Shown in pieces: positions 1 through 64,000 of a stretch of DNA of 64,000 nt. Below the pieces are notes generated by a model. It saw only the letters and a program-made list of their open reading frames with translations. It had not been told where the DNA came from and ran no database searches. The position numbers were made by a program, and so were the translations under genes. Numbering within the stretch: the first letter of the stretch is position 1; every line of letters begins with the position of its first letter. Source of the stretch: Malacoraja senta (taxonomy: Eukaryota); NCBI GenBank assembly GCA_038087875.1, contig CM075988.1, forward strand, positions 12,712,001 through 12,776,000. The letters are read 5' to 3'.

Positions 1-165
1 CACTGCTTGATAAATGGCAGTTGTAGAATTAGAAGTACCTTGAAGATTATATTATAAAGGGGAAAATATGCAGGGAAACTGGGTAAGAATATGACAGTGG
101 GAGTATTTCATTAGCTTCTTCAAGGAATATGAGCAAGATGCGCAAATAGCTATTTTTACACTGAG
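1..165 (+). mobile_element. Old CR1-type LINE 3' end remnant, truncated by window start
   Basis: Degenerate match to the CR1 3' UTR pattern (aaaatatgcaggg...gtgggagta...ttcttcaagg) that also occurs at about 62480-62600. Confidence 0.45.
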
Positions 166-699
166 TTTTCATTATTCAATGATAAAGGGGGAATTGTATA
201 CATAGTTGTCATTCTTTCTTTAGATCAAAAAGCAATTCTTTCAGAAAGGTTTAAGGTCATCAAGTATTTTTCTTTCTATTGCTTTTAATTGGATGCTAAT
301 TGCCATCACCAGAGAGTTTTTTTAAATTCTACTTGGGAGTTGCTTCTAATTATGGCTTCATCACCTGTTTCACGAGTCTCTTTGAAAGCACCTTTTAAAA
401 AATGCTGTGTAACTCAATGTTTGTTTGTTTTACTCAACTTTGGAAAATTAAGTTAACTGTTACAAACTAGTTGGATAGAAAATGGTACCACATAAATGTT
501 GATAGTCTGGACTCAAGTTATCCTAATGAGTGTTCGGTGGATTGCTAATCCCAAATGCTGTTTGGTAGGGTGGGAGGATTAGTGAACAATTTCTTATCTC
601 GCATGTCTCATGTGACAAAATAGTTTTAATGTTAATAATATGGCAACAGGGTGTACGTGGACCAAAAAGAGAAAGGCCCAAATATTTTCGTAAGGCATC

Positions 700-1055
700 T
701 TTTCCCAATAAATTCTGGAACATTGTTCAAAGGAGATGTGTGCTGCTACTTATTTAACAGAGGGTGGTGAGTGCCGAGATCGCGCTGCCAGGGTTGGTTT
801 AAGTGACTTTGGAATAGGCGTATGGGGATGCCGGGAAGGGAGTGATGTAGATTATGCAGGTAGATCAGAGATGGGGCAGATGTGGCAAAATTTGAAGAAG
901 GGTTCCGACCTGATTTGTCACCTACTTATTTTCTCCAGAGATGCTATCTGACCCACTGACTTACTCCAGCATTTTGTGTCTATTCCCGATAGTCTTGGCT
1001 TCATGTTTGCAATAGACATTGTGGGCCGGAGGACCTATTCTTGTGCTGTAATGTT
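700..1055 (+). mobile_element. CR1/HER1-like LINE 3' end interrupted by a PLE fragment
   Basis: cagagggtggtgagtgcc...gacattgtgggccggaggacctattcttgtgctgtaatgttc tail, split at about 892-985. Confidence 0.7.
892..985 (+). mobile_element. PLE 3'-end (pLTR) fragment with decayed hammerhead core
   Basis: ttgaagaagggttccgacctga...ttctccagagatgct...ttactccagcattttgtgtctat. Confidence 0.75.
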
Positions 1056-1764
1056 CCTTTTCACTGCCTGATAAGATGGCAGTTGCAGAATTAGAAGTAA
1101 TTTCTAAGTTTAAAAGTTAGAAGTTCTAAGATATTTGAACTTCTAGATATTATTATTGCACATCAATAATGTTCTCATATTTGTGAGTGATTTTGCTTGT
1201 TTTACTCTTTAGTTTTGCATTTGTTTGACTGAGTTGCCATTGCATGGATGCAAGTACTGGCATGTTGTTGATGTTGGATTTTGCATGGTTCCAACAAACC
1301 CTTATTTGCAATTAATTACAAAGGTTTTTAATGAATCAAAAAACATGCCAACTATTTTTTTTCTATCAGCTCTGCTTGAATTTACAAAGTAATGAGCAAA
1401 TGGGATAGAAAAAAACCTTTGGATTTTAGGAGCTTCAGTAATAGGTTTACGTAGTATTAACATTTACAGAGTGTGTCATCCTAATCGTCACCCAGCCATA
1501 TAATCAATGAGCCAGAAATGCGGGTCGTTTTTGCATTTGAGTTTGGATTATGTCAGTGCTGCTTTAATGGATACAAAATAAATGTTTTTAATCTCCATGT
1601 AGTCAAGTGAGTCAATAAAACACTTAATCTGTACCAATATTATAAAAAGCCAAAATCATTTTTATATAGTTACCTCTTTTTTTTCCATGGCCTGACCCTT
1701 AAAACAAATATTTTTTAGTAGTAAATGATACAATTTTCTTTTCAGTCTTATAGAGTCATTGACG

Positions 1765-2720
1765 ATAAGTGTCAGACAGCATGGAAACAGGCCCTTTTGA
1801 CCAACGTTCATCTTATATGAGTAGAATTGGGCCATTCAGCTCATCGAGTCTACACCACCAATCAATCATGGCTGATCTATCCTTCCCTCTCAACCCCATT
1901 CTTCTGCGTTCTCCCCATAACCTTTTACACCTTTACTAATCAAGAAGTCTACGCCGACCAAGATGTCCCCCCCAAGCTAGTCCCATTTGTCATATCCCTC
2001 TCGTCTATTTCTAAGGTAGACACAAAATGCTGGAGTAACTCAACGGGCCAGGCAGCATCTCTGGAGAGAAGGAATGGGTGATGTTGTGGGTGGAGACCCT
2101 CCTTCCCACTGAAAAAATTCAGCAACATCCTCTCTCACTGTGATTCATCCTTCCCTCTGACTATTTCTATCCATCTATCTGATCAAATGTCTTTTAAATT
2201 ATGTTGTTATATCTCCCTCAACCATTTCCTCTGGCAGTTCAATTCATATGCCTACTACTGTCTGAGTGAAACATTTGCTTTCATGTTCCTATTAATATTT
2301 CCCCTCTCACATTATACCTAAGCCCTCCAATTCTAGATTCCCCTGTCCTGGGAAAATGACTAGATGCATTCACCCTGTCTATTCCCCTCATGATTTTATA
2401 CACCTCTATAAGATCACCCCTTGGTCTCCTGCATTTCAAAGAATTCCAAGGAAATCCTAGTCTGTCCAATCTCTCTTTGTAGCTCAGGCAATGTGTCCTG
2501 GCAACATCCTTGTAAATCTTCTCTGCACTCTTTCCAGCTTGATAATACCTTTTCTGGTATAAGAAGAGCAGGGTGATTAAAACTGAATGCATATTCAAAG
2601 TGTGGCTTCACCAATGTCTTACACAACTATAACATAATGTTCCAACTTCTGTACTCAATTCCTGACTAGTGAAGGCCACCCTGCCAAAAATCCCTCTTCA
2701 CCACTCTGTGTACCTGCAAT
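1765..2720 (-). mobile_element. CR1/HER1-like LINE, ORF2 C-terminus and 3' UTR, frameshifted, with nested short insertions (about 1815-1945 and 2013-2105)
   Basis: Translations TLVKPHFEY and LSYKERLDRLG..RRPRGDLIEVYKIMRGIDRV are typical of the CR1 ORF2 C-terminus. Confidence 0.9.
2013..2105 (-). mobile_element. PLE pLTR half element
   Basis: agacacaaaatgctggagtaactc...gcagcatctctggagagaaggaatgggtga family motif. Confidence 0.8.
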
Positions 2721-3772
2721 CCGCGAGGCACACCGTAAGTTAGGAAACAGGCAGTGGAGTTTTGGTTGACCTTAAGTTTGCAGAACATGGATAGTGGATA
2801 CAAATGTTTTGGAATAGTTGTGTTTAGAGGGAACAAAGTCATGAAATTAAATTAATGAAGTGCTTTTCCTGCAATGACCCCTAGCTCAGAGTTTCACAAA
2901 GGCAAAGGATAGTTATTTTAACAGTCTGAAGAAGGGACCGACCCAAAACGTCGCTATATTCTGTTCTGTTCTGTTTATATTTCTACAAATATTTCATTGC
3001 CGAACCAAAGGAAGCATCGAGAACAAATTGGTAAAATTTATTCAGCGACTGTGCTGTTGAATGCAATAACCGAGCACCTTTTATCCGCAATATCAACAAA
3101 AAGTACTTTTGAGACAAGTGTAACTCTTGTAAAACTGCATTTACAACAGTGGTGATGTTTTTTATACAAAGTTTTCCACTGTAACCAGCAGAAGGTAAGC
3201 AGTAGCATTTGACCTGACTTTTAGTGCCATCGTTTGTAAGTCAGCAAAGTGTAACTTCTACACCAAACATAACATCAAAATGCAATCCTAAATACAGTTC
3301 CTGTGTTGTGTCATTTTATTGCTGAGCCGTTTGTCCTGCAGTAATTGTGCCCATTAGATTCACCTACATTAATTTTACCTTTGCTCTCTTCTATTCTGAA
3401 CCCATATCCATGAACGAAAAAGGTCCTTGACCCGAGAAATGTCCACTGGTTGCAAGCCCTTGTCAACAAAATAGTTTCATTCTCTTTCTGATTTGAGAGC
3501 ACCATTGTTAGGTCAGATGGGAACTGTCAGTGTTTGGTCTATTAAATGACCACAATTCTGGGACTTCCAGACAATTGGTCATCATGCCCAATAACGGCAA
3601 ACACTACATCTGCCATACTCCATCTGGAGACCAGAGAGCTCCTCTCACCCACAATCCATTTGTTTACATCTATTCTCCTGGACCTTATGTTAGGTTTAAC
3701 AGGATCAGAGACCACAATGGGCACTGGAGGGCAGCAGATTAGGTGACAAAGGGAAAGGAAGTTCATCTTTCA

Positions 3773-3930
3773 AAGATGGACACAAAACACTGGAGTAACT
3801 CAGTGGGTTAGGCAACATCTCTGGAGAAAATGGGTAGATGAAAATGGACCTGAGGTCCTTCAGACCTGAAGAATTGGCCTGACCCGAAACATCACCTATC
3901 TCCAGAGATTTTATCCAGGGATGCTGCCTT
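3773..3930. mobile_element. Fold-back PLE pLTR element
   Basis: Antisense arm followed by ctgaagaa..gacccgaaacatcacc sense arm. Confidence 0.75.
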
Positions 3931-3973
3931 TTCAACTATGGACGCTTACATATTGTGAATGAATCAATTAAAA

Positions 3974-4226
3974 GTTTAGTTTAGTTTAGCGATACAGCAC
4001 GGAAACAGGCCCTTCGGCCCACCAGTCCTACGCACTAAGGACAATTTACAAATTTTACCAAAGCCAATTAACCTACAAAACTTGCACGTCTTTGAAGTGG
4101 GGGAGGAAACTGGCGCACCCTGAGAAAGCCCACAAGGAGAACGTACAAACACCCTTGGTCTGGATCAAACCCGGGTCACTGGCCCTTTAAGGCAGCAATT
4201 CTACCGCTTAACCACTCTGCCGTCCT
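3974..4226 (-). mobile_element. HE1/V-SINE-type tRNA-derived SINE, internally deleted
   Basis: (gttta)n tail, ggaaacaggcccttcggcccacc LINE-shared tail, aacctacaaa..tctttg..ggaggaaac core, tRNA-like head at the right end. Confidence 0.9.
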
Positions 4227-5579
4227 TGCGACGAGAGTTTTTCTCATTAAAAAGGTCAACGGCTTGTAGTGATTTTTTAGTCATAACCTCATCTATCTCC
4301 TGAATGCTAGCCTGCTCTTCCGTGGGCACGAGCATTTATAGTGACAGAGAGAATGTTGGCATCTTTCTGTCGATGCTTATCTCATTAAAGTGAGGATGTC
4401 TAGGTATAGAGGGTGATCAGTCCAGAAACCTATTTAGATATAGGCAATAAAAATGAACATTGCTCTTGGTATATTGGATCTGTTTACAGATCACGGTGTT
4501 CACCTTACTAAGGTAAAATTTGGATTGCGAGTGGCAGAGTGAGTTCTCTCCGGAACTTCAAGGAAGCCTTATTAAGACCTAATAATGGCTGCCTGTTTTC
4601 ATTAATTCCCTGAGAACCATACTGATTTGCAAAAAGTCAATAGAACAAATCTCACCGACTGCACTTTCAATTACTCAGTCCCAGCAATTCTGCTGAGGAC
4701 AAACATCATAAAACAGAACAGGTTTAGGCTGCTTTAAGTGGATTTATTCACTAAGTCTGTGAACTGATTGTCTCATCCTCTTTCATTCAAGTTGAAGACT
4801 GCTGACAGTCACCACTAATCCTCAGGAGTTAATGGTTTACAGGATTGCCAATTCAAGAGAAATTAAAAGTAGAGTTAGGTTTCCAACTGCGATGCCAGCA
4901 ATACGTGATCATGTTTTGAATAATTTTCCACACTTTGATTTCCAATCATTTTCCTCGTCAATAATCTCCTTCTCTATCCTCTTTATCCCCCCCCTCCCCC
5001 CCCCTCTTTAACTTGATAAATTTTCCCACCCGAAACATTTCTTCAGCTACCTTCCCTCATGCCATCTCAGGCTCTACCCCAACTGGCACAAGTGTGCTCC
5101 TTTCCTCTGTGTTACCTTTGGTAAATCTGCTCTCGCCCAATCCAGTACCCTTCCTGGCCGACTTAAAACAAACTAGCAATCCACTCATATCACCCAATGA
5201 TTTGTTCTTGTTTTCCCAGTCTTTTCCTCAGCACAGGTGATTAAGCAGTTGTTGACAAACTTCATATAACTGCCCAAAGTGATTTCCCACTTGTTCACAG
5301 CTCAGAAACACATGGATTGCCCTGGTGCTGACAGGAACCTGGTTCATGAATGATTATTTTTCATTGTTATGGCCACCCTGTTCGTTTGGATCCAATCATT
5401 GCTGCCTTAATTTAACCCCTTTGATAAGTCCTGCAGATTCTCCTGTCAATTCCCTTCCTTTGATCCAATCATCTTGTTTTATATCGCTTCAACCTCACTC
5501 AAAATTTATGACCAAGTAAATGCATATCCTGATTAATTTCACTAGTATCCTTCTCGATGCCTGCACTTGCCCTCCATTA

Positions 5580-6135
5580 TACACTTGCACAGCAGGGAAG
5601 CAGGTCATTCAGCCCACTGTGTGTGCACCAACCAATAATACTATACTGGCTCAATTTTGTTTATCCTGCTGACATTCCATCAACCCCCCCCCCTACCCCC
5701 ACCCAGGTTCTGTCGCCAGACGTGAATCTCAGAGAAATTCTTAGTGACTAATTAACCAACTTCTAACTTTTTTTGCACAAAGGATGGCAGGTGCATGGAA
5801 CGAGCTGCCGGAGGAGGTGATTGAGGCAGGTACTATCACAACATTTAGACAGATACATGGGCAGGATAAGTTTAGAGGATTTGGGCCAAACGCAGACAAA
5901 TGGGATTAGTGTAGACATGTTCGGCTGAGGCCTGTTTCCACGCTATATGGCTCTCTGACTATGACAATGACTCTTCTACTCATTCATCTTTAGCAGGTGG
6001 GAAGAAACCAGAGTTTCTGGGGTCACCAAATAGTTGCTGGGAAGCAAATTCAACACAGACAGCGCCAGGGGTCAAGATTGAACCCAGTTTGCTGGAGGCT
6101 GTGAGGCAGCAACCCTACCAGCGACATCACTGTGG
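5580..6135 (-). mobile_element. Older V-SINE-type SINE split by a + strand CR1 3' end (about 5775-5970)
   Basis: Core and head tgggaagaaaccagag...gattgaacccag...gctgtgaggcagc; insert ggaacgagctgccggaggaggtg...ctctgactatgac. Confidence 0.75.
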
Positions 6136-6626
6136 AGTATTTATGTCCCACTCATAAACACTTCCTCAAACCATTTGCTTTTCCATGTCTCACTTCCATA
6201 TGTACATGTTGCTCAAGCACAATACCAGGTATTCAACTACCCATCTGGATATTCTAGCCTGTTGGCATTAGAAGAGTCATAAATCTTACAAAAGTGAAAC
6301 AGGCCCTTCAGACCCACATGTCCATACTCTAATCCTCGTCCATCTACACTACTCCTGTAACCCAGTCATTAATTTTCCTGCCACATCCCCTTCCTGTTCA
6401 TAACGTTTACCAATGATCTAATGATGTTGATCCACTTCAACCTAGACAGATGTCTTTTCTTGCCCACAGTATACACAAATGCATCAAAGCTGTGAACAAT
6501 GCTCTCTGTATTTTGTGACATATCACTCTCATTCTTGCCCTCATCAACCTCTCTGCTGGATGTGTGAGAGGTGTCTATGTCAACCTACACCCATTGGCTT
6601 TCAAGTGTCACCAATAGCTCAAGTTG

Positions 6627-6750
6627 GGGAGAAAGCAGGAACGCGGGACTGATTTTGGATGATCAGCCACGATCATATTGAATGGCGCTGCTGACTCGAG
6701 GGGCCAAATGACCGACTCCTGCACCTATTTTCCATGTTTCCATGTTTCTA
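6627..6750 (+). mobile_element. Short young CR1-type LINE 3' tail
   Basis: ggggagaaagcaggaac...gatcagcc.gatcatattgaatggc...cctattttccatgtttccatg; near-identical copy at 8407-8575. Confidence 0.85.
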
Positions 6751-6834
6751 AATGGCAGCTGTTGTGTCAAAACATTCTGAGTTTTGAGACATGAGGCCAA
6801 CAGGTTATGCAGATGAAAATAGTACGACACAGGT

Positions 6835-7080
6835 GGATGTATTGCCTTTGAGACACGGTGTATAAACACCACAGTGTCTGTACTCTTCGGTCGATGTGAA
6901 AGATCCCATGACAATACTGTGAAGAGAAATATTCCATTGTCCTGCAAACATTTAACCTAATTTAGTTGGTCTAATGAATTCAGGGTTAAGCCATTGTCAT
7001 AGGTAAATACGTTTTTGCAATATTTCAACGGTTAGCACCTCCACAAAAGCTATCTAGCTGAAACATACAAGATTTCATGA
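6835..7080 (+). mobile_element. Degenerate Deu-domain SINE (SacSINE1/AmnSINE-like) fragment
   Basis: gatgtgaaagatcccatgacaatactgtgaagag...tgtcctgcaaacattta resembles the Deu central domain. Confidence 0.55.
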
Positions 7081-7643
7081 ACCAATTTTCTTATTAATTA
7101 ATCTGAACATCAGAATATTATTCTTTGAATGAAAATTATGTTTGTTTTAATTTTTATTTTATTATTTCTTAGGCATTGCATTCAAAAGGGCTGTACTTTT
7201 TTCTTAGTCATTAAAATATGTAAAATGCCAACCAATTTCATTTTCCACTCTGCATATATTACTCACACTTATTAGGCTTGCCTTTAATGAAATTCATGCT
7301 GATGAAACCAAGCAATAGACTTTCTTTGGAAATTAGTACCTTAAAGGTGCTGTTGGTATTACCTTCAAAATTCATGCCATAAACAGCAGAATCTGTTTTA
7401 CTGTAATTTATAATATTTGATACTTAAACCTATTCTTTGCTAATTTATCTGTGCCTTATCATGAGATCAGTGAGATAGGCTTTATATTTCCACATACTTT
7501 TGAATAAAAAAGTGCATTATTACAGGTTAAGTTATATTTTATTCCTCAAGTGAAATATGTGCATCTTTTTTGGAATATTATCCAGCTGCTGTCAAATGTA
7601 TTAATCTGCACAATGATGAAGTAAACAAAATAATTGGAATGAA

Positions 7644-7806
7644 ACTCAAGGATCTGCAACCACTGAAGACTGAAATAAAATGCTGGACGCACTCAGCAAG
7701 TCAGACAACATGCAAGGAAAGAGAATCAGAATCACTGAATCAACGCAAAGACCCATTGTATGCGGAAGTGTATTTGACTTGAAACATTACCTCTGTTTCT
7801 CTTTCA
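7644..7806. mobile_element. Old fold-back PLE pLTR element
   Basis: aaaatgctggacgcactcagcaagtcagacaacat... followed by gacttgaaacattacctctgtttctct. Confidence 0.55.
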
Positions 7807-8194
7807 ACATAACTTGAAAGTTAGGATTGATTCCATATTGCAAGCAGATAGACACACCACAGCTAACAGATTAAACCCACCTACAAATGTCTTCTATTAA
7901 AACCAGAAGCAGGATCTGCCCTTATGAATTGGTTCAATTGGTGTGAGTATTAGTGATAATGTGTCTGCTTTGCAGAAGCAGTTCCCATAATAGATAGAGA
8001 TATAAACATTTATAATTGAGATAAGACTGAATTTTGCAAAGAAAATACAGATGATATTATTGAATATCTTCTTGTAAACATTGTGGTCATGACATGTAAC
8101 ATGAACTCAGCAGAAGGGAGAATGTTGATGGGCACAAGTGGCCATTGGGCCACTGACCACTTATGCCTACCGCACCATCCTTTCTCCATGTCTC

Positions 8195-9040
8195 CAGTAA
8201 TCAATGGTATATTGGCCTTTATAGCAAGGGGTATTTGAATGCAAGAAACATATATTATTCCAATTATATGGAGGCCTGGTGAGATTGCCTCTGGAATATT
8301 ATGTTCAGGCAGAGTCTCCTTACCTCCTTGAAGATGTGGAAGTGGAAGAAATTCACCAAATTAATGGAAGAGATAGGAAGAGATATTATGGCTTGTACTC
8401 TTTTTTGTATTCAAGAGAGAGTTAGATAGAGCTCTTAGGGCTAACAGAATCAAGGGATATGGGGAGAAAGCAGGAACGGGGTACTGATTTTGGATGATCA
8501 GCCATGATCATATTGAATGGCGGTGCTGGCTCGAAGGGCCAAATGGCCTACCCCTTCACCTATTTTCTATGTTTCTCTTTGGAAGTGATCTTATTAAAAC
8601 ATACAAACTAATTTATGGAGCTGACAGGAGAAATTCAAAGTTGATGTTTCCCCTGGCTGGGGTGCCTAAAATAAATGGTGAGACAGAGTTATAGAGTCAC
8701 ATCCCATGGAGACAGGCCCTTCAGCTCACCAGGTCCATACCCATTCTACACTCTTCCCATTTACCCACATTAAGTCCTTTGCCTTTCATGGCTTGGTGAT
8801 TCAAGTTTTTAGGTCAAAACCGAGAAGAAATGTCTCCATCCAGAGTTTGGTGAATGAACAGTGTTCTCCAGCCATTGAGACCTGTGAAGATTAAATTGCT
8901 GAGTAAAGTCTAGAGAGAGGTTGATATAATTTTAGATATTAAGGTAAATAATTAATGTTGGGATCGTGAAGGGAAGTGGCAATGTATTCAGCCATGATTT
9001 TATTGTTGGCTAAGGAGATGCAAAGAACCAAGTGGCCCAC
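8195..9040 (+). mobile_element. Old CR1 LINE ORF2 C-terminus and 3' UTR with nested younger LINE tails
   Basis: aatggtatattggcctttatagcaagggg, GSDLIKTYKLIYGADR..MFPLAG; inserts at about 8407-8575 and 8690-8800. Confidence 0.75.
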
Positions 9041-9231
9041 GTATAGCATGTAGGGGTCAAAGGGTGATGTGCCATGGAAATAGGACCATTTGGCCCATCA
9101 CATTCCACACTGACCTCTGGACACCCATTCATTTTAATCGATCTTCCACCCCTTGTCCTGTAGCCTTCAATGCCTACAAGATTCAAATGCTCACATGGAC
9201 ACTTCAGCAGAAACAAATTATGAGTTTCTTT

Positions 9232-9510
9232 ACTTTAGAGATACAGCGCAGAAACAGGTCCTTCAGCCCACCGACTCCACGCTGACCAGCGATCACCCCA
9301 TACACTAGCGCTATCTGACACCCTAGGGACAATTTACATTTTTTTACCAAAGTCAATTAACCTACAAACCTGTTTGTCTTTGGACCACCCGGAGAAAACC
9401 CAGCTAGTCACAGGGACAATGAACAAACTCCGTGCAGACAGCACCCATAGTCAGGATCGAACCCGGGTCTCTGGCGCTGTTAGGCAGCAAATCTACTGCT
9501 GCGGCACTGT
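9232..9510 (-). mobile_element. HE1/V-SINE-type SINE
   Basis: Tail, core and tRNA-like head (caggatcgaacccgggtctctggcgctg = reverse complement of B box). Confidence 0.9.
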
Positions 9511-9819
9511 TCTAACCACTTTTCTGCTTTAACCCTGTATCCCTTCATTTTCTTAAGATCAAAGAGCCCATCAGTCCAGGGACCGAGTGTGGGGTCAGAT
9601 AGATGATCATCTGACCTCCAGTGCATTCCTCACTTCCATACTTCATCGCACAAGCACAGGTCTAGGACCTGCTGGTGTTCACATTGCAACTCACAATTTT
9701 TATTTTTTCTGCAGTCGGCAACCTGCCAACTGTGCAATCCAGCTGAATACTTCAGGTCGATGGTCTCTCATCAGAAGACTGAATTTTCAATGATATCTCT
9801 ATTGCATCTTCAAACTTCC

Positions 9820-10180
9820 TCAAAGCAAATTAATTACTTCATGTTAAAATCTTGTTTTCAGACAACACTGCGGCCAATTTGTGGATAACTAAGGATGATG
9901 ACACCAAGCAACCAATGAATCAGTCGGTTCCTGGGCTGGCGGTAGAGAAAGAAATGATGCCCTGGAGTTGGAACAAAACTCTCCTGCTGTTCGCTGAGTG
10001 ACTTGATGACTAAAAAGATGTTTTGTTTACAGTTTCAATAGAAAGGTAGCAAACATCTCAAGGTAAATCATTCCTGAGCACTGCAGTGAGTTGTCAATGT
10101 TGGGTGATGTGTTCACACCCTGGACTGGAACTGAACACTGATTAATAGGCAAGACTGTGACCAAATGTGTCACACTGACA
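9820..10180 (-). mobile_element. Degenerate Deu-domain SINE (SacSINE1-like)
   Basis: gcggccaatttgtg, aaactctcctgctgttc, cagcactgcagtgagttgtca...tgtcacactgac are colinear with the reverse complement of the family. Confidence 0.55.
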
Positions 10181-10859
10181 TAATGAATATACATTGGAAT
10201 TCAATGCAGACTGCCTTGGTAATCTCTCCATCATGTCAGCCTTGCAGTTAGCTAAGAGACCTGTGTGTCCCAAACCTCTTCAACATCTTTGAACAGGGAG
10301 TACGACGATGCAATAGAGATATCATTGAAAACTCAGTCTTCTGATGAGAGATCATTGTGTGCATATTTATTTTCTCACTAACCTACTTTATGTTTTCACG
10401 ATTTCACTTACCAGTCCGCATTGTTTCTTCCTTTAATTCAATTTTCTTGACTGTTACCGGTTCATAGCACCAGGCAGTGCATTGGAGACAATTTCTGTTT
10501 ATTTTTCTCTGAGACGTGTTTGTTGCATTGATTTATCATTCATGGCTATGGACTGTTTTATTCTGGATATTTCTGGCATGAATTGCTTGGTGTTTACTTT
10601 TGGTTCCGTTTATGAGGTCCATGAGGTTAGTTTTTAATTAGCCGAATCAAGCTGGCAATTGTATGTGTTTGCGTAAGACTTGGCAAAGTATTTAGAGCCA
10701 TTCATTTCAGTTGGGATTCAGGCTCAACAAATTAAATACGTGAAGGTAAAATTAGGTTGGTTACTTTATTCCATCTTTTTTTCCAGCTGTGTTATAATTA
10801 TTAACTGGAAGATTTCTAACGGCAGCTGTTGGATTGGTTGAGTCTGTGTTCCTAAAGAG

Positions 10860-11070
10860 AGAGGCTGGTGTTTGGAACGAGCTGCCAAGGGAGGGAGGTG
10901 AGGCCGGTACAATGACAACATTTAAAAGATATTTCGGCAGGTGCATAGATAGGAAAGGTTTAGAGGGGTATGGGCCAAAAGGGGGAAGGTGGGACTAGCG
11001 TTGATGGGGCACCTTGGTTGGCAGGGGCATGTTCGGTCGAAGGGCCTGTTACTGCGCTGTACAACTCTAT
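10860..11070 (+). mobile_element. CR1/HER1-like LINE 3' end
   Basis: tggaacgagctgcca...gataggaaaggtttagagggg.atgggccaaa...gaagggcctgtt...actctat. Confidence 0.9.
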
Positions 11071-11339
11071 TTTTTATTTTTTATAATAACTTCATTAGTT
11101 ATCAAAGATCCAAAACTGCATCAAACCCTTGGCTGTTTTGACTGGATATAAGGCTCCATCCATTCCTATCCCCTGTCCATGAGCTCAGGCTGTACTGGCG
11201 GCACCTTGAGGTTTCAGCAGCACACATGCAGCAACCACAGGCAAAGATATCTCAGCTCACCAGCCCCCACAAAGACCTTAACGACACACTGCCCTCACAA
11301 GAACTGGCAGAGCAATGACTCTGCCAAGCTAGTTGGCTG

Positions 11340-11870
11340 GTGGGTGAAATATGTGTGTGGTATGTTGATGGAACAAGGAGGGGAAGGGGTGGAAATGGGT
11401 GTGGGGTGGCTGAATGGTGGCTCTTTGAAAGGGGAAAAATTGGAGGATCGGAGATGGGTCGGAAGAGAGAGTGAGGAGTGGGGTCGATGGGGTACACAGG
11501 AGGTAAGGGTTACCTAACATTGCAAAATTCAATCTTCATGCCCCTGGGCAGTAGACATCCCAAGAGGTTTATGAGGTATTGTTCCTCTAGTTCGTGATGG
11601 ACCTCACCGTGGCAGTGGAGAAGTCTGAGGGCAAGCAGGTCAGTGTGGGAAAAGGAAGGGAAGTTGAAATGGCATGTAACTGAGAGCTCAAGATGGCTAT
11701 TACAGATAGAGCACAGAAGCTTTGCAAATGTGTCGCCTTGTCTCAGCTTGGTCTCACTGATGTAAAGGAGGCTATCACAGGAGCACTAAATACAGTCGAC
11801 AAGGTTGGAGCAGGTGCACCTGAGCCTTTGCCACACCTGGAAGGACTATTTAGGTGGTGGTGAGATGATA
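11340..11870 (-). mobile_element. Penelope-like element remnant: GIY-YIG endonuclease pseudo-ORF (about 11845-11512) plus 3' UTR
   Basis: Minus-strand translation FQVWQRLRCTCSNLVDCI*CSCDSLLYISETK...CHFNFPSFSHTDL..LLHCHGE..ELEEQYLI..LG.LLPRGMKIEF has PLE GIY-YIG motifs with a stop. Confidence 0.85.
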
Positions 11871-11914
11871 GTGAGAGGAGATCTGACAAAACATGACATA
11901 TGCTAATTGCCTGG

Positions 11915-12405
11915 TTCAATGCTGATGGTGTACAGTGGACTCGACAACAATGCCTTCTGCATAAGACGATGAATCGAGACCTCGTATGTTCTCTCAAGTA
12001 AACGTAAAAGTATAAACAAATCCAATCTTTTTTTAAAAAGGCAAAGGGGTTATTTGGGCCAATACTTGTCCCTCACACAATATCACTGTCAGATTATCTG
12101 GGCTTCATCACATTCATCTTTGTGCAAGTTGTGCGGATTTCAGGGGTTATAGGGAGAAGGCAGGAGAATGAGGCTGAGAGGAAAAGATAGATCAGCCATG
12201 ATTGAATGGTGGAGTAGACTTGATGGGAATGGCCTAATTCTGCTCTTATCACTTATGAACTTATCAAGTTTGTTGAGTGCAAATGGGCTGCCTCATTTGC
12301 CATGTTACAGGTTTGGCGAGACTACAAAAACATTTCCTTAGCTGTCAAGAGCTTTGGAATAACTTGAAAGAGTAAAAGTTGCAATAGGAAAGCAGGTCTA
12401 TTTAA
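11915..12405 (+). mobile_element. Deu-domain SINE (SacSINE1-like) interrupted by a CR1 tail (about 12135-12265)
   Basis: aagacgatgaatcgagacctcgt..gtaaaag; ggccaatacttgtccctca..cagattatctgg; gcaaatgggctgcc...agctgtcaagagctttgg. Confidence 0.65.
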
Positions 12406-13457
12406 ATCTTACAATTTCCACTAACCTTCTTCTATCGTGTCCATCTTCCATGTTTCAAATGTTGACATCGCTGTCATTGTCCGTCCTGAAAGGGACGCAA
12501 GCTTCTGGCGACAATCAGTGGGAGCCATCATTTGTTGCAATAGATGATGGTGGTACCAGAATTAGCTCAGGATACTTCCAGTTTCCAGCCCCGCGACGTG
12601 GACGTTTCTGCTATAGGGCCTCCACTGACCTAATATCATGTTTTATCTGCTCTGCTGATAAGAGCTAGCCTGTGATCCAAAATCACAAGATGCATCTACT
12701 TCAAGTGATCGACACCTACATAAAATGTTAAAGGTCTTGCATACCATCTTAATACGAACCCCATGCTTTAAAAATCAGAAGAAAGATAAATGCATTGAAA
12801 TGGTCTGAATCTTCCCTGAATCACCTTGAGCAACAGCAGAGAAGATATTTAATATTACAGAAAAGTTGTTTAAGTTCTTATCCTTTTGCAAAGTTTCTCA
12901 AATTATACAGGGAACAAATTAACACAATTTTCTCTTTTATTCCATCACCGGCATTTTATGTCAATTAACTTTCAGAAGGTTAGCAGCAATTTGCCTACTT
13001 AAAATTCCAGAACTAAATTAATTGAGTTGTTAACTCTTTTAACTTCATTCACACTGCAAGTCTTGACTGTCATTTTGGCCTCTGTGGGTTAATGTGCATG
13101 TTATTGCTTGGCCAAGATCCACCACAATAATCAACCGACCTTGTCAATTTCATTCTGTAATTCATGATTTGTAAGATCACATCACATGCGATACTTGTAA
13201 GTTTAACTCATTTTAGACTGCTTTAATTCAACATATTTTGTCAAAATCCAACAAAAAAATCTGCAAGAATTGAATTTGAATGTTTTAGATCTGGAAAAAA
13301 AAATAAAACAAAAACCACACTTAAAAGGTAATTAATGAATCATAAAGCAAAAAAATCTACTTCATCACAGTCAGTCTTGAGGTGTACAAAGTCAGGTAAT
13401 TCTCACATGTTACCATATGTCATAAAAAATAAGGCACTTTGACAAAATAAATATATA

Positions 13458-13693
13458 GTTTAATTTAGTTTAGTTTAGAGATACAGCGTGGAAACAGGCC
13501 CTTCAGCCCACCAAATCTGCACCGACCAGTGATCTCTGCGCACACTTGGGACAATTATTACACTATCCGACACACACTTGGGACAATTATTACATTTACT
13601 GTATACCAAGCCAATTAGCCTACAAGCCTGTACGTCTTTGGAGTGTGGGAGGAAACCGAAGATCACGGGGAAAATGTGCAAACTCCGGACAGA
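13458..13693 (-). mobile_element. HE1/V-SINE-type SINE lacking its head
   Basis: (ttagt)n tail and core; small internal tandem duplication cacacttgggacaattattaca x2. Confidence 0.9.
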
Positions 13694-13695
13694 AA

Positions 13696-13901
13696 ATCAA
13701 TCAATCAATCAGTTTTATTCATCACATGCCACATATAAATGCAGTGAAATGAATTTGCCAGCAGCGGTACAATCAAAAAAGGACACATAATACACAATAA
13801 AATATAACACAAACATCTACCACAGCATTCTTCACTGTGGTGGAAGGCACAAAGTACAGTCAGTCCTCCTCCATTGTTCACCTGTGGTCGGGACCATAAA
13901 C
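13696..13901 (-). mobile_element. 5'-truncated copy of the GC-rich non-autonomous retroposon family
   Basis: (aatc)n tail; near-identical to about 63345-63555, including the ccacagcattcttcactgtgg hairpin. Confidence 0.85.
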
Positions 13902-14754
13902 CATGATATTAGGTCAGTGGAGGCCCCATAGCAGGACCTGTAATTGCTGATAATTTCAATTAAAGTGTAATTTAGGACTCATGGTGAAAATTGATTTGAT
14001 TTTGTTTTTATCATTTTTATCTTTAAAATATCTGGAAGGAATATAATTGAATTCCTTAATTCCTAATGCTTTTTCTCATTGACACTGTAATGCTTCAGAT
14101 TCGCTACCTTTCCATTCTATATTGTGGTATGAGTTCTGTGGTCACAGCTATAAGATGTGGCAGGAAATGCATGTTGACACTGTTGCTCAGTACATCTTAG
14201 TTTCTGGGGTGTGCAGAGATTAAATAAGCTTTATACGCACAAGCACTCAGTTCGATGGTAATATTAGTTATCATTCAGCACTAACATATTACTTTACACA
14301 AACAGTCCTTCAGTAAATGTTGTGGGTGAAATACAATGAAAAGTAAAATGGCCTCTATGTTTAAATGTATATGGAGTAGATGGCTTGCAAGGGTGAAGGG
14401 AATGGAATCTGCCACTCATCATTCTTGTAGCTGACAGTAGCTTTATTTGTTAAAAGTAAATAACTGTGTATGGTCACAATATTATATTTCAGAGAAAATG
14501 AGCTAATGTAGAGACCACAGATCTCTCTCTGCAAAGTGCTTCTGGATAATATAAAAACCTGTTCTTTAAACACATTTGCTATTAATACAAAAGGGTAAAT
14601 TGATTTTGTGAGTAAGTAGCAATAGTGTTCCTGCTACTTATTCCTTTCTCTGGCATTTTTCATTCAGAAGAGTATTCCAAGTGAAGTCAATCTCGCTGCA
14701 TGAAGTAAACAAACATAGCTTTTAAAAAAATAATTGGTTAAAGTCTAGGTCTAT

Positions 14755-14960
14755 CATAAGATCATAAGTCCTTGGGCACAATTAGGATATTCTTCCCATT
14801 GAGTCTGCTCCATCATGGCTGATCACATTTTTCCATTTTTCCCATTCTCCTGACTTCTCCCCATAACTGTTGATGCCCTTACTATTCCAGAACCTATCAA
14901 ACTCCGCTTTAAAAATATCCAATGACGGCCTCCACAGCCACCTGTGGCAATGAATTCCAG
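14755..14960 (-). mobile_element. CR1-type LINE 3' end
   Basis: cataagatcataag tail...catggctgatc...ccacagccacctgtggcaatgaattcca. Confidence 0.8.
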
Positions 14961-15136
14961 CTCCTGTACATAAAATTTCAAGATTTTTTTTTCAGACAGT
15001 TTTTCTGCAACAAATTGATATCTTTATGAATTAGGAGCTGAAGCCTTAAATATTGTTGCTCAGTTCAGCTTAATGGTTATATTTGCAAAATGATAAATAT
15101 GTAAAGTTATCTCTATCGAGATAAGTGACCCTTTAA

Positions 15137-15424
15137 GTTTAGTTTAGTTTTGAGATACAGCATGGAAACAGGCCCTTCGGCCCACCGAGTCCACAGCAAC
15201 CAACGATCATCCGTACACTAGTTCTATCCTACACACTGGGGACAATTTACAGAAGGCAATTATTACAACCTGCACGTCTTTGGAATTTGGGTGGAAACCA
15301 GAGCACCCGGAGAAAACCCATGTGAACATACAAACTCCGTACAGACAACACCCATAGTCAGGATCAAACCCAGGTCTCTGGTGCTGTAAGGCAGCAACTC
15401 AAGCGCTGCACCACCGTGCTGCCC
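15137..15424 (-). mobile_element. HE1/V-SINE-type SINE, full length
   Basis: Tail, core and tRNA-like head (gctgcaccaccgtgctgccc). Confidence 0.92.
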
Positions 15425-15582
15425 CTGCTTAGGCGCCCATCCAGTGACAATCTTTTTGTAAGTTTAAAGTTTGCTGTATTTTCTTTATTGCGCAGAAAAC
15501 CATAGCTGGCAAAACAAGTCAAAACTTACCTCATCATATTTACATTGTTTTTTTTTACTGATTTCAATGAATTCTATCATTT

Positions 15583-15712
15583 TCTGGTGAAGGATCCATG
15601 ACTGAAACGTTAATTCTGTTTCTCGTCCCGCAGATGCTGCCTGACTTATTTAGTGTTTCCAGATTTTCAGTTTTTATTTCAGATCTACAATGTGCAGATT
15701 TGTTTTTGATTT
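15583..15712 (+). mobile_element. Old PLE pLTR fragment
   Basis: tgaaggatccatgactgaaacgttaattctgtttctc...cagatgctgcctgac. Confidence 0.65.
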
Positions 15713-16544
15713 CCACTTTATAAGACTCAAATAGTTTTTAAAAAACTGGTGAATGGTCCTTGGAGACCAAGGTTCTTCCCCTCCAAAAGCATCAAAAGAA
15801 AATTGGTCTTCAACCTTGATTTAACTCTCAACATTTGGCAGTACTTATCCTTATTTCACCCTTCATACAGTAAAAAAAAAGTTGAAAAGTATAATGTTGA
15901 ATTAATCAACATACTCTGTGATTTTATTTCCCCGATGTCTGGTAAATGTACTTTGGAATTGGTATTTCTAGATTACATTCATCCTACTGCAGTTTACAGA
16001 TGTGCATTGAGAATGAGCATAAACCTTGGATTTGATTTCAAAGGGTATGAACAGATAAGATTTATTGACCAGCCTTGGGTCTATTACTTTGATAAGCAGT
16101 CTGTCATTGTGCAATGATATATTTAGCTCAAATCCTGTTGAAAATATGCAGCAGGTTATTTCCCACTAAATTATTTATCATACCATCTACAATTTATCTG
16201 TTATCATTATTTAAAGTGTACAGAGTACCATTCACCCTGCCAATAACGTCACAAGTAGGATCGCAATTAAGATACTCTGTCAATAAATTTCCTGGCCATG
16301 CATAAATATTAGTGTCAACGTTCTGCGTTACTTCTCAGATCTGTTGGAAAAAAATGCCATTTGAATTGAAGTTATTCAAATTTGAGTCTATTGTGTGTCT
16401 GCATTGAATATTCTCATTTTCATTGTTCGCAACTATGCATCGAAGGGGCTGCTACAACAATTTACATGGCTACATAAAGCATGGTGTGTGTCGTTGATGT
16501 GACTGTGAACAGGGTCCACAGAGACTGGAGTTGTAAACACATAG

Positions 16545-16746
16545 AAGATAGACACAAAAATCTGGAGTAACTCATTGAGTCAGTCAGCATCTCTGGAGAA
16601 GAGTAATAGGTGACCTTTAGGATCGGGACCTTTCTTCAGTCTCGAAGTCTTCTTTTCTCCAGAGATGCTGTCTGAACTATTGAGTTACTCTAGCTTTTGG
16701 TTCTATCTTCAGTTTAAACCAGCATCTGCAGTTCCTTCCTACACAT
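16545..16746. mobile_element. Fold-back PLE pLTR element
   Basis: Inverted arms; flanked by ttgtaaacaca (16531) and ttgtaaataca (16748). Confidence 0.85.
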
Positions 16747-17051
16747 TTTGTAAATACAATACAGTATTTATTCAGCAAGACCAGCAGAAATTCTGGAAGA
16801 ATCTCACAGCTCAAAATACATTTAGAAGCACGACGATAAAAACAGTTTCAATAGTTATAATTGTAGTTAACTTCAATATTTTGGGTGTAGACACAAAAAA
16901 CTTTCAGAATTATACATCTACAATGGAAATGTATGTTAACTGATAAGACATTGTTGAATATTTCATCGCGCTGTAGATTGAGTGAAGACCTGAACACAAA
17001 AACACTGACTCTCAAAATATTGTTCTTCTGTGATGCTGTTGAAAGTTAAAT

Positions 17052-17350
17052 GTTTTAGTTTAGTGTGGAGATACAGCATGGGGACTGGCCCACCAAGCCC
17101 ATGCCGACCATCAATCACCCTATCACAATAGTTCTATGTTATCCCACTTTCTCATCCACCCTGTACACATTAGAGGCAATTTTACCAAGGCCAATTAAGC
17201 TGGAAACCGGCACGCCTTTGGGATGTGGTTGGAAATTGGAGCTCCATGAGGAAACACATGCGGTCACAGAGAGAACGTGCAAACAGCAAGCGGACAGCAC
17301 CCGAGGTCAGGAGCAAACCCAGGTCTCTGGCGCTGTGAGGCAGTATATTT
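17052..17350 (-). mobile_element. HE1/V-SINE-type SINE
   Basis: Tail, core and head motifs as in the other copies. Confidence 0.85.
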
Positions 17351-18438
17351 ACCACTAGTAGCAATGTACCAGAGAGATGGCCCCCTGGATATACATACAC
17401 CCCGAAAATTAATTGACAGAACAAATATTTGCTACCACGGTGCTAAACTAAACTCTGCATTAAGTGGTAAGAATATATCTTTAAGTACAGTATGTGTTAA
17501 GTGGCCGGTTGACCTCTGAATAATTTCCCTAATGCCAGGGATCTTGGTGTGGGCCAAATAACATGAACCTTCACTTTGATTTCCAGGTGTAATTTTCAAT
17601 TGTGCAAAACCAGAACGTCCCTTGCCCAATGGAATATTCTTGTTTATGCTTAATTGTCTTAAATATGGATAGTTGGTACGTTATGAACAATGTATTTTTC
17701 GTAAATTCATTCTGGCTTGTATTCATGGCTTCTCCCCCTGATTAAAATTGATATTTAATCTCTTGCACAGTTATACAATAATAGTAATAATTTTGAACCT
17801 ACAATATTAGTTATTCCTGTTTTAAGCGTAATTGAGTGAATTTTGGTGGTAATTTTCACATTATCGCGTGAGACGTGAATTGGAAATTTTACATCGAATT
17901 CAAGAATGTATTGATGCTGCAAATTGCTGGAAATATTAATTGATCTTAGGACTGCGAGTTCAATATTGTATTTGGGATTTTCGGAGCATTTTATCTGATC
18001 GTCTATCTTAAACACTGAAACATAAAAGAGGGAAACAAATGACTGAGAGGAAATATGGTAAATGAGATAGAAATTGGATAAAAGAAAATCAAGAGTTGGT
18101 TTACAATTCAAGGAAAATGGCAGGGAAAGAGAGAAGAAGAGATTCTGGAGTCACAAGGAACTGCAGATGCAGGAATCTTGCTTAGAGGAGATTCTAACCT
18201 AGCTGAGAGAACTTGCAGAAAGGATTTACTGGAATAGCATTAAGGATGAGGGATTTCAGCCGTAAGGTTTGGTGGCAGAAGCTGGGTTCTCTCTTGAACA
18301 CAAAATATTAAATCTTTACTCAGATTTTTACAGATTTACAAAGGGGGTGTGGGAGAAAAATATTACATGTTGGTTATGGCATAAAGTTCACAGCTTTTAA
18401 GGATGGTGGAAACAGAATCGATCAGTGCCTTCAAAAGA

Positions 18439-18604
18439 TTAGGAACTGCATATGCTGGTTTACACCAAAGATAGAGGATAGACACAAAATGTTGGAGTAA
18501 TTCAGCACGGGTGACATTTCGGGCCTGAGGAAGGGTCTCGACCGGAAACGTCAGCTTCTATCCTGAGATGCTGCCTGCCCCGAGTTACTCAAGCATTTTG
18601 TGTC
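18439..18604. mobile_element. Fold-back PLE pLTR element inserted in an old CR1 (about 18220-18690)
   Basis: Perfect 13-bp TSD tgccttcaaaaga at 18426-18438 and 18605-18617; ctgaggaagggtctcgaccggaaacgtc core. Confidence 0.88.
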
Positions 18605-18888
18605 TGCCTTCAAAAGAGAATTGATACGTTTGAGATTGCTCTGATAGAAGCTTAGGTGGCCTCAATGTCCCAGAAAATTTCATGATTCTGTATCCACAAT
18701 TGGGAATTACAAATTGATCATTGACAATTTATAACAGGCATTGTTAATGAGTGAGAAGTGTCAAAGTTCTTGAGCCTCATCTTGGGCTATTAGCCTGATA
18801 TTCTTCATTCAGCACAATACAATCATCATGATAAGGGATACCAAAGCTGTTTTCAAAGGAACAAATAAATTTAAAAAATCAAGATTTT

Positions 18889-19310
18889 GGCTGTAACCTG
18901 CCCTCCATTGATGAACTGTACACTGCAAGGGCCAGGAAGCGAGCGGTCAAGATCATCTCTGACCCCTCTCACCCTGGCCACAAACTCTTTGAATCACTTC
19001 CCTCTGGAAGGCGACTCCGGACTGTCAAAGCTGCCACAGCCAGACATAAAAACAGTTTTTATCCACGAGTAGTTGCTCTACTCAACAGCCAAAAATCTGT
19101 AGCCCCCCTTTGATCTGGTATTTTGTTGGTTCACATGCTTGATCAATGGTGTTTTATCATTAATGTTTTATTATTATTAATGTTTAGTGTTTTCTGAGTC
19201 ATTCGTAACTGTCACTGTATGTCATGTTGTTACTTGTGGGCAGAGCACCAAGGCAAATTCCTTGTATGTGAATACTTGGCCAATAAACTTACTTACTTAC
19301 TTACTTACTT
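18889..19310 (+). mobile_element. Young Rex1/Babar-like LINE 3' fragment
   Basis: Open frame 18889-19113 GCNLPSIDELYTARARKRAVKIISDPSHPGHKLFESLPSGRRLRTVKAATARHKNSFYPRVVALLN; 3' UTR, aataaa, (actt)n tail. Confidence 0.88.
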
Positions 19311-20059
19311 CAGATTCTAGTGGTCTCACTCTACAATCTTGTCGGGTGTATGGAATACCAATGATGGAATTATTTGACTGACCATTGTTTTGTAATCAAA
19401 CCATTACTAAGTATTAGGTGAAACACAAAGCATTTATTAAAATCTATGCAGAGAGAATAATACATACTGCTGCACTCGTCGCATCATCTTACAGACTGCC
19501 GAGCTCAGGGACAAGCAGGTTGTTATCAGTAACTGCATTCCTTACTCAAATCCCGGACTGGATTACATGGTGGAATATGTATCATGCATAATATATGTGG
19601 TGAACGTTATATTGACAGAGATTAATATGGTTGATCTACAACCATCAAGGGGTTTGACAAGGGAGATGGAGATTTCATTGACTTAGAGGATCAACCATGA
19701 ATGGATAGAAATGGCCAGATTGGCTAGAAGGGTCAAATGGCCATGCGCATGATTCATAGTAATCAGTCTCTAATATTAGTCTGTAACAGATACTGACATG
19801 CGGTGATAAAGAATTGCTGCACTTGCATTCATGTCACAAATTATTCTTATGATATATCCCAATGTGCTTGGACAGTAAGACTTCTACAGAAATACCACAA
19901 GGCAGATTAAAAACACATTAAACCATGTTGGAATGATTCCACAATGTCATTGTTCCTTATATGTAGCTCCAAGGTTAAGTGGCTTGTCAAGACCATTAAT
20001 GTCCTCATTAGCAGTGTCCTACTGATACCAGTAACCAGCTTTAAATGGCTGAAAGGAAA

Positions 20060-20420
20060 TTCAGTCAAGAGGCAAGTGTTTAATTGTCATATTTACCAAC
20101 AATGGAACAATAACTTTTTTACTTGCTGTAACCTGACAGGCCTGAAAATCCATTAACACTCAGGTAATATAGGATAATCAAAAATACAATAATTTAATAA
20201 ATACAATTATTGGTAACCATAACAGAGCAGAAACTGAAGACTTGAGGAGATCTTTGTTGCTGAGGTTAGTGCTCTGCAGTGTTCAAGAGCTGAATGATTG
20301 TTGAGAAGAAGCTGTTCTGAAATCAGGTGGTCATGGTTTTCAGGCCCCTGTACCACCTCCAGTAGCGAAATTAAAGCATAGCCACGCAGGTATGGGACTT
20401 CAATGATATTGGTTGCCTCC
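20060..20420 (-). mobile_element. Old Rex1/Babar-like LINE 3' remnant
   Basis: tttaattgtcata tail; gttcaagagctgaatgattgttgagaagaagctgttc motif shared with 52370-52410. Confidence 0.65.
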
Positions 20421-20459
20421 TATAGATCACTTCTGTGGCAGGAAGGTCAGTATAAACAC

Positions 20460-20655
20460 TGCCAACACACCAGGGACGATTTACAAAGGCCAATTAACCT
20501 ACAAACCCCAAGTCTTTTGAATGTGAGAGGAAAACAGAGCACACAGAGGAAACAAATGCGCTCACAGGGAGAAAGTGAAAACTCTACTCATACGGTACCC
20601 GAGTTCAGGATCAAACCTGGGTCTCAGGCACTGTGAGGCAGCAGCTCTGCCCCCT
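20460..20655 (-). mobile_element. V-SINE-type SINE fragment
   Basis: ggccaattaacctacaaacc...caggatcaaacctgggtctcaggcactgtgaggcagc. Confidence 0.8.
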
Positions 20656-21948
20656 ATGCTCCAGAACAATGGAGATTAGAAAGTAGATGGTTTGAAGGAG
20701 CATCATTGCTGAAGGTTATTGGAGGTTATCAGATGATAAAAGCAAGTTATTCACTCACCTGGCAGATATCCTTGTCCAGCCCCATACTGAGAAGAACAGG
20801 TTGTCACTGGAATGTCCAGCAATGTGTATTAACCAGGGTTGCCCAGAAAGGTGCAGTGCACAGATAATGACACCTGCCCCTGATGTTGAATTGGCTCCAA
20901 AATAATTCAGTTTTCAGTTGCATAAAACTGGGAAATTTTACAGCACTTTGCAATTGAATTTTTCACCCACGTTTCATTACAATCAACTATAATGTCCACA
21001 AAACTGTTACAAAACTGATTACACAAAAAGAAAAAAAAACATAATTGCCAAACTATGCTTCAAAGTCATTTAATATAGAATTAAAGTTCAGTGATTGGAT
21101 TTTGAAGTGTTCAAAACCGTCTTGATCCAAGACGAATATAGCACTTATGTTGAGTCTTCATAGTTGGTCATGCAAGAAAAGATATAATTGACTGAAGCTG
21201 CCTAAAGAATGCCACAAGAATTCTACAAATAAACCTCACTCAAAATTTAATAAAAAGGACTGAATCCATATTATTGTCAATATTGAAAAATAGAGGATAA
21301 AGCTACCTTTGAGGATACTGCTTTATAACCATTATGTTCAAGTCTGAATCTATTTAAGATTATCACAAAAGCACAAAGATGATTTTTGTCTCGAATATTG
21401 TTTTGACATTTTTTATGAATGTCGCAAAGCACGTCTGAATCCTTAGTGATTCAACAATAACAGAATATTGTTATTAAATGTTTACCATTTTAAGATAACT
21501 CGACTTCAAAGAAACTTCTCAGTTCATAGCCAATTGCTCTAACGTTTTGCTTGTGTTCAGAAGGTAATGAATTGGAGCTAAATAGTTGCTTGATTTGATT
21601 GCTAATTAAATCAGCAAGTGGAATGAACATTAATCATGAAATATAGTTTATTTCCACTGAAGTGGAATATCGGAAAAACGAGTTGCATTAAATTATGTGA
21701 GGTAATTTAATGGAAAGTTTAGATTATTCATCTTGTCCCCCCCCCCCCCCCCCATTTTTCTTTTCAAAATGCAAGATAGATTATGTCATAGAATTCAACT
21801 ATAAAATGCTTTATTCCCATATCTTTGTTTAAAATGCCATTTTTAAAATTATAACATGCTTCTTTGTGTAGAAGATAACCTGTTCAAATGAGTTGCTGTG
21901 GCCTTCAGTACAAAATAAACACACAAAAATATTGTTATAATCGTAATA

Positions 21949-22460
21949 AGACCAAGTGCGGACCCGATGGGCCCGCTCCCCCAACGCAATATTCCACCAA
22001 ACTGCGCATGCGCGGCTGCCGTGTTCAAAGTTGTGCCGTTGATGGCTGAAATTAAGTTAAAGTTAATAAAGTGAATAGAGGACCCGTGGAGGCATTTGTA
22101 AAGTAGAAGGAAACTTACCCATGGAGCCGTTGGGTCCCCATTGTGACGCCAGGTAAGTACACACAAAAATAAAAAAACATGGCGATTTTTGTAACATTAA
22201 ATTTGGGATCCCATTGTGACGTCATTGTGATGTTGAACGTGGCTGATGTGCAGGGAAAGTGGAAAAGTGGTTTAAAAAGTGATTTTTGTCAAGTGTAAAA
22301 TGTCAATAACTTGTAAAATATACCATCAATCTGAACGAAACTTGTTTCATTTACATCACAGGACAATGGTGAGTAAGGTGAGCCAAACCCGGGGTTTCGG
22401 GATCCCATGCACATGCACGCATACAAACAAACAAACAAGATGAGAGTTTTAGTAATATAC
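21949..22460 (-). mobile_element. Non-autonomous Helitron-like element, unit 1
   Basis: Terminal hairpin gcggaccc-gat-gggcccgc next to agaccaagt; (acaa)n microsatellite and AT-rich far end; first about 50 nt repeated at 22466. Confidence 0.6.
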
Positions 22461-22463
22461 TTA

Positions 22464-22845
22464 CTAGACCAAGTGCGGACCTGTTGGGTCCCATTTCCCC
22501 AACACAATATTCCACCACTCACCCATAGCTCCCAACTGTGCAGGCGCGAATGATATTTTAAAAGTTTAAAATGGCAAAAACTCTCACTCTTCAGTCCCCT
22601 ATTCCCCTCCTCAATTATCCTTCCTCTCCCCACCCTCAACAAACCCTCCTCTGCTTCCTCCCCTCACCCCTCCCTCCCCTCCTCACTCTTCCCCCTCCCC
22701 TCTTCCATTACCTTGCCATCCCCCTTCCTACCCCCATCCTCCTCCATTACCGATCATCCCCCAGCACTCCCACCCCCTCCTCTTCTCCCTCCCTCTTCTT
22801 TCCCCTCTCCTCCTCCCCTCCCCCACTCCCTCCCTCACCTCACAG
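22464..22845 (-). mobile_element. Non-autonomous Helitron-like element, unit 2 (partial), with polypyrimidine tract 22580-22845
   Basis: Minus strand reads ggacc-caaca-ggtcc hairpin, gcacttggt, then CTAG|T, matching a canonical Helitron 3' end. Confidence 0.6.
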
Positions 22846-23196
22846 TAATAATAACATGATCATGTATGTTGTCGTAAAAACTACTATCAAAAGCAGCAGA
22901 AATTTAGTTAAGACCTGAAAAAATGACAGCCAAAAATTATTTCTGATGTTGATCAATGCATTCATTGTACATTTGAATATTTAATAAATTAATTATTTGA
23001 GATGTTTTTCCACACTGATGTTATTACCATCAGATCTAACTTGGACAAAGATCTTACGGAGGTAGATTTGGAGAAATATTGAACCAAGATATCTCATTCT
23101 GATATTTATTATTCTTGAGTACATTTTGGTGGCTAATTATTTAAAATAAAGTGTTTCCAGTCTTTTGATTTGTGGATCCAGTTTAGAGTCTGTGGC

Positions 23197-23285
23197 AGAC
23201 ACAAAATGCTGGAGTAACTCAGCTGGATAGGCAGCATCTCTGGAGAGAAGGAATGGGTGACATTTCGGTCAAGACTCTTCTTCAG
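23197..23285 (-). mobile_element. PLE pLTR half element
   Basis: Family motif ending exactly at tcttcttcag (reverse complement of the CUGAAGA box). Confidence 0.85.
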
Positions 23286-23869
23286 CATCAACGTGCTGCT
23301 GATGGAAGTGGAATTTAACCATGCCTTTTATTCAATCAGGTCCCAGTGAAATTTTGAGCTATTAAATGTGCTTTCCTTGTGACCTTATGTGTTGGCACCT
23401 GGCCTTGTTCATTTCTTTAAAGGTCTGAATGTGTTCTGTCCTAAATGTTTTCTGCACGTTCTCCCTAAATGTTTTCTGCATGTCTGAAAATTCCCTGTGA
23501 CTGCTGCTTATACCTTTCCGCTCTCAGTTCAGTTACGAAGCTATTGATGTAATCCTTACTAAGCTACAGTATATGACATGCTGGATAGTAGTTGCATATC
23601 ACTAACTGAAAGCAAATGTCTCCTTGTCCTCAAAATGCCCAGGACTATGCAACATGAGCAGTGGGTAGTCAATGTCAGACTGTTATTCTCATCCTCCTGT
23701 CTTCCACCAAAAAAAGAGTAATGGGTCTTCAGAGCTTCCTGTGCGACAAAGGTGAATTTTGAAAGCAAAATGATGAAGCATACATTTCAACAAGTGGGGG
23801 GAGGTTGGGGGGGAAGAACTGGAGGTGAGAAAAGTCATCGATCCAAACGCACTTCAAACATTTTTCCCA

Positions 23870-24155
23870 AGGCAGCAAGTCCAGAGGACATGGATTTAAT
23901 ATGAGAGAGAAATTTGAAGAATAATGGATACATTTTTCAAGCAGGGGGTAATGAATCTGGAATGAGTTGCCGGAGGAGGTAGTGGAGGCAGTTGCAATTG
24001 CAATGTTTAAAGTGTGTTTGGATCGCTACTTGGATCGGAAAAGCACAGTGGGTCATGGGCCAAATACAGGTACCAAGGATTATAGGAATGAGCCATCATA
24101 GTCAGCAGAGATGCGGTGGATGTTTCCATCCTGCATGATTCCATGATTCTATGAT
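23870..24155 (+). mobile_element. CR1/HER1-like LINE 3' end
   Basis: tggaatgagttgccggaggaggtagtggaggcag...catgattccatgattctatga tail. Confidence 0.75.
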
Positions 24156-24629
24156 AAGATTTTGATAAACGTGCAAGCATTTTTTTTTGATCAGTTTGAT
24201 TGTGATCAGATCTCATGGTTATAACAAACAATGGATTTTCCAATTGCAACAAAAATGCTGAAAGTTCTCGTTATGTTAGATGGTATTTGTGTTGAGATTT
24301 AAAAGAAAAGAATTGCCTTAATTTTGTTTGGTTGTCCTAAAGTTCCAATTAGTTCTCTGATTCCTGCGGCAGACTTGGAAGTCCTGAATTCACTGATCAA
24401 GTTCTGCTGGCATTATCCAAGCTGTGTTCCACAGCTGGAGTCCAGTGACGAAGCAGGATTTCCCCAGCACTGGGGAATGTTCTCTCTAATCCTGCACTAG
24501 AATAGATCAACCAAGAATCGCCAAGGCCATAGGTCATAATTTCTAGACTCCTCTACCTTCATCCCGATGGCAGGAGTGAAATGAGAGCATGCCCAGGGTG
24601 GTGAGGGTCCTTGATGATGCCACCTTTGT

Positions 24630-24870
24630 TTTAATTATTGGTTTTAATTTTGCGTGAATAATTATATAAGTGATTACGTTTTATTTTTCTTAAATTGCAA
24701 TTTATGTATTTTGATATGTTTAATAATTTTAACTTAATTTTAATTTAATTTATTACATTCAGTTAAATAGTTAATTAATTGAATTACTTAATGTGCAATT
24801 ATTATATATAATTTCATTTCAAAATATTAAATAATTGTAATATTTTATTATGTTTGAGAATGGATGTTAA
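24630..24870. repeat. AT-rich low-complexity tract
   Basis: Nearly all A/T (ttaattttaatttaatttatt...). Confidence 0.8.
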
Positions 24871-25264
24871 TTATCAGGAAAAACCAAGAGGGAAGGATTT
24901 TGTCATCTCTCACCAAAATGGTTTGTGGTGAGGATTACCCTGATCCATATGCGCCAAACCATTACATCGCTAGAGGCCTCATGTCACTCAGAAGATTGTT
25001 CAATGACTCCAAAATTCCGACGCCAGCCAGATTGGACAGTTAAATCTGTGGAAGTTGAGGGAATTGTGGAATGTAGGGTACAGGTTAGGAAGGTAGGTCT
25101 CAGTCCATGTTTTGGGTCAATTACTTTTCATCAGACCGGATGACATTGGGGATTAACATATTTTTAAATAAACGCAGAGCCAGGGAAAGGGCATAAAATA
25201 AAAAACAAAACCAATGTGTATGTCTCCAAAGGGGCAGAGTGATAGAATGCTCGAAGGAAAGATG

Positions 25265-25630
25265 ATAAGTTCATAATTTATAGGAGTATAATTAGGTCAT
25301 TCGGCCCATTAAGCCTTCTCCGCCATTCCATCATGGCTGATCTATCTCTCCCTCTCAACCTCATTTTCCTGCCATCTCCCCATTACCCCTGACATCTTTA
25401 CTAATCAAGAATCTGTCTATCTCTGCCGTAAAAATATTAATTGACTTGGCTTCCACAGCCTGCTGTGGCAATGAATTCCACAGATTCATTACCCTCTGAC
25501 TCAAGAAATTCCTCCGCATCTCCTTTCCAGAGGTTTTATTCTTTTATTCTGAAGCTATGGCCTCTGGCCCTGGACTCTGCCACTAGTGGAAATACCCTCT
25601 CCACATCCACTCTATCCTGGCCTTTCACGG
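25265..25630 (-). mobile_element. CR1-type LINE 3' end
   Basis: Translation VKGQDRVDVERVFPLVAESRARGHSFRIK plus 3' UTR. Confidence 0.9.
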
Positions 25631-26848
25631 TAAGATGATGCATGGTAAGATGATGCAAATGAAGTAACAATGAACAACTCCATTGGAGATGCAACTGGGA
25701 GTTATGCCAAAAGATCAAAGGTGAGGAAAAATGTGCTGAAGAAAGAAAGGTGCCCATTAGTATGGCAGTACAGAGTAGAAAGTAAAATTGCATCCATCAG
25801 AAATAATCCTATGGGTTATCTGATTTGAAAACCTGGAAGAATCACAGGAGCATTCATTTTGTTTTTCTGCAGTCTAAATCATTTTCAGAAGTCCCTTATT
25901 ACTTCTGTGTCACTTCCATTTATTGGTTGTTCCATAGCTTTCTCATCCGTATTAGAGTAAAATGCTTCAGGTGAAATGCATTGGCTTTGTAACTTTGTGA
26001 GTTAATTCCACTTGGTATTTATTTTTTCATTTTCTTTTTACCGCGAGCTTTGTGACCGACGGGGAAAATAAACTCTGTTTCTCATATCCCATCTAAGTAT
26101 GATTGATTACTGACCATCCGTTAGATAGATTTTGAAATGAAAGTATCTATTATTGTGCGTGTAGATGATAATCTAACTAATGTAACAGCTGCTCCTTATC
26201 TTTCCCCCACTGCTTGAGGGAAATATTGCTATTATTTATGCTTTTTCTATCTGAAGATTGTCGAGACTATTCTTTTTTCCATTCCAATCATATTCCATTG
26301 ATATTTCCACAGATAAGCAGCTTCCAAATAACAATGGAAAATAAGGTTGTTATATAGTTAGTTCTATGCAACCATTTCTTATAGTCGAGATTTATTTTGT
26401 ATGTATTTTCATTTTTCATCAACACAGCATGATCTTTGAATGCTGCCAGCTAGGCATGCATTCAACCACAATATGTTGGGGGGTTTTCTGTTGCTGAAAG
26501 AAATATTGCTATTTGCCTTCCCTGTATGGGAATGAAAACATGTTTACTCACGATTATTTTGTATCTTTACTTCTTATTGTTCAAGCGTGTAATCAAATTG
26601 TATGCAAAGGATATAATATGAATGGAATGCATTTTCATTATATTTTGTTCATACTGCACTGACCACAAAATGACCAGAAGGAAAGTGGATTTCCTTCGGA
26701 GAGCGGGCATTACTTGAAAGTCATCTTCTGCTGTAATAATAACTAGTCTGCTGAAAATGGAATTGGAGCAAGATCGCACAGAGTATTTGCTGGGCCATGT
26801 TCTGAGATTTAAACATTATTCTCCTGGATCAAAATGGACACTAAAACA

Positions 26849-26981
26849 TGTGTAGGAAGGAACTGCAAATGCTGGTTTAAATTGAAAATAGACACAAATG
26901 GCTGGAGTAATTCTGCGGAACAGGCAGCATCTTAGGATAGAAGGAATGGGTGAAGTTTCGGGGTGAGACCCTTCTTAAGAC
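26849..26981 (-). mobile_element. PLE pLTR half element
   Basis: tgtgtaggaaggaactgca...gtttcggggtgagacccttcttaaga. Confidence 0.85.
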
Positions 26982-29900
26982 ACATGTTAAGAGACGTGCA
27001 GATACATGTTAAGGTTGTGTGAAGTCATGGGTGGAATGATGGGCAATGGGCAAAGTATCTTCACACTAGAATTGCAAAATCCAGGCCTTGTGCATATACT
27101 CACATGCCCCAAAACACTCATCAGGGCCAAAGTTGGTTCAAGATGCGATCATCGCATTGAGGTTCACTGGAATGACTTCAACTTGTGTGGCTAACATTAG
27201 CCTTAGATGGGGTGATGGTGGAGTGGAGAGGAGGATGGTGGAAGTGAGTTGTTGTTATGGGGATAACAAGAAATCGAAGTAAGTGAGTGAGGCTAGTACA
27301 TCACACTTGTGAGAGAATGACAAATGCAATCAATTTAACTAGATTAAAGCAGCATTTTAGTGATACTGCCACACTGGTAATAAAGTTATGTTACTTTCAC
27401 CCCAAAGAACACCAACTAGGTAATACATTGTGTTACTGGTTGCCAGCAAGAAAATTGAAGCAAGATCTGCCTTCCAGCTTAATCATCTCCAGACCAACCA
27501 GGCCCTTAAATTAATGTATGAGTTTTCACACATTCATAAGCATAGTCATACAGCACAGAAACAGGCCAAACTCACACAGGCCGACCAAAATGCCCCATCT
27601 AAACTAGTCTCATTTGCCTGCAATTTGGCCCGGATCCCCCTTAGCCTTCCTATCCATGTACCTGTGTGAACTGCAAACTTACAGAGGAAAATTGTATGAG
27701 CTAAATTAAAAATATGCTGCATGCTACTTGAGGTCATGGTATAAATCAAGCACCCCTTGTGCCTAAATGTAGCTTCCAATCAAATTTAATCAAATCAGAT
27801 TTTAGATATTAGAACATTGTGCCTCAGAGAAGGATTTTCAGGCCTTGGAAAAAAATTCCCCACATCAACCAACATTTTGTTTGAAGGCATGCTGCTGGAA
27901 AATTCAGTAGTGCAGAGTCCCAAGCTTAATGAAATGGTCTTGTGTGAGAAAGTCCCTTGTTTTTGCACATTTCACCAATCCAAAACTCTCAAAGGAAATC
28001 ATGTAAGATTGTGATCAGGGCAGCATCGAGCTGTGAGGTTGTGGATGGTTGACTGACAGAGCCCTACTCCCTACTGATGTAGGGAGAGATATGGAATGAA
28101 TGGGCATCATGGCGCTGAGCTTAGAAGAGTGTTCATCCACCATAACGTCTGTTTCCGTGCTGTACAACTATGAATGGGTGAAAACGCATACATTCATTTA
28201 AGGGCCACTACTTCCTGGATGGTCTGGGGATGATTAAGCTGGAAGGCAGGTCCTGCTTCTATTTTCTTGCAGGCAACCAGTAACACAATGTATTTCCTAA
28301 TCGCTGTCCTTTGGGACGCAAGTAACTTAACTTTGTAACCCTAACAATATCACTAAAGCAGTATCACTAACATTGCTGCTTTAATCTTGTGGAGTTATCA
28401 GGTTAGGATAGGATGAAAGGGCTAGTCCAGGACTGGAAGTGTGATTAGCCTGGGGATGATGATGTGGAGGATGGAGTGAGAGGCAGAAGACAAGGCCCAG
28501 TACCAGAGAACGTGGAGAATGTTGGTAATCAGCAGTGGCACATGTTTCTATACCAGCAGTCTGAGAGTTTGTGGTTAGTTGAGAGATCGATAACCAGGGG
28601 GTTGGGTGGTGAAGTGGGCCTTGTTGTGGTTCAGCAGCTCGGTGGTCACTGGAGTGTAGTATAGGGATAGTGGTTTGTCGGGGTAGGAAGTGGGTGCTCC
28701 AAGAAATTACTGAAACAGACCACATAAATGCTGCAATGTCCAATGGGAAGGTATGGGTGTGTGTGCGTATGCATGGCTAAAGAGCCAAAAAGTGGCACTC
28801 AGGTGCACATTAGAACAAACAAAGTCATAGATATAATGGTCTGTACAGCACCTCACCATCTGCTGCAGCATTCATCAACTACACTCCCTATTCATGCTTC
28901 ATAACTTCAAATCTGTGTCACTCTTGAATGTGCCAGATGACTCACCATCACTCTCTCTTTGGGCAGAGTCACTACCAGAATCTGTTGGGGACATGCCATC
29001 GTTTAGCTGGCTCCATTCATCAATGCATCAGGGGCCTCTGGGGAAAATCACAAAATCGATTCAGCTTGCAATCAATCCTCCCTTTTTCTTTTATCTGTAA
29101 TTGAAATTGAATTGTCATGTTGAAAAGTTTTTCTGAAGCATGAAATTATTGTATAAATGTCCAGCAGCAAACCAAAAGGAGACAGAAAATGTTGGGGGAT
29201 GCTCAGCAGGTCAGAAGCATTAACATTGCTTAATATCCCCTACATTTTCCATTTTTTATTTCACGGCAGATTTTGTGTTGCTTTTTAACCAATGATGAGG
29301 TTAATGTACCTTTAAGTACCGCTCAAGAGAAATTAGCAATTGGCTACTCTCAATCAACTGGGTTCACTCACCTAAGCCATTGACATAGCTTGTAAATAGT
29401 TGAAACTTAAGTGGCTGAAGAATTTGTCAAAAATTGCTCTGACAATTTATATTCACCTTGATAAAGAAAGCTGTATTAGAAACTCCCAACTGTCTTGAAA
29501 CTGAGGTCATATCTCACTCCTTTGCGGGTTTTTTCCAAAGATTATTAGGTTGAGGCTGTAAGTAGCATGATTGACATTGTATATCTTGATTTTCAGCAAG
29601 GTGCAATATGCAGCTTAATAAAATAGAATCCAGTGGAATTAGATTTTGAGTTGGATAAGCAATTGGTTGCATTTGTATAAGCAGGAGCTTGTTATTAATG
29701 GAAGTGATTTTGCACAAGAACTATTTCAAGTGGAATTCAACAGGAACCGGAAGGTGCCTTTCAAAACCCTCAGATGTATGTGACGGCGGTGTTATCTTGC
29801 ATGTGGACAACAAACAAGTTTGCAGATTAAATTGGTGAGAAAAATAACATGGTGTGTGAGTCCCTGAAGACTCGTACACATTGACACACATCTATTACTA

Positions 29901-30365
29901 GAGGAGGTTTTGGTGGCAGATTGGCAGTGGAGCAGTCTGTCAAAGGTCTGTATGGCTATCTGTACCCTATAACTGACATGGGCGAGTGTAATATATCCAA
30001 GTTTGTTGATGGCATAATTCTAGTTATACGGGACACTGAGAAAGTTGATCCATAAAGGGTTAGTAGCTGCTTAGATCACAATAAGACATTGGTGAAGAAG
30101 TACAGTATCATACAGTTTGAAAAAATAAAGAAAATGTGAGTGTTTATCATGAGGTGTTCAAGGGGCATTTGGATATCCTTGTGTTATGATTAACAGAAAC
30201 AGATCATGTGTGCGAAGCACAAGTAGGTGGATAAAATACATGTTATCGTTTGGATCATTTATGGAAGGAAAATGTTCTAAATTATTTTGGTTTTATTGAG
30301 ATTCCACTTGGAATGGGAGGGTCTTGGTCTCCTGAGGATGCTTGAATGACATGCAGAGAAAGTTG

Positions 30366-30489
30366 TAGGAAGGAACTGCAGATGCTGGTTGAAACCGAAG
30401 ATAGACACAATATGCTGGAGTAACTCTGTAGGACAGGCAGCATCTCTGGAGAGAAGGAATTGGTGATGTTTCGGGCCGAGACCCTTCTT
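30366..30489 (-). mobile_element. PLE pLTR half element with TSD
   Basis: Perfect 12-bp repeat cagagaaagttg at 30354-30365 and 30490-30501; hammerhead-like core on the minus strand at 30465-30492. Confidence 0.88.
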
Positions 30490-30799
30490 CAGAGAAAGTT
30501 GAGTGGATTGATTCCTGGATTGAGAGTGCTGAGAAACATGTAGAGTAGAAAGGAAACATGTTCTCCGGTGTCAGGTGTGCCAGGGAATATCACTGAAATA
30601 TATAAAATTCTCAGAGCATTCATTCAGTGACAACCTGTTTCCTGGGATCCCAGCCTAGTATTAGGATCACAGGCTCTGGATATAAAATAGGCCACTGATG
30701 ATCTAGTTGAGTAAGCTCTGTCACTTGGTATGGTGAAGCTCTAGCGTTCATTGTCGCAGAAGGCTGTAGGTCCCTGAATGTATTTAACATACTAACTAT

Positions 30800-31014
30800 G
30801 TGTAAGAAGGAACTGCAGATGCTGGTTTTAACCATTGATAGACACAAAAAGCTGGAGTAACTCAGCGGGACAGGCAGCAACTCTGGAGAGAAGGAATGGG
30901 TGACATTTCTGGTCTAGACTGAAGAAGGGTCTCAACCCGAAACGTCACCCATGCCTTCTCTCCAGAGATGCTGCCTGTCCCACTGAGTTACTCCAGCTTT
31001 TTGTCTCTATCTTC
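30800..31014. mobile_element. Fold-back PLE pLTR element with TSD
   Basis: aacatactaactat (30786-30799) and aacatacaaactat (31015-31028); arms of about 70 bp. Confidence 0.9.
30919..30946 (+). ncRNA. Minimal (short stem III) hammerhead ribozyme core, putative
   Basis: CTGAAGA-A-GGGT[CTCA]ACCC-GAAA-CG-TC; palindromic ACGU; stem I not well formed. Confidence 0.6.
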
Positions 31015-31973
31015 AACATACAAACTATTTCCTTTGTGGGCTCTGGTGGAATCAAAAGATATGTGAATTAGCTGGAAAGGTAGAGCTGCAGAGAAACGGC
31101 AATAGTCATATATTTTCACTGTCAAAGAAAAGAAGATATGAAGTTGGAAAGCGCCATTGTAAGGAAGGAAATGTGACAACAAATTGAGATTTTAGGAATT
31201 TAGCCTTGTTTACTAGTTTTATGTTATAAGGAATATGTACTGATCACAACACCAGCTAGTCTCTGAAATGGAGACACAAGATCCTTTGTGCCCCCACTAT
31301 TATCTCAACCAAAAGATACTATCCCAATCAATGCTGCATAATATCAATATAATATAAATGTAATGATCAGTATCAATAGGTTTATTAGGTTTAATTTCCT
31401 GTAAAGCTTGTATCTGACAAATCAGAGGAGAACATGTGCTGCCTATTGAGCCATGATTGAATCTTGTTTGACCTCATCAGGATCCAGTATTGAGTTTGGA
31501 ATGAGCGACAACATGGGCAACATTAGAAAAATTGAACAATTCACTTGATAGGATGATGAAAGGCAATTAAGCTCTACAGTAGACACATACGAATCTGTGG
31601 ATGCTGGTATCTTAAGCAAAATGGAGGCACCATCTGTGGAGGGAATAACCAGGTGATATTTCAGGTCAGCACTTTTGTTTTGACTGATTTTTTTTTTGGG
31701 GTGGGGGGGAGAGAAATCTGGAGAAGAGAGTTCCTAGCTGTATTGTTTAAGTTCTCCAGAATCTCTATTTTCATCATCCTATTAGCATTATACACATAAC
31801 ATTATTGTATAAAATTTAAATGTTATGCTGAAAATAATGGTGAAATGTTACATAAAGCAGATTGAACAGCAGTTGCCAGCAACCATAGATGTACAAAAGT
31901 CAGAATGTTGCTGAAGGATTTACCTTCACTGCTGAATAATTGCCCTGTTCTTCCAAAGGCTTCTCCATGGCAT

Positions 31974-32694
31974 TTCAAAGGTTTCAAGGTCAGTTTATTG
32001 TCACATGTACCAATTAAGGTACAGTGATATGCGAAGCACCATACAGCCATACAATTTTTAAAAAGCAACAAGACAAACAACTATTTAAAGTTAACATAAA
32101 CATCCACCACAGCGGATTCCCCACATTCCTCACTGTGATGGAACGCAAAAAAATGCCAATCTTCTTCCTCTTGATTCTCCCACGGTCGGGGCAGTTGAGC
32201 CATCCGTAGGGGCGATCGAAGCCCCCACATCGGGGCAATCGAAATTCCCCCATCGGGGCAGTCAGAACCCCCGCGGCTTGGAGTTCCTGATGTCGGTTTC
32301 TGACCAGAGACCGCGGGTTCTGTGATCTAAAGTCTGCAAGCACCCATGGTTGGAGCTCCGAGGTCAATCCCTGGCAAATGGATCGCAGGCTCCGCAATGT
32401 TAAAGTCCCGTAGGCTCCCCGCGGTGGGGCACTCAAAATCGGTCTCCAGCAAAGGCCGCTGACTCCTCGATGTTAGGCCGCGGTGCGGACGGAGATACGA
32501 TACGGAAACAAATCGCATCTCCTTCGAGGTAAGAGATTAGAAAAAGTTTCCCCTAACTCCCCCCTCCATCTCCCACATATAAAACAAGCTAAAGAACACT
32601 AAAAACATACATTTAACATATACAATTAAAACACAAATAAGGAAAGGACAGACAGACTGTTGGCGAGGCAGCCATTGCTGGCGCCACCCGGTGG
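31974..32694 (-). mobile_element. GC-rich non-autonomous retroposon, apparently full length
   Basis: Minus 5' end ccaccgggtggcgccagcaatggctgcctcgccaacag; 3' end tgtgacaataaactgaccttgaaacc; colinear with 45044-45765. Confidence 0.85.
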
Positions 32695-33189
32695 AAATTA
32701 TGACTCACAAATTTGTGCCACACGCCTCTCAGTTACCCACCGGACATCTCGAGGAAACAGCATATCAATCTAATGTGAATAATTTATAACAGCATTATAA
32801 TTTTGAATTATTACCAAACAAACTACCTGTCACAAAATAAATGACATGTGTTTAATTTCATTGAATTTTATTTATTTATGAATAATTTTGAAATTGGAAT
32901 GATGTTTCTTTTTTCTGCAATTTTCTGACCCTTCTATTTCTCTCCATCTAAATCACACCCTGTTTCCTACTTTTTGTTTCACTTTCTTAAGTTCGAATTA
33001 AATATTCTAATACCAATCTCAACTACTGACTTCACTGGGTAGAAATTCAATTTTGGTTTCTGGCACCAAACATTTCCCATGGTATCTAGTCCTACAAGCC
33101 GCTTTTATTGGAAGAGAAAGACAATAGATGGCTAAGTCTGTAGCATGCATTTAGGATTAGACACGGCACTATTAATATTCTCTTCTTTA

Positions 33190-33495
33190 CAGAGTGGTAC
33201 AGAATGGAAACCCACTAGCCCATTGAGTCCACGCTGATCGACCACCATTTTACATACATCTTCCATTAATCCCATTTTGTTTTATTCTCCCTACATTCCT
33301 GTCAATTCCTCCCAGATTTGACCTCCCACCTACATATGAGGGTTAATTAACCCAACAACCTGCAGCTTTTTGAAATGTGGGAGAAAACTGAACCACTTAG
33401 TCCAAGGGAGAACCTGCAAACTCCACTCAGACAGCACCTGAGGTCAGGATCAACTTGGGTCTCTGGCCCTGTGAGGCAGTGGCTTGACTAGGCCT
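33190..33495 (-). mobile_element. Older V-SINE-type SINE
   Basis: gggagaacctgcaaactccactcagacagcacctgaggtcaggatc...ctgtgaggcag. Confidence 0.8.
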
Positions 33496-33794
33496 GTAAG
33501 ATACTACAATTTGTTGTCTATGTGTTTAGCAGGAAAAAGTAACAAGGGTAGAGCCTCTAACCTTTTTGATGACACACAGTAATGACAAAAGCATACAGAA
33601 AATCATATCACATGGTGCAGAAAGTTTTTAAAGATGTACATATCGAACAACCCAAGACAGATATCTGCCCTACCAAGTCTGTGTCAATGTTACAGACCTG
33701 TGATATATTGCTGAGAGGAAAGGGGTGTAGTCATTGAGAGAACACGGTGTCCTCGCTTTATGTAGAAGATGCAACACTGCTTTAGATTTCTCAT

Positions 33795-33983
33795 GTGTAG
33801 GAAGGAACTGCAGATACTGGTTTAAATCGAAGGTAGACACAAAATGTTGGAGTAACTCAGTGGGACAGGCAGTATCGCTGGAGAGAAAGAGTGGGTGAAG
33901 TTGTCTGAAGAAGGGTCTCGACCCGAAACATCACCCATTCCTTCTCTCCAGAGATGCTGCCTGTCCCGCTGCGTTACTCCAGC
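33795..33983. mobile_element. Fold-back PLE pLTR element with TSD
   Basis: ctttagatttctcat (33780-33794) and ctttagatctctcat (33984-33998); core ctgaagaagggtctcgacccgaaacatc at 33905. Confidence 0.9.
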
Positions 33984-34634
33984 CTTTAGATCTCTCATTA
34001 CTGCTGTTCCTAATGCAGAAAAGCCTACACTCACTCCCTGGCTGTTTGGTGAAACGCAAAAAAAACTGACTGCACAGGCACCATAAAATTTCACAACTTT
34101 ACAAGCCTTGTTGTATTTGTCAATAACTGTATTCAAAATCAATTTTATAGTGATAAGACATATCCAGCAACTCAAATGTTCGTGCGTGAACATAAATATT
34201 TTATTTGAGTGCTCTCCTGAAACCCTGATCAATAATGAAACCGATGATTTATTTCCCCCTTGCTCCTTGGTCCATTCAGTTGCAGCAGCAGTTTGTTTTG
34301 AATGATCACTCTCTCTTAACAAGGAAGCAGGGTGGTACTGATCATATTTGGTGCAATTAGGTCCAAAGGCACATCTGAAGGAATATTTATGTGTCTCATG
34401 GTGGTGGTGCTGGAGGTAGTGGAGGAGATGTGGCATTGAATGCGGTAAAGGCTTCATCTTGATGCTGGTGATAAGGCTTATCTGAAGGGCGACTTTAAAC
34501 TTATTTGTGTAAGTCATTCTCCCTCTCCAATGCTGGTCACAAGTCCAGATAAGGAGGTTAGCTTTAAGAAGAGTATCTTTCTGTAAATTTAACCAATTAA
34601 AGTGCACATCCAAGGAGCTAATCGGCTAATTTTT

Positions 34635-34728
34635 AAGATAGACACAAAATGCTGGAGTAACTCAGCTTATCTGGCAGCATCTTTGGAGAAAATAGATTGG
34701 TGACGGTTTGTGTCGGGACCCTTCTTAG
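34635..34728 (-). mobile_element. PLE pLTR half element
   Basis: Family motif. Confidence 0.8.
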
Positions 34729-35644
34729 GTTATTTTCTGTATGTGGCTGAACATTTGGATTGTCGAAATAATCAGAGAATAGGAACCCTGTTTCAACTAT
34801 ATTTGGATTGGATAGGCTGAAGAAGAATTAGAACAACAATATGTTACCTTGTCTCTGGACTAAATGTTCCTGCGTTCTGAACTGCTCCAACTTTGGAATT
34901 GAGATGGGTCTAACGAAGAGACATAAAACATGGAGACATACTTGTTGATGGAAAACATAGACATAGTAGATGGAGATGAGGTATCTTTATCAGCATGGGC
35001 AAGTTGGGCTGAAGGGCATGTTTCCATGCTGTATGACTCGACAACTCTATAACTCTAAATTTAAAAAAATCCAAGCGACAATTTTACATTTTGGGTTTAT
35101 CATTAAGCACGAAGAGGAAATGGCTGCTGTGCAGAAACTCAATAGATCTTGAGCATGGCCAAGTAATCAAACTACGACTGCAGAGTTGTTTGCTTATCCC
35201 TTATGCCACACACATTAATGAGTTTTGTGGTGCGTTGGACTAGTTTATATTCCTCAGGCATTGAGAGCAATCAGATCTGAGCAATCAGTCAGCCCGATAA
35301 TGAATAGGAAGGTTTGTGTTATGGATTTAATTATTTCAGGATTTGCAAAGGTCAGCCAGCCAGCGATCTGCATTGTAATCGTACATCACATTAGAAGGCA
35401 GTTTCGCTGGTACCTAATTACCAAAAGCTAACTGCTAAATGTGTAAATTGACTATTTAAATCTATATCCTGATGTTAAGGAAGGATGGAAAAGACTGAAT
35501 TGAACAGTTAGTGTTCATGAGTAAGACAGCATTTGAAATGTTTGCCACAACTGCTTTTTGCAGCAGGTCGTCTATCAAGAGTAGTTGATGTTTCAAACAA
35601 TTTCTGAACTACTGTTCAAAATTATCATATAACTTTGCGAGTTT

Positions 35645-36969
<1,325 letters not shown>

Positions 36970-37094
36970 CCATTTCGGGTTTTTTCTCCACCAGGCTGTC
37001 AAATGTCCATTAACTCCGTTAAAATAATTTTGTGACATGAATTATTCATCATAGACCACATTTTGAGCAGAGCAACTCTTTCCAATGGCACGCT

Positions 37095-37317
37095 AAGGGT
37101 GGTGGGTGTATGTAATGAGCTGCCAGAGGAGGTAGTTGAGGCTGGGACTATCCCAAAGTTTAAGAAACAGTTAGACAGGTACATGGATAGGACGGGTTTG
37201 GAGGGATATGGACCAAGCGCAGGCAGGTAGGACTAGTGCAGCTGGGACATGTTGGCCAGTGTGAGCAAGTTGGGCCGAAGAGCCTGTTTCCACACTGTAT
37301 CACTCTATGACTATGAC
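37095..37317 (+). mobile_element. Young CR1/HER1-like LINE 3' end
   Basis: agggtggtgggtgtatg...ttgggccgaagagcctgtttccacactgtatcactctatgactatgac. Confidence 0.92.
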
Positions 37318-38040
37318 AAAGGACTTCCTTTCCTCCAGCGCCTTTGATTTCTCCACTAGCATTAAGTGTGTTCAATTTGTACATCTGATTTATTCCTTGG
37401 TTTAAATGTAATCTTAACCAAAATTCCACGTATTATTCACTTCCCACATTAACATGAAAGCTGCACTGAATTCCTCGGGCAATGTGGAAATTATAGTGTA
37501 CATTGCAAATAGCTTAGTCTTAGCAGCTTTAAAGTAAGCAGAGAAACAACATTATTAAAGATGTAACAGATTTGCTTTTGCAATGTGTTTACTTCAGACC
37601 ATGTTACCTAATGCAATCTTATTTCAACAACCATTGGGTGGGTTACGATTCTAGCTGCAAGGAGATGGAGGAATATTCTTTGTATTAGATAGGAAGGATG
37701 CAGTTAATTTTATGTGCTTTAGTCTAATTTATAAATCCATTACATTTTGATATCAGAACTTCATAAGCCCTTTGACATGTCTAAACATGTACTGGCTTTG
37801 CAGAATCTTGAAATCAATAAATAAAAAGCATAGGATTATAAATGAGATTGGAATAATCCTAACCAAGAAGCATCTCCCACATACTGCCATCAAATCCACC
37901 ACACAAGTGACAACAATTTAATTTCTCCCATGCAGCTCATTTTGTTCCACTAATTGCTCAGCGGCAATGCATTGTTTCATGGGTCGGATTTAATTAATGG
38001 GCCTGATTGTGCTGAATTCCTTCCTGTAAGCTGTGGTGAA

Positions 38041-38145
38041 CTTCAGAACTTGAAGAAAGGTCTCAACCCAAAACGTCACCCATTCCTTGATCTCCAGAGA
38101 TGATTCCTGTCTTGCTAAATTACTCCAGCATATTGTGTCTATCGT
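38041..38145 (+). mobile_element. PLE pLTR half element
   Basis: ttgaagaaaggtctcaacccaaaacgtcacccattcc... Confidence 0.8.
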
Positions 38146-38538
38146 CAGGCTAACTGTGTTGTGTGGGTCAGTCAGCTCATTCTTGTGGATCAGTGCAGGG
38201 ATCTATTAAGATAAGGGTAAATCACAGACCTTGAACAGTGATTCCAATGATGCTGGTGTTGGGAGATGTCGTTGGAGTGGACGTACATTTGTACAGGGGA
38301 AACTGCTGACCCAGGCCTTTTGACCAACAGAACTTGGGGACATTAGGTGAGGTGCACACCATGAAGAATCAGCCAGTTGGGAAACAAACAGATTGTTGCA
38401 AAAATGTGCTGTGCTGACTTGCACGTATTCAAGGAAGTGGCCTGGGGAATGTCTGTAATTGGGACTTCAACATCGGATCGGGTCACGACTGGTGCCAGGG
38501 AAAACTGCAAGTCAAACTATGGATGAAGCCTCCTGCTC

Positions 38539-38851
38539 GTTTAGATTTTGGTTTAGTCTAGAGATACAGCACCAACTCGGGTATTTCGGCCCACCGAGTC
38601 CACGCCGACCAGTGATCTCTGTACTCCAGCACTATCCTACACACTAGGGACAATGTACCATCTTTACCGAAGACAATCAACCTACAAACCGGTCTTCGGA
38701 GTGTGGGAGGAAACCGGAGCACCTGGGGAAAATCCACACAGGTCACGGGGGAACATACCAACTCCGTACAGACGGCACCCATAGTCAGGATCGAACCTGG
38801 GTCTATAGTGCTGTAAGGCAGCAACTCTGCCGCAGTTCCATCATGCTACCG
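38539..38851 (-). mobile_element. HE1/V-SINE-type SINE
   Basis: Tail, core and head. Confidence 0.9.
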
Positions 38852-39074
38852 TTCATGATATTAAGTTAAGTACAAATGTTTCAACTGTAATACAGTCTGC
38901 TTTAATTGTGGCCTCTGCTTTCAAAATCAAAACCAAGCTGCAGGTCAGTTGTGGACACAACTGTTCCCCCCCTCCATCATTGCACTCAGGACCAATGTCT
39001 GAAGCTAACACAAAATGTATTTTGCACCATGCTCCTCAGCTGTTCAGTGGAATGCTGGCCAATGAAGGATAAAA

Positions 39075-39305
39075 TCATGAGGTCATAAGGAATAGTAGAA
39101 TTAGGCCATTTGGCCCATCAAGTCTACTCCGTCATTCAATCATGGCTGATCTATCTCTCCCTCCTAACCCCATTCTCCTGCCTTCTCCCCATAACCTCTG
39201 ACACCTGTACTAATCAAAAATCTATCTATGTCTGCCGTAAAAATATCCATTGACTTGGCCGTCACAGCCTTCTGTGGCAGAGAATTCCACAGATTCACCA
39301 CCCTC
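39075..39305 (-). mobile_element. Young CR1-type LINE 3' end
   Basis: Close match to 25265-25500 and 48920-49050. Confidence 0.9.
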
Positions 39306-39771
39306 AGCTAAATGAGGTCATCATTCTTGATAGAACATTTTAATTCAGATTTTGTTTGATTCTCTTGAACTTTTTAATAAATCATAATTAAAGTAAATTT
39401 ATTATTTGAAAAAATCATTTATAATTTGATTATTTAAGTGCATCTGAACTTTTAAATGTCAGATAATATGTGAGATTGAACAAAAACTGTTGCAAGTCTT
39501 TTGTGAGCAGTGATCTGTCAAAAGGCCATTACACTGGCCCAGGAGGCCGGACTGCTGCTGATGTCCATCCTAGTTTCACAGAATGGTCATGGTAGCAAGT
39601 TCTTGCATTTATTTCAGTTCAGTTCAGTTCTGTTCAGATTAGCCCCCCCCCCCCCCAGACTGCATTTAGATCAGAGAGGCCACAAGAGCAAAAATCCAGG
39701 AGAGAGCTCATCCAACACTTGAGATCAAGAATGCTGTTTGAATTACTCATCCATAAAGCAAAGCAACCTTG

Positions 39772-40067
39772 TGTTTAGTTTAGAGATCAGGCGCGGAAAC
39801 AGGCCCTTCGGCCCACCGGGTTTGTGCCGACCAGCGATCCCCGCACATTAACACTATTCCTTTAGGGATAATGTTTACATTTGCCAAGCCAATTAACCTA
39901 CAAACCTATAATTCTTTGAAGTTTGGGAGGAAACCGAAGATCTTGGTGAAAACCCATGCAGGTCACGGGGCGAAGGCACAGGCGGAACCCGTAGTCGGGA
40001 TCGAACCCGGGTCTCCTGTGCTGCATTCGCTGTAAGGCAGCAACTCAACCATTGCGCCACCATGACC
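39772..40067 (-). mobile_element. HE1/V-SINE-type SINE (subfamily with gcattc insert in the tRNA-like head)
   Basis: Tail, core and head gggatcgaacccgggtctcc..gctgcattcgctgtaaggcagc. Confidence 0.92.
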
Positions 40068-40135
40068 TTGTGGGAAAGGTAGCAAGAGTCATAAAGCTGT
40101 AGAGTATGGTAAGTTCTTCAGCTAACTGACAAAGT

Positions 40136-40270
40136 TTGTAAGAAGGAACTGCAGATGCTGGTTTAAACCAAAGATAGACACAAACAGCTGGAGTAAATCA
40201 GCGGGACAGGCAGCATCTCTGGAGAGAAGGAATGGGTGACTTTTCGGGTCAAGACCCTTCTTCAGACTGA
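40136..40270 (-). mobile_element. PLE pLTR half element
   Basis: Ends at cccttcttcagactg; imperfect flanks actgacaaagtt/actgatgaagtt. Confidence 0.88.
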
Positions 40271-40279
40271 TGAAGTTGC

Positions 40280-40445
40280 CTGACCAAGCTAGCCTCACTT
40301 GCCTGTGCGCTGCCCATATCTCTCCAAACCTTTTCTGTCCATATACCTGTCCAGGTTTATTTCAAATATTGTAATTGTTCCCACCTTTACCATTATCTCT
40401 GGAAGCTGTTTCCATCTATGCACCACCCACTGTGTGAAAATGCCA
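40280..40445 (-). mobile_element. CR1/HER1-like LINE 3' fragment
   Basis: Translation FTQWVVHRWKQLPEIMVKVGTITIFEINLDRYMDRKGLERYG. Confidence 0.85.
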
Positions 40446-42054
40446 GTGGATAATGCTTCCATGAAGGCTTTATCTGAAATGTTGGGAACATTACTGAATT
40501 GCACCCTAAATTGGTCCTAAAATGCACCATTCATTGATTTCAATTCATTATTTAAATATTGGTTGGACTCTTCCGTTCATGTCTTCCACTGTCTATATAT
40601 CAGTTAATTCTCCCTGCATAAAGGCACGCACCAGTCAGATCAAAGCAGGTGAATAGAACCAGTGATTGCCATGACAGATTGTGTGCTACCGCCATCTCTT
40701 CTTTGATGAGTTGATCAAAAACATTTTTCACAAACCTTGAATGCGATCTTTGTAGGGCTGTCATGTTTTTTGTGACGTGACTTGCAACATGTAATGAGAC
40801 TCTCTTGTGATGGCAATGTTTCTTGAGGAGTTTGTGATAACCCTGCATTGAAGTGAGATGCCAAAATATTCACGATCAACAAACAAAATAGCTGTGCACC
40901 AAGCTTTGACTTGACTGCCATTATTATTGCGTGATTCAGCCTGGAGGCAATAAATGTTACCTTGCAAATCGCAAATTGCAGTTTGTGAAATGGCACTTTG
41001 CTGTTAATTTCCCTGTGAAATTCTTAAAGTTGCTGCATTTTCTTATTAATTGTTCATTAAGTCAGGTAATCAATACAGCAGCCATTTTGACCATGTCATG
41101 ATTGTTAAGGATTGCTAATTAATCTTTCTAACCATGTAAGTGAACAAACCTTTTCTTGCTTTCAAGTTGTAAATTTCTTAAAAAGAAAGATTAAAATAAA
41201 ACTTTTTTTGTTTATTTTACCCTTACTTTGTTTATTGTTTTTCTCTCTGAATCTAATTCTTCTTCCTCTCTCCTTATTTCTAGTTCTACATCAATTTAAA
41301 TCTTCCTCTTCGTCAGTACTTGATCATTAAATCTCATTGTCTCCATTGTTTAGCCATGTCAAGATTACTTGTTTCTATTGCTGCACCATTATTGGTCGAC
41401 ACTTTGGGCTTTTTTTAAATGGCAGATGAATATGCGGGAATAAATAATAACAGCACAAAGTGGTCTGTTCCAACAAACTCTGCCAACATATTTTCAACAA
41501 GGGAAATGGGTGAATTGAAATTGGACCATGATAGGATTTATTATTACCTGCACCTTCTTCTCTCATCTTGGGTTTGCTGTTCTGTATATGGACTGATAAA
41601 GGACTATGTGCTATACCACAGAGAAAGGGAACTTCTTCTCAAAGGTGAAAATATAAATGATGAGTGTCCAAATCAAACTGCTCAAGGAAGTGAGCAGACT
41701 CAGCAGCATTTGTGTGGTCTCAACACAAAATGTTGACAATTTGTCCTCACCACAGATACTGTTTAACATATTCCAGCTCCACAGTATCTACACTCTTATT
41801 TCTCCAAAATTATGAAGGTGCCCTACGTACTTGAGATTCAAAAGTTGTGCAAGTTATTGCTGGTGCTGCAACAGTTTTAACTTCTGAGATTATGAAACTT
41901 CATAGTTCCATTTCGGTACATATGACAATAAAACATTCTCGACTCTCTCTTTCACAATCCTATGCTCCCCTTCTAGGGATTGGACACGATGGCTAAAGAG
42001 TTGTTTAATGGAAGTTAACATTCCTTGATGTCTTAAAAGAAGACTTTCATTCTG

Positions 42055-42866
42055 TGTCGCAGAGTGCGCGTGGGTTCAAGAGTCAAGATGTAAATTGCTC
42101 GTTCTAAGCTTCCCCCAGTCAAAAATCACTGAATCAAGCACTTGTACAACTAATCTTTATTTTGACAAAACACAATTACAGTTCAACTACTGTACCTATC
42201 CCACCGCGAGTTCGATCCTCGTATCTGCTTGATCAAGTCCTCTAGGCCTCGCTCGTACAGAGACACTCCAGAAGGTCGCGCAGTCCCCAGCGTACTCCCA
42301 GAAGATCGACTTGGACCTCGTAGCTATGGACTTTTATAGGTCCCGGGACCTCGAGGGGCCGAACCACATGGAGGTGGTCTCTGAACAATCCAATTACAGA
42401 TATCGATTAATCCCATACATAACAGACATTTCCCTCACCCAATAATACAGCAACTTAATACATTGTATTCAAACAGGACTTTGCAAGGAAGCCAACTTAG
42501 AAACATTTACCCTGATCTGCACGAAACCCAGACATGGCTCAATACCTCATCCAATCAACACTCGGCAAAGTAGAACTCTGCAACATTATTTACAATTATT
42601 TGCAAGGTGTATGTCTGGTTTGCAGCCATCCAATCCATTCTATGCATTGTGCACCTAATTGGCAGGGTCTGCAGATGTTCTTATTCTTTTCTTGCAACTT
42701 GTATCTAGGCTCTAGACACACTGGCACCACTCCGCAGCTTGTCCCAGTTCTGCAGAGAGCAATTCCAAATTCACCAAATCTCCCAGCAGCCCTGAAGCTT
42801 TTACCCCATTTTAAAGTCCTAGCCTCTCCAATTTGGCCAGGATTAACAAAGAGAGTTAAGAGTACA
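42055..42866 (-). mobile_element. Probable ERV/LTR-retrotransposon LTR with adjacent polypurine tract
   Basis: TG...CA ends; on the minus strand PPT aaaaagagggagggcgaggga immediately precedes TG (42887-42867), ATTGG boxes (about 42441, 42392), TATAAAA (42338-42332), AATAAA (42161-42156); CpG-rich. Confidence 0.6.
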
Positions 42867-43179
42867 TCCCTCGCCCTCCCTCTTTTTGATGACACTGCTT
42901 GTAAAACTCTTCTGTTTTGTCCCTCATGTATTTGCATTCACCTGCCATGAAATTGGTTCTTGGCGCCCTCCCTCTGTTTTGGAGATGGCGTGAGTTACAA
43001 TGGTCTGTGCTTTGCTTTGTGGCTTGTTGAGTAAGGAGATCTCAGCCATTGCAGACCAGATCTTGAGTTGATATTAAATCCAAGCAGGAAATACAAGACA
43101 AGTTAATATGTATTGATCTGGATTGATGTATGTTGCCGTGCAATCCGATTTTGCAATCTATGAACACCGTCCAGCAACG

Positions 43180-43500
43180 TGGGGTGCAGCCATTAGTGTA
43201 GCTATCTCGCAGCTCCAACAATCTGGCTTTGGTTCTGACCTCTGATACTGTCTGTCTGGAGTTAGCATGTTCTCCCTGTGATCACGCAGGTTCCCCCGAG
43301 TGTTCCGGTTTCCTCTCACATCTGAAAGTGGCACTGGTTGATGGATTAACAACCACCTGTAAATTACCCCTTGTGTAGCTGGCTGGTGGGGGAATCAGGG
43401 GGTGTTCATGGTGACATGTGAGAGAAGAGATGAATAAGTAGGAAAAGATGACTGATGGGCAGCATAGATTCATTGGGTCAATAGCCTCTTCTGCCCTAAG
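43180..43500 (+). mobile_element. Older V-SINE-type SINE
   Basis: tgtctgtctggagttagcatgttctccctgtgatcacgcagg...ggtttcctctcacatc. Confidence 0.8.
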
Positions 43501-44409
43501 AAAATATATGAAAGGAGGAGTGTAGACCATCAACTTTCACATAAAGATAAAACAACAATTCCACTGTAATAATTGGCTACACTTTTATTGTTTGTGCAGT
43601 GGTTCTCTATTAAAACGCATGTTGTACAACATCCAAAATTCTATAAAATATTTAAGGGGAAATATAAGACTATTAAAATCTTTAATTATGTTGAGACATT
43701 AAAAGGCTTTTAGCAACATTGGAAAATGGCTTTGTACATTAATTTCACTTCAGAATATATATTATTCAGGTGTTTACGTTCATTGCAAAAGGCATTTATT
43801 TCCATAAATCTCATATTTAATATATGTTCAGTTGCATTGTTCTTTGGTGGACTCGTCAGCAGTGGGGAAGCTAATACTATGATGTTCTTGGTTTTGCAGT
43901 CAGTGCTTTATGAACAACGCATGTCAATTCTTTTATTGGAGCTTTAAACAACAACACTCTATCAAAAGGCATCGGCAGGGCATTTGAAATCTCAGCCAAA
44001 CAATCTATATCCTTGAATAATTTTATCAAAGCTTTCTTATTCAAGTGTCCATGTCCACAAAATATGTCAGTTGTGCTGAATGTGTTATATAGTAATGTCA
44101 TTGACATTAATGGAAATGGAGCACAGTGCACAGATGAAAATAATGATTTCAGAGTAACTGACCTATGGTAAAGTTTAAGCAGAATAAATCAGGAAATGCA
44201 AGCAAAAATATATTCAATTCAATGTAAAATCATTCACACAAAACTAAGTAGAGTAAGCGAAAAGATAATGGAAATGAAAGCAAAACATGACATTAATTTT
44301 AATCTTCATTATCTGCATGTTACTTCATCATTTCATCTAATTAAGGGAAATTATTTCAGAAGAACATTGGCAGTATACATACTGCACCTTTTTTTCCCCC
44401 TCTTAGCAC

Positions 44410-44790
44410 AGATATCTAGAATCAGGGAGTATAGATTAAGGAGAAAAGGTAAGATTTAGAAGGGATTTCAGATAGGTTTTTCTTTATCCAGAGGGGAGTT
44501 GAAATCTGGAACACACTGCCTGGGAATTATTTAAATGAGCACTTGAAGTGCCACAGAACCGAGTTACAGGCTGAAGCTGGAAATCAGGGAAATGTATTCA
44601 CAAGGAGCTGCAAGGAGCTGCAGATGTTGGTTTCCAAAAGAAGACACAAAGTGCTAGAGTAGCACGTCAGGTCAAGCAGCATCTCAGGGGAACGTGGTCC
44701 ATTTTCTCTCAAGTTGCAGCCTTGCTGGAACGTAGGATTTGCTACTTAATGGCCAGAATGAACACAACAAAGTGCTTGCTTCAGTTCTTC
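44410..44790 (+). mobile_element. Old CR1 3' end with nested PLE fragment (about 44599-44725)
   Basis: ccagaggggagttgaaatctggaacacactgcctg; insert caaggagctgcagatgttggttt...agacacaaagtgct. Confidence 0.65.
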
Positions 44791-45043
44791 ATGGCACTGT
44801 GCTTTTTTCTTTAGCAACATCCCACTCATAATGTCCTCTGATCATATGTGCGCTGTATTCCAAGCACGGGGCAAATTTACCTGAACTCTGTTTACAAGAA
44901 AGCTGGTTAGAGTCGATGCAACACTGACATTACACACTGCTTAAGGTTTCTTTGTACCCGTACCGCATCCCCTTGCGCATATAAGCAATAAACTCAACAT
45001 GACTTGACTTCCCACCATTGAGTCCTTGGAATTTAATACTGAG

Positions 45044-45765
45044 TTCAAGGTCAGTTTAAGGTTTCAAGGTCAGTTTATTGTCACATGTACCAGTTAAGGT
45101 ACAGTGAAATTTGAGTTACCATACAGCCAAACTAAGTCAAAAGCAACAAGACACACAACCACATAAAAACTATCATAACCATCCATCACAGTGGATTCCA
45201 CATTCCTCACTGTGATGGAAGGCAATAAAGTTCAATCTTATTCCTCTTGTTCTCCCGCGGTAGGGGAAGTCAAACAATCCGCAGTCGGGGCGATCAAAGC
45301 CCCCGCAGCCACGATCAAAGCCCCCATCGGGCAGTTGAAACTCTCTCTGCGGCATGGAGTTCCCGAGTCGGACTCTTTTACCAGAGACCGTGGGCGTCAC
45401 GATGTTAAAGTCCACAGGCCCCGCGGTTGGAGCTTTGATCCCCGACAAAGGGATCGCAAGCTCTGCGATGTTAAAATTCCGCACACTCCTGCGGCTTGGA
45501 GCACCTGCCGGTCTGCAGGAAAGGCCGCCAACTCCATGATGTTAGGCCGCAGTGGAGACAGAGATACGATGCGGAAAAATATTGTATGTCTGACAAGGTA
45601 TGAGATTGAAAAAAAGTTTTCCCCAACCCCCACCCCCACCCCCCACACATAAAACAAACCAAAGAACACTAAAACATACTTTTTAACACATACTAAAAAT
45701 AGCAAAAAGAAGAAAGGACAGACAGACTGTTGGCGATGCAGCCACTGCAGGTGGCACCACCCCGG
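45044..45765 (-). mobile_element. GC-rich non-autonomous retroposon, full length
   Basis: Colinear with 31974-32694 from tail to 5' end. Confidence 0.88.
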
Positions 45766-46124
45766 ACTTAAGCAAAAGACTATGATTTCCATCCATTCTA
45801 TGGGATTTGCTGATATTGAGAGAGGTTCAAACTATTCTCAATGCCTTGTTAATTGTGGCACAATTGCCAGGGGAATTGCCTCTCAGCTCCACCTGAAACA
45901 ACATTGTTTTAATTACTTTTTTTATATGGCTGGAAATAAGAATCAGAGGAAATCTTCTGGTGTTCCTATGGAAGGCAGAGTGAATTAACTCAAAGATAAT
46001 CAGCTGAATAAATTGCTCTAATAATACACTTTGCCTGCAAGACTTAAAACAAGAATGCCTCCGGAGATCTCCTGGGAGGGTACCTGTAGTACAGTTAGAT
46101 TGAGAGAAAACAATAAAAAATATG

Positions 46125-46700
46125 GAAATTATTTCAGAATGCTGAGATCAAAATGTGAATGCTGCAACTGACCAACGATTCAGGTAATGTTTGTGGTATA
46201 AGAAACATATTTAATATTACTGCTGGTTATCCCAACAGCATGACCAGCTAGTTCTGATATAAGCAGAAAAATCGACTTACCTGAAATTGTTGAACTCAAT
46301 AATGAGTCACGAAGGTTGCAGAATGTGATGCACTGGCCTTCAAGCTTACAATATGCCTCTAGAAGGCCACAGGCAGATAGTTAAAGTGGGATTGGGGTGG
46401 ATAATTCAAGTGCCAGTCAACCTAGGGAAGCTTAAAGTTGCCCCTGTGCATTGAATGGAAGAGCTTCATAAAACTGCCACCCAGTCTGTGTTTGGCTTTT
46501 CTAATGCAGACAGGGCACGTTGTGAGCCTTGACAGCAATACTTTAGCTAGGAGGAAATGCAAGTAGGTCACTGCTTCATGTGAAAGGACTTTTTGAGATC
46601 TGGATAGTGAGAAGAAGCACACTACAAGGTCTTGCATTGGAAAAGGCTGAAAGATGAATAGTTGGTGGAGAAGGAAGAGCAGACGAAGGAGTCACAAAGG
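46125..46700 (-). mobile_element. Old PLE remnant (GIY-YIG region plus 3' end), left arm
   Basis: CPVCIRKAKHRLGGSFMKLFHSMH..KLP (cf. YIGETKRRLGDRFAEHL); ORF-end motif cttacctgaaattgttgaactcaat. Confidence 0.65.
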
Positions 46701-46719
46701 CAAGGTGTCTTCTTTTTTC

Positions 46720-47490
46720 ATGAAGAATGGGCAACAGACTTTGACCACAACTAATCATTTTCCACAATATGCTCTTAAATGCTATCCTCTCAGCCAGACC
46801 AAGGTTAGGGTTCCTCTTGACTTCATCTTCCACCACCTCAACCTTGACATTGAATTAACCTTCATGCCTTTCACCACCTTCAAGGAGATTACCTGCATAG
46901 CCTCGCCTCCCCTCCCAGTGCCCTGAAGTGAACTGAACAATTCCCTTTGCATTTCTCTGATCTGCTCTTCCATCTTTACTAACCATTCAGCAATTCATTT
47001 ACACTTCAAATCTAGTTGATTGCATTCCACGTTCATGATAAATCCCCCTCTATCTTGGAGAATCAAAATGTCAATTGATTGATTGCTTTCGACAGCACAT
47101 CCATTCAGTTCATAGGATCAAGCCTATTTTCCCTGTTGTTGTCATTTTATTTCTCCATTCCACTCTTTTATTTTCTTTCACTCTCTCAAACGGCCTCATT
47201 AATCTGTTAGCCAGACAGTGTAGTAATCAACATTATCACCTGGACAATCATAGACTTTTCCTTTCAGACTTTCCTCTCGTATTTAACCCTCCCTCATCCA
47301 CTCTGGAATTTAAAACTAATTAGTTTTTTTTTTTACCAGTTTGGACAAGAGATCTGCAACTTACAATGTTAACTATGTCTCTCCACAGATGCTGCCTGCC
47401 TAACAACAGCTTTTCACTGTACCTCAGTATTCCTGAGTGTTCCCAGCATTTTCTGTTTTTATCTCGGGTTTGCAGCATCTGCAGTTTCTT
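46720..47490 (+). mobile_element. Old PLE remnant (linker, GIY-YIG, 3' end), right arm
   Basis: KVRVPLDFIFHH (cf. RVPLVLTFHP), PLYLGESKCQLIDCFRQHIHSV; pLTR tail ctctccacagatgctgcc...cagcatctgcagttt. Confidence 0.7.
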
Positions 47491-48919
47491 TTAACTTTCA
47501 ATCGCTGGCTGCAGTTGACCTCACTTTAAGTCCCACATTGATAAACACAAGACAAGGTATTATGTTAGAATGCCTCGGTTATTAATAAAATAAAAAACAG
47601 TTAGTATTTGAAAAGTAGTTAGTTTAATTGTGAGGTCTAAATCACTGTGACAGTTTAATACTCGGTATTTTATGATGAAATTAATCTGTGAGAAAATAAT
47701 ACTAAGCATTAAAGGAAAGAATTTACCTTGTAAATGTGTACTCACTCCAGGGAAGTTGATAATTTGCTGTTCTGCACATTTTTTGTTTACAAATCTAATG
47801 CATAAGTTTATGAGCTCATAAATTCAGAGTAAAAGGTGCAGAACTCCATGGGCTAAAGCTGATTAAAGTTTTTCTCTCTTATAAGTCTTTGCTCCACTCC
47901 TGATGTTATTTAGATAATCCACAATAGCAAAGCTAAATCTCTTTGCCTTCATTTTGTTTATTATCTCGGCAGTCTGAGTTATCATCCTAATCAATGGGTA
48001 TGAACCTTGGCTGTTAGCCACTGCTGACTTTGCAGATCTTTATTGTGTAAAATATCCCTCATAACTCACTGCTACCTCCTTTCGGAGAGCCTTTCCCAGC
48101 AACAGGACAGCTCAAATTAATCCTTCTACAAAAATGTGGTAATAGTTTGTCCCTCGTCAGCTTCTATTCCCCAATGATACAATTCTTCCTGGCGCTGTCA
48201 CAAGATGGAATGTGTTAGTGAGTGAGGATAAGCTCCAGAGAATTGCTTGACAGCCCAAGAACTTGCCCACCTCCACCGGGTGCTTCAGTAAGTGGAGAAT
48301 TAGGTTATTAGCGTTTTAATAACGGATGAGCCCTTTGCTGAGCAACAGTTGTTTGGAATAGTAATCCAGTATGTGACATTATTTCCCCAAAATGAATATC
48401 CAGCTCTGCTTTAATGGCTGGTCGACAGGTTGTATCCTCTCTAAGTTCTCTATCGCTGGTTCATTGGATGTAGTTATGAATCAGGGAAGTACTTGAGCAT
48501 GGAATCGTGTATCGTGGAATATACAACATTTGAAGCCGTGTTTTTTTTGTGTTTTTGAATGGGTGGGGTGAGGAGAGAAGAAAAAAATTCAATGAATCTG
48601 CTGATGGAGTTGGCTAAGTTAGAGTTGAATTCAGACAACTCAGTCGGCAGATTCATTGATGTATTTTTTTCTACTCTTCTCATCAAGTCTTGCTTCCTCT
48701 TGACCAGAATTTGCTGCCTCTGCAATGTCACCCACACTTAGCACCTGCATAAAGACCAATTGATTACTTAACTGATGTTCATTCTTCCGGCTCTGATAGA
48801 CTTTTCCCAATTGAAAATAATGAAGCCCTAAGCTGTGTAACATTGTCTTGCAAGTGTGACAATGTTCAGAACAAGTCCTATCTGAGAAAGAGCTAGGGGA
48901 AAATAAAAACACCCAGGAA

Positions 48920-49122
48920 AGGTCATAAGGGTAGAATTAGCCCATTCGGCCCATCAAGTCTACTTCACCATTCAATCATGGCTGATCTATCTCTCCATCC
49001 AAACCCCATTCTCCTGCCTTCTCCCCATAACCGTACTAATCAAGAATCTGGTTGCTCAACACTTAAACTCCCCCTCCCCCTCCCATTCCCACGCAAACCT
49101 TTCTGTCCTGGGTCTCCTCCAA
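48920..49122. mobile_element. CR1 tail (minus) fused to a short PLE endonuclease fragment (plus, about 49049-49122)
   Basis: CR1 tail motif followed by VAQHLNSPSPSHSHANLSVLGLL. Confidence 0.75.
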
Positions 49123-49399
49123 TAATTCAAAACTAGAAATGATTGAAAATAAAATAAATTGCTAAAATAAGCAGTGCAAAGTTAAATTAAATCAAAATGT
49201 TGAAATGAGCATTTATTGCCCTTCTCCTTTGCAGCCATTTCTCACTGTTCAAATGAATGGACGTCCTTGTCCCAGATCAAAAATAAAGTCACAGAAGGCA
49301 GATTTCCATAGCTGGGTAATTTAGACATGTTTGTGTTTTGCTGTTGATTTAGTTGGAGCTACAACACTGGAAAGAGGCAGAAGCATTGCTAACATGGTC

Positions 49400-49695
49400 T
49401 TTAGAGATATGCTGCATGGAGACAGGCCCATCAGCCCACTGAATCAGCACCAAAACTGATCACCCTGTATGTTAGCACTATTCTACACACTAGGGACAAT
49501 TCACAATTTTATGGAAACCATTTAACCTACAAACCTGTACGTCTTTGGAGGGTGTAAGGAAACTGGTGCACCTGGAGTAAACCCACGTAGTCACAAGGAG
49601 AACGTACAAATTCCGTACAGACAGCACCTGTGGTTAGCATCGACCCTGGGTCTCTGGCACTGTAAGGCAGCAACTCTGCAAAACTGTGGCACCCT
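49400..49695 (-). mobile_element. HE1/V-SINE-type SINE
   Basis: Tail, core and head. Confidence 0.88.
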
Positions 49696-50534
49696 AAGCT
49701 TTGAATTGATACTGGGTAAATGCTAAAAGTTCAGCATGTAGCTGTAGGCACGCTGCACCAAGTTCTGGTCCTATTGTAGACAACCCAACTTACTTTATGA
49801 TAATAAACTAATTTCCCTCATTGATTAGGTTGGAGTAAAACTATTTTCAATGATATAGTGCTCAACAGAGGTTCCCCAACTATTGAAATATTGTGGGGAT
49901 TGATCAAAACCGTGGCCCCATTTTTAGGCTAGGAACTTCAGAGCAGTGGTTTATGGAGGTGGAGATGTGTGCATTAATGGAATGTACAAAAACCAGAGTG
50001 GATGGTGTGGAGAATTAGTTCCGCAGGGCACAAGGCTAGAGGAGGCTATTGGGAAAGGCCAATGAGTGATAAAAACTTGTTAACGTGAGAGAATTTGTAG
50101 CAGTGCAAGCCAAGCACAGGAGTGAGTGCCAGCAAAACCTAGTGAGGAAACAAGATTGGGAGCAAAGTTTCAGATAAGTAATGGGAAGATTGTGTTTGGA
50201 GTTGTCAAGATGATAGACATGGATTTGAAACCTATCAACTGGGTCTGCATGCGATCCTTATCCCTCCATTCAAGCCATAAAAGCTTTTTATTTGAAAATA
50301 ATTGTTTCCAAATGTCCAATGAATTACTGTAAACCACCTCCTCACAATTTCAGGCAATCATTAGTCAACAGGAGCTCATGGTGTTTAGTTATTTACAATG
50401 AAGGTGCCATTCCTTTCTGATTTCACTCTTCACCATTTTATGCCTCGAGTTTATGAGGCTATATGGCTATTTAGCAATGTGGGGTGTTAATCGTTTTGCC
50501 ACTGACACATGCACGTTTGCTAGCTTGTTTCTAA

Positions 50535-52118
50535 ATGAACAACAAACCACTTCACCGTCTCAGGGTACTGGCTGCACATGTCATTGGATGCCTTCTGAGA
50601 ACACCACTGCTTGGGAGGTGACGACACAAATTGTCAACATTCCTGTTTCATTCTGTGAAGGATGAGTGGTTTCAACCCATAAACTTGACAGCCGGAATCA
50701 CCACAAACACTGGTGCTAATGGAGAAGTCTGGACAGGAAGTTGATTTTCACTCAGTGAAAATTGGGGACAATTCTCTGGGGAAGCAGAGACCAGAAACCT
50801 CCATTGTCAGAGTAAGGCGAAACGCAAATCTCATATTTTGCTTGGGCAGCTTACTGCCCAGTGGTATGAATATTGATTTCTCTAACTTCAGGTAGCCGCA
50901 GCATTCCTTCTCTCTCCATCCCTCCCCCACCCAAGTAGCCCTAATCTCTTGTTTGCACCCTACAAACAGCTACCAATGGCCTGTTTCCTTTAACATTGGT
51001 ACTGTTTTGCATATCTTTCATTCATTGTTCTTTATCTCCCTACATTACCATCTATATCTCTCGCTTCCCTTATCCCTAACCAGTCCGAAGAAGGGTCTCG
51101 ACCCAAAATTTCACCCATTCCTTCTCTCCAAAGATGCCGCTTGTCCCGTTGAGTTACTCCAGCATGTTGAGCCTATCTTCAACCAGAAACCATTGCTGGA
51201 GTTGCAGTTCGTTTCTTCAACCATTTGCTCACTCCGTTAGCAATTTAATTTGTGTGAAGCTCATTGAAATGAATATAATGCAGGAAAATCTTTGTCTGAA
51301 TAGATTTTCATATTTTAATATTTGAGGAGCACAAAGGCCACACTTTCAATCAGATGGATTATTCTAAATGTATTTCACTTTTTTTTCCCCCACACTGTCC
51401 ACCATTCTTGCCCAGTCTCTCGCATGTAACTTAATTTATTGAAGATATTTGAAATAGGATGATTTAACAAATAGAAAGGTATAATATTGAGCTCTGAAAG
51501 TACTCTCAATTTACCAAGTAAAATTGAAATGGATTATCCAGGAGAAGTTGTGCAATAATCTAGCAATCAACTCGAGTCAATATTGATTAAGGTGAAGGAG
51601 ATCCAGTTGGATCAACTTGTTTGGAGGAAATGGTTTGAGTAAAGTTTTTAGTTTGTTTTATTTTATTATTGTCACTGCCCAGTGAACTTTTATGACTTTG
51701 TTGGCTCCAGAAACGTGCACTGTCTAGGTGAGGTCTGCAGTATGATTTTACCGGGTTGTATGCAAAACAGCCCACTGGGCAGTAAGCTGCCCAAGCGAAA
51801 TATGAGATGATGTTCCTCCAATTTGCGTTTCGCCTCACTCTGACAATGGAGGTTTCTGGTCTCTGCTTCCCCAGAGAATTATCCCCAGTTTTCACTGTGT
51901 GAAAATTAACTTCCTGTCCAGACTTCTCCATTAGCGCCAGTGTTTGTGGTGATTATCCCAGCTGTCAAGTTATTGGGTTGAAACCACTCATCCTTCACAG
52001 AATGAAACAGAAATGTTGACAATTTGTGTCGTCACCTCCCAAGCAGTGGTGTTCTCAGAAGCCATCCAATGACATGTGCAGCCAGTACCCTTAGACGGTG
52101 AAGTGGTTTGTCGTTCAT
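50535..52118. repeat. Inverted duplication, arms 50535-50864 and 51772-52118
   Basis: Arms are reverse complements over about 330 bp with a few substitutions and two indels (14 and 3 nt). Confidence 0.95.
50799..51215 (+). mobile_element. PLE 3' fragment: endonuclease C-terminus, 3' UTR, decayed hammerhead and pLTR tail
   Basis: LHCQSKAKRK..LIFCLGSLLPSGMNIDFSNFR* followed by ccgaagaagggtctcgacccaaaatttcacccattcc at about 51085; links the short family to a PLE ORF. Confidence 0.9.
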
Positions 52119-52149
52119 GTGTCACTATACCTGGGTACATTTGACAATA

Positions 52150-52700
52150 AAGTATCATTGAATCACTCTACCGAAGTGAAGTGAAAAGCTTCTGTTGTTC
52201 GCTATCCAGTCAGTGAAAAGACTACAGATGATTACAATCAAGCCATCCACAGTGTACTGTTGAAGGGTGAAGAGTACAACATTTAGTGCAAGATAAAGAC
52301 CGATTAAAGATAGTCCAATAGGGTAGATAGAAGGTCAGGACTGCACTCTCGCTGGTAAGAGGATGGTTCAGTTGCCTGATAATAGCTAGGAAGTAACTGT
52401 CCCTGAATATGGATGTGTGCAATTCACACTGTTCTAAAACTTCCCTGATGGAAGAGGGGAGAAGAGGGAGTGACCAGGGTGAGACTGGTACCTGATTATG
52501 CTGGTGAACTTGCTGAAACATTGGAAGGGAGGTTGGTTTGCATAATGGTCTGAGCTGCATCCACAACTCTACAATTTCCTGTGGTCTTGAATGGAGCTGT
52601 TCCCAGACCAGGTTGTGATTCATCCTGCTTTCTATGACGCATGTGTAGAAGTTTGTGAGGGTTGTTGAGGACATGCCAAGCTTCCAAAACATTCCAAGGA
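52150..52700 (-). mobile_element. Rex1/Babar-like LINE ORF C-terminus and 3' UTR (frameshifted)
   Basis: KLGMSSTTLTNFYTCVIES, RVVDAAQTIMQTNLPS, HTSIFRDSYFLAIIRQLN. Confidence 0.9.
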
Positions 52701-52714
52701 AGTAGAGGTAATGG

Positions 52715-53050
52715 TGCTCTCTTGAGGTATATTAAATCATGAGTGGTGCAGATAGGATGAATAACTTCCATCTTTTCCCCAGAGTTGGGAATCTAAAACC
52801 AGACGACATAGGTTTAAGGGTAGAAGAGTATTGGTATAGGACCCGAGGGGCAGAGAGTGGTGGGTGTATGGAACAAACTGCCAAAGAAAGTGGGAGAGGC
52901 TGGCACAGTTATGACATTTAAAAGACGCTTGGACAGGTACATGGAGAGGAAGGCCAGGAACAAGCAAAAGGGATTAACTTGGTTAGATAGCTCTACAGCA
53001 TGGACAGATTGGGCAAAATGGCCTTTTTCTGGGCTGTGATTCTTGGATTC
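52715..53050 (+). mobile_element. CR1/HER1-like LINE 3' end
   Basis: VVGVWNKLPKKVGEAGTVMTFKRRLDRYMERK. Confidence 0.88.
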
Positions 53051-53197
53051 TAACTAACAATTAATCAGAAAAACACCATGTTACTATCATACAGAAATTA
53101 AACACATTGATTTCTATGCACGTATTCTAGCAATTTTAGTCTCGGCAGTTTTCATGTAATGTCATTTTATTCCGTTTTTAATATGCTGTCGGCATCT

Positions 53198-54030
53198 TCA
53201 AGTTCAAGTTCAAATTACATTTGTTGTCACGTGCACCAATTGGTACAGTGAGATTTGAGATACCACAAAGCCATACCAATAAAAAGAACACAATACAAGA
53301 TAGGATTTGACATGAACATCCCCACACAGTAGAATCAACGTTTCCCACTGTGAGGGAAGGCAATAAAGTTCAGTCATCTTCCTCTTTGTTCACCCGTTGT
53401 TGGGGCTTTTGAACCCTCCGCAGTCGCCACTACGGCGGCCCGATGTTCAGGCCCTCTCGCCGAGATGCTCGGAACTCCGACGTCGGAATGGAGAACACTC
53501 TCAGTGGCTTGGAGTTTCCGAATCGGCCACTTCCTACCAGAGAACACGGCACCTGAGGTCCACAGGCCAAGCTGGATGGAGATTCAATGCTGGCAACCCT
53601 CGGCAAAAGATCCCAGAACTCCGCGATGTTAAAGTCAGCGCCGCCCGCGGCTAGAAGCTCCACAAACCACAGCTCCACGATGTTAAAGCAGCAGGCCCAA
53701 CACGGCGATCCCCGGCAATGCATCGTCCCACTCCGCGATGGAATCCAGTGCTGCACCACTGCTGAAGCTCTGGCCAGTCTCTGGCAGGAAAGGCTGCGCC
53801 AATCCAGATGGTAGGGGGAGGGCAAAGATGCGACTCGGAGAAGAGTCGCATCCTCGACCAGGAAGTGACTGAGAAAACGGTTTCCACTCTTCCCCCCCCC
53901 CCCCCCCCCCACATCCCCTCCATAAAAAAGACGAAGAAACCTCCAAACCATACTTTTGACACACTAAAAATAACAAAAAGGGTGAAATGACAGACAAACT
54001 GCTGGCGAGTCTGTCGCGCGTGCGCCACCC
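53198..54030 (-). mobile_element. GC-rich non-autonomous retroposon, related subfamily
   Basis: (ttcaag)n tail, cacagtagaatcaacgtttcccactgtg hairpin region, 5' end gggtggcgcacgcgcgacagactcgccagcag. Confidence 0.82.
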
Positions 54031-54244
54031 AATGAGGAATCTTCGTCTGTTCCAGGAGATCAAATAGTTTTAACCAAATACTGTATGGCAAGCACGATAA
54101 TATCCAAATCAAAGAATTAATGAAACAATGAAAATCAATAGTTAGAATTCCCTCTATTTTCAGGCAAATGAGCTTCCTATTGGATTGTATATTGGATTTT
54201 GAGTGATGTTTGTTCTACTAATGTGAGATTGGAAAGGTGTGAAT

Positions 54245-55090
54245 GATTAGTTTATTATTGTCAACTGTACAGAAATAGAATGAAAAGCTTGATATCCAGT
54301 GAAAACATATCATATGTGAGTACGATCAAGCCATATACAAGTACAACAGGTGGTGTAAAGAGAAAATTAACCAGAGTGCAGAATATCGCGGTGGAGTTAC
54401 TGCCTTACAGTGCTTGAAGCGCCGGAGACCCGGGTTCGATGCTGACTATGGGTGCTGTTTGTAACGGAGTTTGTACGTTCTCCCCGTGTCAAAGTGGGTT
54501 TTCTCCGAGATCTTTGGTTTCCTCCCACACTCCAAAGACGTACAGGTTTGAAGGTAGATTGGCTTGGTATATGTGTAAATTGTCCCCTGTGTATGTAGGG
54601 CAGTGTTAATGTGTGTGGATCACTGGTCAGTGCGGACTCAGTGGGCCAAAGAGCCAGTTTCTCCCCATGTACATTCTCCCCATGACCGCATGGGTTTTCT
54701 CCAGGTGCTCCAGCATCCTCCCGGGTACTCCAAAGACGTACAGGTTTGTAGGTTAATTGGGTTCATAAAAAATTGTAAATTATCCCTAATGTGTAGGGTA
54801 GTGCTTGTGTATGGGGATCGCTTGTCAGCGCGGACTCGGTGGGCTGATGGGCCTGTTTCCGCGTTCTATCTCTAAACTAAACTAAACAGGAGAAGACGTT
54901 GTTCCTGAATCTGTTGATACATGCTTTCAAGTTATTGCATCTTCTGCCCAATGGGAGAGGGGAGAAGAGGTTATGACCAGGGTTTCATTGGCCCATGATA
55001 TGTTGGCTGTTTTCCTGATGCAGTATGAAGTGTGGATAGAATCGATGGTGGGAGGGGAGAGGGAAGGCTGGTTTGTGTGATGGACTGACC
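54245..55090 (-). mobile_element. Rex1/Babar-like LINE 3' remnant interrupted by two SINEs
   Basis: tttattattgtca tail; gttgttcctgaatctg...gggagaggggagaagag..tgaccaggg shared with 52400-52500. Confidence 0.75.
54388..54887 (+). mobile_element. Tandem pair of HE1/V-SINE-type SINEs (about 54388-54660 and 54668-54887)
   Basis: One tRNA-like head (ggagacccgggttcgatgctgac), two core/tail units, (ctaaa)n end. Confidence 0.9.
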
Positions 55091-55369
55091 TGACTTAATC
55101 TTCCATGCAACAAATGATCAATCAAATTTTAAGTCGGGTACGTCTGTGCAAATTGAGGGCACATTAATTAAGGCCTGGGAAATTACTACATTCAACAATA
55201 AGAACAAACTGAAAATGTAAAGCATAGTCAAATTCAAAACAAATGCAATTAGGAAAATGTCATGAGCTTGATGCTGAACTGTGAGCTAAGTCCACTTGAT
55301 TACATTCCAGAGGTGTTGTTTGCCACATTTGGGGATAGTTGCCAGCCAGAGGTTAGGTAAATAGGATAA

Positions 55370-55515
55370 ACAAGGAACTGGAGATGATGCTTTACAAAAA
55401 ACAAATGCCAGAGTAATTCAGCAAGTCTGGCAGCATCTCTGGAGAAAATGGATTGGTGACATTTTAGGTCAGGGCGCTTCTTCAAATTAATTGGGGTGGG
55501 GGTGGGGGGAGAGAT
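55370..55515 (-). mobile_element. PLE pLTR half element
   Basis: acaaggaactggagatg...ggcagcatctctggagaaaatggattggtgacatttt. Confidence 0.75.
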
Positions 55516-56597
55516 CCTGTTCATAGAATTTGTGCTCTAGATCTGACCATGCCTGCAGCCTAGCCAACTCAGTAGATCTGCAATATTGGCTCCTCTCTGT
55601 TCATTTAAGAAATTGTGCAACTATGTCCTGTTCAAAAAGAGCATGATTAAGCCATTCTAGTTGATCACGACCTTATGTCTATCCTTCAATATCAAAAAAT
55701 ATGATGGGAAGTGTTGTGGCCAGAGCAATAAGTCACACTTGCACCAATCATCAGCTTACTGATTTCCAGTTAAGAGCAGATATGAATGTGCAATAAAAGT
55801 AGGTGTTACCAATGATGCCAAGAACCGAATGAATTAATACATTTTAAAATCACCAACTTCATGCCCAGTTAGTGTTAGCATCCTTTTGGTCGAGGCTTGA
55901 CCAAAGCCTGTATCAGATTATGATTTGTGACAAAGTTTACACCATGGAATTGGACTCTGAACCAGGTGTTTCAATGTAAGGTTGCAGCCTCAGGACACAC
56001 ATGAGAAGACGTTTCTTTACCCAGAGATGATGAATGATTGGAATTCTCTACCCTAGAGGGCTCGGAGGTTCAACCGCTGAGTGCATTTGAGGGGAAAGAT
56101 CACTAGATTCTCAGATATTAAGGTTAGCAGGGGATCTGGGGTGTTATCATGCTTCACCACAGTAAAGCAGCTCTGGCTGAAGCAGACATGACAGATAGGG
56201 AGTTTGTTGAAGGTGCATTTACACAGTAAAAATAATATTGAGAATGAATACTTCCCACCTAATGATAATAGCTGTGATCTTTTCTCAGGAGACTTTTAGA
56301 AGTTCTGATTTGCAGATAATATCACTAATCCCTTTTTGTTGCTAAAATGTAGGAAAGTGACCAATGGGAGTGAAATCTCATCGATCACTTAAAACACTAA
56401 AATCATGTAATCAGTTTTTGCTTGTTGTTAATCCTACTCGCTGTCTAAGATATCGAAATAAACACGCACTCTCAGCTAGGAAGAAAAGGAATTAAAGAAT
56501 CACAGTTGCTTACAGCAAAGAAGGCTGTCAGTTAGCCAATTAGGTCAGCTCAGTGTTTGTTCACCATCAAGATGCATCTACTGTACAGTTTTTATAC

Positions 56598-56880
56598 TTT
56601 ACTTTGGACTTTAGAGATACAACGTGGAAACAGGCCCTTCGGCCCACCGAGTCCACGTCACCCTGTATACTAGCACTATCCTACCCACTGGGAACAATTT
56701 GTAATTTACCAAAGCCAATTAACCTGCAAACCTGCACATCTTTGGAATGTGGAATGAAATCGGAGCACCCGGTCACAGGGAGAACCTACAAACTCTTTAC
56801 AGACCGCACCCATGCTCAGGATCGAACCCGGGTCTCTGGCACTATAAGGCAGCAGCCCTGCCGCTGCGCCACTGTGCCTC
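56598..56880 (-). mobile_element. HE1/V-SINE-type SINE
   Basis: Tail, core and head. Confidence 0.9.
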
Positions 56881-58657
56881 CCTTATCAGCCTTGCGCCAC
56901 GAACCCTAGTCAGAAATGAAGATTCAGAGTACGACTTATGAGGTTATTCCAGTAAATTTTGCTGACCACGGTACAAACCAAGAAGAATTTTTTTTTTCTA
57001 AAAAAAATCTGAAATGAAGCAGAAAATCTTTGAAATGCTCAACCTGTCAGGTAACATGCTTTAAGGCTTTGGAATAGGAGGGAATTCCTCACTTTAGAAA
57101 TTAGCCGAGAGCACAAAATGATACAAAAGAGGCCAATATTGGAGATGCTCTGAGTTCAAGAATTTTAGAGAAGGTTCAGGTAACAGATAATGGGAGGAGA
57201 AAATCTCAGAGGGATTTGAAAACCAGGATGTGTTTTATGAAATCAGGCCATTGCCAGACAGTAGCCTGTCGTAAATTAGGTTTCAGGTTACACTCTGCAC
57301 TGTAAAGATGAAAACAAACACAATGAACGCTGGAAGTCTAAAAATATAAATTGAGAAAATGCCTCAAGCAAAGGTCAACATCTGTAAGAAGAAAAGTCAG
57401 GTTGATACTTTTGATGGTAATTGGTCCATCTCCAATGAAAACTTTTCCACTGGCATCTTGAATTTTCACGATGTATTTCTAAGGTATATCATTTTTGCAT
57501 AATCTGTGCACTATTATGCATTCACAGAATTATTTTATTTTGCAAGGTTCGATCCTTAAAGATTGGTGAACAGAAATAACTTAGGAAAAGGCATTTCTGC
57601 TCCAAATATTTCATTACTGTGAGCTTGTTAGATTCCACTGAAAGTATTAAGTGGGAATTTAATATTGCAGCCACTGCTCTAGAATAATAATAGTGATGAG
57701 AACAAAATATGCCACCAGATCACACTGATGGCTTACTGGTAATCTGCAGGAACTGTTGCTTGAGTGGCTTTTCAGACATCCACCAATTTTGCCCTGCAGC
57801 AAGGAAATATGGATCACGCTGGATGTCAAATGGTAATGTCGCTGACTTAATTTCTTGTCACTAGACTTTGCATCACGTTTAGCAGCAATTCCACACAGAA
57901 ATAAGCTGGAGGACCAGTGACACTTCACCTCCGGGGCCATTGGCTTTATGTCACCATTGCTGGAGCATCTTGCACAGGGGTTGGGTGTCACCAATCCTCA
58001 TGTTGCAAATAATTGAAAATGAGCAGAGATTTTTCACTTTGTATGTTAAATATATTTTTAAATCGTGATTTTTTAATGTCGCATCGGTATGGTAATTTTA
58101 CACTAATTTCTAATGAAGTAAATGAATAATGAACTAAACTAGTCGAGTTTACAAGCCGTTGAACTGCTTCTGAATGTCCCTGCTCCCCGAGAAACTTTTG
58201 CAACTAGTGAAGGAGGCCGTTGACAGAATGAGCCATCTGCAGGTTATCGGGGATGTGCCCCATGTTTCCACCACCTGCAGCTTATCGACCGCCCATGACT
58301 CAGGGAGCAGCCACTGCAGTGATACCACCAAAGCATCGTGGCTGCAAAAGACAAACCTGACAACAGACAGCTCACCAGAGTTGAGTGCGAGGCACATGCT
58401 GGATCAGGCATGATCCATCCCTTTAGTTTACTCTATGCACACCCTAATTGTTCCATGTATTTCTTCACCTGCAAAAAGGGGAAAACAAAACCTTCCAAGT
58501 GTAAAATGTTTCCATTTCCCTATGTACTGGCTGCATTCCACCATTTCAGTGTCCGGAGCCACATTACATATGCACCAAGAATCCTTGCAACACTCTGGAG
58601 CTCAGTGTTTGCAGAATTTATATTAATATTAAATGTCCATCATTAAAATAATAACTA

Positions 58658-58760
58658 GAAACAAGGAATTGCAAATGCAGGTTTACAAAAAAAAACAGTG
58701 CTGGAGTAACTCAGCAGATCAGGCATCATCTCTGGAGGACATTGGTAGGTGACGTTCCAT
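58658..58760 (-). mobile_element. PLE pLTR half element
   Basis: gaaacaaggaattgcaaatgcagg...gtgctggagtaactcagc...ggtgacgttcc. Confidence 0.75.
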
Positions 58761-58969
58761 TTATTATAATAATAATAGTGATGGAAATTTGGGAAGTACT
58801 TGTTTTGTCATTATGAATGCATCCACAATGACATCTGTTTCTGCATTGAGGCAGTCCCGATATAAATCTTTAAGTAGTACTCTAGAGAAATAAAATATGA
58901 CTAAACTCTGCATTCTGTTTATATAAAGAGTATACACAATGCTGAATAATTAAAAGCTTTTATATTCCC

Positions 58970-59315
58970 ATCACTATGGTATAAAACTGCTGCCTCATAG
59001 TGCCAGAGACCCTGGTTTGATCCTGATTTCAGGTGTGGTCTGTGTGGAGTTTGCACGCTCACCTTGTGGCCACATGAATTTCCCCCGGGTGATCCGGCTG
59101 CCTCCCACATCCCAAAGATGTGTAGGCAGCAGGTTAATTGGCCTCTGCAAATTCCCGACCTGTTTCATCTATGTCCTCTGTACATTGTCCTCCTGAATCA
59201 GGAGTGGATGTAAAAGTGAGGTAACCTGGAACTTGTGTGAACAGATGATCCGATGTTCGGCGTGAATTTGGTGGACCGAGGGGCCTGTTTCCATGCTGCA
59301 TCTTTCAATCAATCA
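58970..59315 (+). mobile_element. V-SINE-type SINE with (tcaa)n tail
   Basis: gctgcctcatagtgccagagaccctggtttgatcctga head; gggcctgtttccatgctg tail. Confidence 0.85.
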
Positions 59316-60166
59316 AGCAGAAGTTTGTAGTCTTTGACTCTGCTGTTTTCCTGCATATCAGCATTATTTTTATTTGTATTGCCTTCTTTTTCTTTGTCTT
59401 CCTTTTTGCCATGTTAGGTTCCTTTCCCATTCCATCATGCTGATCAAGCTAAGTAACAGCAATAAATACACAGTCCACCACCATTATGGAGCAATCCTAA
59501 TGAGCAATGCAATTTGCATGTTATAACGAGCTTCAGCATAGGTTTGATAATAAAATGTGAGTGAGAACAATAAACATAAGTAGTCCAACATCTCAAAGGC
59601 ATAAACTGAGGGTGGTATATAATGATAATAACAAGATCCCAGTCGCAACAGGAAAGAATATTCAGAAAATAAAAATCAATTTACCTATACTGCAACTGTT
59701 ACTAATGCGTTCTCTGCTGCTATGATTGAAGTGAATGTAATTTATTTTTCCAAAATACATTATTGCCAAGGTCAGATAATTGAGATCAATGCGAACTTTC
59801 GACAACATCAGCAACCAACTTGCACATCGACATAAATAAATGCAGCTATGTTTCTTTTTTCTTTGACAACGATGACGCCAAGAAATCTTTTATTCCTAAA
59901 AGGTTGAGACTGTCAACTGCAAATAAGTGAGATTTGACGGGTCCGGTTACAGAAATGCAGCTAACAGCATTCACACACACGCATGAAGTTTATTGCCATT
60001 GCAGTTTGAACATTGTGACTTATATTTTGCTGCCTCTGCATGTATGTGAACCGCATCACCAGTTCTTTCACTTATTAACATCCACTCTCATTGGGCCACT
60101 GAGGATGCTTCAATAGATCTGTTCCTTCAACAACAGTCATAAATAATTTGTTTTCTACAACAGTGA

Positions 60167-60181
60167 CTGACACCTAGTGGA
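60167..60181 (-). promoter_or_regulatory. Candidate CTCF site
   Basis: Minus strand TCCACTAGGTGTCAG resembles the CTCF core CCAC(C/T)AG(A/G)(G/T)GGC(A/G); motif match only. Confidence 0.35.
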
Positions 60182-60220
60182 GAACCTGTGAGATATTCAA
60201 AAATGGAAAACTGTCATTGT

Positions 60221-60516
60221 TAGAACTGCAGATGCTGGTTTATACCAAAAATAGACACAGTGCTGGCGTAACTCGGCGGGTCAGATAACACCTCTTGCGA
60301 AAAAAGATGTCCCAATCTTATCTCTAATTTCCCTTATCCGTTACCAGTCTGTATCTCTCATTTATTTCCCTTATCCCTAACCAGTCTGAAGAAGGGTCTC
60401 GAACCAAAATGTCACCCATACCTTCTCTCCAGAGATGCTGCATGTTCTGCTGAGTTACTCCAGCTTTTTGTGTCTATCTTCAGTTTAAACCAGCATCTGC
60501 AGTTCCTTCCTACACA
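60221..60516. mobile_element. Fold-back PLE pLTR element with longer sense arm
   Basis: Antisense arm 60221-60310; duplicated tttcccttatcc..accagtctg; core at about 60386; ends ttccttcctacac. Confidence 0.85.
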
Positions 60517-60526
60517 AGTACAATGT

Positions 60527-60601
60527 ATGGACAATGGATTTTTGACAAATGTTGCGGTCCTGCTATTTGGACCGCAACATTTGTCTAAATCCATTGTCCA
60601 T
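60527..60601. repeat. Near-perfect 75-nt hairpin
   Basis: atggacaatggattt(tt)gacaaatgttgcggtcc-tgctattt-ggaccgcaacatttgtc(t)aaatccattgtccat. Confidence 0.95.
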
Positions 60602-60620
60602 GTCCTTGTGTCCACCAGCC

Positions 60621-60873
60621 AGAAGGAACTGCAGATGCTGTTTAAATTGGATAGACACAAAATGCTGGAGTAACTCAGCAGCTCAGGTAGCATCCCTGGA
60701 GAAAATGGACAGGTGACTAAAGTCTGAAGAAGTCTCCTTCAGTCTGAAGAAGGGTCCCCCCGACCTGAAACGTCACCTATGCATGTTTTCCAGGGGGTGC
60801 TGCCTGACCTGCTGAGTTACTCTAGTATTTTGTGTGTTTCCTTGGTAAACCAGCATCTGAAGTTTCTTGTTTC
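60621..60873. mobile_element. Fold-back PLE pLTR element
   Basis: Inverted arms; centre agtctgaagaagtctccttcagtctgaagaaggg with a duplicated box. Confidence 0.85.
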
Positions 60874-61343
60874 AACTCTATCTCTTTTTTTTGTTCTCGA
60901 TTCTCCTCTGCTTTTTGTGTTGACCTGGAATGCAGTCCCGTGAATCGGCTGCTGTTCACCTGTGACTAAAATGCTAAACAGTTGAGGTTAATTTGTTCCA
61001 ACCTGCTGGGCTGGTGGTAAACAATCTGGAATGGCAGATTTTCCATTCCAAAGTCCACAAGACCATTCTACACTTAAAATGTCGTGATTGGGATCACTTA
61101 ACTGAGAGCAACAATAACATAGAATGTACCAGCTGCTGGCAATGTTATTATGATGGCTGGGGGTGGTCTGAAAAATATACTTTGTAAAAAATTCCAATCA
61201 AAGCATACCTGAAGGAGAGTTTTGATGGAACCAGAGTTTCCTGAAGGCATAGCGATTTGTGAAAAGGATAATAATAGACTTCAAGGTGATATCGGCAGGC
61301 TGGTGGAACAAATGGACAGGCTGAGCAACATGAAGTGTTGCAT

Positions 61344-61539
61344 GGTACACAAATATGCTGGAGAAACTCAGCGGGTGCAGCAGCATCTATGGAGCGAAGG
61401 AAATAGGCAACGTTCTGAAGAAGGGTTTCGGCCCGAAACGTTGCCTATTTCTTTCGCTCCACAGATGCTGCTGCACCCGCTGAGTTTCTCCAGCATTTTT
61501 GTGTACCTTCGATTTTCCAGCATCTGCAGTTCCTTCTTA
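61344..61539. mobile_element. Young fold-back PLE pLTR element (second subfamily) with perfect 17-bp TSD
   Basis: aacatgaagtgttgcat at 61327-61343 and 61540-61556; about 70-bp near-perfect inverted arms. Confidence 0.93.
61415..61442 (+). ncRNA. Minimal hammerhead ribozyme core, putative
   Basis: CTGAAGA-A-GGGT[TTCG]GCCC-GAAA-CG-TT. Confidence 0.6.
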
Positions 61540-61782
61540 AACATGAAGTGTTGCATTTTGGGAGGAAGAATGGGAAGAAGTAATATGAACTAGAAACCGG
61601 AAACCTAAAAGGATTTCAAGAACAGAGAACTGGGAGTAGATGTGCAGTTGTCAAGGGTTGCCGGCAGGTTGATGAAAAACGATGCTGTGATTAAAGAACA
61701 GAAACATAAAGTGCGAGAGCAAGGAAATCATACTGGACCTTCACAAAGATACTTAATCAGCCATAAGTGGAGTACTGTGGCA

Positions 61783-62125
61783 ACGCAAGGAGCTGCAGAT
61801 GCCTTGGAGTACAAAGTACTGGAGTGACTCAATGGGTCAGACTGCATCTCTAGAAGATATTGATAGGCGACGTTCTGGGTTGGAACCCTCTTCAGACTGG
61901 CTGCAGTAGAGGGGAGAAAACTGGAGATGAGGTGGGCACGGGACAGAGCCTGTTAAGTGACAGGTGGATACAGGTGAGGGGGATTTTGGTTAACAGATGG
62001 GTGGACAAGGCTAGAGGTGAAAAGGAGAAAAAATGTCACAAAAGGAGACCAGGAGACAAAAGGGTTTCAGATAAGGAGAGAAGAGGAGGAAAATCTAAAG
62101 GCGGGGGGGGGGGGGGGGGGGGGTG
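61783..62125 (-). mobile_element. PLE pLTR plus purine-rich (antisense) 3' UTR
   Basis: caaggagctgcagatgc...ggcgacgttctgggttggaaccctcttcagactg followed by a G/A-rich UTR and poly-G. Confidence 0.75.
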
Positions 62126-62819
62126 CTAAAGATAGAAAGAGAGTCCTGTGTGCAGTTTTGAAGGCCACACCAAGGAAATTGTCATAATTTGGATAGGGAG
62201 GTGAGGGAATTGATTTTGGCAATGAAGTTATGTGAATAGATGGAAGAAGCAGAGAGATTGTTCTTCTTGGGACAGAGGAGGTTGCAAAAGGATCTTGTAT
62301 TTAAATTTAAAAAATAATTAGGCAAAATGGATAGAAAAAAGTCCCATTGACAGAAGTGTCAGGAGCTGGAGATAAAATGAAAGTGATCATCCAAATAATC
62401 AGAAGTGACATGAAGAATTATCTCCTTGGAATCCACTGTTAACTAGTAGTAGAGGCAGATTCAATTGCAGTATTCAAAAGGGAACTGAGAGGTAAGAATT
62501 TGCAGGGATAGGAAGAGAACACGAGGGACTGGAACTAACTGGGTGGATTGCATGGAACTGTAAAGGACTGATTGAGTTAAGGGACCTCTGTCCTTGCTAT
62601 AAACGTGCTATACTTCAGCGTGGAGATTTCCTACATTATGCTGTTCTGATACGATATTGGAGGGAACATTTTTGAGATACAAGCAAAATAGTCAGGATGG
62701 TCCAATTTCAGTGGAGAGGATTGGTTTCTTCATCCCTTTAATTCTAGATTGTTGAGCAGTGCAGTGTAGTCTGGACGTACTTGGCTATCAAACTGTACAA
62801 CTCCTCCCCTTTCTGTCAT

Positions 62820-62980
62820 GGGGTAGACTGAGACTGACTCCTCCCCCCCCAATATTTGCATATCCCCAATCCCTTCCACTCGTCACTTTAATTTCATCTT
62901 TCATGTATTTTATGTTTTATGACTGTTGGCAGATCAATTTCCCTCCTGGGATAAATAAAGTTCTATCATATCGTATCATA
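62820..62980 (+). mobile_element. Short LINE 3' tail
   Basis: tttccctcctgggataaataaagttc(tatcg/tatca)n tail. Confidence 0.55.
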
Positions 62981-63335
62981 CCTCATTCTAAGATATAATT
63001 GGCCCTCAAACACATTTCTATCTGCTCAATGTGCAAATTGAAAAGTTATTATAATTATATTTGAAATTTCCAAGTTTTCCAGTACAATGAAACTAAGTAA
63101 CCATCTTGTCGTTTTGTTCAATTTACTATGGGAGTCAAATGTGAGAAATCACATATGCTTGCCTAAAGCTTTCTTGTCATTTCATGGATGATTTGTTCAG
63201 TTCAGTTCACTGACCAACAACTCTTTCTCAGCACATTTCCTGCTTCACAAAAAACATTGGAAGTCCTGCAAACGGCATTGCTGTCCTGGACTGTGGCTGC
63301 CCACACCACGCCGTGTAGGTATTGTGTTGATGTAT

Positions 63336-64000
63336 CAATCAATCATTCATCAATCAATCAATCAATTTATTCATCACCTACACAATAAAGTGCAGTGAAA
63401 TGAATTTTGCCAGCAGCGGTACAATCATAAAAGAACACACAATAAACAATAACAATTTAACACAAACATCCACCACAGCATTCTTCACTGTGGTGGAAGG
63501 CACAAAGTACAGTCAGTCCTCCTCCATTGTTCCCTGTGGTCGGGGCCATAAACCACCGCAGTCGCCGCTGCGGGGGGCCGGATGTACAGGCCCTCTCGTC
63601 GGGATGGTAAGTCCCGTATCGGCACTTCCCTACAGGAGACCGCGGCTTCAGGAGGTTGTAGGCCACAGGCCAGCGGTCGGAGCTTCTAAGGGGATCCCCG
63701 GCGAGGAATCCCGCTCCGGATTGTAAGTCTACGCTGTGCACGCAGCTAGAAGCTCCGCAGACTGCGGCTTCAGGATGTTATCGGCCTCGGGCCAGCGATC
63801 GGAGCACTCCATTCTGTGGCGACAGCTCGCCTGCTTCGCGATGAAATGTCCACGTTGCGTCCGCTGCTGAAACTCCGGGCCCCGACTCTGGGAAAGGCCG
63901 CACCAATCCATGGTGTTAGGCCGCGAGGGAGGCGACATGGAAAAAGTCGCCTCTCTGTGGAGGAGGCGACTGAAAGCGGTTCCCCCCTTATCCCTCCACA
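63336..64000 (-). mobile_element. GC-rich non-autonomous retroposon, running off the window end
   Basis: (tcaa)n tail; matches 13696-13901; body shares gaaaggccgc..tccat.tgttaggccgc blocks with the 32 kb and 45 kb copies. Confidence 0.85.

What the first reader, a model, noticed from the sequence alone, without database searches (positions are those of the whole stretch)
30919..30946. Minimal hammerhead ribozyme core at the centre of the hairpin elements
Seen: CUGAAGA-A, a 4-bp stem II with tetraloop (GGGU-CUCA-ACCC here; GGGU-UUCG-GCCC at 61415; GGGU-CUCG-ACCC at 33905), then GAAA, CG and U(C/U). Stem II pairing is retained across two subfamilies. Established: PLE pLTRs carry minimal hammerheads with a palindromic short stem III (here ACGU) that cleave as dimers. 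Caveat: in the native context (cagt-CUGAAGA...GUC-acc) stem I is only about 2 bp, and most copies show CpG decay (GAAA to AAAA, CGTC to CATC), so activity is unproven.
Basis: partly seen in the sequence, partly recalled or inferred. Interest (0 to 1): 0.7.

Follow-up and report, generated by a model that had tools for sequence, protein, structure and literature searches.

The report
Ribozyme relic in skate-like retrotransposon fragments
This is the stub of a self-cutting RNA motif already known from Penelope-type jumping genes, left in many short, decaying copies in what looks like a skate or ray genome, and here it is probably folded shut and inactive.

Summary
The motif is real. At 30919-30946 lies a complete minimal type I hammerhead core of the kind described in Penelope-like elements (PLEs; Cervera and de la Pena 2014). 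It belongs to a PLE family with about 22 loci in the window. One copy (50800-51181) links it to a GIY-YIG endonuclease end whose relatives are from skates, rays and sharks. The 30919 hairpin is one insertion: two head-to-head truncated arms, a tail on one end only, and a 14-bp target duplication. That is known PLE anatomy. The same core in 44 unrelated families covaries strongly in stems I and II. Within this family there is no two-sided covariation, and the core decays as fast as its tail. At 30919 the inversion removed stem I, and the long arms bury the cleavage site (about 17 kcal/mol predicted), so this copy is probably inactive. The least expected point is that most copies stop abruptly at the ribozyme's 5' edge, not at its cut site, and end at two fixed 3' sites. 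This fits reverse transcription started inside an uncut RNA and running off its 5' end. New member of a known kind; modest interest.

The parts
30919..30946 (+). Minimal type I hammerhead core: CUGAAGA 30919-30925, extra A 30926, stem II 30927-30930/30935-30938, loop 30931-30934, GAAA 30939-30942, palindromic ACGU, C17 at 30946; nominal cut after 30946
30916..31014 (+). Sense arm: from 2-3 nt before the core to the short 3' end (about +97, counting C3 as +1)
30800..30919 (-). Inverted arm: covers +11 to the long 3' end (+131), with the ~35-nt tail; lacks CUGAAGA; joined to the sense arm through a 4-nt overlap
30786..30799 (+). Left target-site duplication (13 of 14 identical)
31015..31028 (+). 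Right target-site duplication
61344..61539 (+). Second-subfamily hairpin insertion; intact core 61415-61442; exact 17-bp duplication at 61327-61343 and 61540-61556
33795..33983 (+). Hairpin insertion; core 33905-33932 with decayed stem III; 15-bp duplication (14 of 15)
50800..51181 (+). 5'-truncated PLE in native order: broken GIY-YIG C-terminus (stop at 50893-50895), pyrimidine-rich 3' UTR/pLTR, decayed core 51085-51112, short end; exact 10-bp duplication
60341..60516 (+). Copy with native upstream sequence, decayed core at 60386 and long tail; reference for the end mapping
60622..60874 (+). Third-subfamily hairpin with a complex junction; core at 60744 has a 7-nt loop 2
18439..18604 (+). Hairpin insertion, core at 18525 with the closing stem II pair broken; exact 13-bp duplication
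16542..16747 (-). Hairpin insertion, decayed core at 16639; 11-bp duplication (10 of 11, below my score cut-off)
11513..11896 (-). Separate decayed PLE endonuclease remnant (about 128 codons with stops); no recognisable hammerhead downstream
51772..51851 (-). Second copy of the endonuclease C-terminus, inside an inverted duplicate of 50535-50864

Best explanation
The motif is a minimal type I hammerhead inherited from the terminal repeat (pLTR) of an endonuclease-bearing Penelope-like retroelement, probably Neptune-type, of a skate- or ray-like host. The 30919 locus is a single dead insertion of two truncated head-to-head arms. SHOWN: core sequence, PLE context, target duplications, two fixed 3' ends about 35 nt apart, neutral decay. 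INFERRED, about 80%: this copy does not self-cleave, since it has no stem I and its arms pair with GAAACGUC and the cut site. INFERRED, about 60%: in the parent element the motif worked, if at all, as a weak dimeric or protein-assisted ribozyme, two ACGU palindromes forming stem III. INFERRED, about 45%: the short copies arise when the PLE protein starts reverse transcription inside the RNA at +97 or +131 and runs off the 5' end of an uncut transcript that begins 2-3 nt before the core. Hairpins then arise when both target ends are primed, or the cDNA folds back, and the products join through the small CAG-N-CTG palindrome or other short overlaps. The confidence value refers to identity plus inactivity.
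For: Context: copy 50800-51181 runs endonuclease end, UTR, core, tail. The endonuclease piece hits 56 proteins; 9 of 10 looked up carry names, from skates, rays and whale shark. GIY-YIG scores weakly in 3 of 10 scanned, and longer relatives carry RT plus GIY-YIG. One shark-derived model protein, P0062, reads through endonuclease and UTR into residues that fit this core. Architecture: with two stem II pairs, the loop, N7, N17 and stem I left free, 121 distinct metagenome hits in 44 families gave pair 10.3-11.3 in 41 of 44 (null mean 18.8, maximum 30), pair 10.4-11.4 in 34 of 44 (17.1, 28), stem I of 2 bp or more in 35 of 44, and non-G at N17 in 39 of 44. 18 of 124 loci have PLE ORF upstream on the same strand. 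25 of 113 hits have an inverted arm just upstream. Anatomy: target duplications score 10 or more in 4 of 7 hairpins and 3 of 15 single arms, against 1 of 297 random intervals. 3' ends: 16 of 32 at +79 to +103, 14 of 32 at +120 to +135, none between; 5' ends: 15 of 32 at -3 to +4. In sequencing contigs depth rises about fourfold at the core's 5' edge, without a step at the cut site. Inactivity: freeing the core costs 16.7 kcal/mol at 30919 and 11.5 at 61415. Non-CpG divergence is 14 of 186 in core plus stem II against 47 of 550 in the tail, p=0.76.
Against: No Rfam hammerhead match. No two-sided covariation within the family. No RT remnant or full element in the window, and no genome was available, so the parent, its clade and the position of its ORF start were not seen. 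Single-arm copies are also predicted to misfold by 3.7-9.2 kcal/mol, so burial is not peculiar to hairpins, and folding energies ignore protein help. The 5' step is partly confounded: other subfamilies have different native sequence upstream, and contig depth is not copy number. The metagenome hits share no sequence with this family outside the core. The upstream sequence fits a splice acceptor as well as an initiator. No RNA data.
Confidence: 0.82

Rival explanations
1. The short copies come from a non-autonomous master of about 134 nt (SINE-like, or a retrozyme-like tandem unit) moved in trans by the PLE protein, with tandem dimers that self-cleave and may circularise.
For: Sharp unit ends. 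Contig joints that go back from 60516 to 60382-60385 occur in all 4 runs laid (for example 41, 40, 38 and 23 contigs in X3). Vertebrate retrozymes derive from pLTRs and were found in the one chondrichthyan examined.
Against: No tandem array in the window. The joints are few beside about 190,000 contigs laid (joint counts were incomplete), and the intervening sequence is 'not known'. No copy has tail sequence directly upstream. At least three subfamilies show the same short forms. The hammerhead is minimal, not the canonical type described for retrozymes.
Confidence: 0.2
2. The hairpins are themselves a palindromic, MITE-like master that was copied and then lost part of its centre, with the core kept in the loop for a purpose.
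For: Long inverted arms with target duplications. A similar junction recurs at 30919 and 16640. At 61415 and 33905 stem II and CUGAAGA are predicted to stay open in the loop.
Against: Junctions otherwise differ among the 7 hairpins, and the arms have unequal outer ends. One arm always starts at -3 to +1. Inverted truncated pLTRs with a one-sided tail are published PLE by-products. The cut site is paired.
Confidence: 0.1
3. The motif is no longer a ribozyme even in the parent element. It persists as a promoter, splice-acceptor or protein-binding sequence that still looks like a hammerhead.
For: Stem I is only 2 bp. Copies keep the whole core, so their templates were uncut. In the anole PLE, hammerhead mutants did not impair insertion in vitro and no RNA-seq ends mapped to the cut site. 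Published minimal hammerheads cleave poorly; 8 of 9 frog dimers did not cleave.
Against: Pairing in stems I and II and the non-G rule at N17 are kept across 44 families. 13 of those 44 also have only 2 bp of stem I. The anole motif does cleave when its protein is present.
Confidence: 0.3
4. Chance resemblance within a repeat.
For: No Rfam match; no covariation within the family.
Against: Exact match to the published minimal architecture at the expected place in a PLE, and cross-family covariation beyond all 5000 shuffles.
Confidence: 0.02

Closest known systems
[quoted passage not shown]
   Same: Core order, extra nucleotide after A9, G10.1-C11.1 pair, palindromic 15.2-16.2 without loop 3, pLTR position, mostly solo truncated copies, opposite-strand pairs.
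   Different: Helix II is 4 bp (7-8 bp in Schistosoma) and helix I is 2 bp (4-5 bp there, 2 bp in D. virilis). No cartilaginous fish appears in the text read or the supplement searched; one supplementary file could not be searched.
Poseidon PLE of Anolis carolinensis (Frangieh et al. 2024, PMC11167929)
   Same: Hammerhead near the pLTR/ORF junction; two internal reverse-transcription starts downstream of it that define a 30-40 nt tail.
   Different: Different clade: relatives of this endonuclease carry the CX2-5CxxC linker of Neptune/Nematis. Activity and protein assistance are untested here.
Inverted, 5'-truncated pLTR structures of EN+ PLEs (Arkhipova et al. 2013, PMC3846280; Craig et al. 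2021, PMC8557442)
   Same: Head-to-head inverted copies, palindromes at the junction, tail at one end, target duplications of about 10 bp.
   Different: Here both arms are only 70-135 nt with no ORF, the duplications are 10-17 bp, and one arm starts at a fixed point at the hammerhead edge.
Non-LTR retrozymes (Cervera and de la Pena 2020, PMC7229834; Li et al. 2026, bioRxiv 10.64898/2026.07.22.740005)
   Same: Short non-coding pLTR-related units with a type I hammerhead.
   Different: No tandem array in the window, minimal rather than canonical ribozyme, inverted rather than direct repeats.

Membership tests
PLE minimal type I hammerhead | CUGANGA ... GAAA ... UH core in type I order | tested here: met
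   30919 and 61415 intact, 60744 with a longer loop
PLE minimal type I hammerhead | Extra nucleotide after A9 and G10.1-C11.1 pair | tested here: met
   hallmarks
PLE minimal type I hammerhead | Palindromic 15.2-16.2 allowing an intermolecular stem III | tested here: met
   ACGU at 30942-30945; lost by CpG decay in most copies
PLE minimal type I hammerhead | Helix II supported by compensatory change | tested here: inconclusive
   Strong across 44 unrelated families; absent within this family
PLE minimal type I hammerhead | Helix I (2-5 bp in published cases) | tested here: inconclusive
   2 bp in native context (51085, 60386); 0 bp at 30919, 1 bp at 61415
PLE minimal type I hammerhead | Lies in the pLTR downstream of a PLE ORF | tested here: met
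   50800-51181
PLE minimal type I hammerhead | Weak self-cleavage as a dimer or with protein | not testable with these tools
   Needs an in vitro assay
Rfam hammerhead families | Covariance-model match | tested here: not met
   No hammerhead family among 25 matches at E up to 5
EN+ Penelope-like element | C-terminal GIY-YIG endonuclease | tested here: met
   Remnants match GIY-YIG-bearing proteins; Pfam scores lie mostly just under the curated cut-off
EN+ Penelope-like element | RT in the same ORF | tested here: inconclusive
   Present in homologues P0063, P0064, P0066, P0067; no RT remnant in the window
EN+ Penelope-like element | Inverted 5'-truncated copy, one-sided 30-40 nt tail, target duplication | tested here: met
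Neptune clade | CX2-5CxxC linker before the endonuclease; RT phylogeny | tested here: inconclusive
   Linker seen in homologues P0063 and P0066 (definition), not in the window; shared with Nematis; no RT tree made
Non-LTR retrozyme | Head-to-tail tandem units each with a hammerhead | tested here: not met
   None in the window; rare ambiguous joints in contigs
Non-LTR retrozyme | Expressed linear and circular monomer RNAs | not testable with these tools
   No RNA run on record was listed

The most novel reading that the evidence does not exclude
The very abundant 100-135-nt hammerhead-bearing repeats of these genomes are 'strong-stop' insertions. The PLE protein primes reverse transcription at its two internal sites on the 5'-terminal repeat of its own uncut RNA and runs off a transcription start 2-3 nt before the core, which would also explain why stem I can be only 2 bp. 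Hairpins record both target ends being primed in one event, one from each start site. If so, these repeats are a very large natural read-out of the unresolved PLE mechanism, and the same process would explain the solo minimal hammerheads scattered through many animal genomes.
Probability: 0.4. Interest if true: 0.58.

Novelty: new member of a known kind. Interest (0 to 1): 0.3.

Why it matters
As a ribozyme it is a further instance of a class published in 2014, in a lineage where my searches found no description of this family. It labels a dense repeat, about one locus per 3 kb here, that could be mistaken for a MITE or a microRNA hairpin (the only Rfam matches on it were sub-threshold, mostly microRNA models). 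The end geometry matters more. What PLE hammerheads do and how inverted repeats and tails form are stated as open questions, and this family offers very many insertions with sharp ends on which to test them.

Tried and rejected
Rfam scan: no hammerhead match. Own-genome search: no genome held. Viral contigs: 0 matches. Metagenome loci share no DNA similarity with the family beyond the core, so they test the architecture only. Pfam on 148 of 607 stop-to-stop frames of 45 aa or more: one sub-threshold hit, no host exon. Sequencing runs: no RNA holder listed, which is no evidence either way; only contigs could be laid. Earlier findings: nothing in 3 look-ups. Covariation within the family: none. 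Selection on the core in these copies: none detected, with low power (11 copies). 5' ends at the cleavage site: several inverted arms stop at +23 to +27, a few bases before it, and depth rises gradually there with no step; the tables were truncated. A longer native stem I, or a shared upstream exon restoring it: not seen. I first read some upstream CAGT stretches as short inverted arms; at 40265 they resemble the target duplication instead, so I count only 36606 as a short arm. Literature searches for this family in skates or sharks found no description; Repbase, Dfam and most subscription papers were not searchable.

Full report
OBSERVATION. The sequence at 30919-30946 is as described: CUGAAGA, an extra A, a 4-bp stem II with tetraloop, GAAA, CG, UC. 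61415 is also complete. 33905 has lost the stem III pair. The full structural motif occurs 2 times in the window and 0 times in each of 300 shuffles (my shuffle re-deals dinucleotide transitions). Rfam gives no hammerhead match at E up to 5, which is unsurprising for a motif without real stems I and III (inference). Positions below count C3 as +1, so the nominal cut is after +28.

THE FAMILY. The motif is part of a repeat with about 22 loci in 64 kb, in at least three subfamilies. An ungapped scan gave 21 rows, 2 of them antisense artefacts and some out of register; only 30919 and 61415 were fully intact. 60744 keeps the catalytic bases with a longer loop. In 11 copies of the main subfamily, CpG sites diverge at about 30% in both core and tail. 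Non-CpG sites diverge at 14 of 186 in core plus stem II and 47 of 550 in the tail (p=0.76). So there is no sign of selection on these copies, with modest power.

ORIGIN. Copy 50800-51181 has the native order: end of an ORF, stop, pyrimidine-rich UTR, core, tail, within an exact 10-bp duplication. A profile of that ORF end found 56 proteins. I looked up 10 of them: 9 carry names, from Rhinoraja, Leucoraja, Hypanus, Hemitrygon and Rhincodon, mostly host gene models that include a piece of the element. A separate search hit one Amblyraja model. GIY-YIG scored weakly in 3 of 10 proteins scanned. Longer relatives carry GIY-YIG (5 of 5) and RT (4 of 5), mostly near or under the curated cut-offs. P0063 and P0066 have the CX2-5CxxC linker of Neptune and Nematis. 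P0062, from a shark, reads through endonuclease and UTR into residues compatible with this core. Further endonuclease remnants lie at 11513-11896, 46988-47140, 49051-49119 and 51772-51851; no RT remnant was found. The host is therefore probably a skate or ray (inference; not determined).

IS THE FOLD REAL? I scanned metagenome contigs with a pattern that fixed the core and two stem II pairs and left the other two pairs, the loop, N7, N17 and all of stem I free. Of 121 distinct hits in 44 families, one per family: pair 10.3-11.3 in 41 of 44 (5000 shuffles: mean 18.8, maximum 30), pair 10.4-11.4 in 34 of 44 (17.1, 28), stem I of 2 bp or more in 35 of 44 (mean 2.9 against 0.7), non-G at N17 in 39 of 44; all four Watson-Crick types occur. 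The shuffle ignores relatedness between families. 18 of 124 loci have PLE ORF upstream on the same strand (62 loci had 500 nt or more upstream), and L024 has an ORF start downstream of the core. None resembles this family outside the core; their hosts were not determined. Within this family the result is negative: 0 of 6 pairs change on both sides in 18 copies. Among 173,000-203,000 contigs per DNA run from three organisms, listed variants at 3% or more are mostly CpG decay, a loop change and A to G at +29, with no paired change in stem II; 7 rows were not shown, and mapping favours the reference.

THE HAIRPIN. 30800-31014 is one insertion with a 14-bp duplication (13 of 14). Duplications score 10 or more in 4 of 7 hairpins and 3 of 15 single arms, against 1 of 297 random intervals. 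The sense arm runs -2 to +97, the inverted arm +11 to +131. Of 32 aligned pieces (including 2 weak ones and 1 upstream duplication), 16 end at +79 to +103, 14 at +120 to +135, none between. This matches the 30-40 nt tail found at one end of PLE insertions and the two internal reverse-transcription starts of the anole element. 25 of 113 metagenome hits also have an inverted arm just upstream, so hairpins centred on the hammerhead are general. At 30919 the junction replaced the base before C3, leaving no stem I. The arms pair with GAAACGUC and the cut site. Freeing the core costs 16.7 kcal/mol here, 11.5 at 61415 and 8.6 at 33905, but also 3.7-9.2 in single-arm contexts, where the purine-rich core often pairs with the downstream pyrimidine run. 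I judge these copies inactive at about 80%.

THE 5' EDGE. 15 of 32 pieces begin at -3 to +4, and 9 of 11 core-bearing arms of the main subfamily begin at -3 to +2 (ends are uncertain by a few bases). In the contigs, depth rises from 1.7 to 7.0 million across that edge in run X3, and 60382 is among the top loose ends in all 4 runs; there is no step at the cut site. This is confounded in part, because other subfamilies differ upstream and contig depth is not copy number. Copies keep the whole core, so their templates were uncut. The simplest reading is that the RNA ends there. The native bases before the core fit the initiator consensus (recalled, from no call); an initiator-like TCACT is reported in a rotifer pLTR, and one metagenome family shares mostly 7-9 nt upstream (range 3-15), including TCACT in 6 of 7. 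The same bases also fit a splice acceptor, and in D. virilis an intron ends at the 5' end of helix I. I favour a start site, with reverse transcription beginning internally on the 5' repeat and running off (about 45%). Hairpins would come from priming at both target ends, since the anole protein cuts and extends both strands, or from fold-back, as the 18-nt arm at 36606 suggests and as proposed earlier.

COMPARISON AND VERDICT. It works like, and by the features I could test belongs to, the minimal PLE hammerheads of Cervera and de la Pena 2014; helix I and activity remain open. It fails the retrozyme test in this window. I found no description of this family or of the run-off model, but Repbase, Dfam and most subscription journals were out of reach. 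New member of a known kind; interest 0.3.

PAPERS SEEN. PMC4209133: parts 1-2 of 4 (abstract, results, discussion, part of methods) and a term search of the supplements, in which file 1 was not searched and may list further species. PMC11167929: parts 1-2 of 4. bioRxiv 10.64898/2026.07.22.740005: parts 1-3 of 5; its supplements were not seen and may include this family for the chondrichthyan genome. PMC8557442, PMC3846280, PMC2377424, PMC7229834: passages only. All others: search listings only. No figures were visible.

Noticed in passing
window 50535-50864 (+) and 51772-52118 (-): An inverted duplicate, 91% identical, of about 260 bp of flank plus the start of the PLE endonuclease piece; it post-dates the insertion at 50800.
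   Followed up: partly
window 46988-47500 (+): Older PLE remnant: endonuclease piece, UTR, a heavily decayed core-like stretch at about 47340-47375 whose flanks suggest a longer stem I, and a divergent tail.
   Followed up: partly
window 60320-60560, contigs of runs X1, X3, X4, X6: Recurrent opposite-strand joints between 60464-60482 and 60516 (tail-to-tail, short end against long end) and direct joints from 60516 back to 60382-60385; intervening sequence unknown.
   Followed up: no
proteins P0001, P0002, P0003, P0005, P0019: Annotated skate and ray gene models (DCC, neuromedin-U receptor 1, VKORC1L1, ATP synthase c, LAMP3 isoforms) include the PLE endonuclease end; either exonisation or annotation error.
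   Followed up: no
window 3972-4229, 9229-9513, 13454-13934, 15132-15428, 38547-38850, 39773-40064, 49395-49679, 54388-54887, 56593-56884: A second abundant repeat of about 290 bp, more than 12 copies, SINE-like in size; not identified.
   Followed up: no
window 31978-32689, 45058-45762, 53220-54008, 63349-63606: A longer GC-richer repeat family of about 700 bp; not identified.
   Followed up: no
window 1813-1951, 12136-12266, 14753-14959, 25253-25496, 39064-39305, 48920-49050: A six-copy repeat of 130-240 bp; not identified.
   Followed up: no
window 35627-35920: (CA)n/(TA)n microsatellite complex that draws spurious microRNA model matches.
   Followed up: no
window 12555-12626 (-): Sub-threshold match to the CPEB3 ribozyme model (24.4 bits, cut-off 35, E 0.04); probably chance.
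   Followed up: no
L024:323-1849: Minimal hammerhead about 460 nt upstream of the N-terminus of a PLE ORF, showing the 5'-copy arrangement.
   Followed up: partly

Follow-up and report, generated by a model that had tools for sequence, protein, structure and literature searches.

Abundant short inverted insertions in a 64-kb window: a miniature case of the known Penelope-like element insertion pattern

Insertions of endonuclease-bearing (EN+) Penelope-like elements (PLEs) with inverted pseudo-LTRs (pLTRs) have been described for Pen2a_Av and others (PMC3846280), set out as a scheme (PMC8557442) and reported for D. virilis Penelope (PMC2377424). They show head-to-head pLTRs, a target-site duplication (TSD) around the insert, a tail of 30-40 nt on one end, microhomology or a palindrome at the junction, and solo pLTRs, and the copies described here resemble them in each respect. 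The inverted pLTR with its one-sided tail and TSD had thus already been published (PMC3846280; PMC8557442), and junction palindromes and minimal or opposite-strand hammerheads are likewise known (also PMC8969392). What we report is a real and abundant miniature case of this known pattern. It differs in that copies in the window (the whole 64-kb stretch of DNA analysed) mostly lack an ORF between the arms, in that the arms are 20-135 nt long and number 36 in 64 kb, and in that one arm nearly always has the same start, immediately 5' of the hammerhead, a feature not described in those parts of the published PLE accounts that we consulted. A literature search, outside which most subscription papers and supplements fell, found no description of short Penelope hairpins in sharks or skates, or of Penelope twin priming.

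Biochemical data exist for PAc, a Poseidon element of Anolis carolinensis (PMC11167929), whose protein nicks and extends both target strands in vitro and is predicted to form a dimer, with the tail lying between two internal reverse transcriptase (RT) start sites. As in the module described below, the tail of PAc is delimited by two ends lying about 100-140 nt beyond the hammerhead, and targets are A+T-rich. PAc differs in belonging to the Poseidon clade, whereas here the endonuclease relatives carry a Neptune/Nematis linker and the data are genomic footprints only. Minimal hammerheads of metazoan PLEs (PMC4209133) share with ours the conserved core, the unpaired base before helix II and a palindromic 1-bp helix III, and are also mostly single dispersed motifs; opposite-strand pairs 100-700 bp apart were already noted there in Schistosoma. 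Ours differ from them in a helix II of 4-5 bp and a helix I of apparently 2 bp, in that a full core survives on just one arm in most hairpins, and in that cleavage is predicted. Finally, non-LTR retrozymes (PMC7229834; 10.64898/2026.07.22.740005) are similarly pLTR-related, non-coding and dispersed as monomers, with a type I hammerhead and larger TSDs. Retrozymes give circular RNAs and are arranged in head-to-tail arrays, every unit of which has a hammerhead, whereas our copies are solo or head-to-head; no head-to-tail array with intact hammerheads in consecutive units occurs among our 28 loci, and head-to-tail module joints elsewhere in the genome are a small class among the joints listed.

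To count module copies, an nhmmer profile was built from six copies in the window, and arms were counted at E<0.01. The search gave 45 matches at E<=10 and 36 at E<0.01, against two in the reversed window (best E 1.7). The 36 arms, a 20-nt arm at 36588 and a weak arm at 41674 were grouped by hand. The module, about 135 nt long, thus has 36 arms at 28 loci, 18 of them solo and 10 head-to-head (8 clear, one with the 20-nt arm, one weak), and the arms span 3,625 bp or 5.7% of the window. This agrees with the original prediction of about 25 copies of a module of roughly 130 nt, some ten of them hairpins. The loci other than those treated separately below are as follows.

3768-3943: decayed head-to-head pair, possible TSD 12/14
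16531-16758: head-to-head pair, TSD 10/11, tail on sense arm only, arms non-nested
18426-18617: head-to-head pair with non-nested arms and a 13-bp perfect TSD, tail confined to the antisense arm
30786-31028: head-to-head pair with non-nested arms, TSD 13/14, tail confined to the antisense arm, fold z -21; a hammerhead core is retained on the sense arm at 30919
33780-33998: head-to-head pair, TSD 14/15, tail on antisense arm only, arms non-nested
36575-36735: sense module joined to an inverted arm of 20 nt, the turn falling on the 7-nt module-start micro-palindrome, possible TSD 11/13
41674-41765: weak decayed pair, nhmmer E 0.054 and 0.0011, fold z -1.9
60223-60517: head-to-head pair, tails on both arms, no TSD found, sense arm running about 40 nt into the 3' UTR
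60621-60875: head-to-head pair with a complex junction and a tail on each arm, hammerhead core at 60744, no TSD found
30354-30501, minus strand: solo module, positions about 4-8 to tail end, flanked without a gap by perfect TSDs of 12 bp
40125-40277, minus strand: solo module, start to tail end, TSD 10/12
58642-58775, minus strand: solo module from position about 27, TSD 12/13
61786-62100 (far end approximate), minus strand: module of a second sequence variant, preceded by about 200 nt rich in pyrimidines
892-989, plus strand: solo copy
2007-2110, 2922-2957, 7648-7719, 15583-15667, 23176-23285, 26848-26981, 31625-31685, 34624-34728, 38051-38153, 44611-44691, 47365-47491, 55369-55485: further solo copies

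The identity of the module is best seen at a longer copy, where it occupies its native place.

50799-50895, plus strand: about 36 decayed codons from the C-terminus of a PLE GIY-YIG endonuclease, with stop codon (tblastn)
50896-51080, plus strand: pyrimidine-rich 3' UTR of about 185 nt joining the endonuclease remnant to the module
51081-51220 (may end at 51181), plus strand: module, 3' end of the longer copy

In a tblastn search of the window, 50799-50892 was matched by P0008 (E 6e-6) and P0002 (E 1e-4), two of a set of relatives bearing RT or GIY-YIG sequence; the remnant has a 14-nt deletion, and its stop is at 50893-50895. Because the module lies after this stop and a 3' UTR, and carries a minimal hammerhead and a tail, we identify it from sequence as the pLTR end of a PLE, probably a Neptune-like one. 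EN+ PLEs have a C-terminal GIY-YIG endonuclease with a CCHH motif upstream of the pLTR; here a decayed C-terminal endonuclease end is linked to the module, and 5' truncation, an inverted head-to-head copy and TSDs of variable length were all found. The derivation from PLEs that had been predicted is thus borne out by the endonuclease remnant, the hammerhead, the tail and the inverted copies with variable TSDs. The description of the module at 50799-51215 as the 3' end of a GIY-YIG ORF holds in part: it does follow an endonuclease remnant, but this stretch contains no ORF and no GIY or YIG motif, just the decayed codons.

A fuller decayed GIY-YIG domain at 11513-11896 matches proteins having both RT and GIY-YIG, and a HMMER search with it returned 66 relatives. 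Ten of these were scanned with Pfam, eight giving a GIY-YIG match, mostly just under the cut-off; three of those scanned (P0026, P0042 and P0062) are RT-plus-endonuclease proteins. Relatives P0002, P0008, P0011, P0026, P0042 and P0062 contain the linker Cys motif CX2-5CxxC which, lying between RT and endonuclease, defines Neptune/Nematis (PMC8557442). The motif is not readable in the remnants of the window itself, and the clade assignment is indirect, as the 11513-11896 remnant has no linked module detected. Neither Pfam on the short endonuclease remnants alone (nothing relevant) nor a word-based protein search with a 91-aa remnant (21 candidates, none significant) was informative. With three RT-bearing relatives tblastn detected no RT remnant in the window, which also holds no full-length element, so an autonomous source has to be inferred. 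Decayed PLE GIY-YIG remnants lie at 11513-11896 (minus), 46988-47140 (plus), 49042-49119 (plus) and 51771-51851 (minus), the one at 46988 preceding the 47365 module by about 220 nt.

At its start the module consensus has a complete type I hammerhead of the minimal kind. A descriptor search found an intact core in three of 23 arms (0.02 expected per shuffled window) and a broken one in the other 20; Rfam gave no hammerhead match. The clearest of the head-to-head insertions has the following features.

61327-61343, plus strand: left TSD, 17 bp, 17/17 identical to 61540-61556
61344-61414, minus strand: antisense arm, module positions about 27 to about 97, without the tail
61414-61539, plus strand: sense arm, module positions 4 to about 130, with the tail
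61415-61442, plus strand: minimal type I hammerhead core, complete by descriptor match
61511-61539, plus strand: PLE tail, on the sense arm only (alignment; limits from alignment and contig ends)
61540-61556, plus strand: right TSD (match to 61327-61343)

The perfect 17-bp direct repeat brackets an insert of 196 nt, whose arms overlap by 1 nt at the turn (base 61414). The putative core comprises the core boxes, the unpaired base, helix II and a 1-bp palindromic helix III, with a predicted cut after 61442. Folding gives a main stem of 69 bp (-138.8 kcal/mol, z = -20.3; 0/200 shuffles equally stable), and both the 17-bp perfect TSD and the antisense-sense hairpin of about 70 bp proposed for this locus are therefore seen. 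In the modelled fold the 3' half of the hammerhead would be paired into the long stem. The label "ribozyme-bearing" accordingly suits the consensus, where the hammerhead is real, but poorly suits individual copies, with an intact core in just three of 23 arms and its 3' half apparently buried in the stem. The arms are 97% identical over 65 columns and have seven non-consensus bases in common. Since the best outside arm (82%) lacks these seven bases, both arms, judged by their sequence, derive from one young variant and not from other hairpins. A shared origin of the two arms is apparent for this locus only: in seven of eight pairs tested the partner was not the closest arm (rank 2-12), a result that is uninformative for those seven.

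The unequal arms of the hairpins are explained by the tail, since the module has two alternative 3' ends about 36 nt apart; this difference is the PLE tail. Twenty of the 36 arms reach it, 12 stop at about positions 87-111 and four earlier. To view the same ends genome-wide, whole-genome contigs of four runs (three organisms) were aligned to 60330-60570, with 60382-60517 as module reference, and each run contributed 110,000-195,000 placed contigs. Peaks of loose ends occur at 60382 and 60515-60517, and the best-supported joints use 60477-60482, 60516 and 60382-60385; joints were judged from the 15 best supported (356 others lay outside these), and contig counts for joints are lower bounds. In each of the five pairs that combine two long arms with the best TSDs, the tail is on exactly one arm; two pairs (60223-60517 and 60621-60875) carry it on both and have no TSD. 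The commonest strand-switch joints are tail-to-tail, from position about 99 to the tail end (at least 53 contigs for 60480/60516 in run X1); new copies may insert at the tail start of older ones.

TSD lengths vary from 10 to 17 bp. The five duplications quoted in the original prediction (17, 13 and 12 bp; 13/14; 14/15) are each exact, and there are six more candidates of 10-14 bp. As a control, the left flank of one locus was compared with the right flank of another in 250 mismatched pairs: boundary-anchored repeat scores of at least 8 occur at 9/28 loci against 6/250 such pairs, and scores of at least 11 at 5/28 against 1/250. For one of the nine loci scoring at least 8, the repeat at 40114/40258 is probably spurious and the 10/12 match at 40125/40266 the true duplication. 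About 17 of the 28 loci have no convincing TSD. TSDs are 70% A+T, against 59% for the whole window. The copies at 40125-40136 and 40266-40277 differ at one dinucleotide, CA versus TG, which fits independent decay of one CpG. Near the long copy there is a perfect 10-bp repeat (50790-50799 / 51182-51191; chance 0.003), given which this copy may end at 51181 and not 51215; the 30 nt past 51181 also resemble a decayed tail.

Short insertions with inverted arms and TSDs recall MITEs or other class II DNA transposons. The variable TSD length and non-identical termini exclude these, as do the many solo arms with TSDs of their own and the continuity with a PLE endonuclease remnant, and we give such an origin practically no credence. 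That the copies are not MITEs had been predicted, and the 10-17 bp TSDs and the termini differing by the tail agree.

All nine hairpin junctions that could be mapped in the window differ at base level. Each inversion point is thus unique, the pattern that the original prediction had tied to independent truncations of autonomous PLEs as opposed to a replicating hairpin family. On the module, the junctions at 33903 and 61414 lie no more than 1 nt apart, and the two belong to different sequence variants; junction hot spots therefore exist. The 15 best-supported joints listed include no head-to-head joint, being tandem or tail-to-tail, though short-read contigs span hairpins poorly. As the nine junctions differ, 61327 is a variant of its own and no head-to-head joint is found among the best 15 listed, the sequence comparisons indicate that hairpins most likely form anew with each insertion and do not belong to a replicating family. 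A ribozyme-bearing family copied as a whole hairpin and seeding dsRNA through the genome would fit the high density, the similar insert sizes (135-215 nt), the strong folds and the two nearly coincident junctions; yet the nine differing junctions, the varying side of the tail, the separate variant at 61327, the lack of a dominant head-to-head joint among the 15 listed and a fold that would sequester the hammerhead make it highly improbable. The non-autonomous family replicating as hairpins that had been proposed is thus not supported by the junctions or by 61327, whereas the other proposal, minimal PLE insertions, finds support in the PLE-end module, the tail, the TSDs and the unique junctions. 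A non-autonomous single (non-hairpin) module is possible.

We consider it probable that autonomous, endonuclease-bearing PLEs of Neptune-like type gave rise to the copies as their shortest insertion products, anew at each insertion. RT would start at module positions of about +99 and about +135, and nicks staggered by 10-17 bp would yield the TSDs. Extension from one nick would leave a solo module; extension from both would give two cDNAs meeting at their 3' ends and joined over a 0-7 nt overlap, and hence a head-to-head hairpin in which, as a rule, just one arm has the tail. The hammerhead would be a passenger, a cis part of the pLTR that neither sets the junction nor replicates the hairpin. 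Drawing on the PAc results, this two-cDNA scheme seems the simplest single model. Two of its weaker points are the pairs with tails on both arms and no TSD, and the loci without a convincing TSD.

The relation between the two arms bears directly on the number of cDNAs. In four of the nine pairs the arms are non-nested, one having the tail and the other the hammerhead start; four, including 61327, are nested, and the ninth (3770) is ambiguous. Because each arm of a non-nested pair holds sequence that the other lacks, copying of a single cDNA is insufficient there unless a tip was trimmed later, and these pairs suggest two cDNAs per insertion event. The nested pairs, 61327 among them, fit snap-back copying equally well, which counts against our preferred reading. 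Indeed, under the same de novo PLE origin, the second arm could have been made by self-priming at a short palindrome, followed by one-sided tip trimming; the 5' boundary discussed below would then be a palindrome hot spot (the module-start 7-nt palindrome or that of helix III) and not an RNA start. The insertion at 36588 turns exactly on the start palindrome, and self-priming is favoured there; the pair at 30799 has a 4-nt overlap at the same palindrome, and the helix III palindrome adjoins position 27, where two antisense arms and two solos begin. Earlier work (PMC3846280) had also proposed palindromes at inverted junctions, as well as self-priming that uses an antisense template. However, 10 of the 18 copies starting at the boundary are solo, the tandem joints listed share this boundary with no fold-back, the solos 30363 and 40135 directly abut their TSDs, and four of nine pairs are non-nested; as a general account snap-back copying seems unlikely.

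The 5' boundary itself is well defined. Among the 23 arms that reach the hammerhead start, 18 have their first base in a stretch of about 7 nt immediately 5' of the core and show no upstream homology to three long references; the remaining five are the three long references and two arms set aside for their C-rich flanks. Solo copies make up ten of these 18, and two of the ten abut their TSD directly. Even truncation predicts 1.1-4.4 such arms (P 8e-20 to 2e-9, a crude hazard estimate with three upstream references), and about 3-5 of the 23 arms extend upstream. In all four runs, the head-to-tail joints listed return to the same four bases, 60382-60385. Summed contig depth upstream, which we do not take as copy number, is 7-19% of that at the module start. 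Not all of this drop is truncation, because other variants, whose UTR differs, contribute C-rich sequence to the loose ends before 60382 (agreement 0.35-0.38).

As to its cause, the boundary sequence is a 7-nt palindrome, preceded by a polypyrimidine tract and AG, and we take it to fit the initiator consensus. We rank an RNA start first, the palindrome second and a splice site last, as a minor option. Under the two-cDNA scheme, most cDNAs would stop just 5' of the hammerhead where the template RNA begins, at an initiator-like start; this is its weakest step, to which we give roughly equal chances of being right or wrong. Hammerhead cleavage was rejected as the source, as no arm starts at the cut site (position 33) and tandem joints return to positions 1-4. 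With respect to a spliced template, no shared upstream exon was found in the 18 flanks or in the loose-end consensus. At the long copy, a donor-like sequence (50890-50896) lies at the endonuclease stop and a polypyrimidine tract with AG (51060-51084) before the hammerhead; both resemble the splice consensus, and all of the 3' UTR might serve as an intron of the pLTR. An intron end in D. virilis occupies the corresponding place, with a polypyrimidine tract and AG before the hammerhead (PMC4209133; PMC2377424). A partial tandem UTR duplication of about 35 nt is present at 60307-60381, its first unit also ending at the module-start palindrome.

The fixed ends also allow the module to be seen as a unit in its own right. 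More specifically, the 100/135-nt unit could be a defined product with one end at an RNA start just 5' of the hammerhead and the other at either RT start, made in huge numbers and perhaps re-mobilised in a SINE-like manner, with the hairpins as direct footprints of a dimeric PLE protein that carries out two reverse transcriptions from opposite nicks; this we put forward tentatively, as a rather unlikely reading. A still less probable variant would be that the single 100/135-nt module is a non-autonomous, SINE-like or retrozyme-like PLE derivative mobilised in trans, its transcripts arising from a promoter within the module or from tandem arrays, with hairpins as two-sided insertions. Both module ends are fixed, just about 3-5 of 23 arms reach upstream, upstream depth is 7-19%, and there are exact head-to-tail joints, such as 60516 to 60382 with at least 40 contigs in run X1. 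Moreover, pLTRs suffice in cis (PMC3846280), retrozymes are pLTR-derived (10.64898/2026.07.22.740005) and the D. virilis promoter is internal (PMC2377424). Ordinary autonomous sources are nevertheless favoured, because both main sequence variants exist in the window in long as well as short forms. The window also contains no tandem module array, the start of the tandem unit is not the hammerhead cut site, unlike that of a self-cleaved retrozyme unit, and the core is broken in 20 of 23 arms.

With about 6% of the window made up of PLE end fragments, repeat finders could mislabel them as MITEs, SINEs or microRNA precursors. In Rfam, two hairpins gave microRNA-like matches below the gathering score, which reflect long hairpins only. 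The short, TSD-bounded events form a large natural data set for nested versus non-nested arms, tail side and 5' boundary, and permit a countable test of how PLEs make inverted copies and tails. If the defined-product reading is true, there would be hundreds of thousands of events, from which the PLE integration cycle could be read in genome sequence. Hairpins, if transcribed, would be a large source of intramolecular dsRNA, and with an internal promoter single modules could be re-copied like a SINE or retrozyme monomer (10.64898/2026.07.22.740005; PMC7229834).

Several other repeats were observed in the window. An inverted duplication (50503-50864 / 51772-52127; 91% over 347 nt) takes in about 265 nt of non-PLE flank and the 5' junction of the long copy, and its minus copy (51772-52127) keeps the 14 nt lost from the plus copy; it therefore postdates the PLE insertion and predates the 14-nt deletion. 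Between two module pairs lies an unrelated 33-bp hairpin (60527-60601, z -14) with no other clear copy in the window, and an inverted repeat of 127 nt, 87% complementary, is found at 27376-27502 / 28214-28340, its halves 711 nt apart. A second abundant interspersed repeat of about 300 nt (families D6-D13), unrelated to the module, has copies at these positions, among others.

9219-9510: copy of the ~300-nt repeat
13459-13674: copy of the ~300-nt repeat
15133-15417: copy of the ~300-nt repeat
38542-38844: copy of the ~300-nt repeat
56595-56875: copy of the ~300-nt repeat
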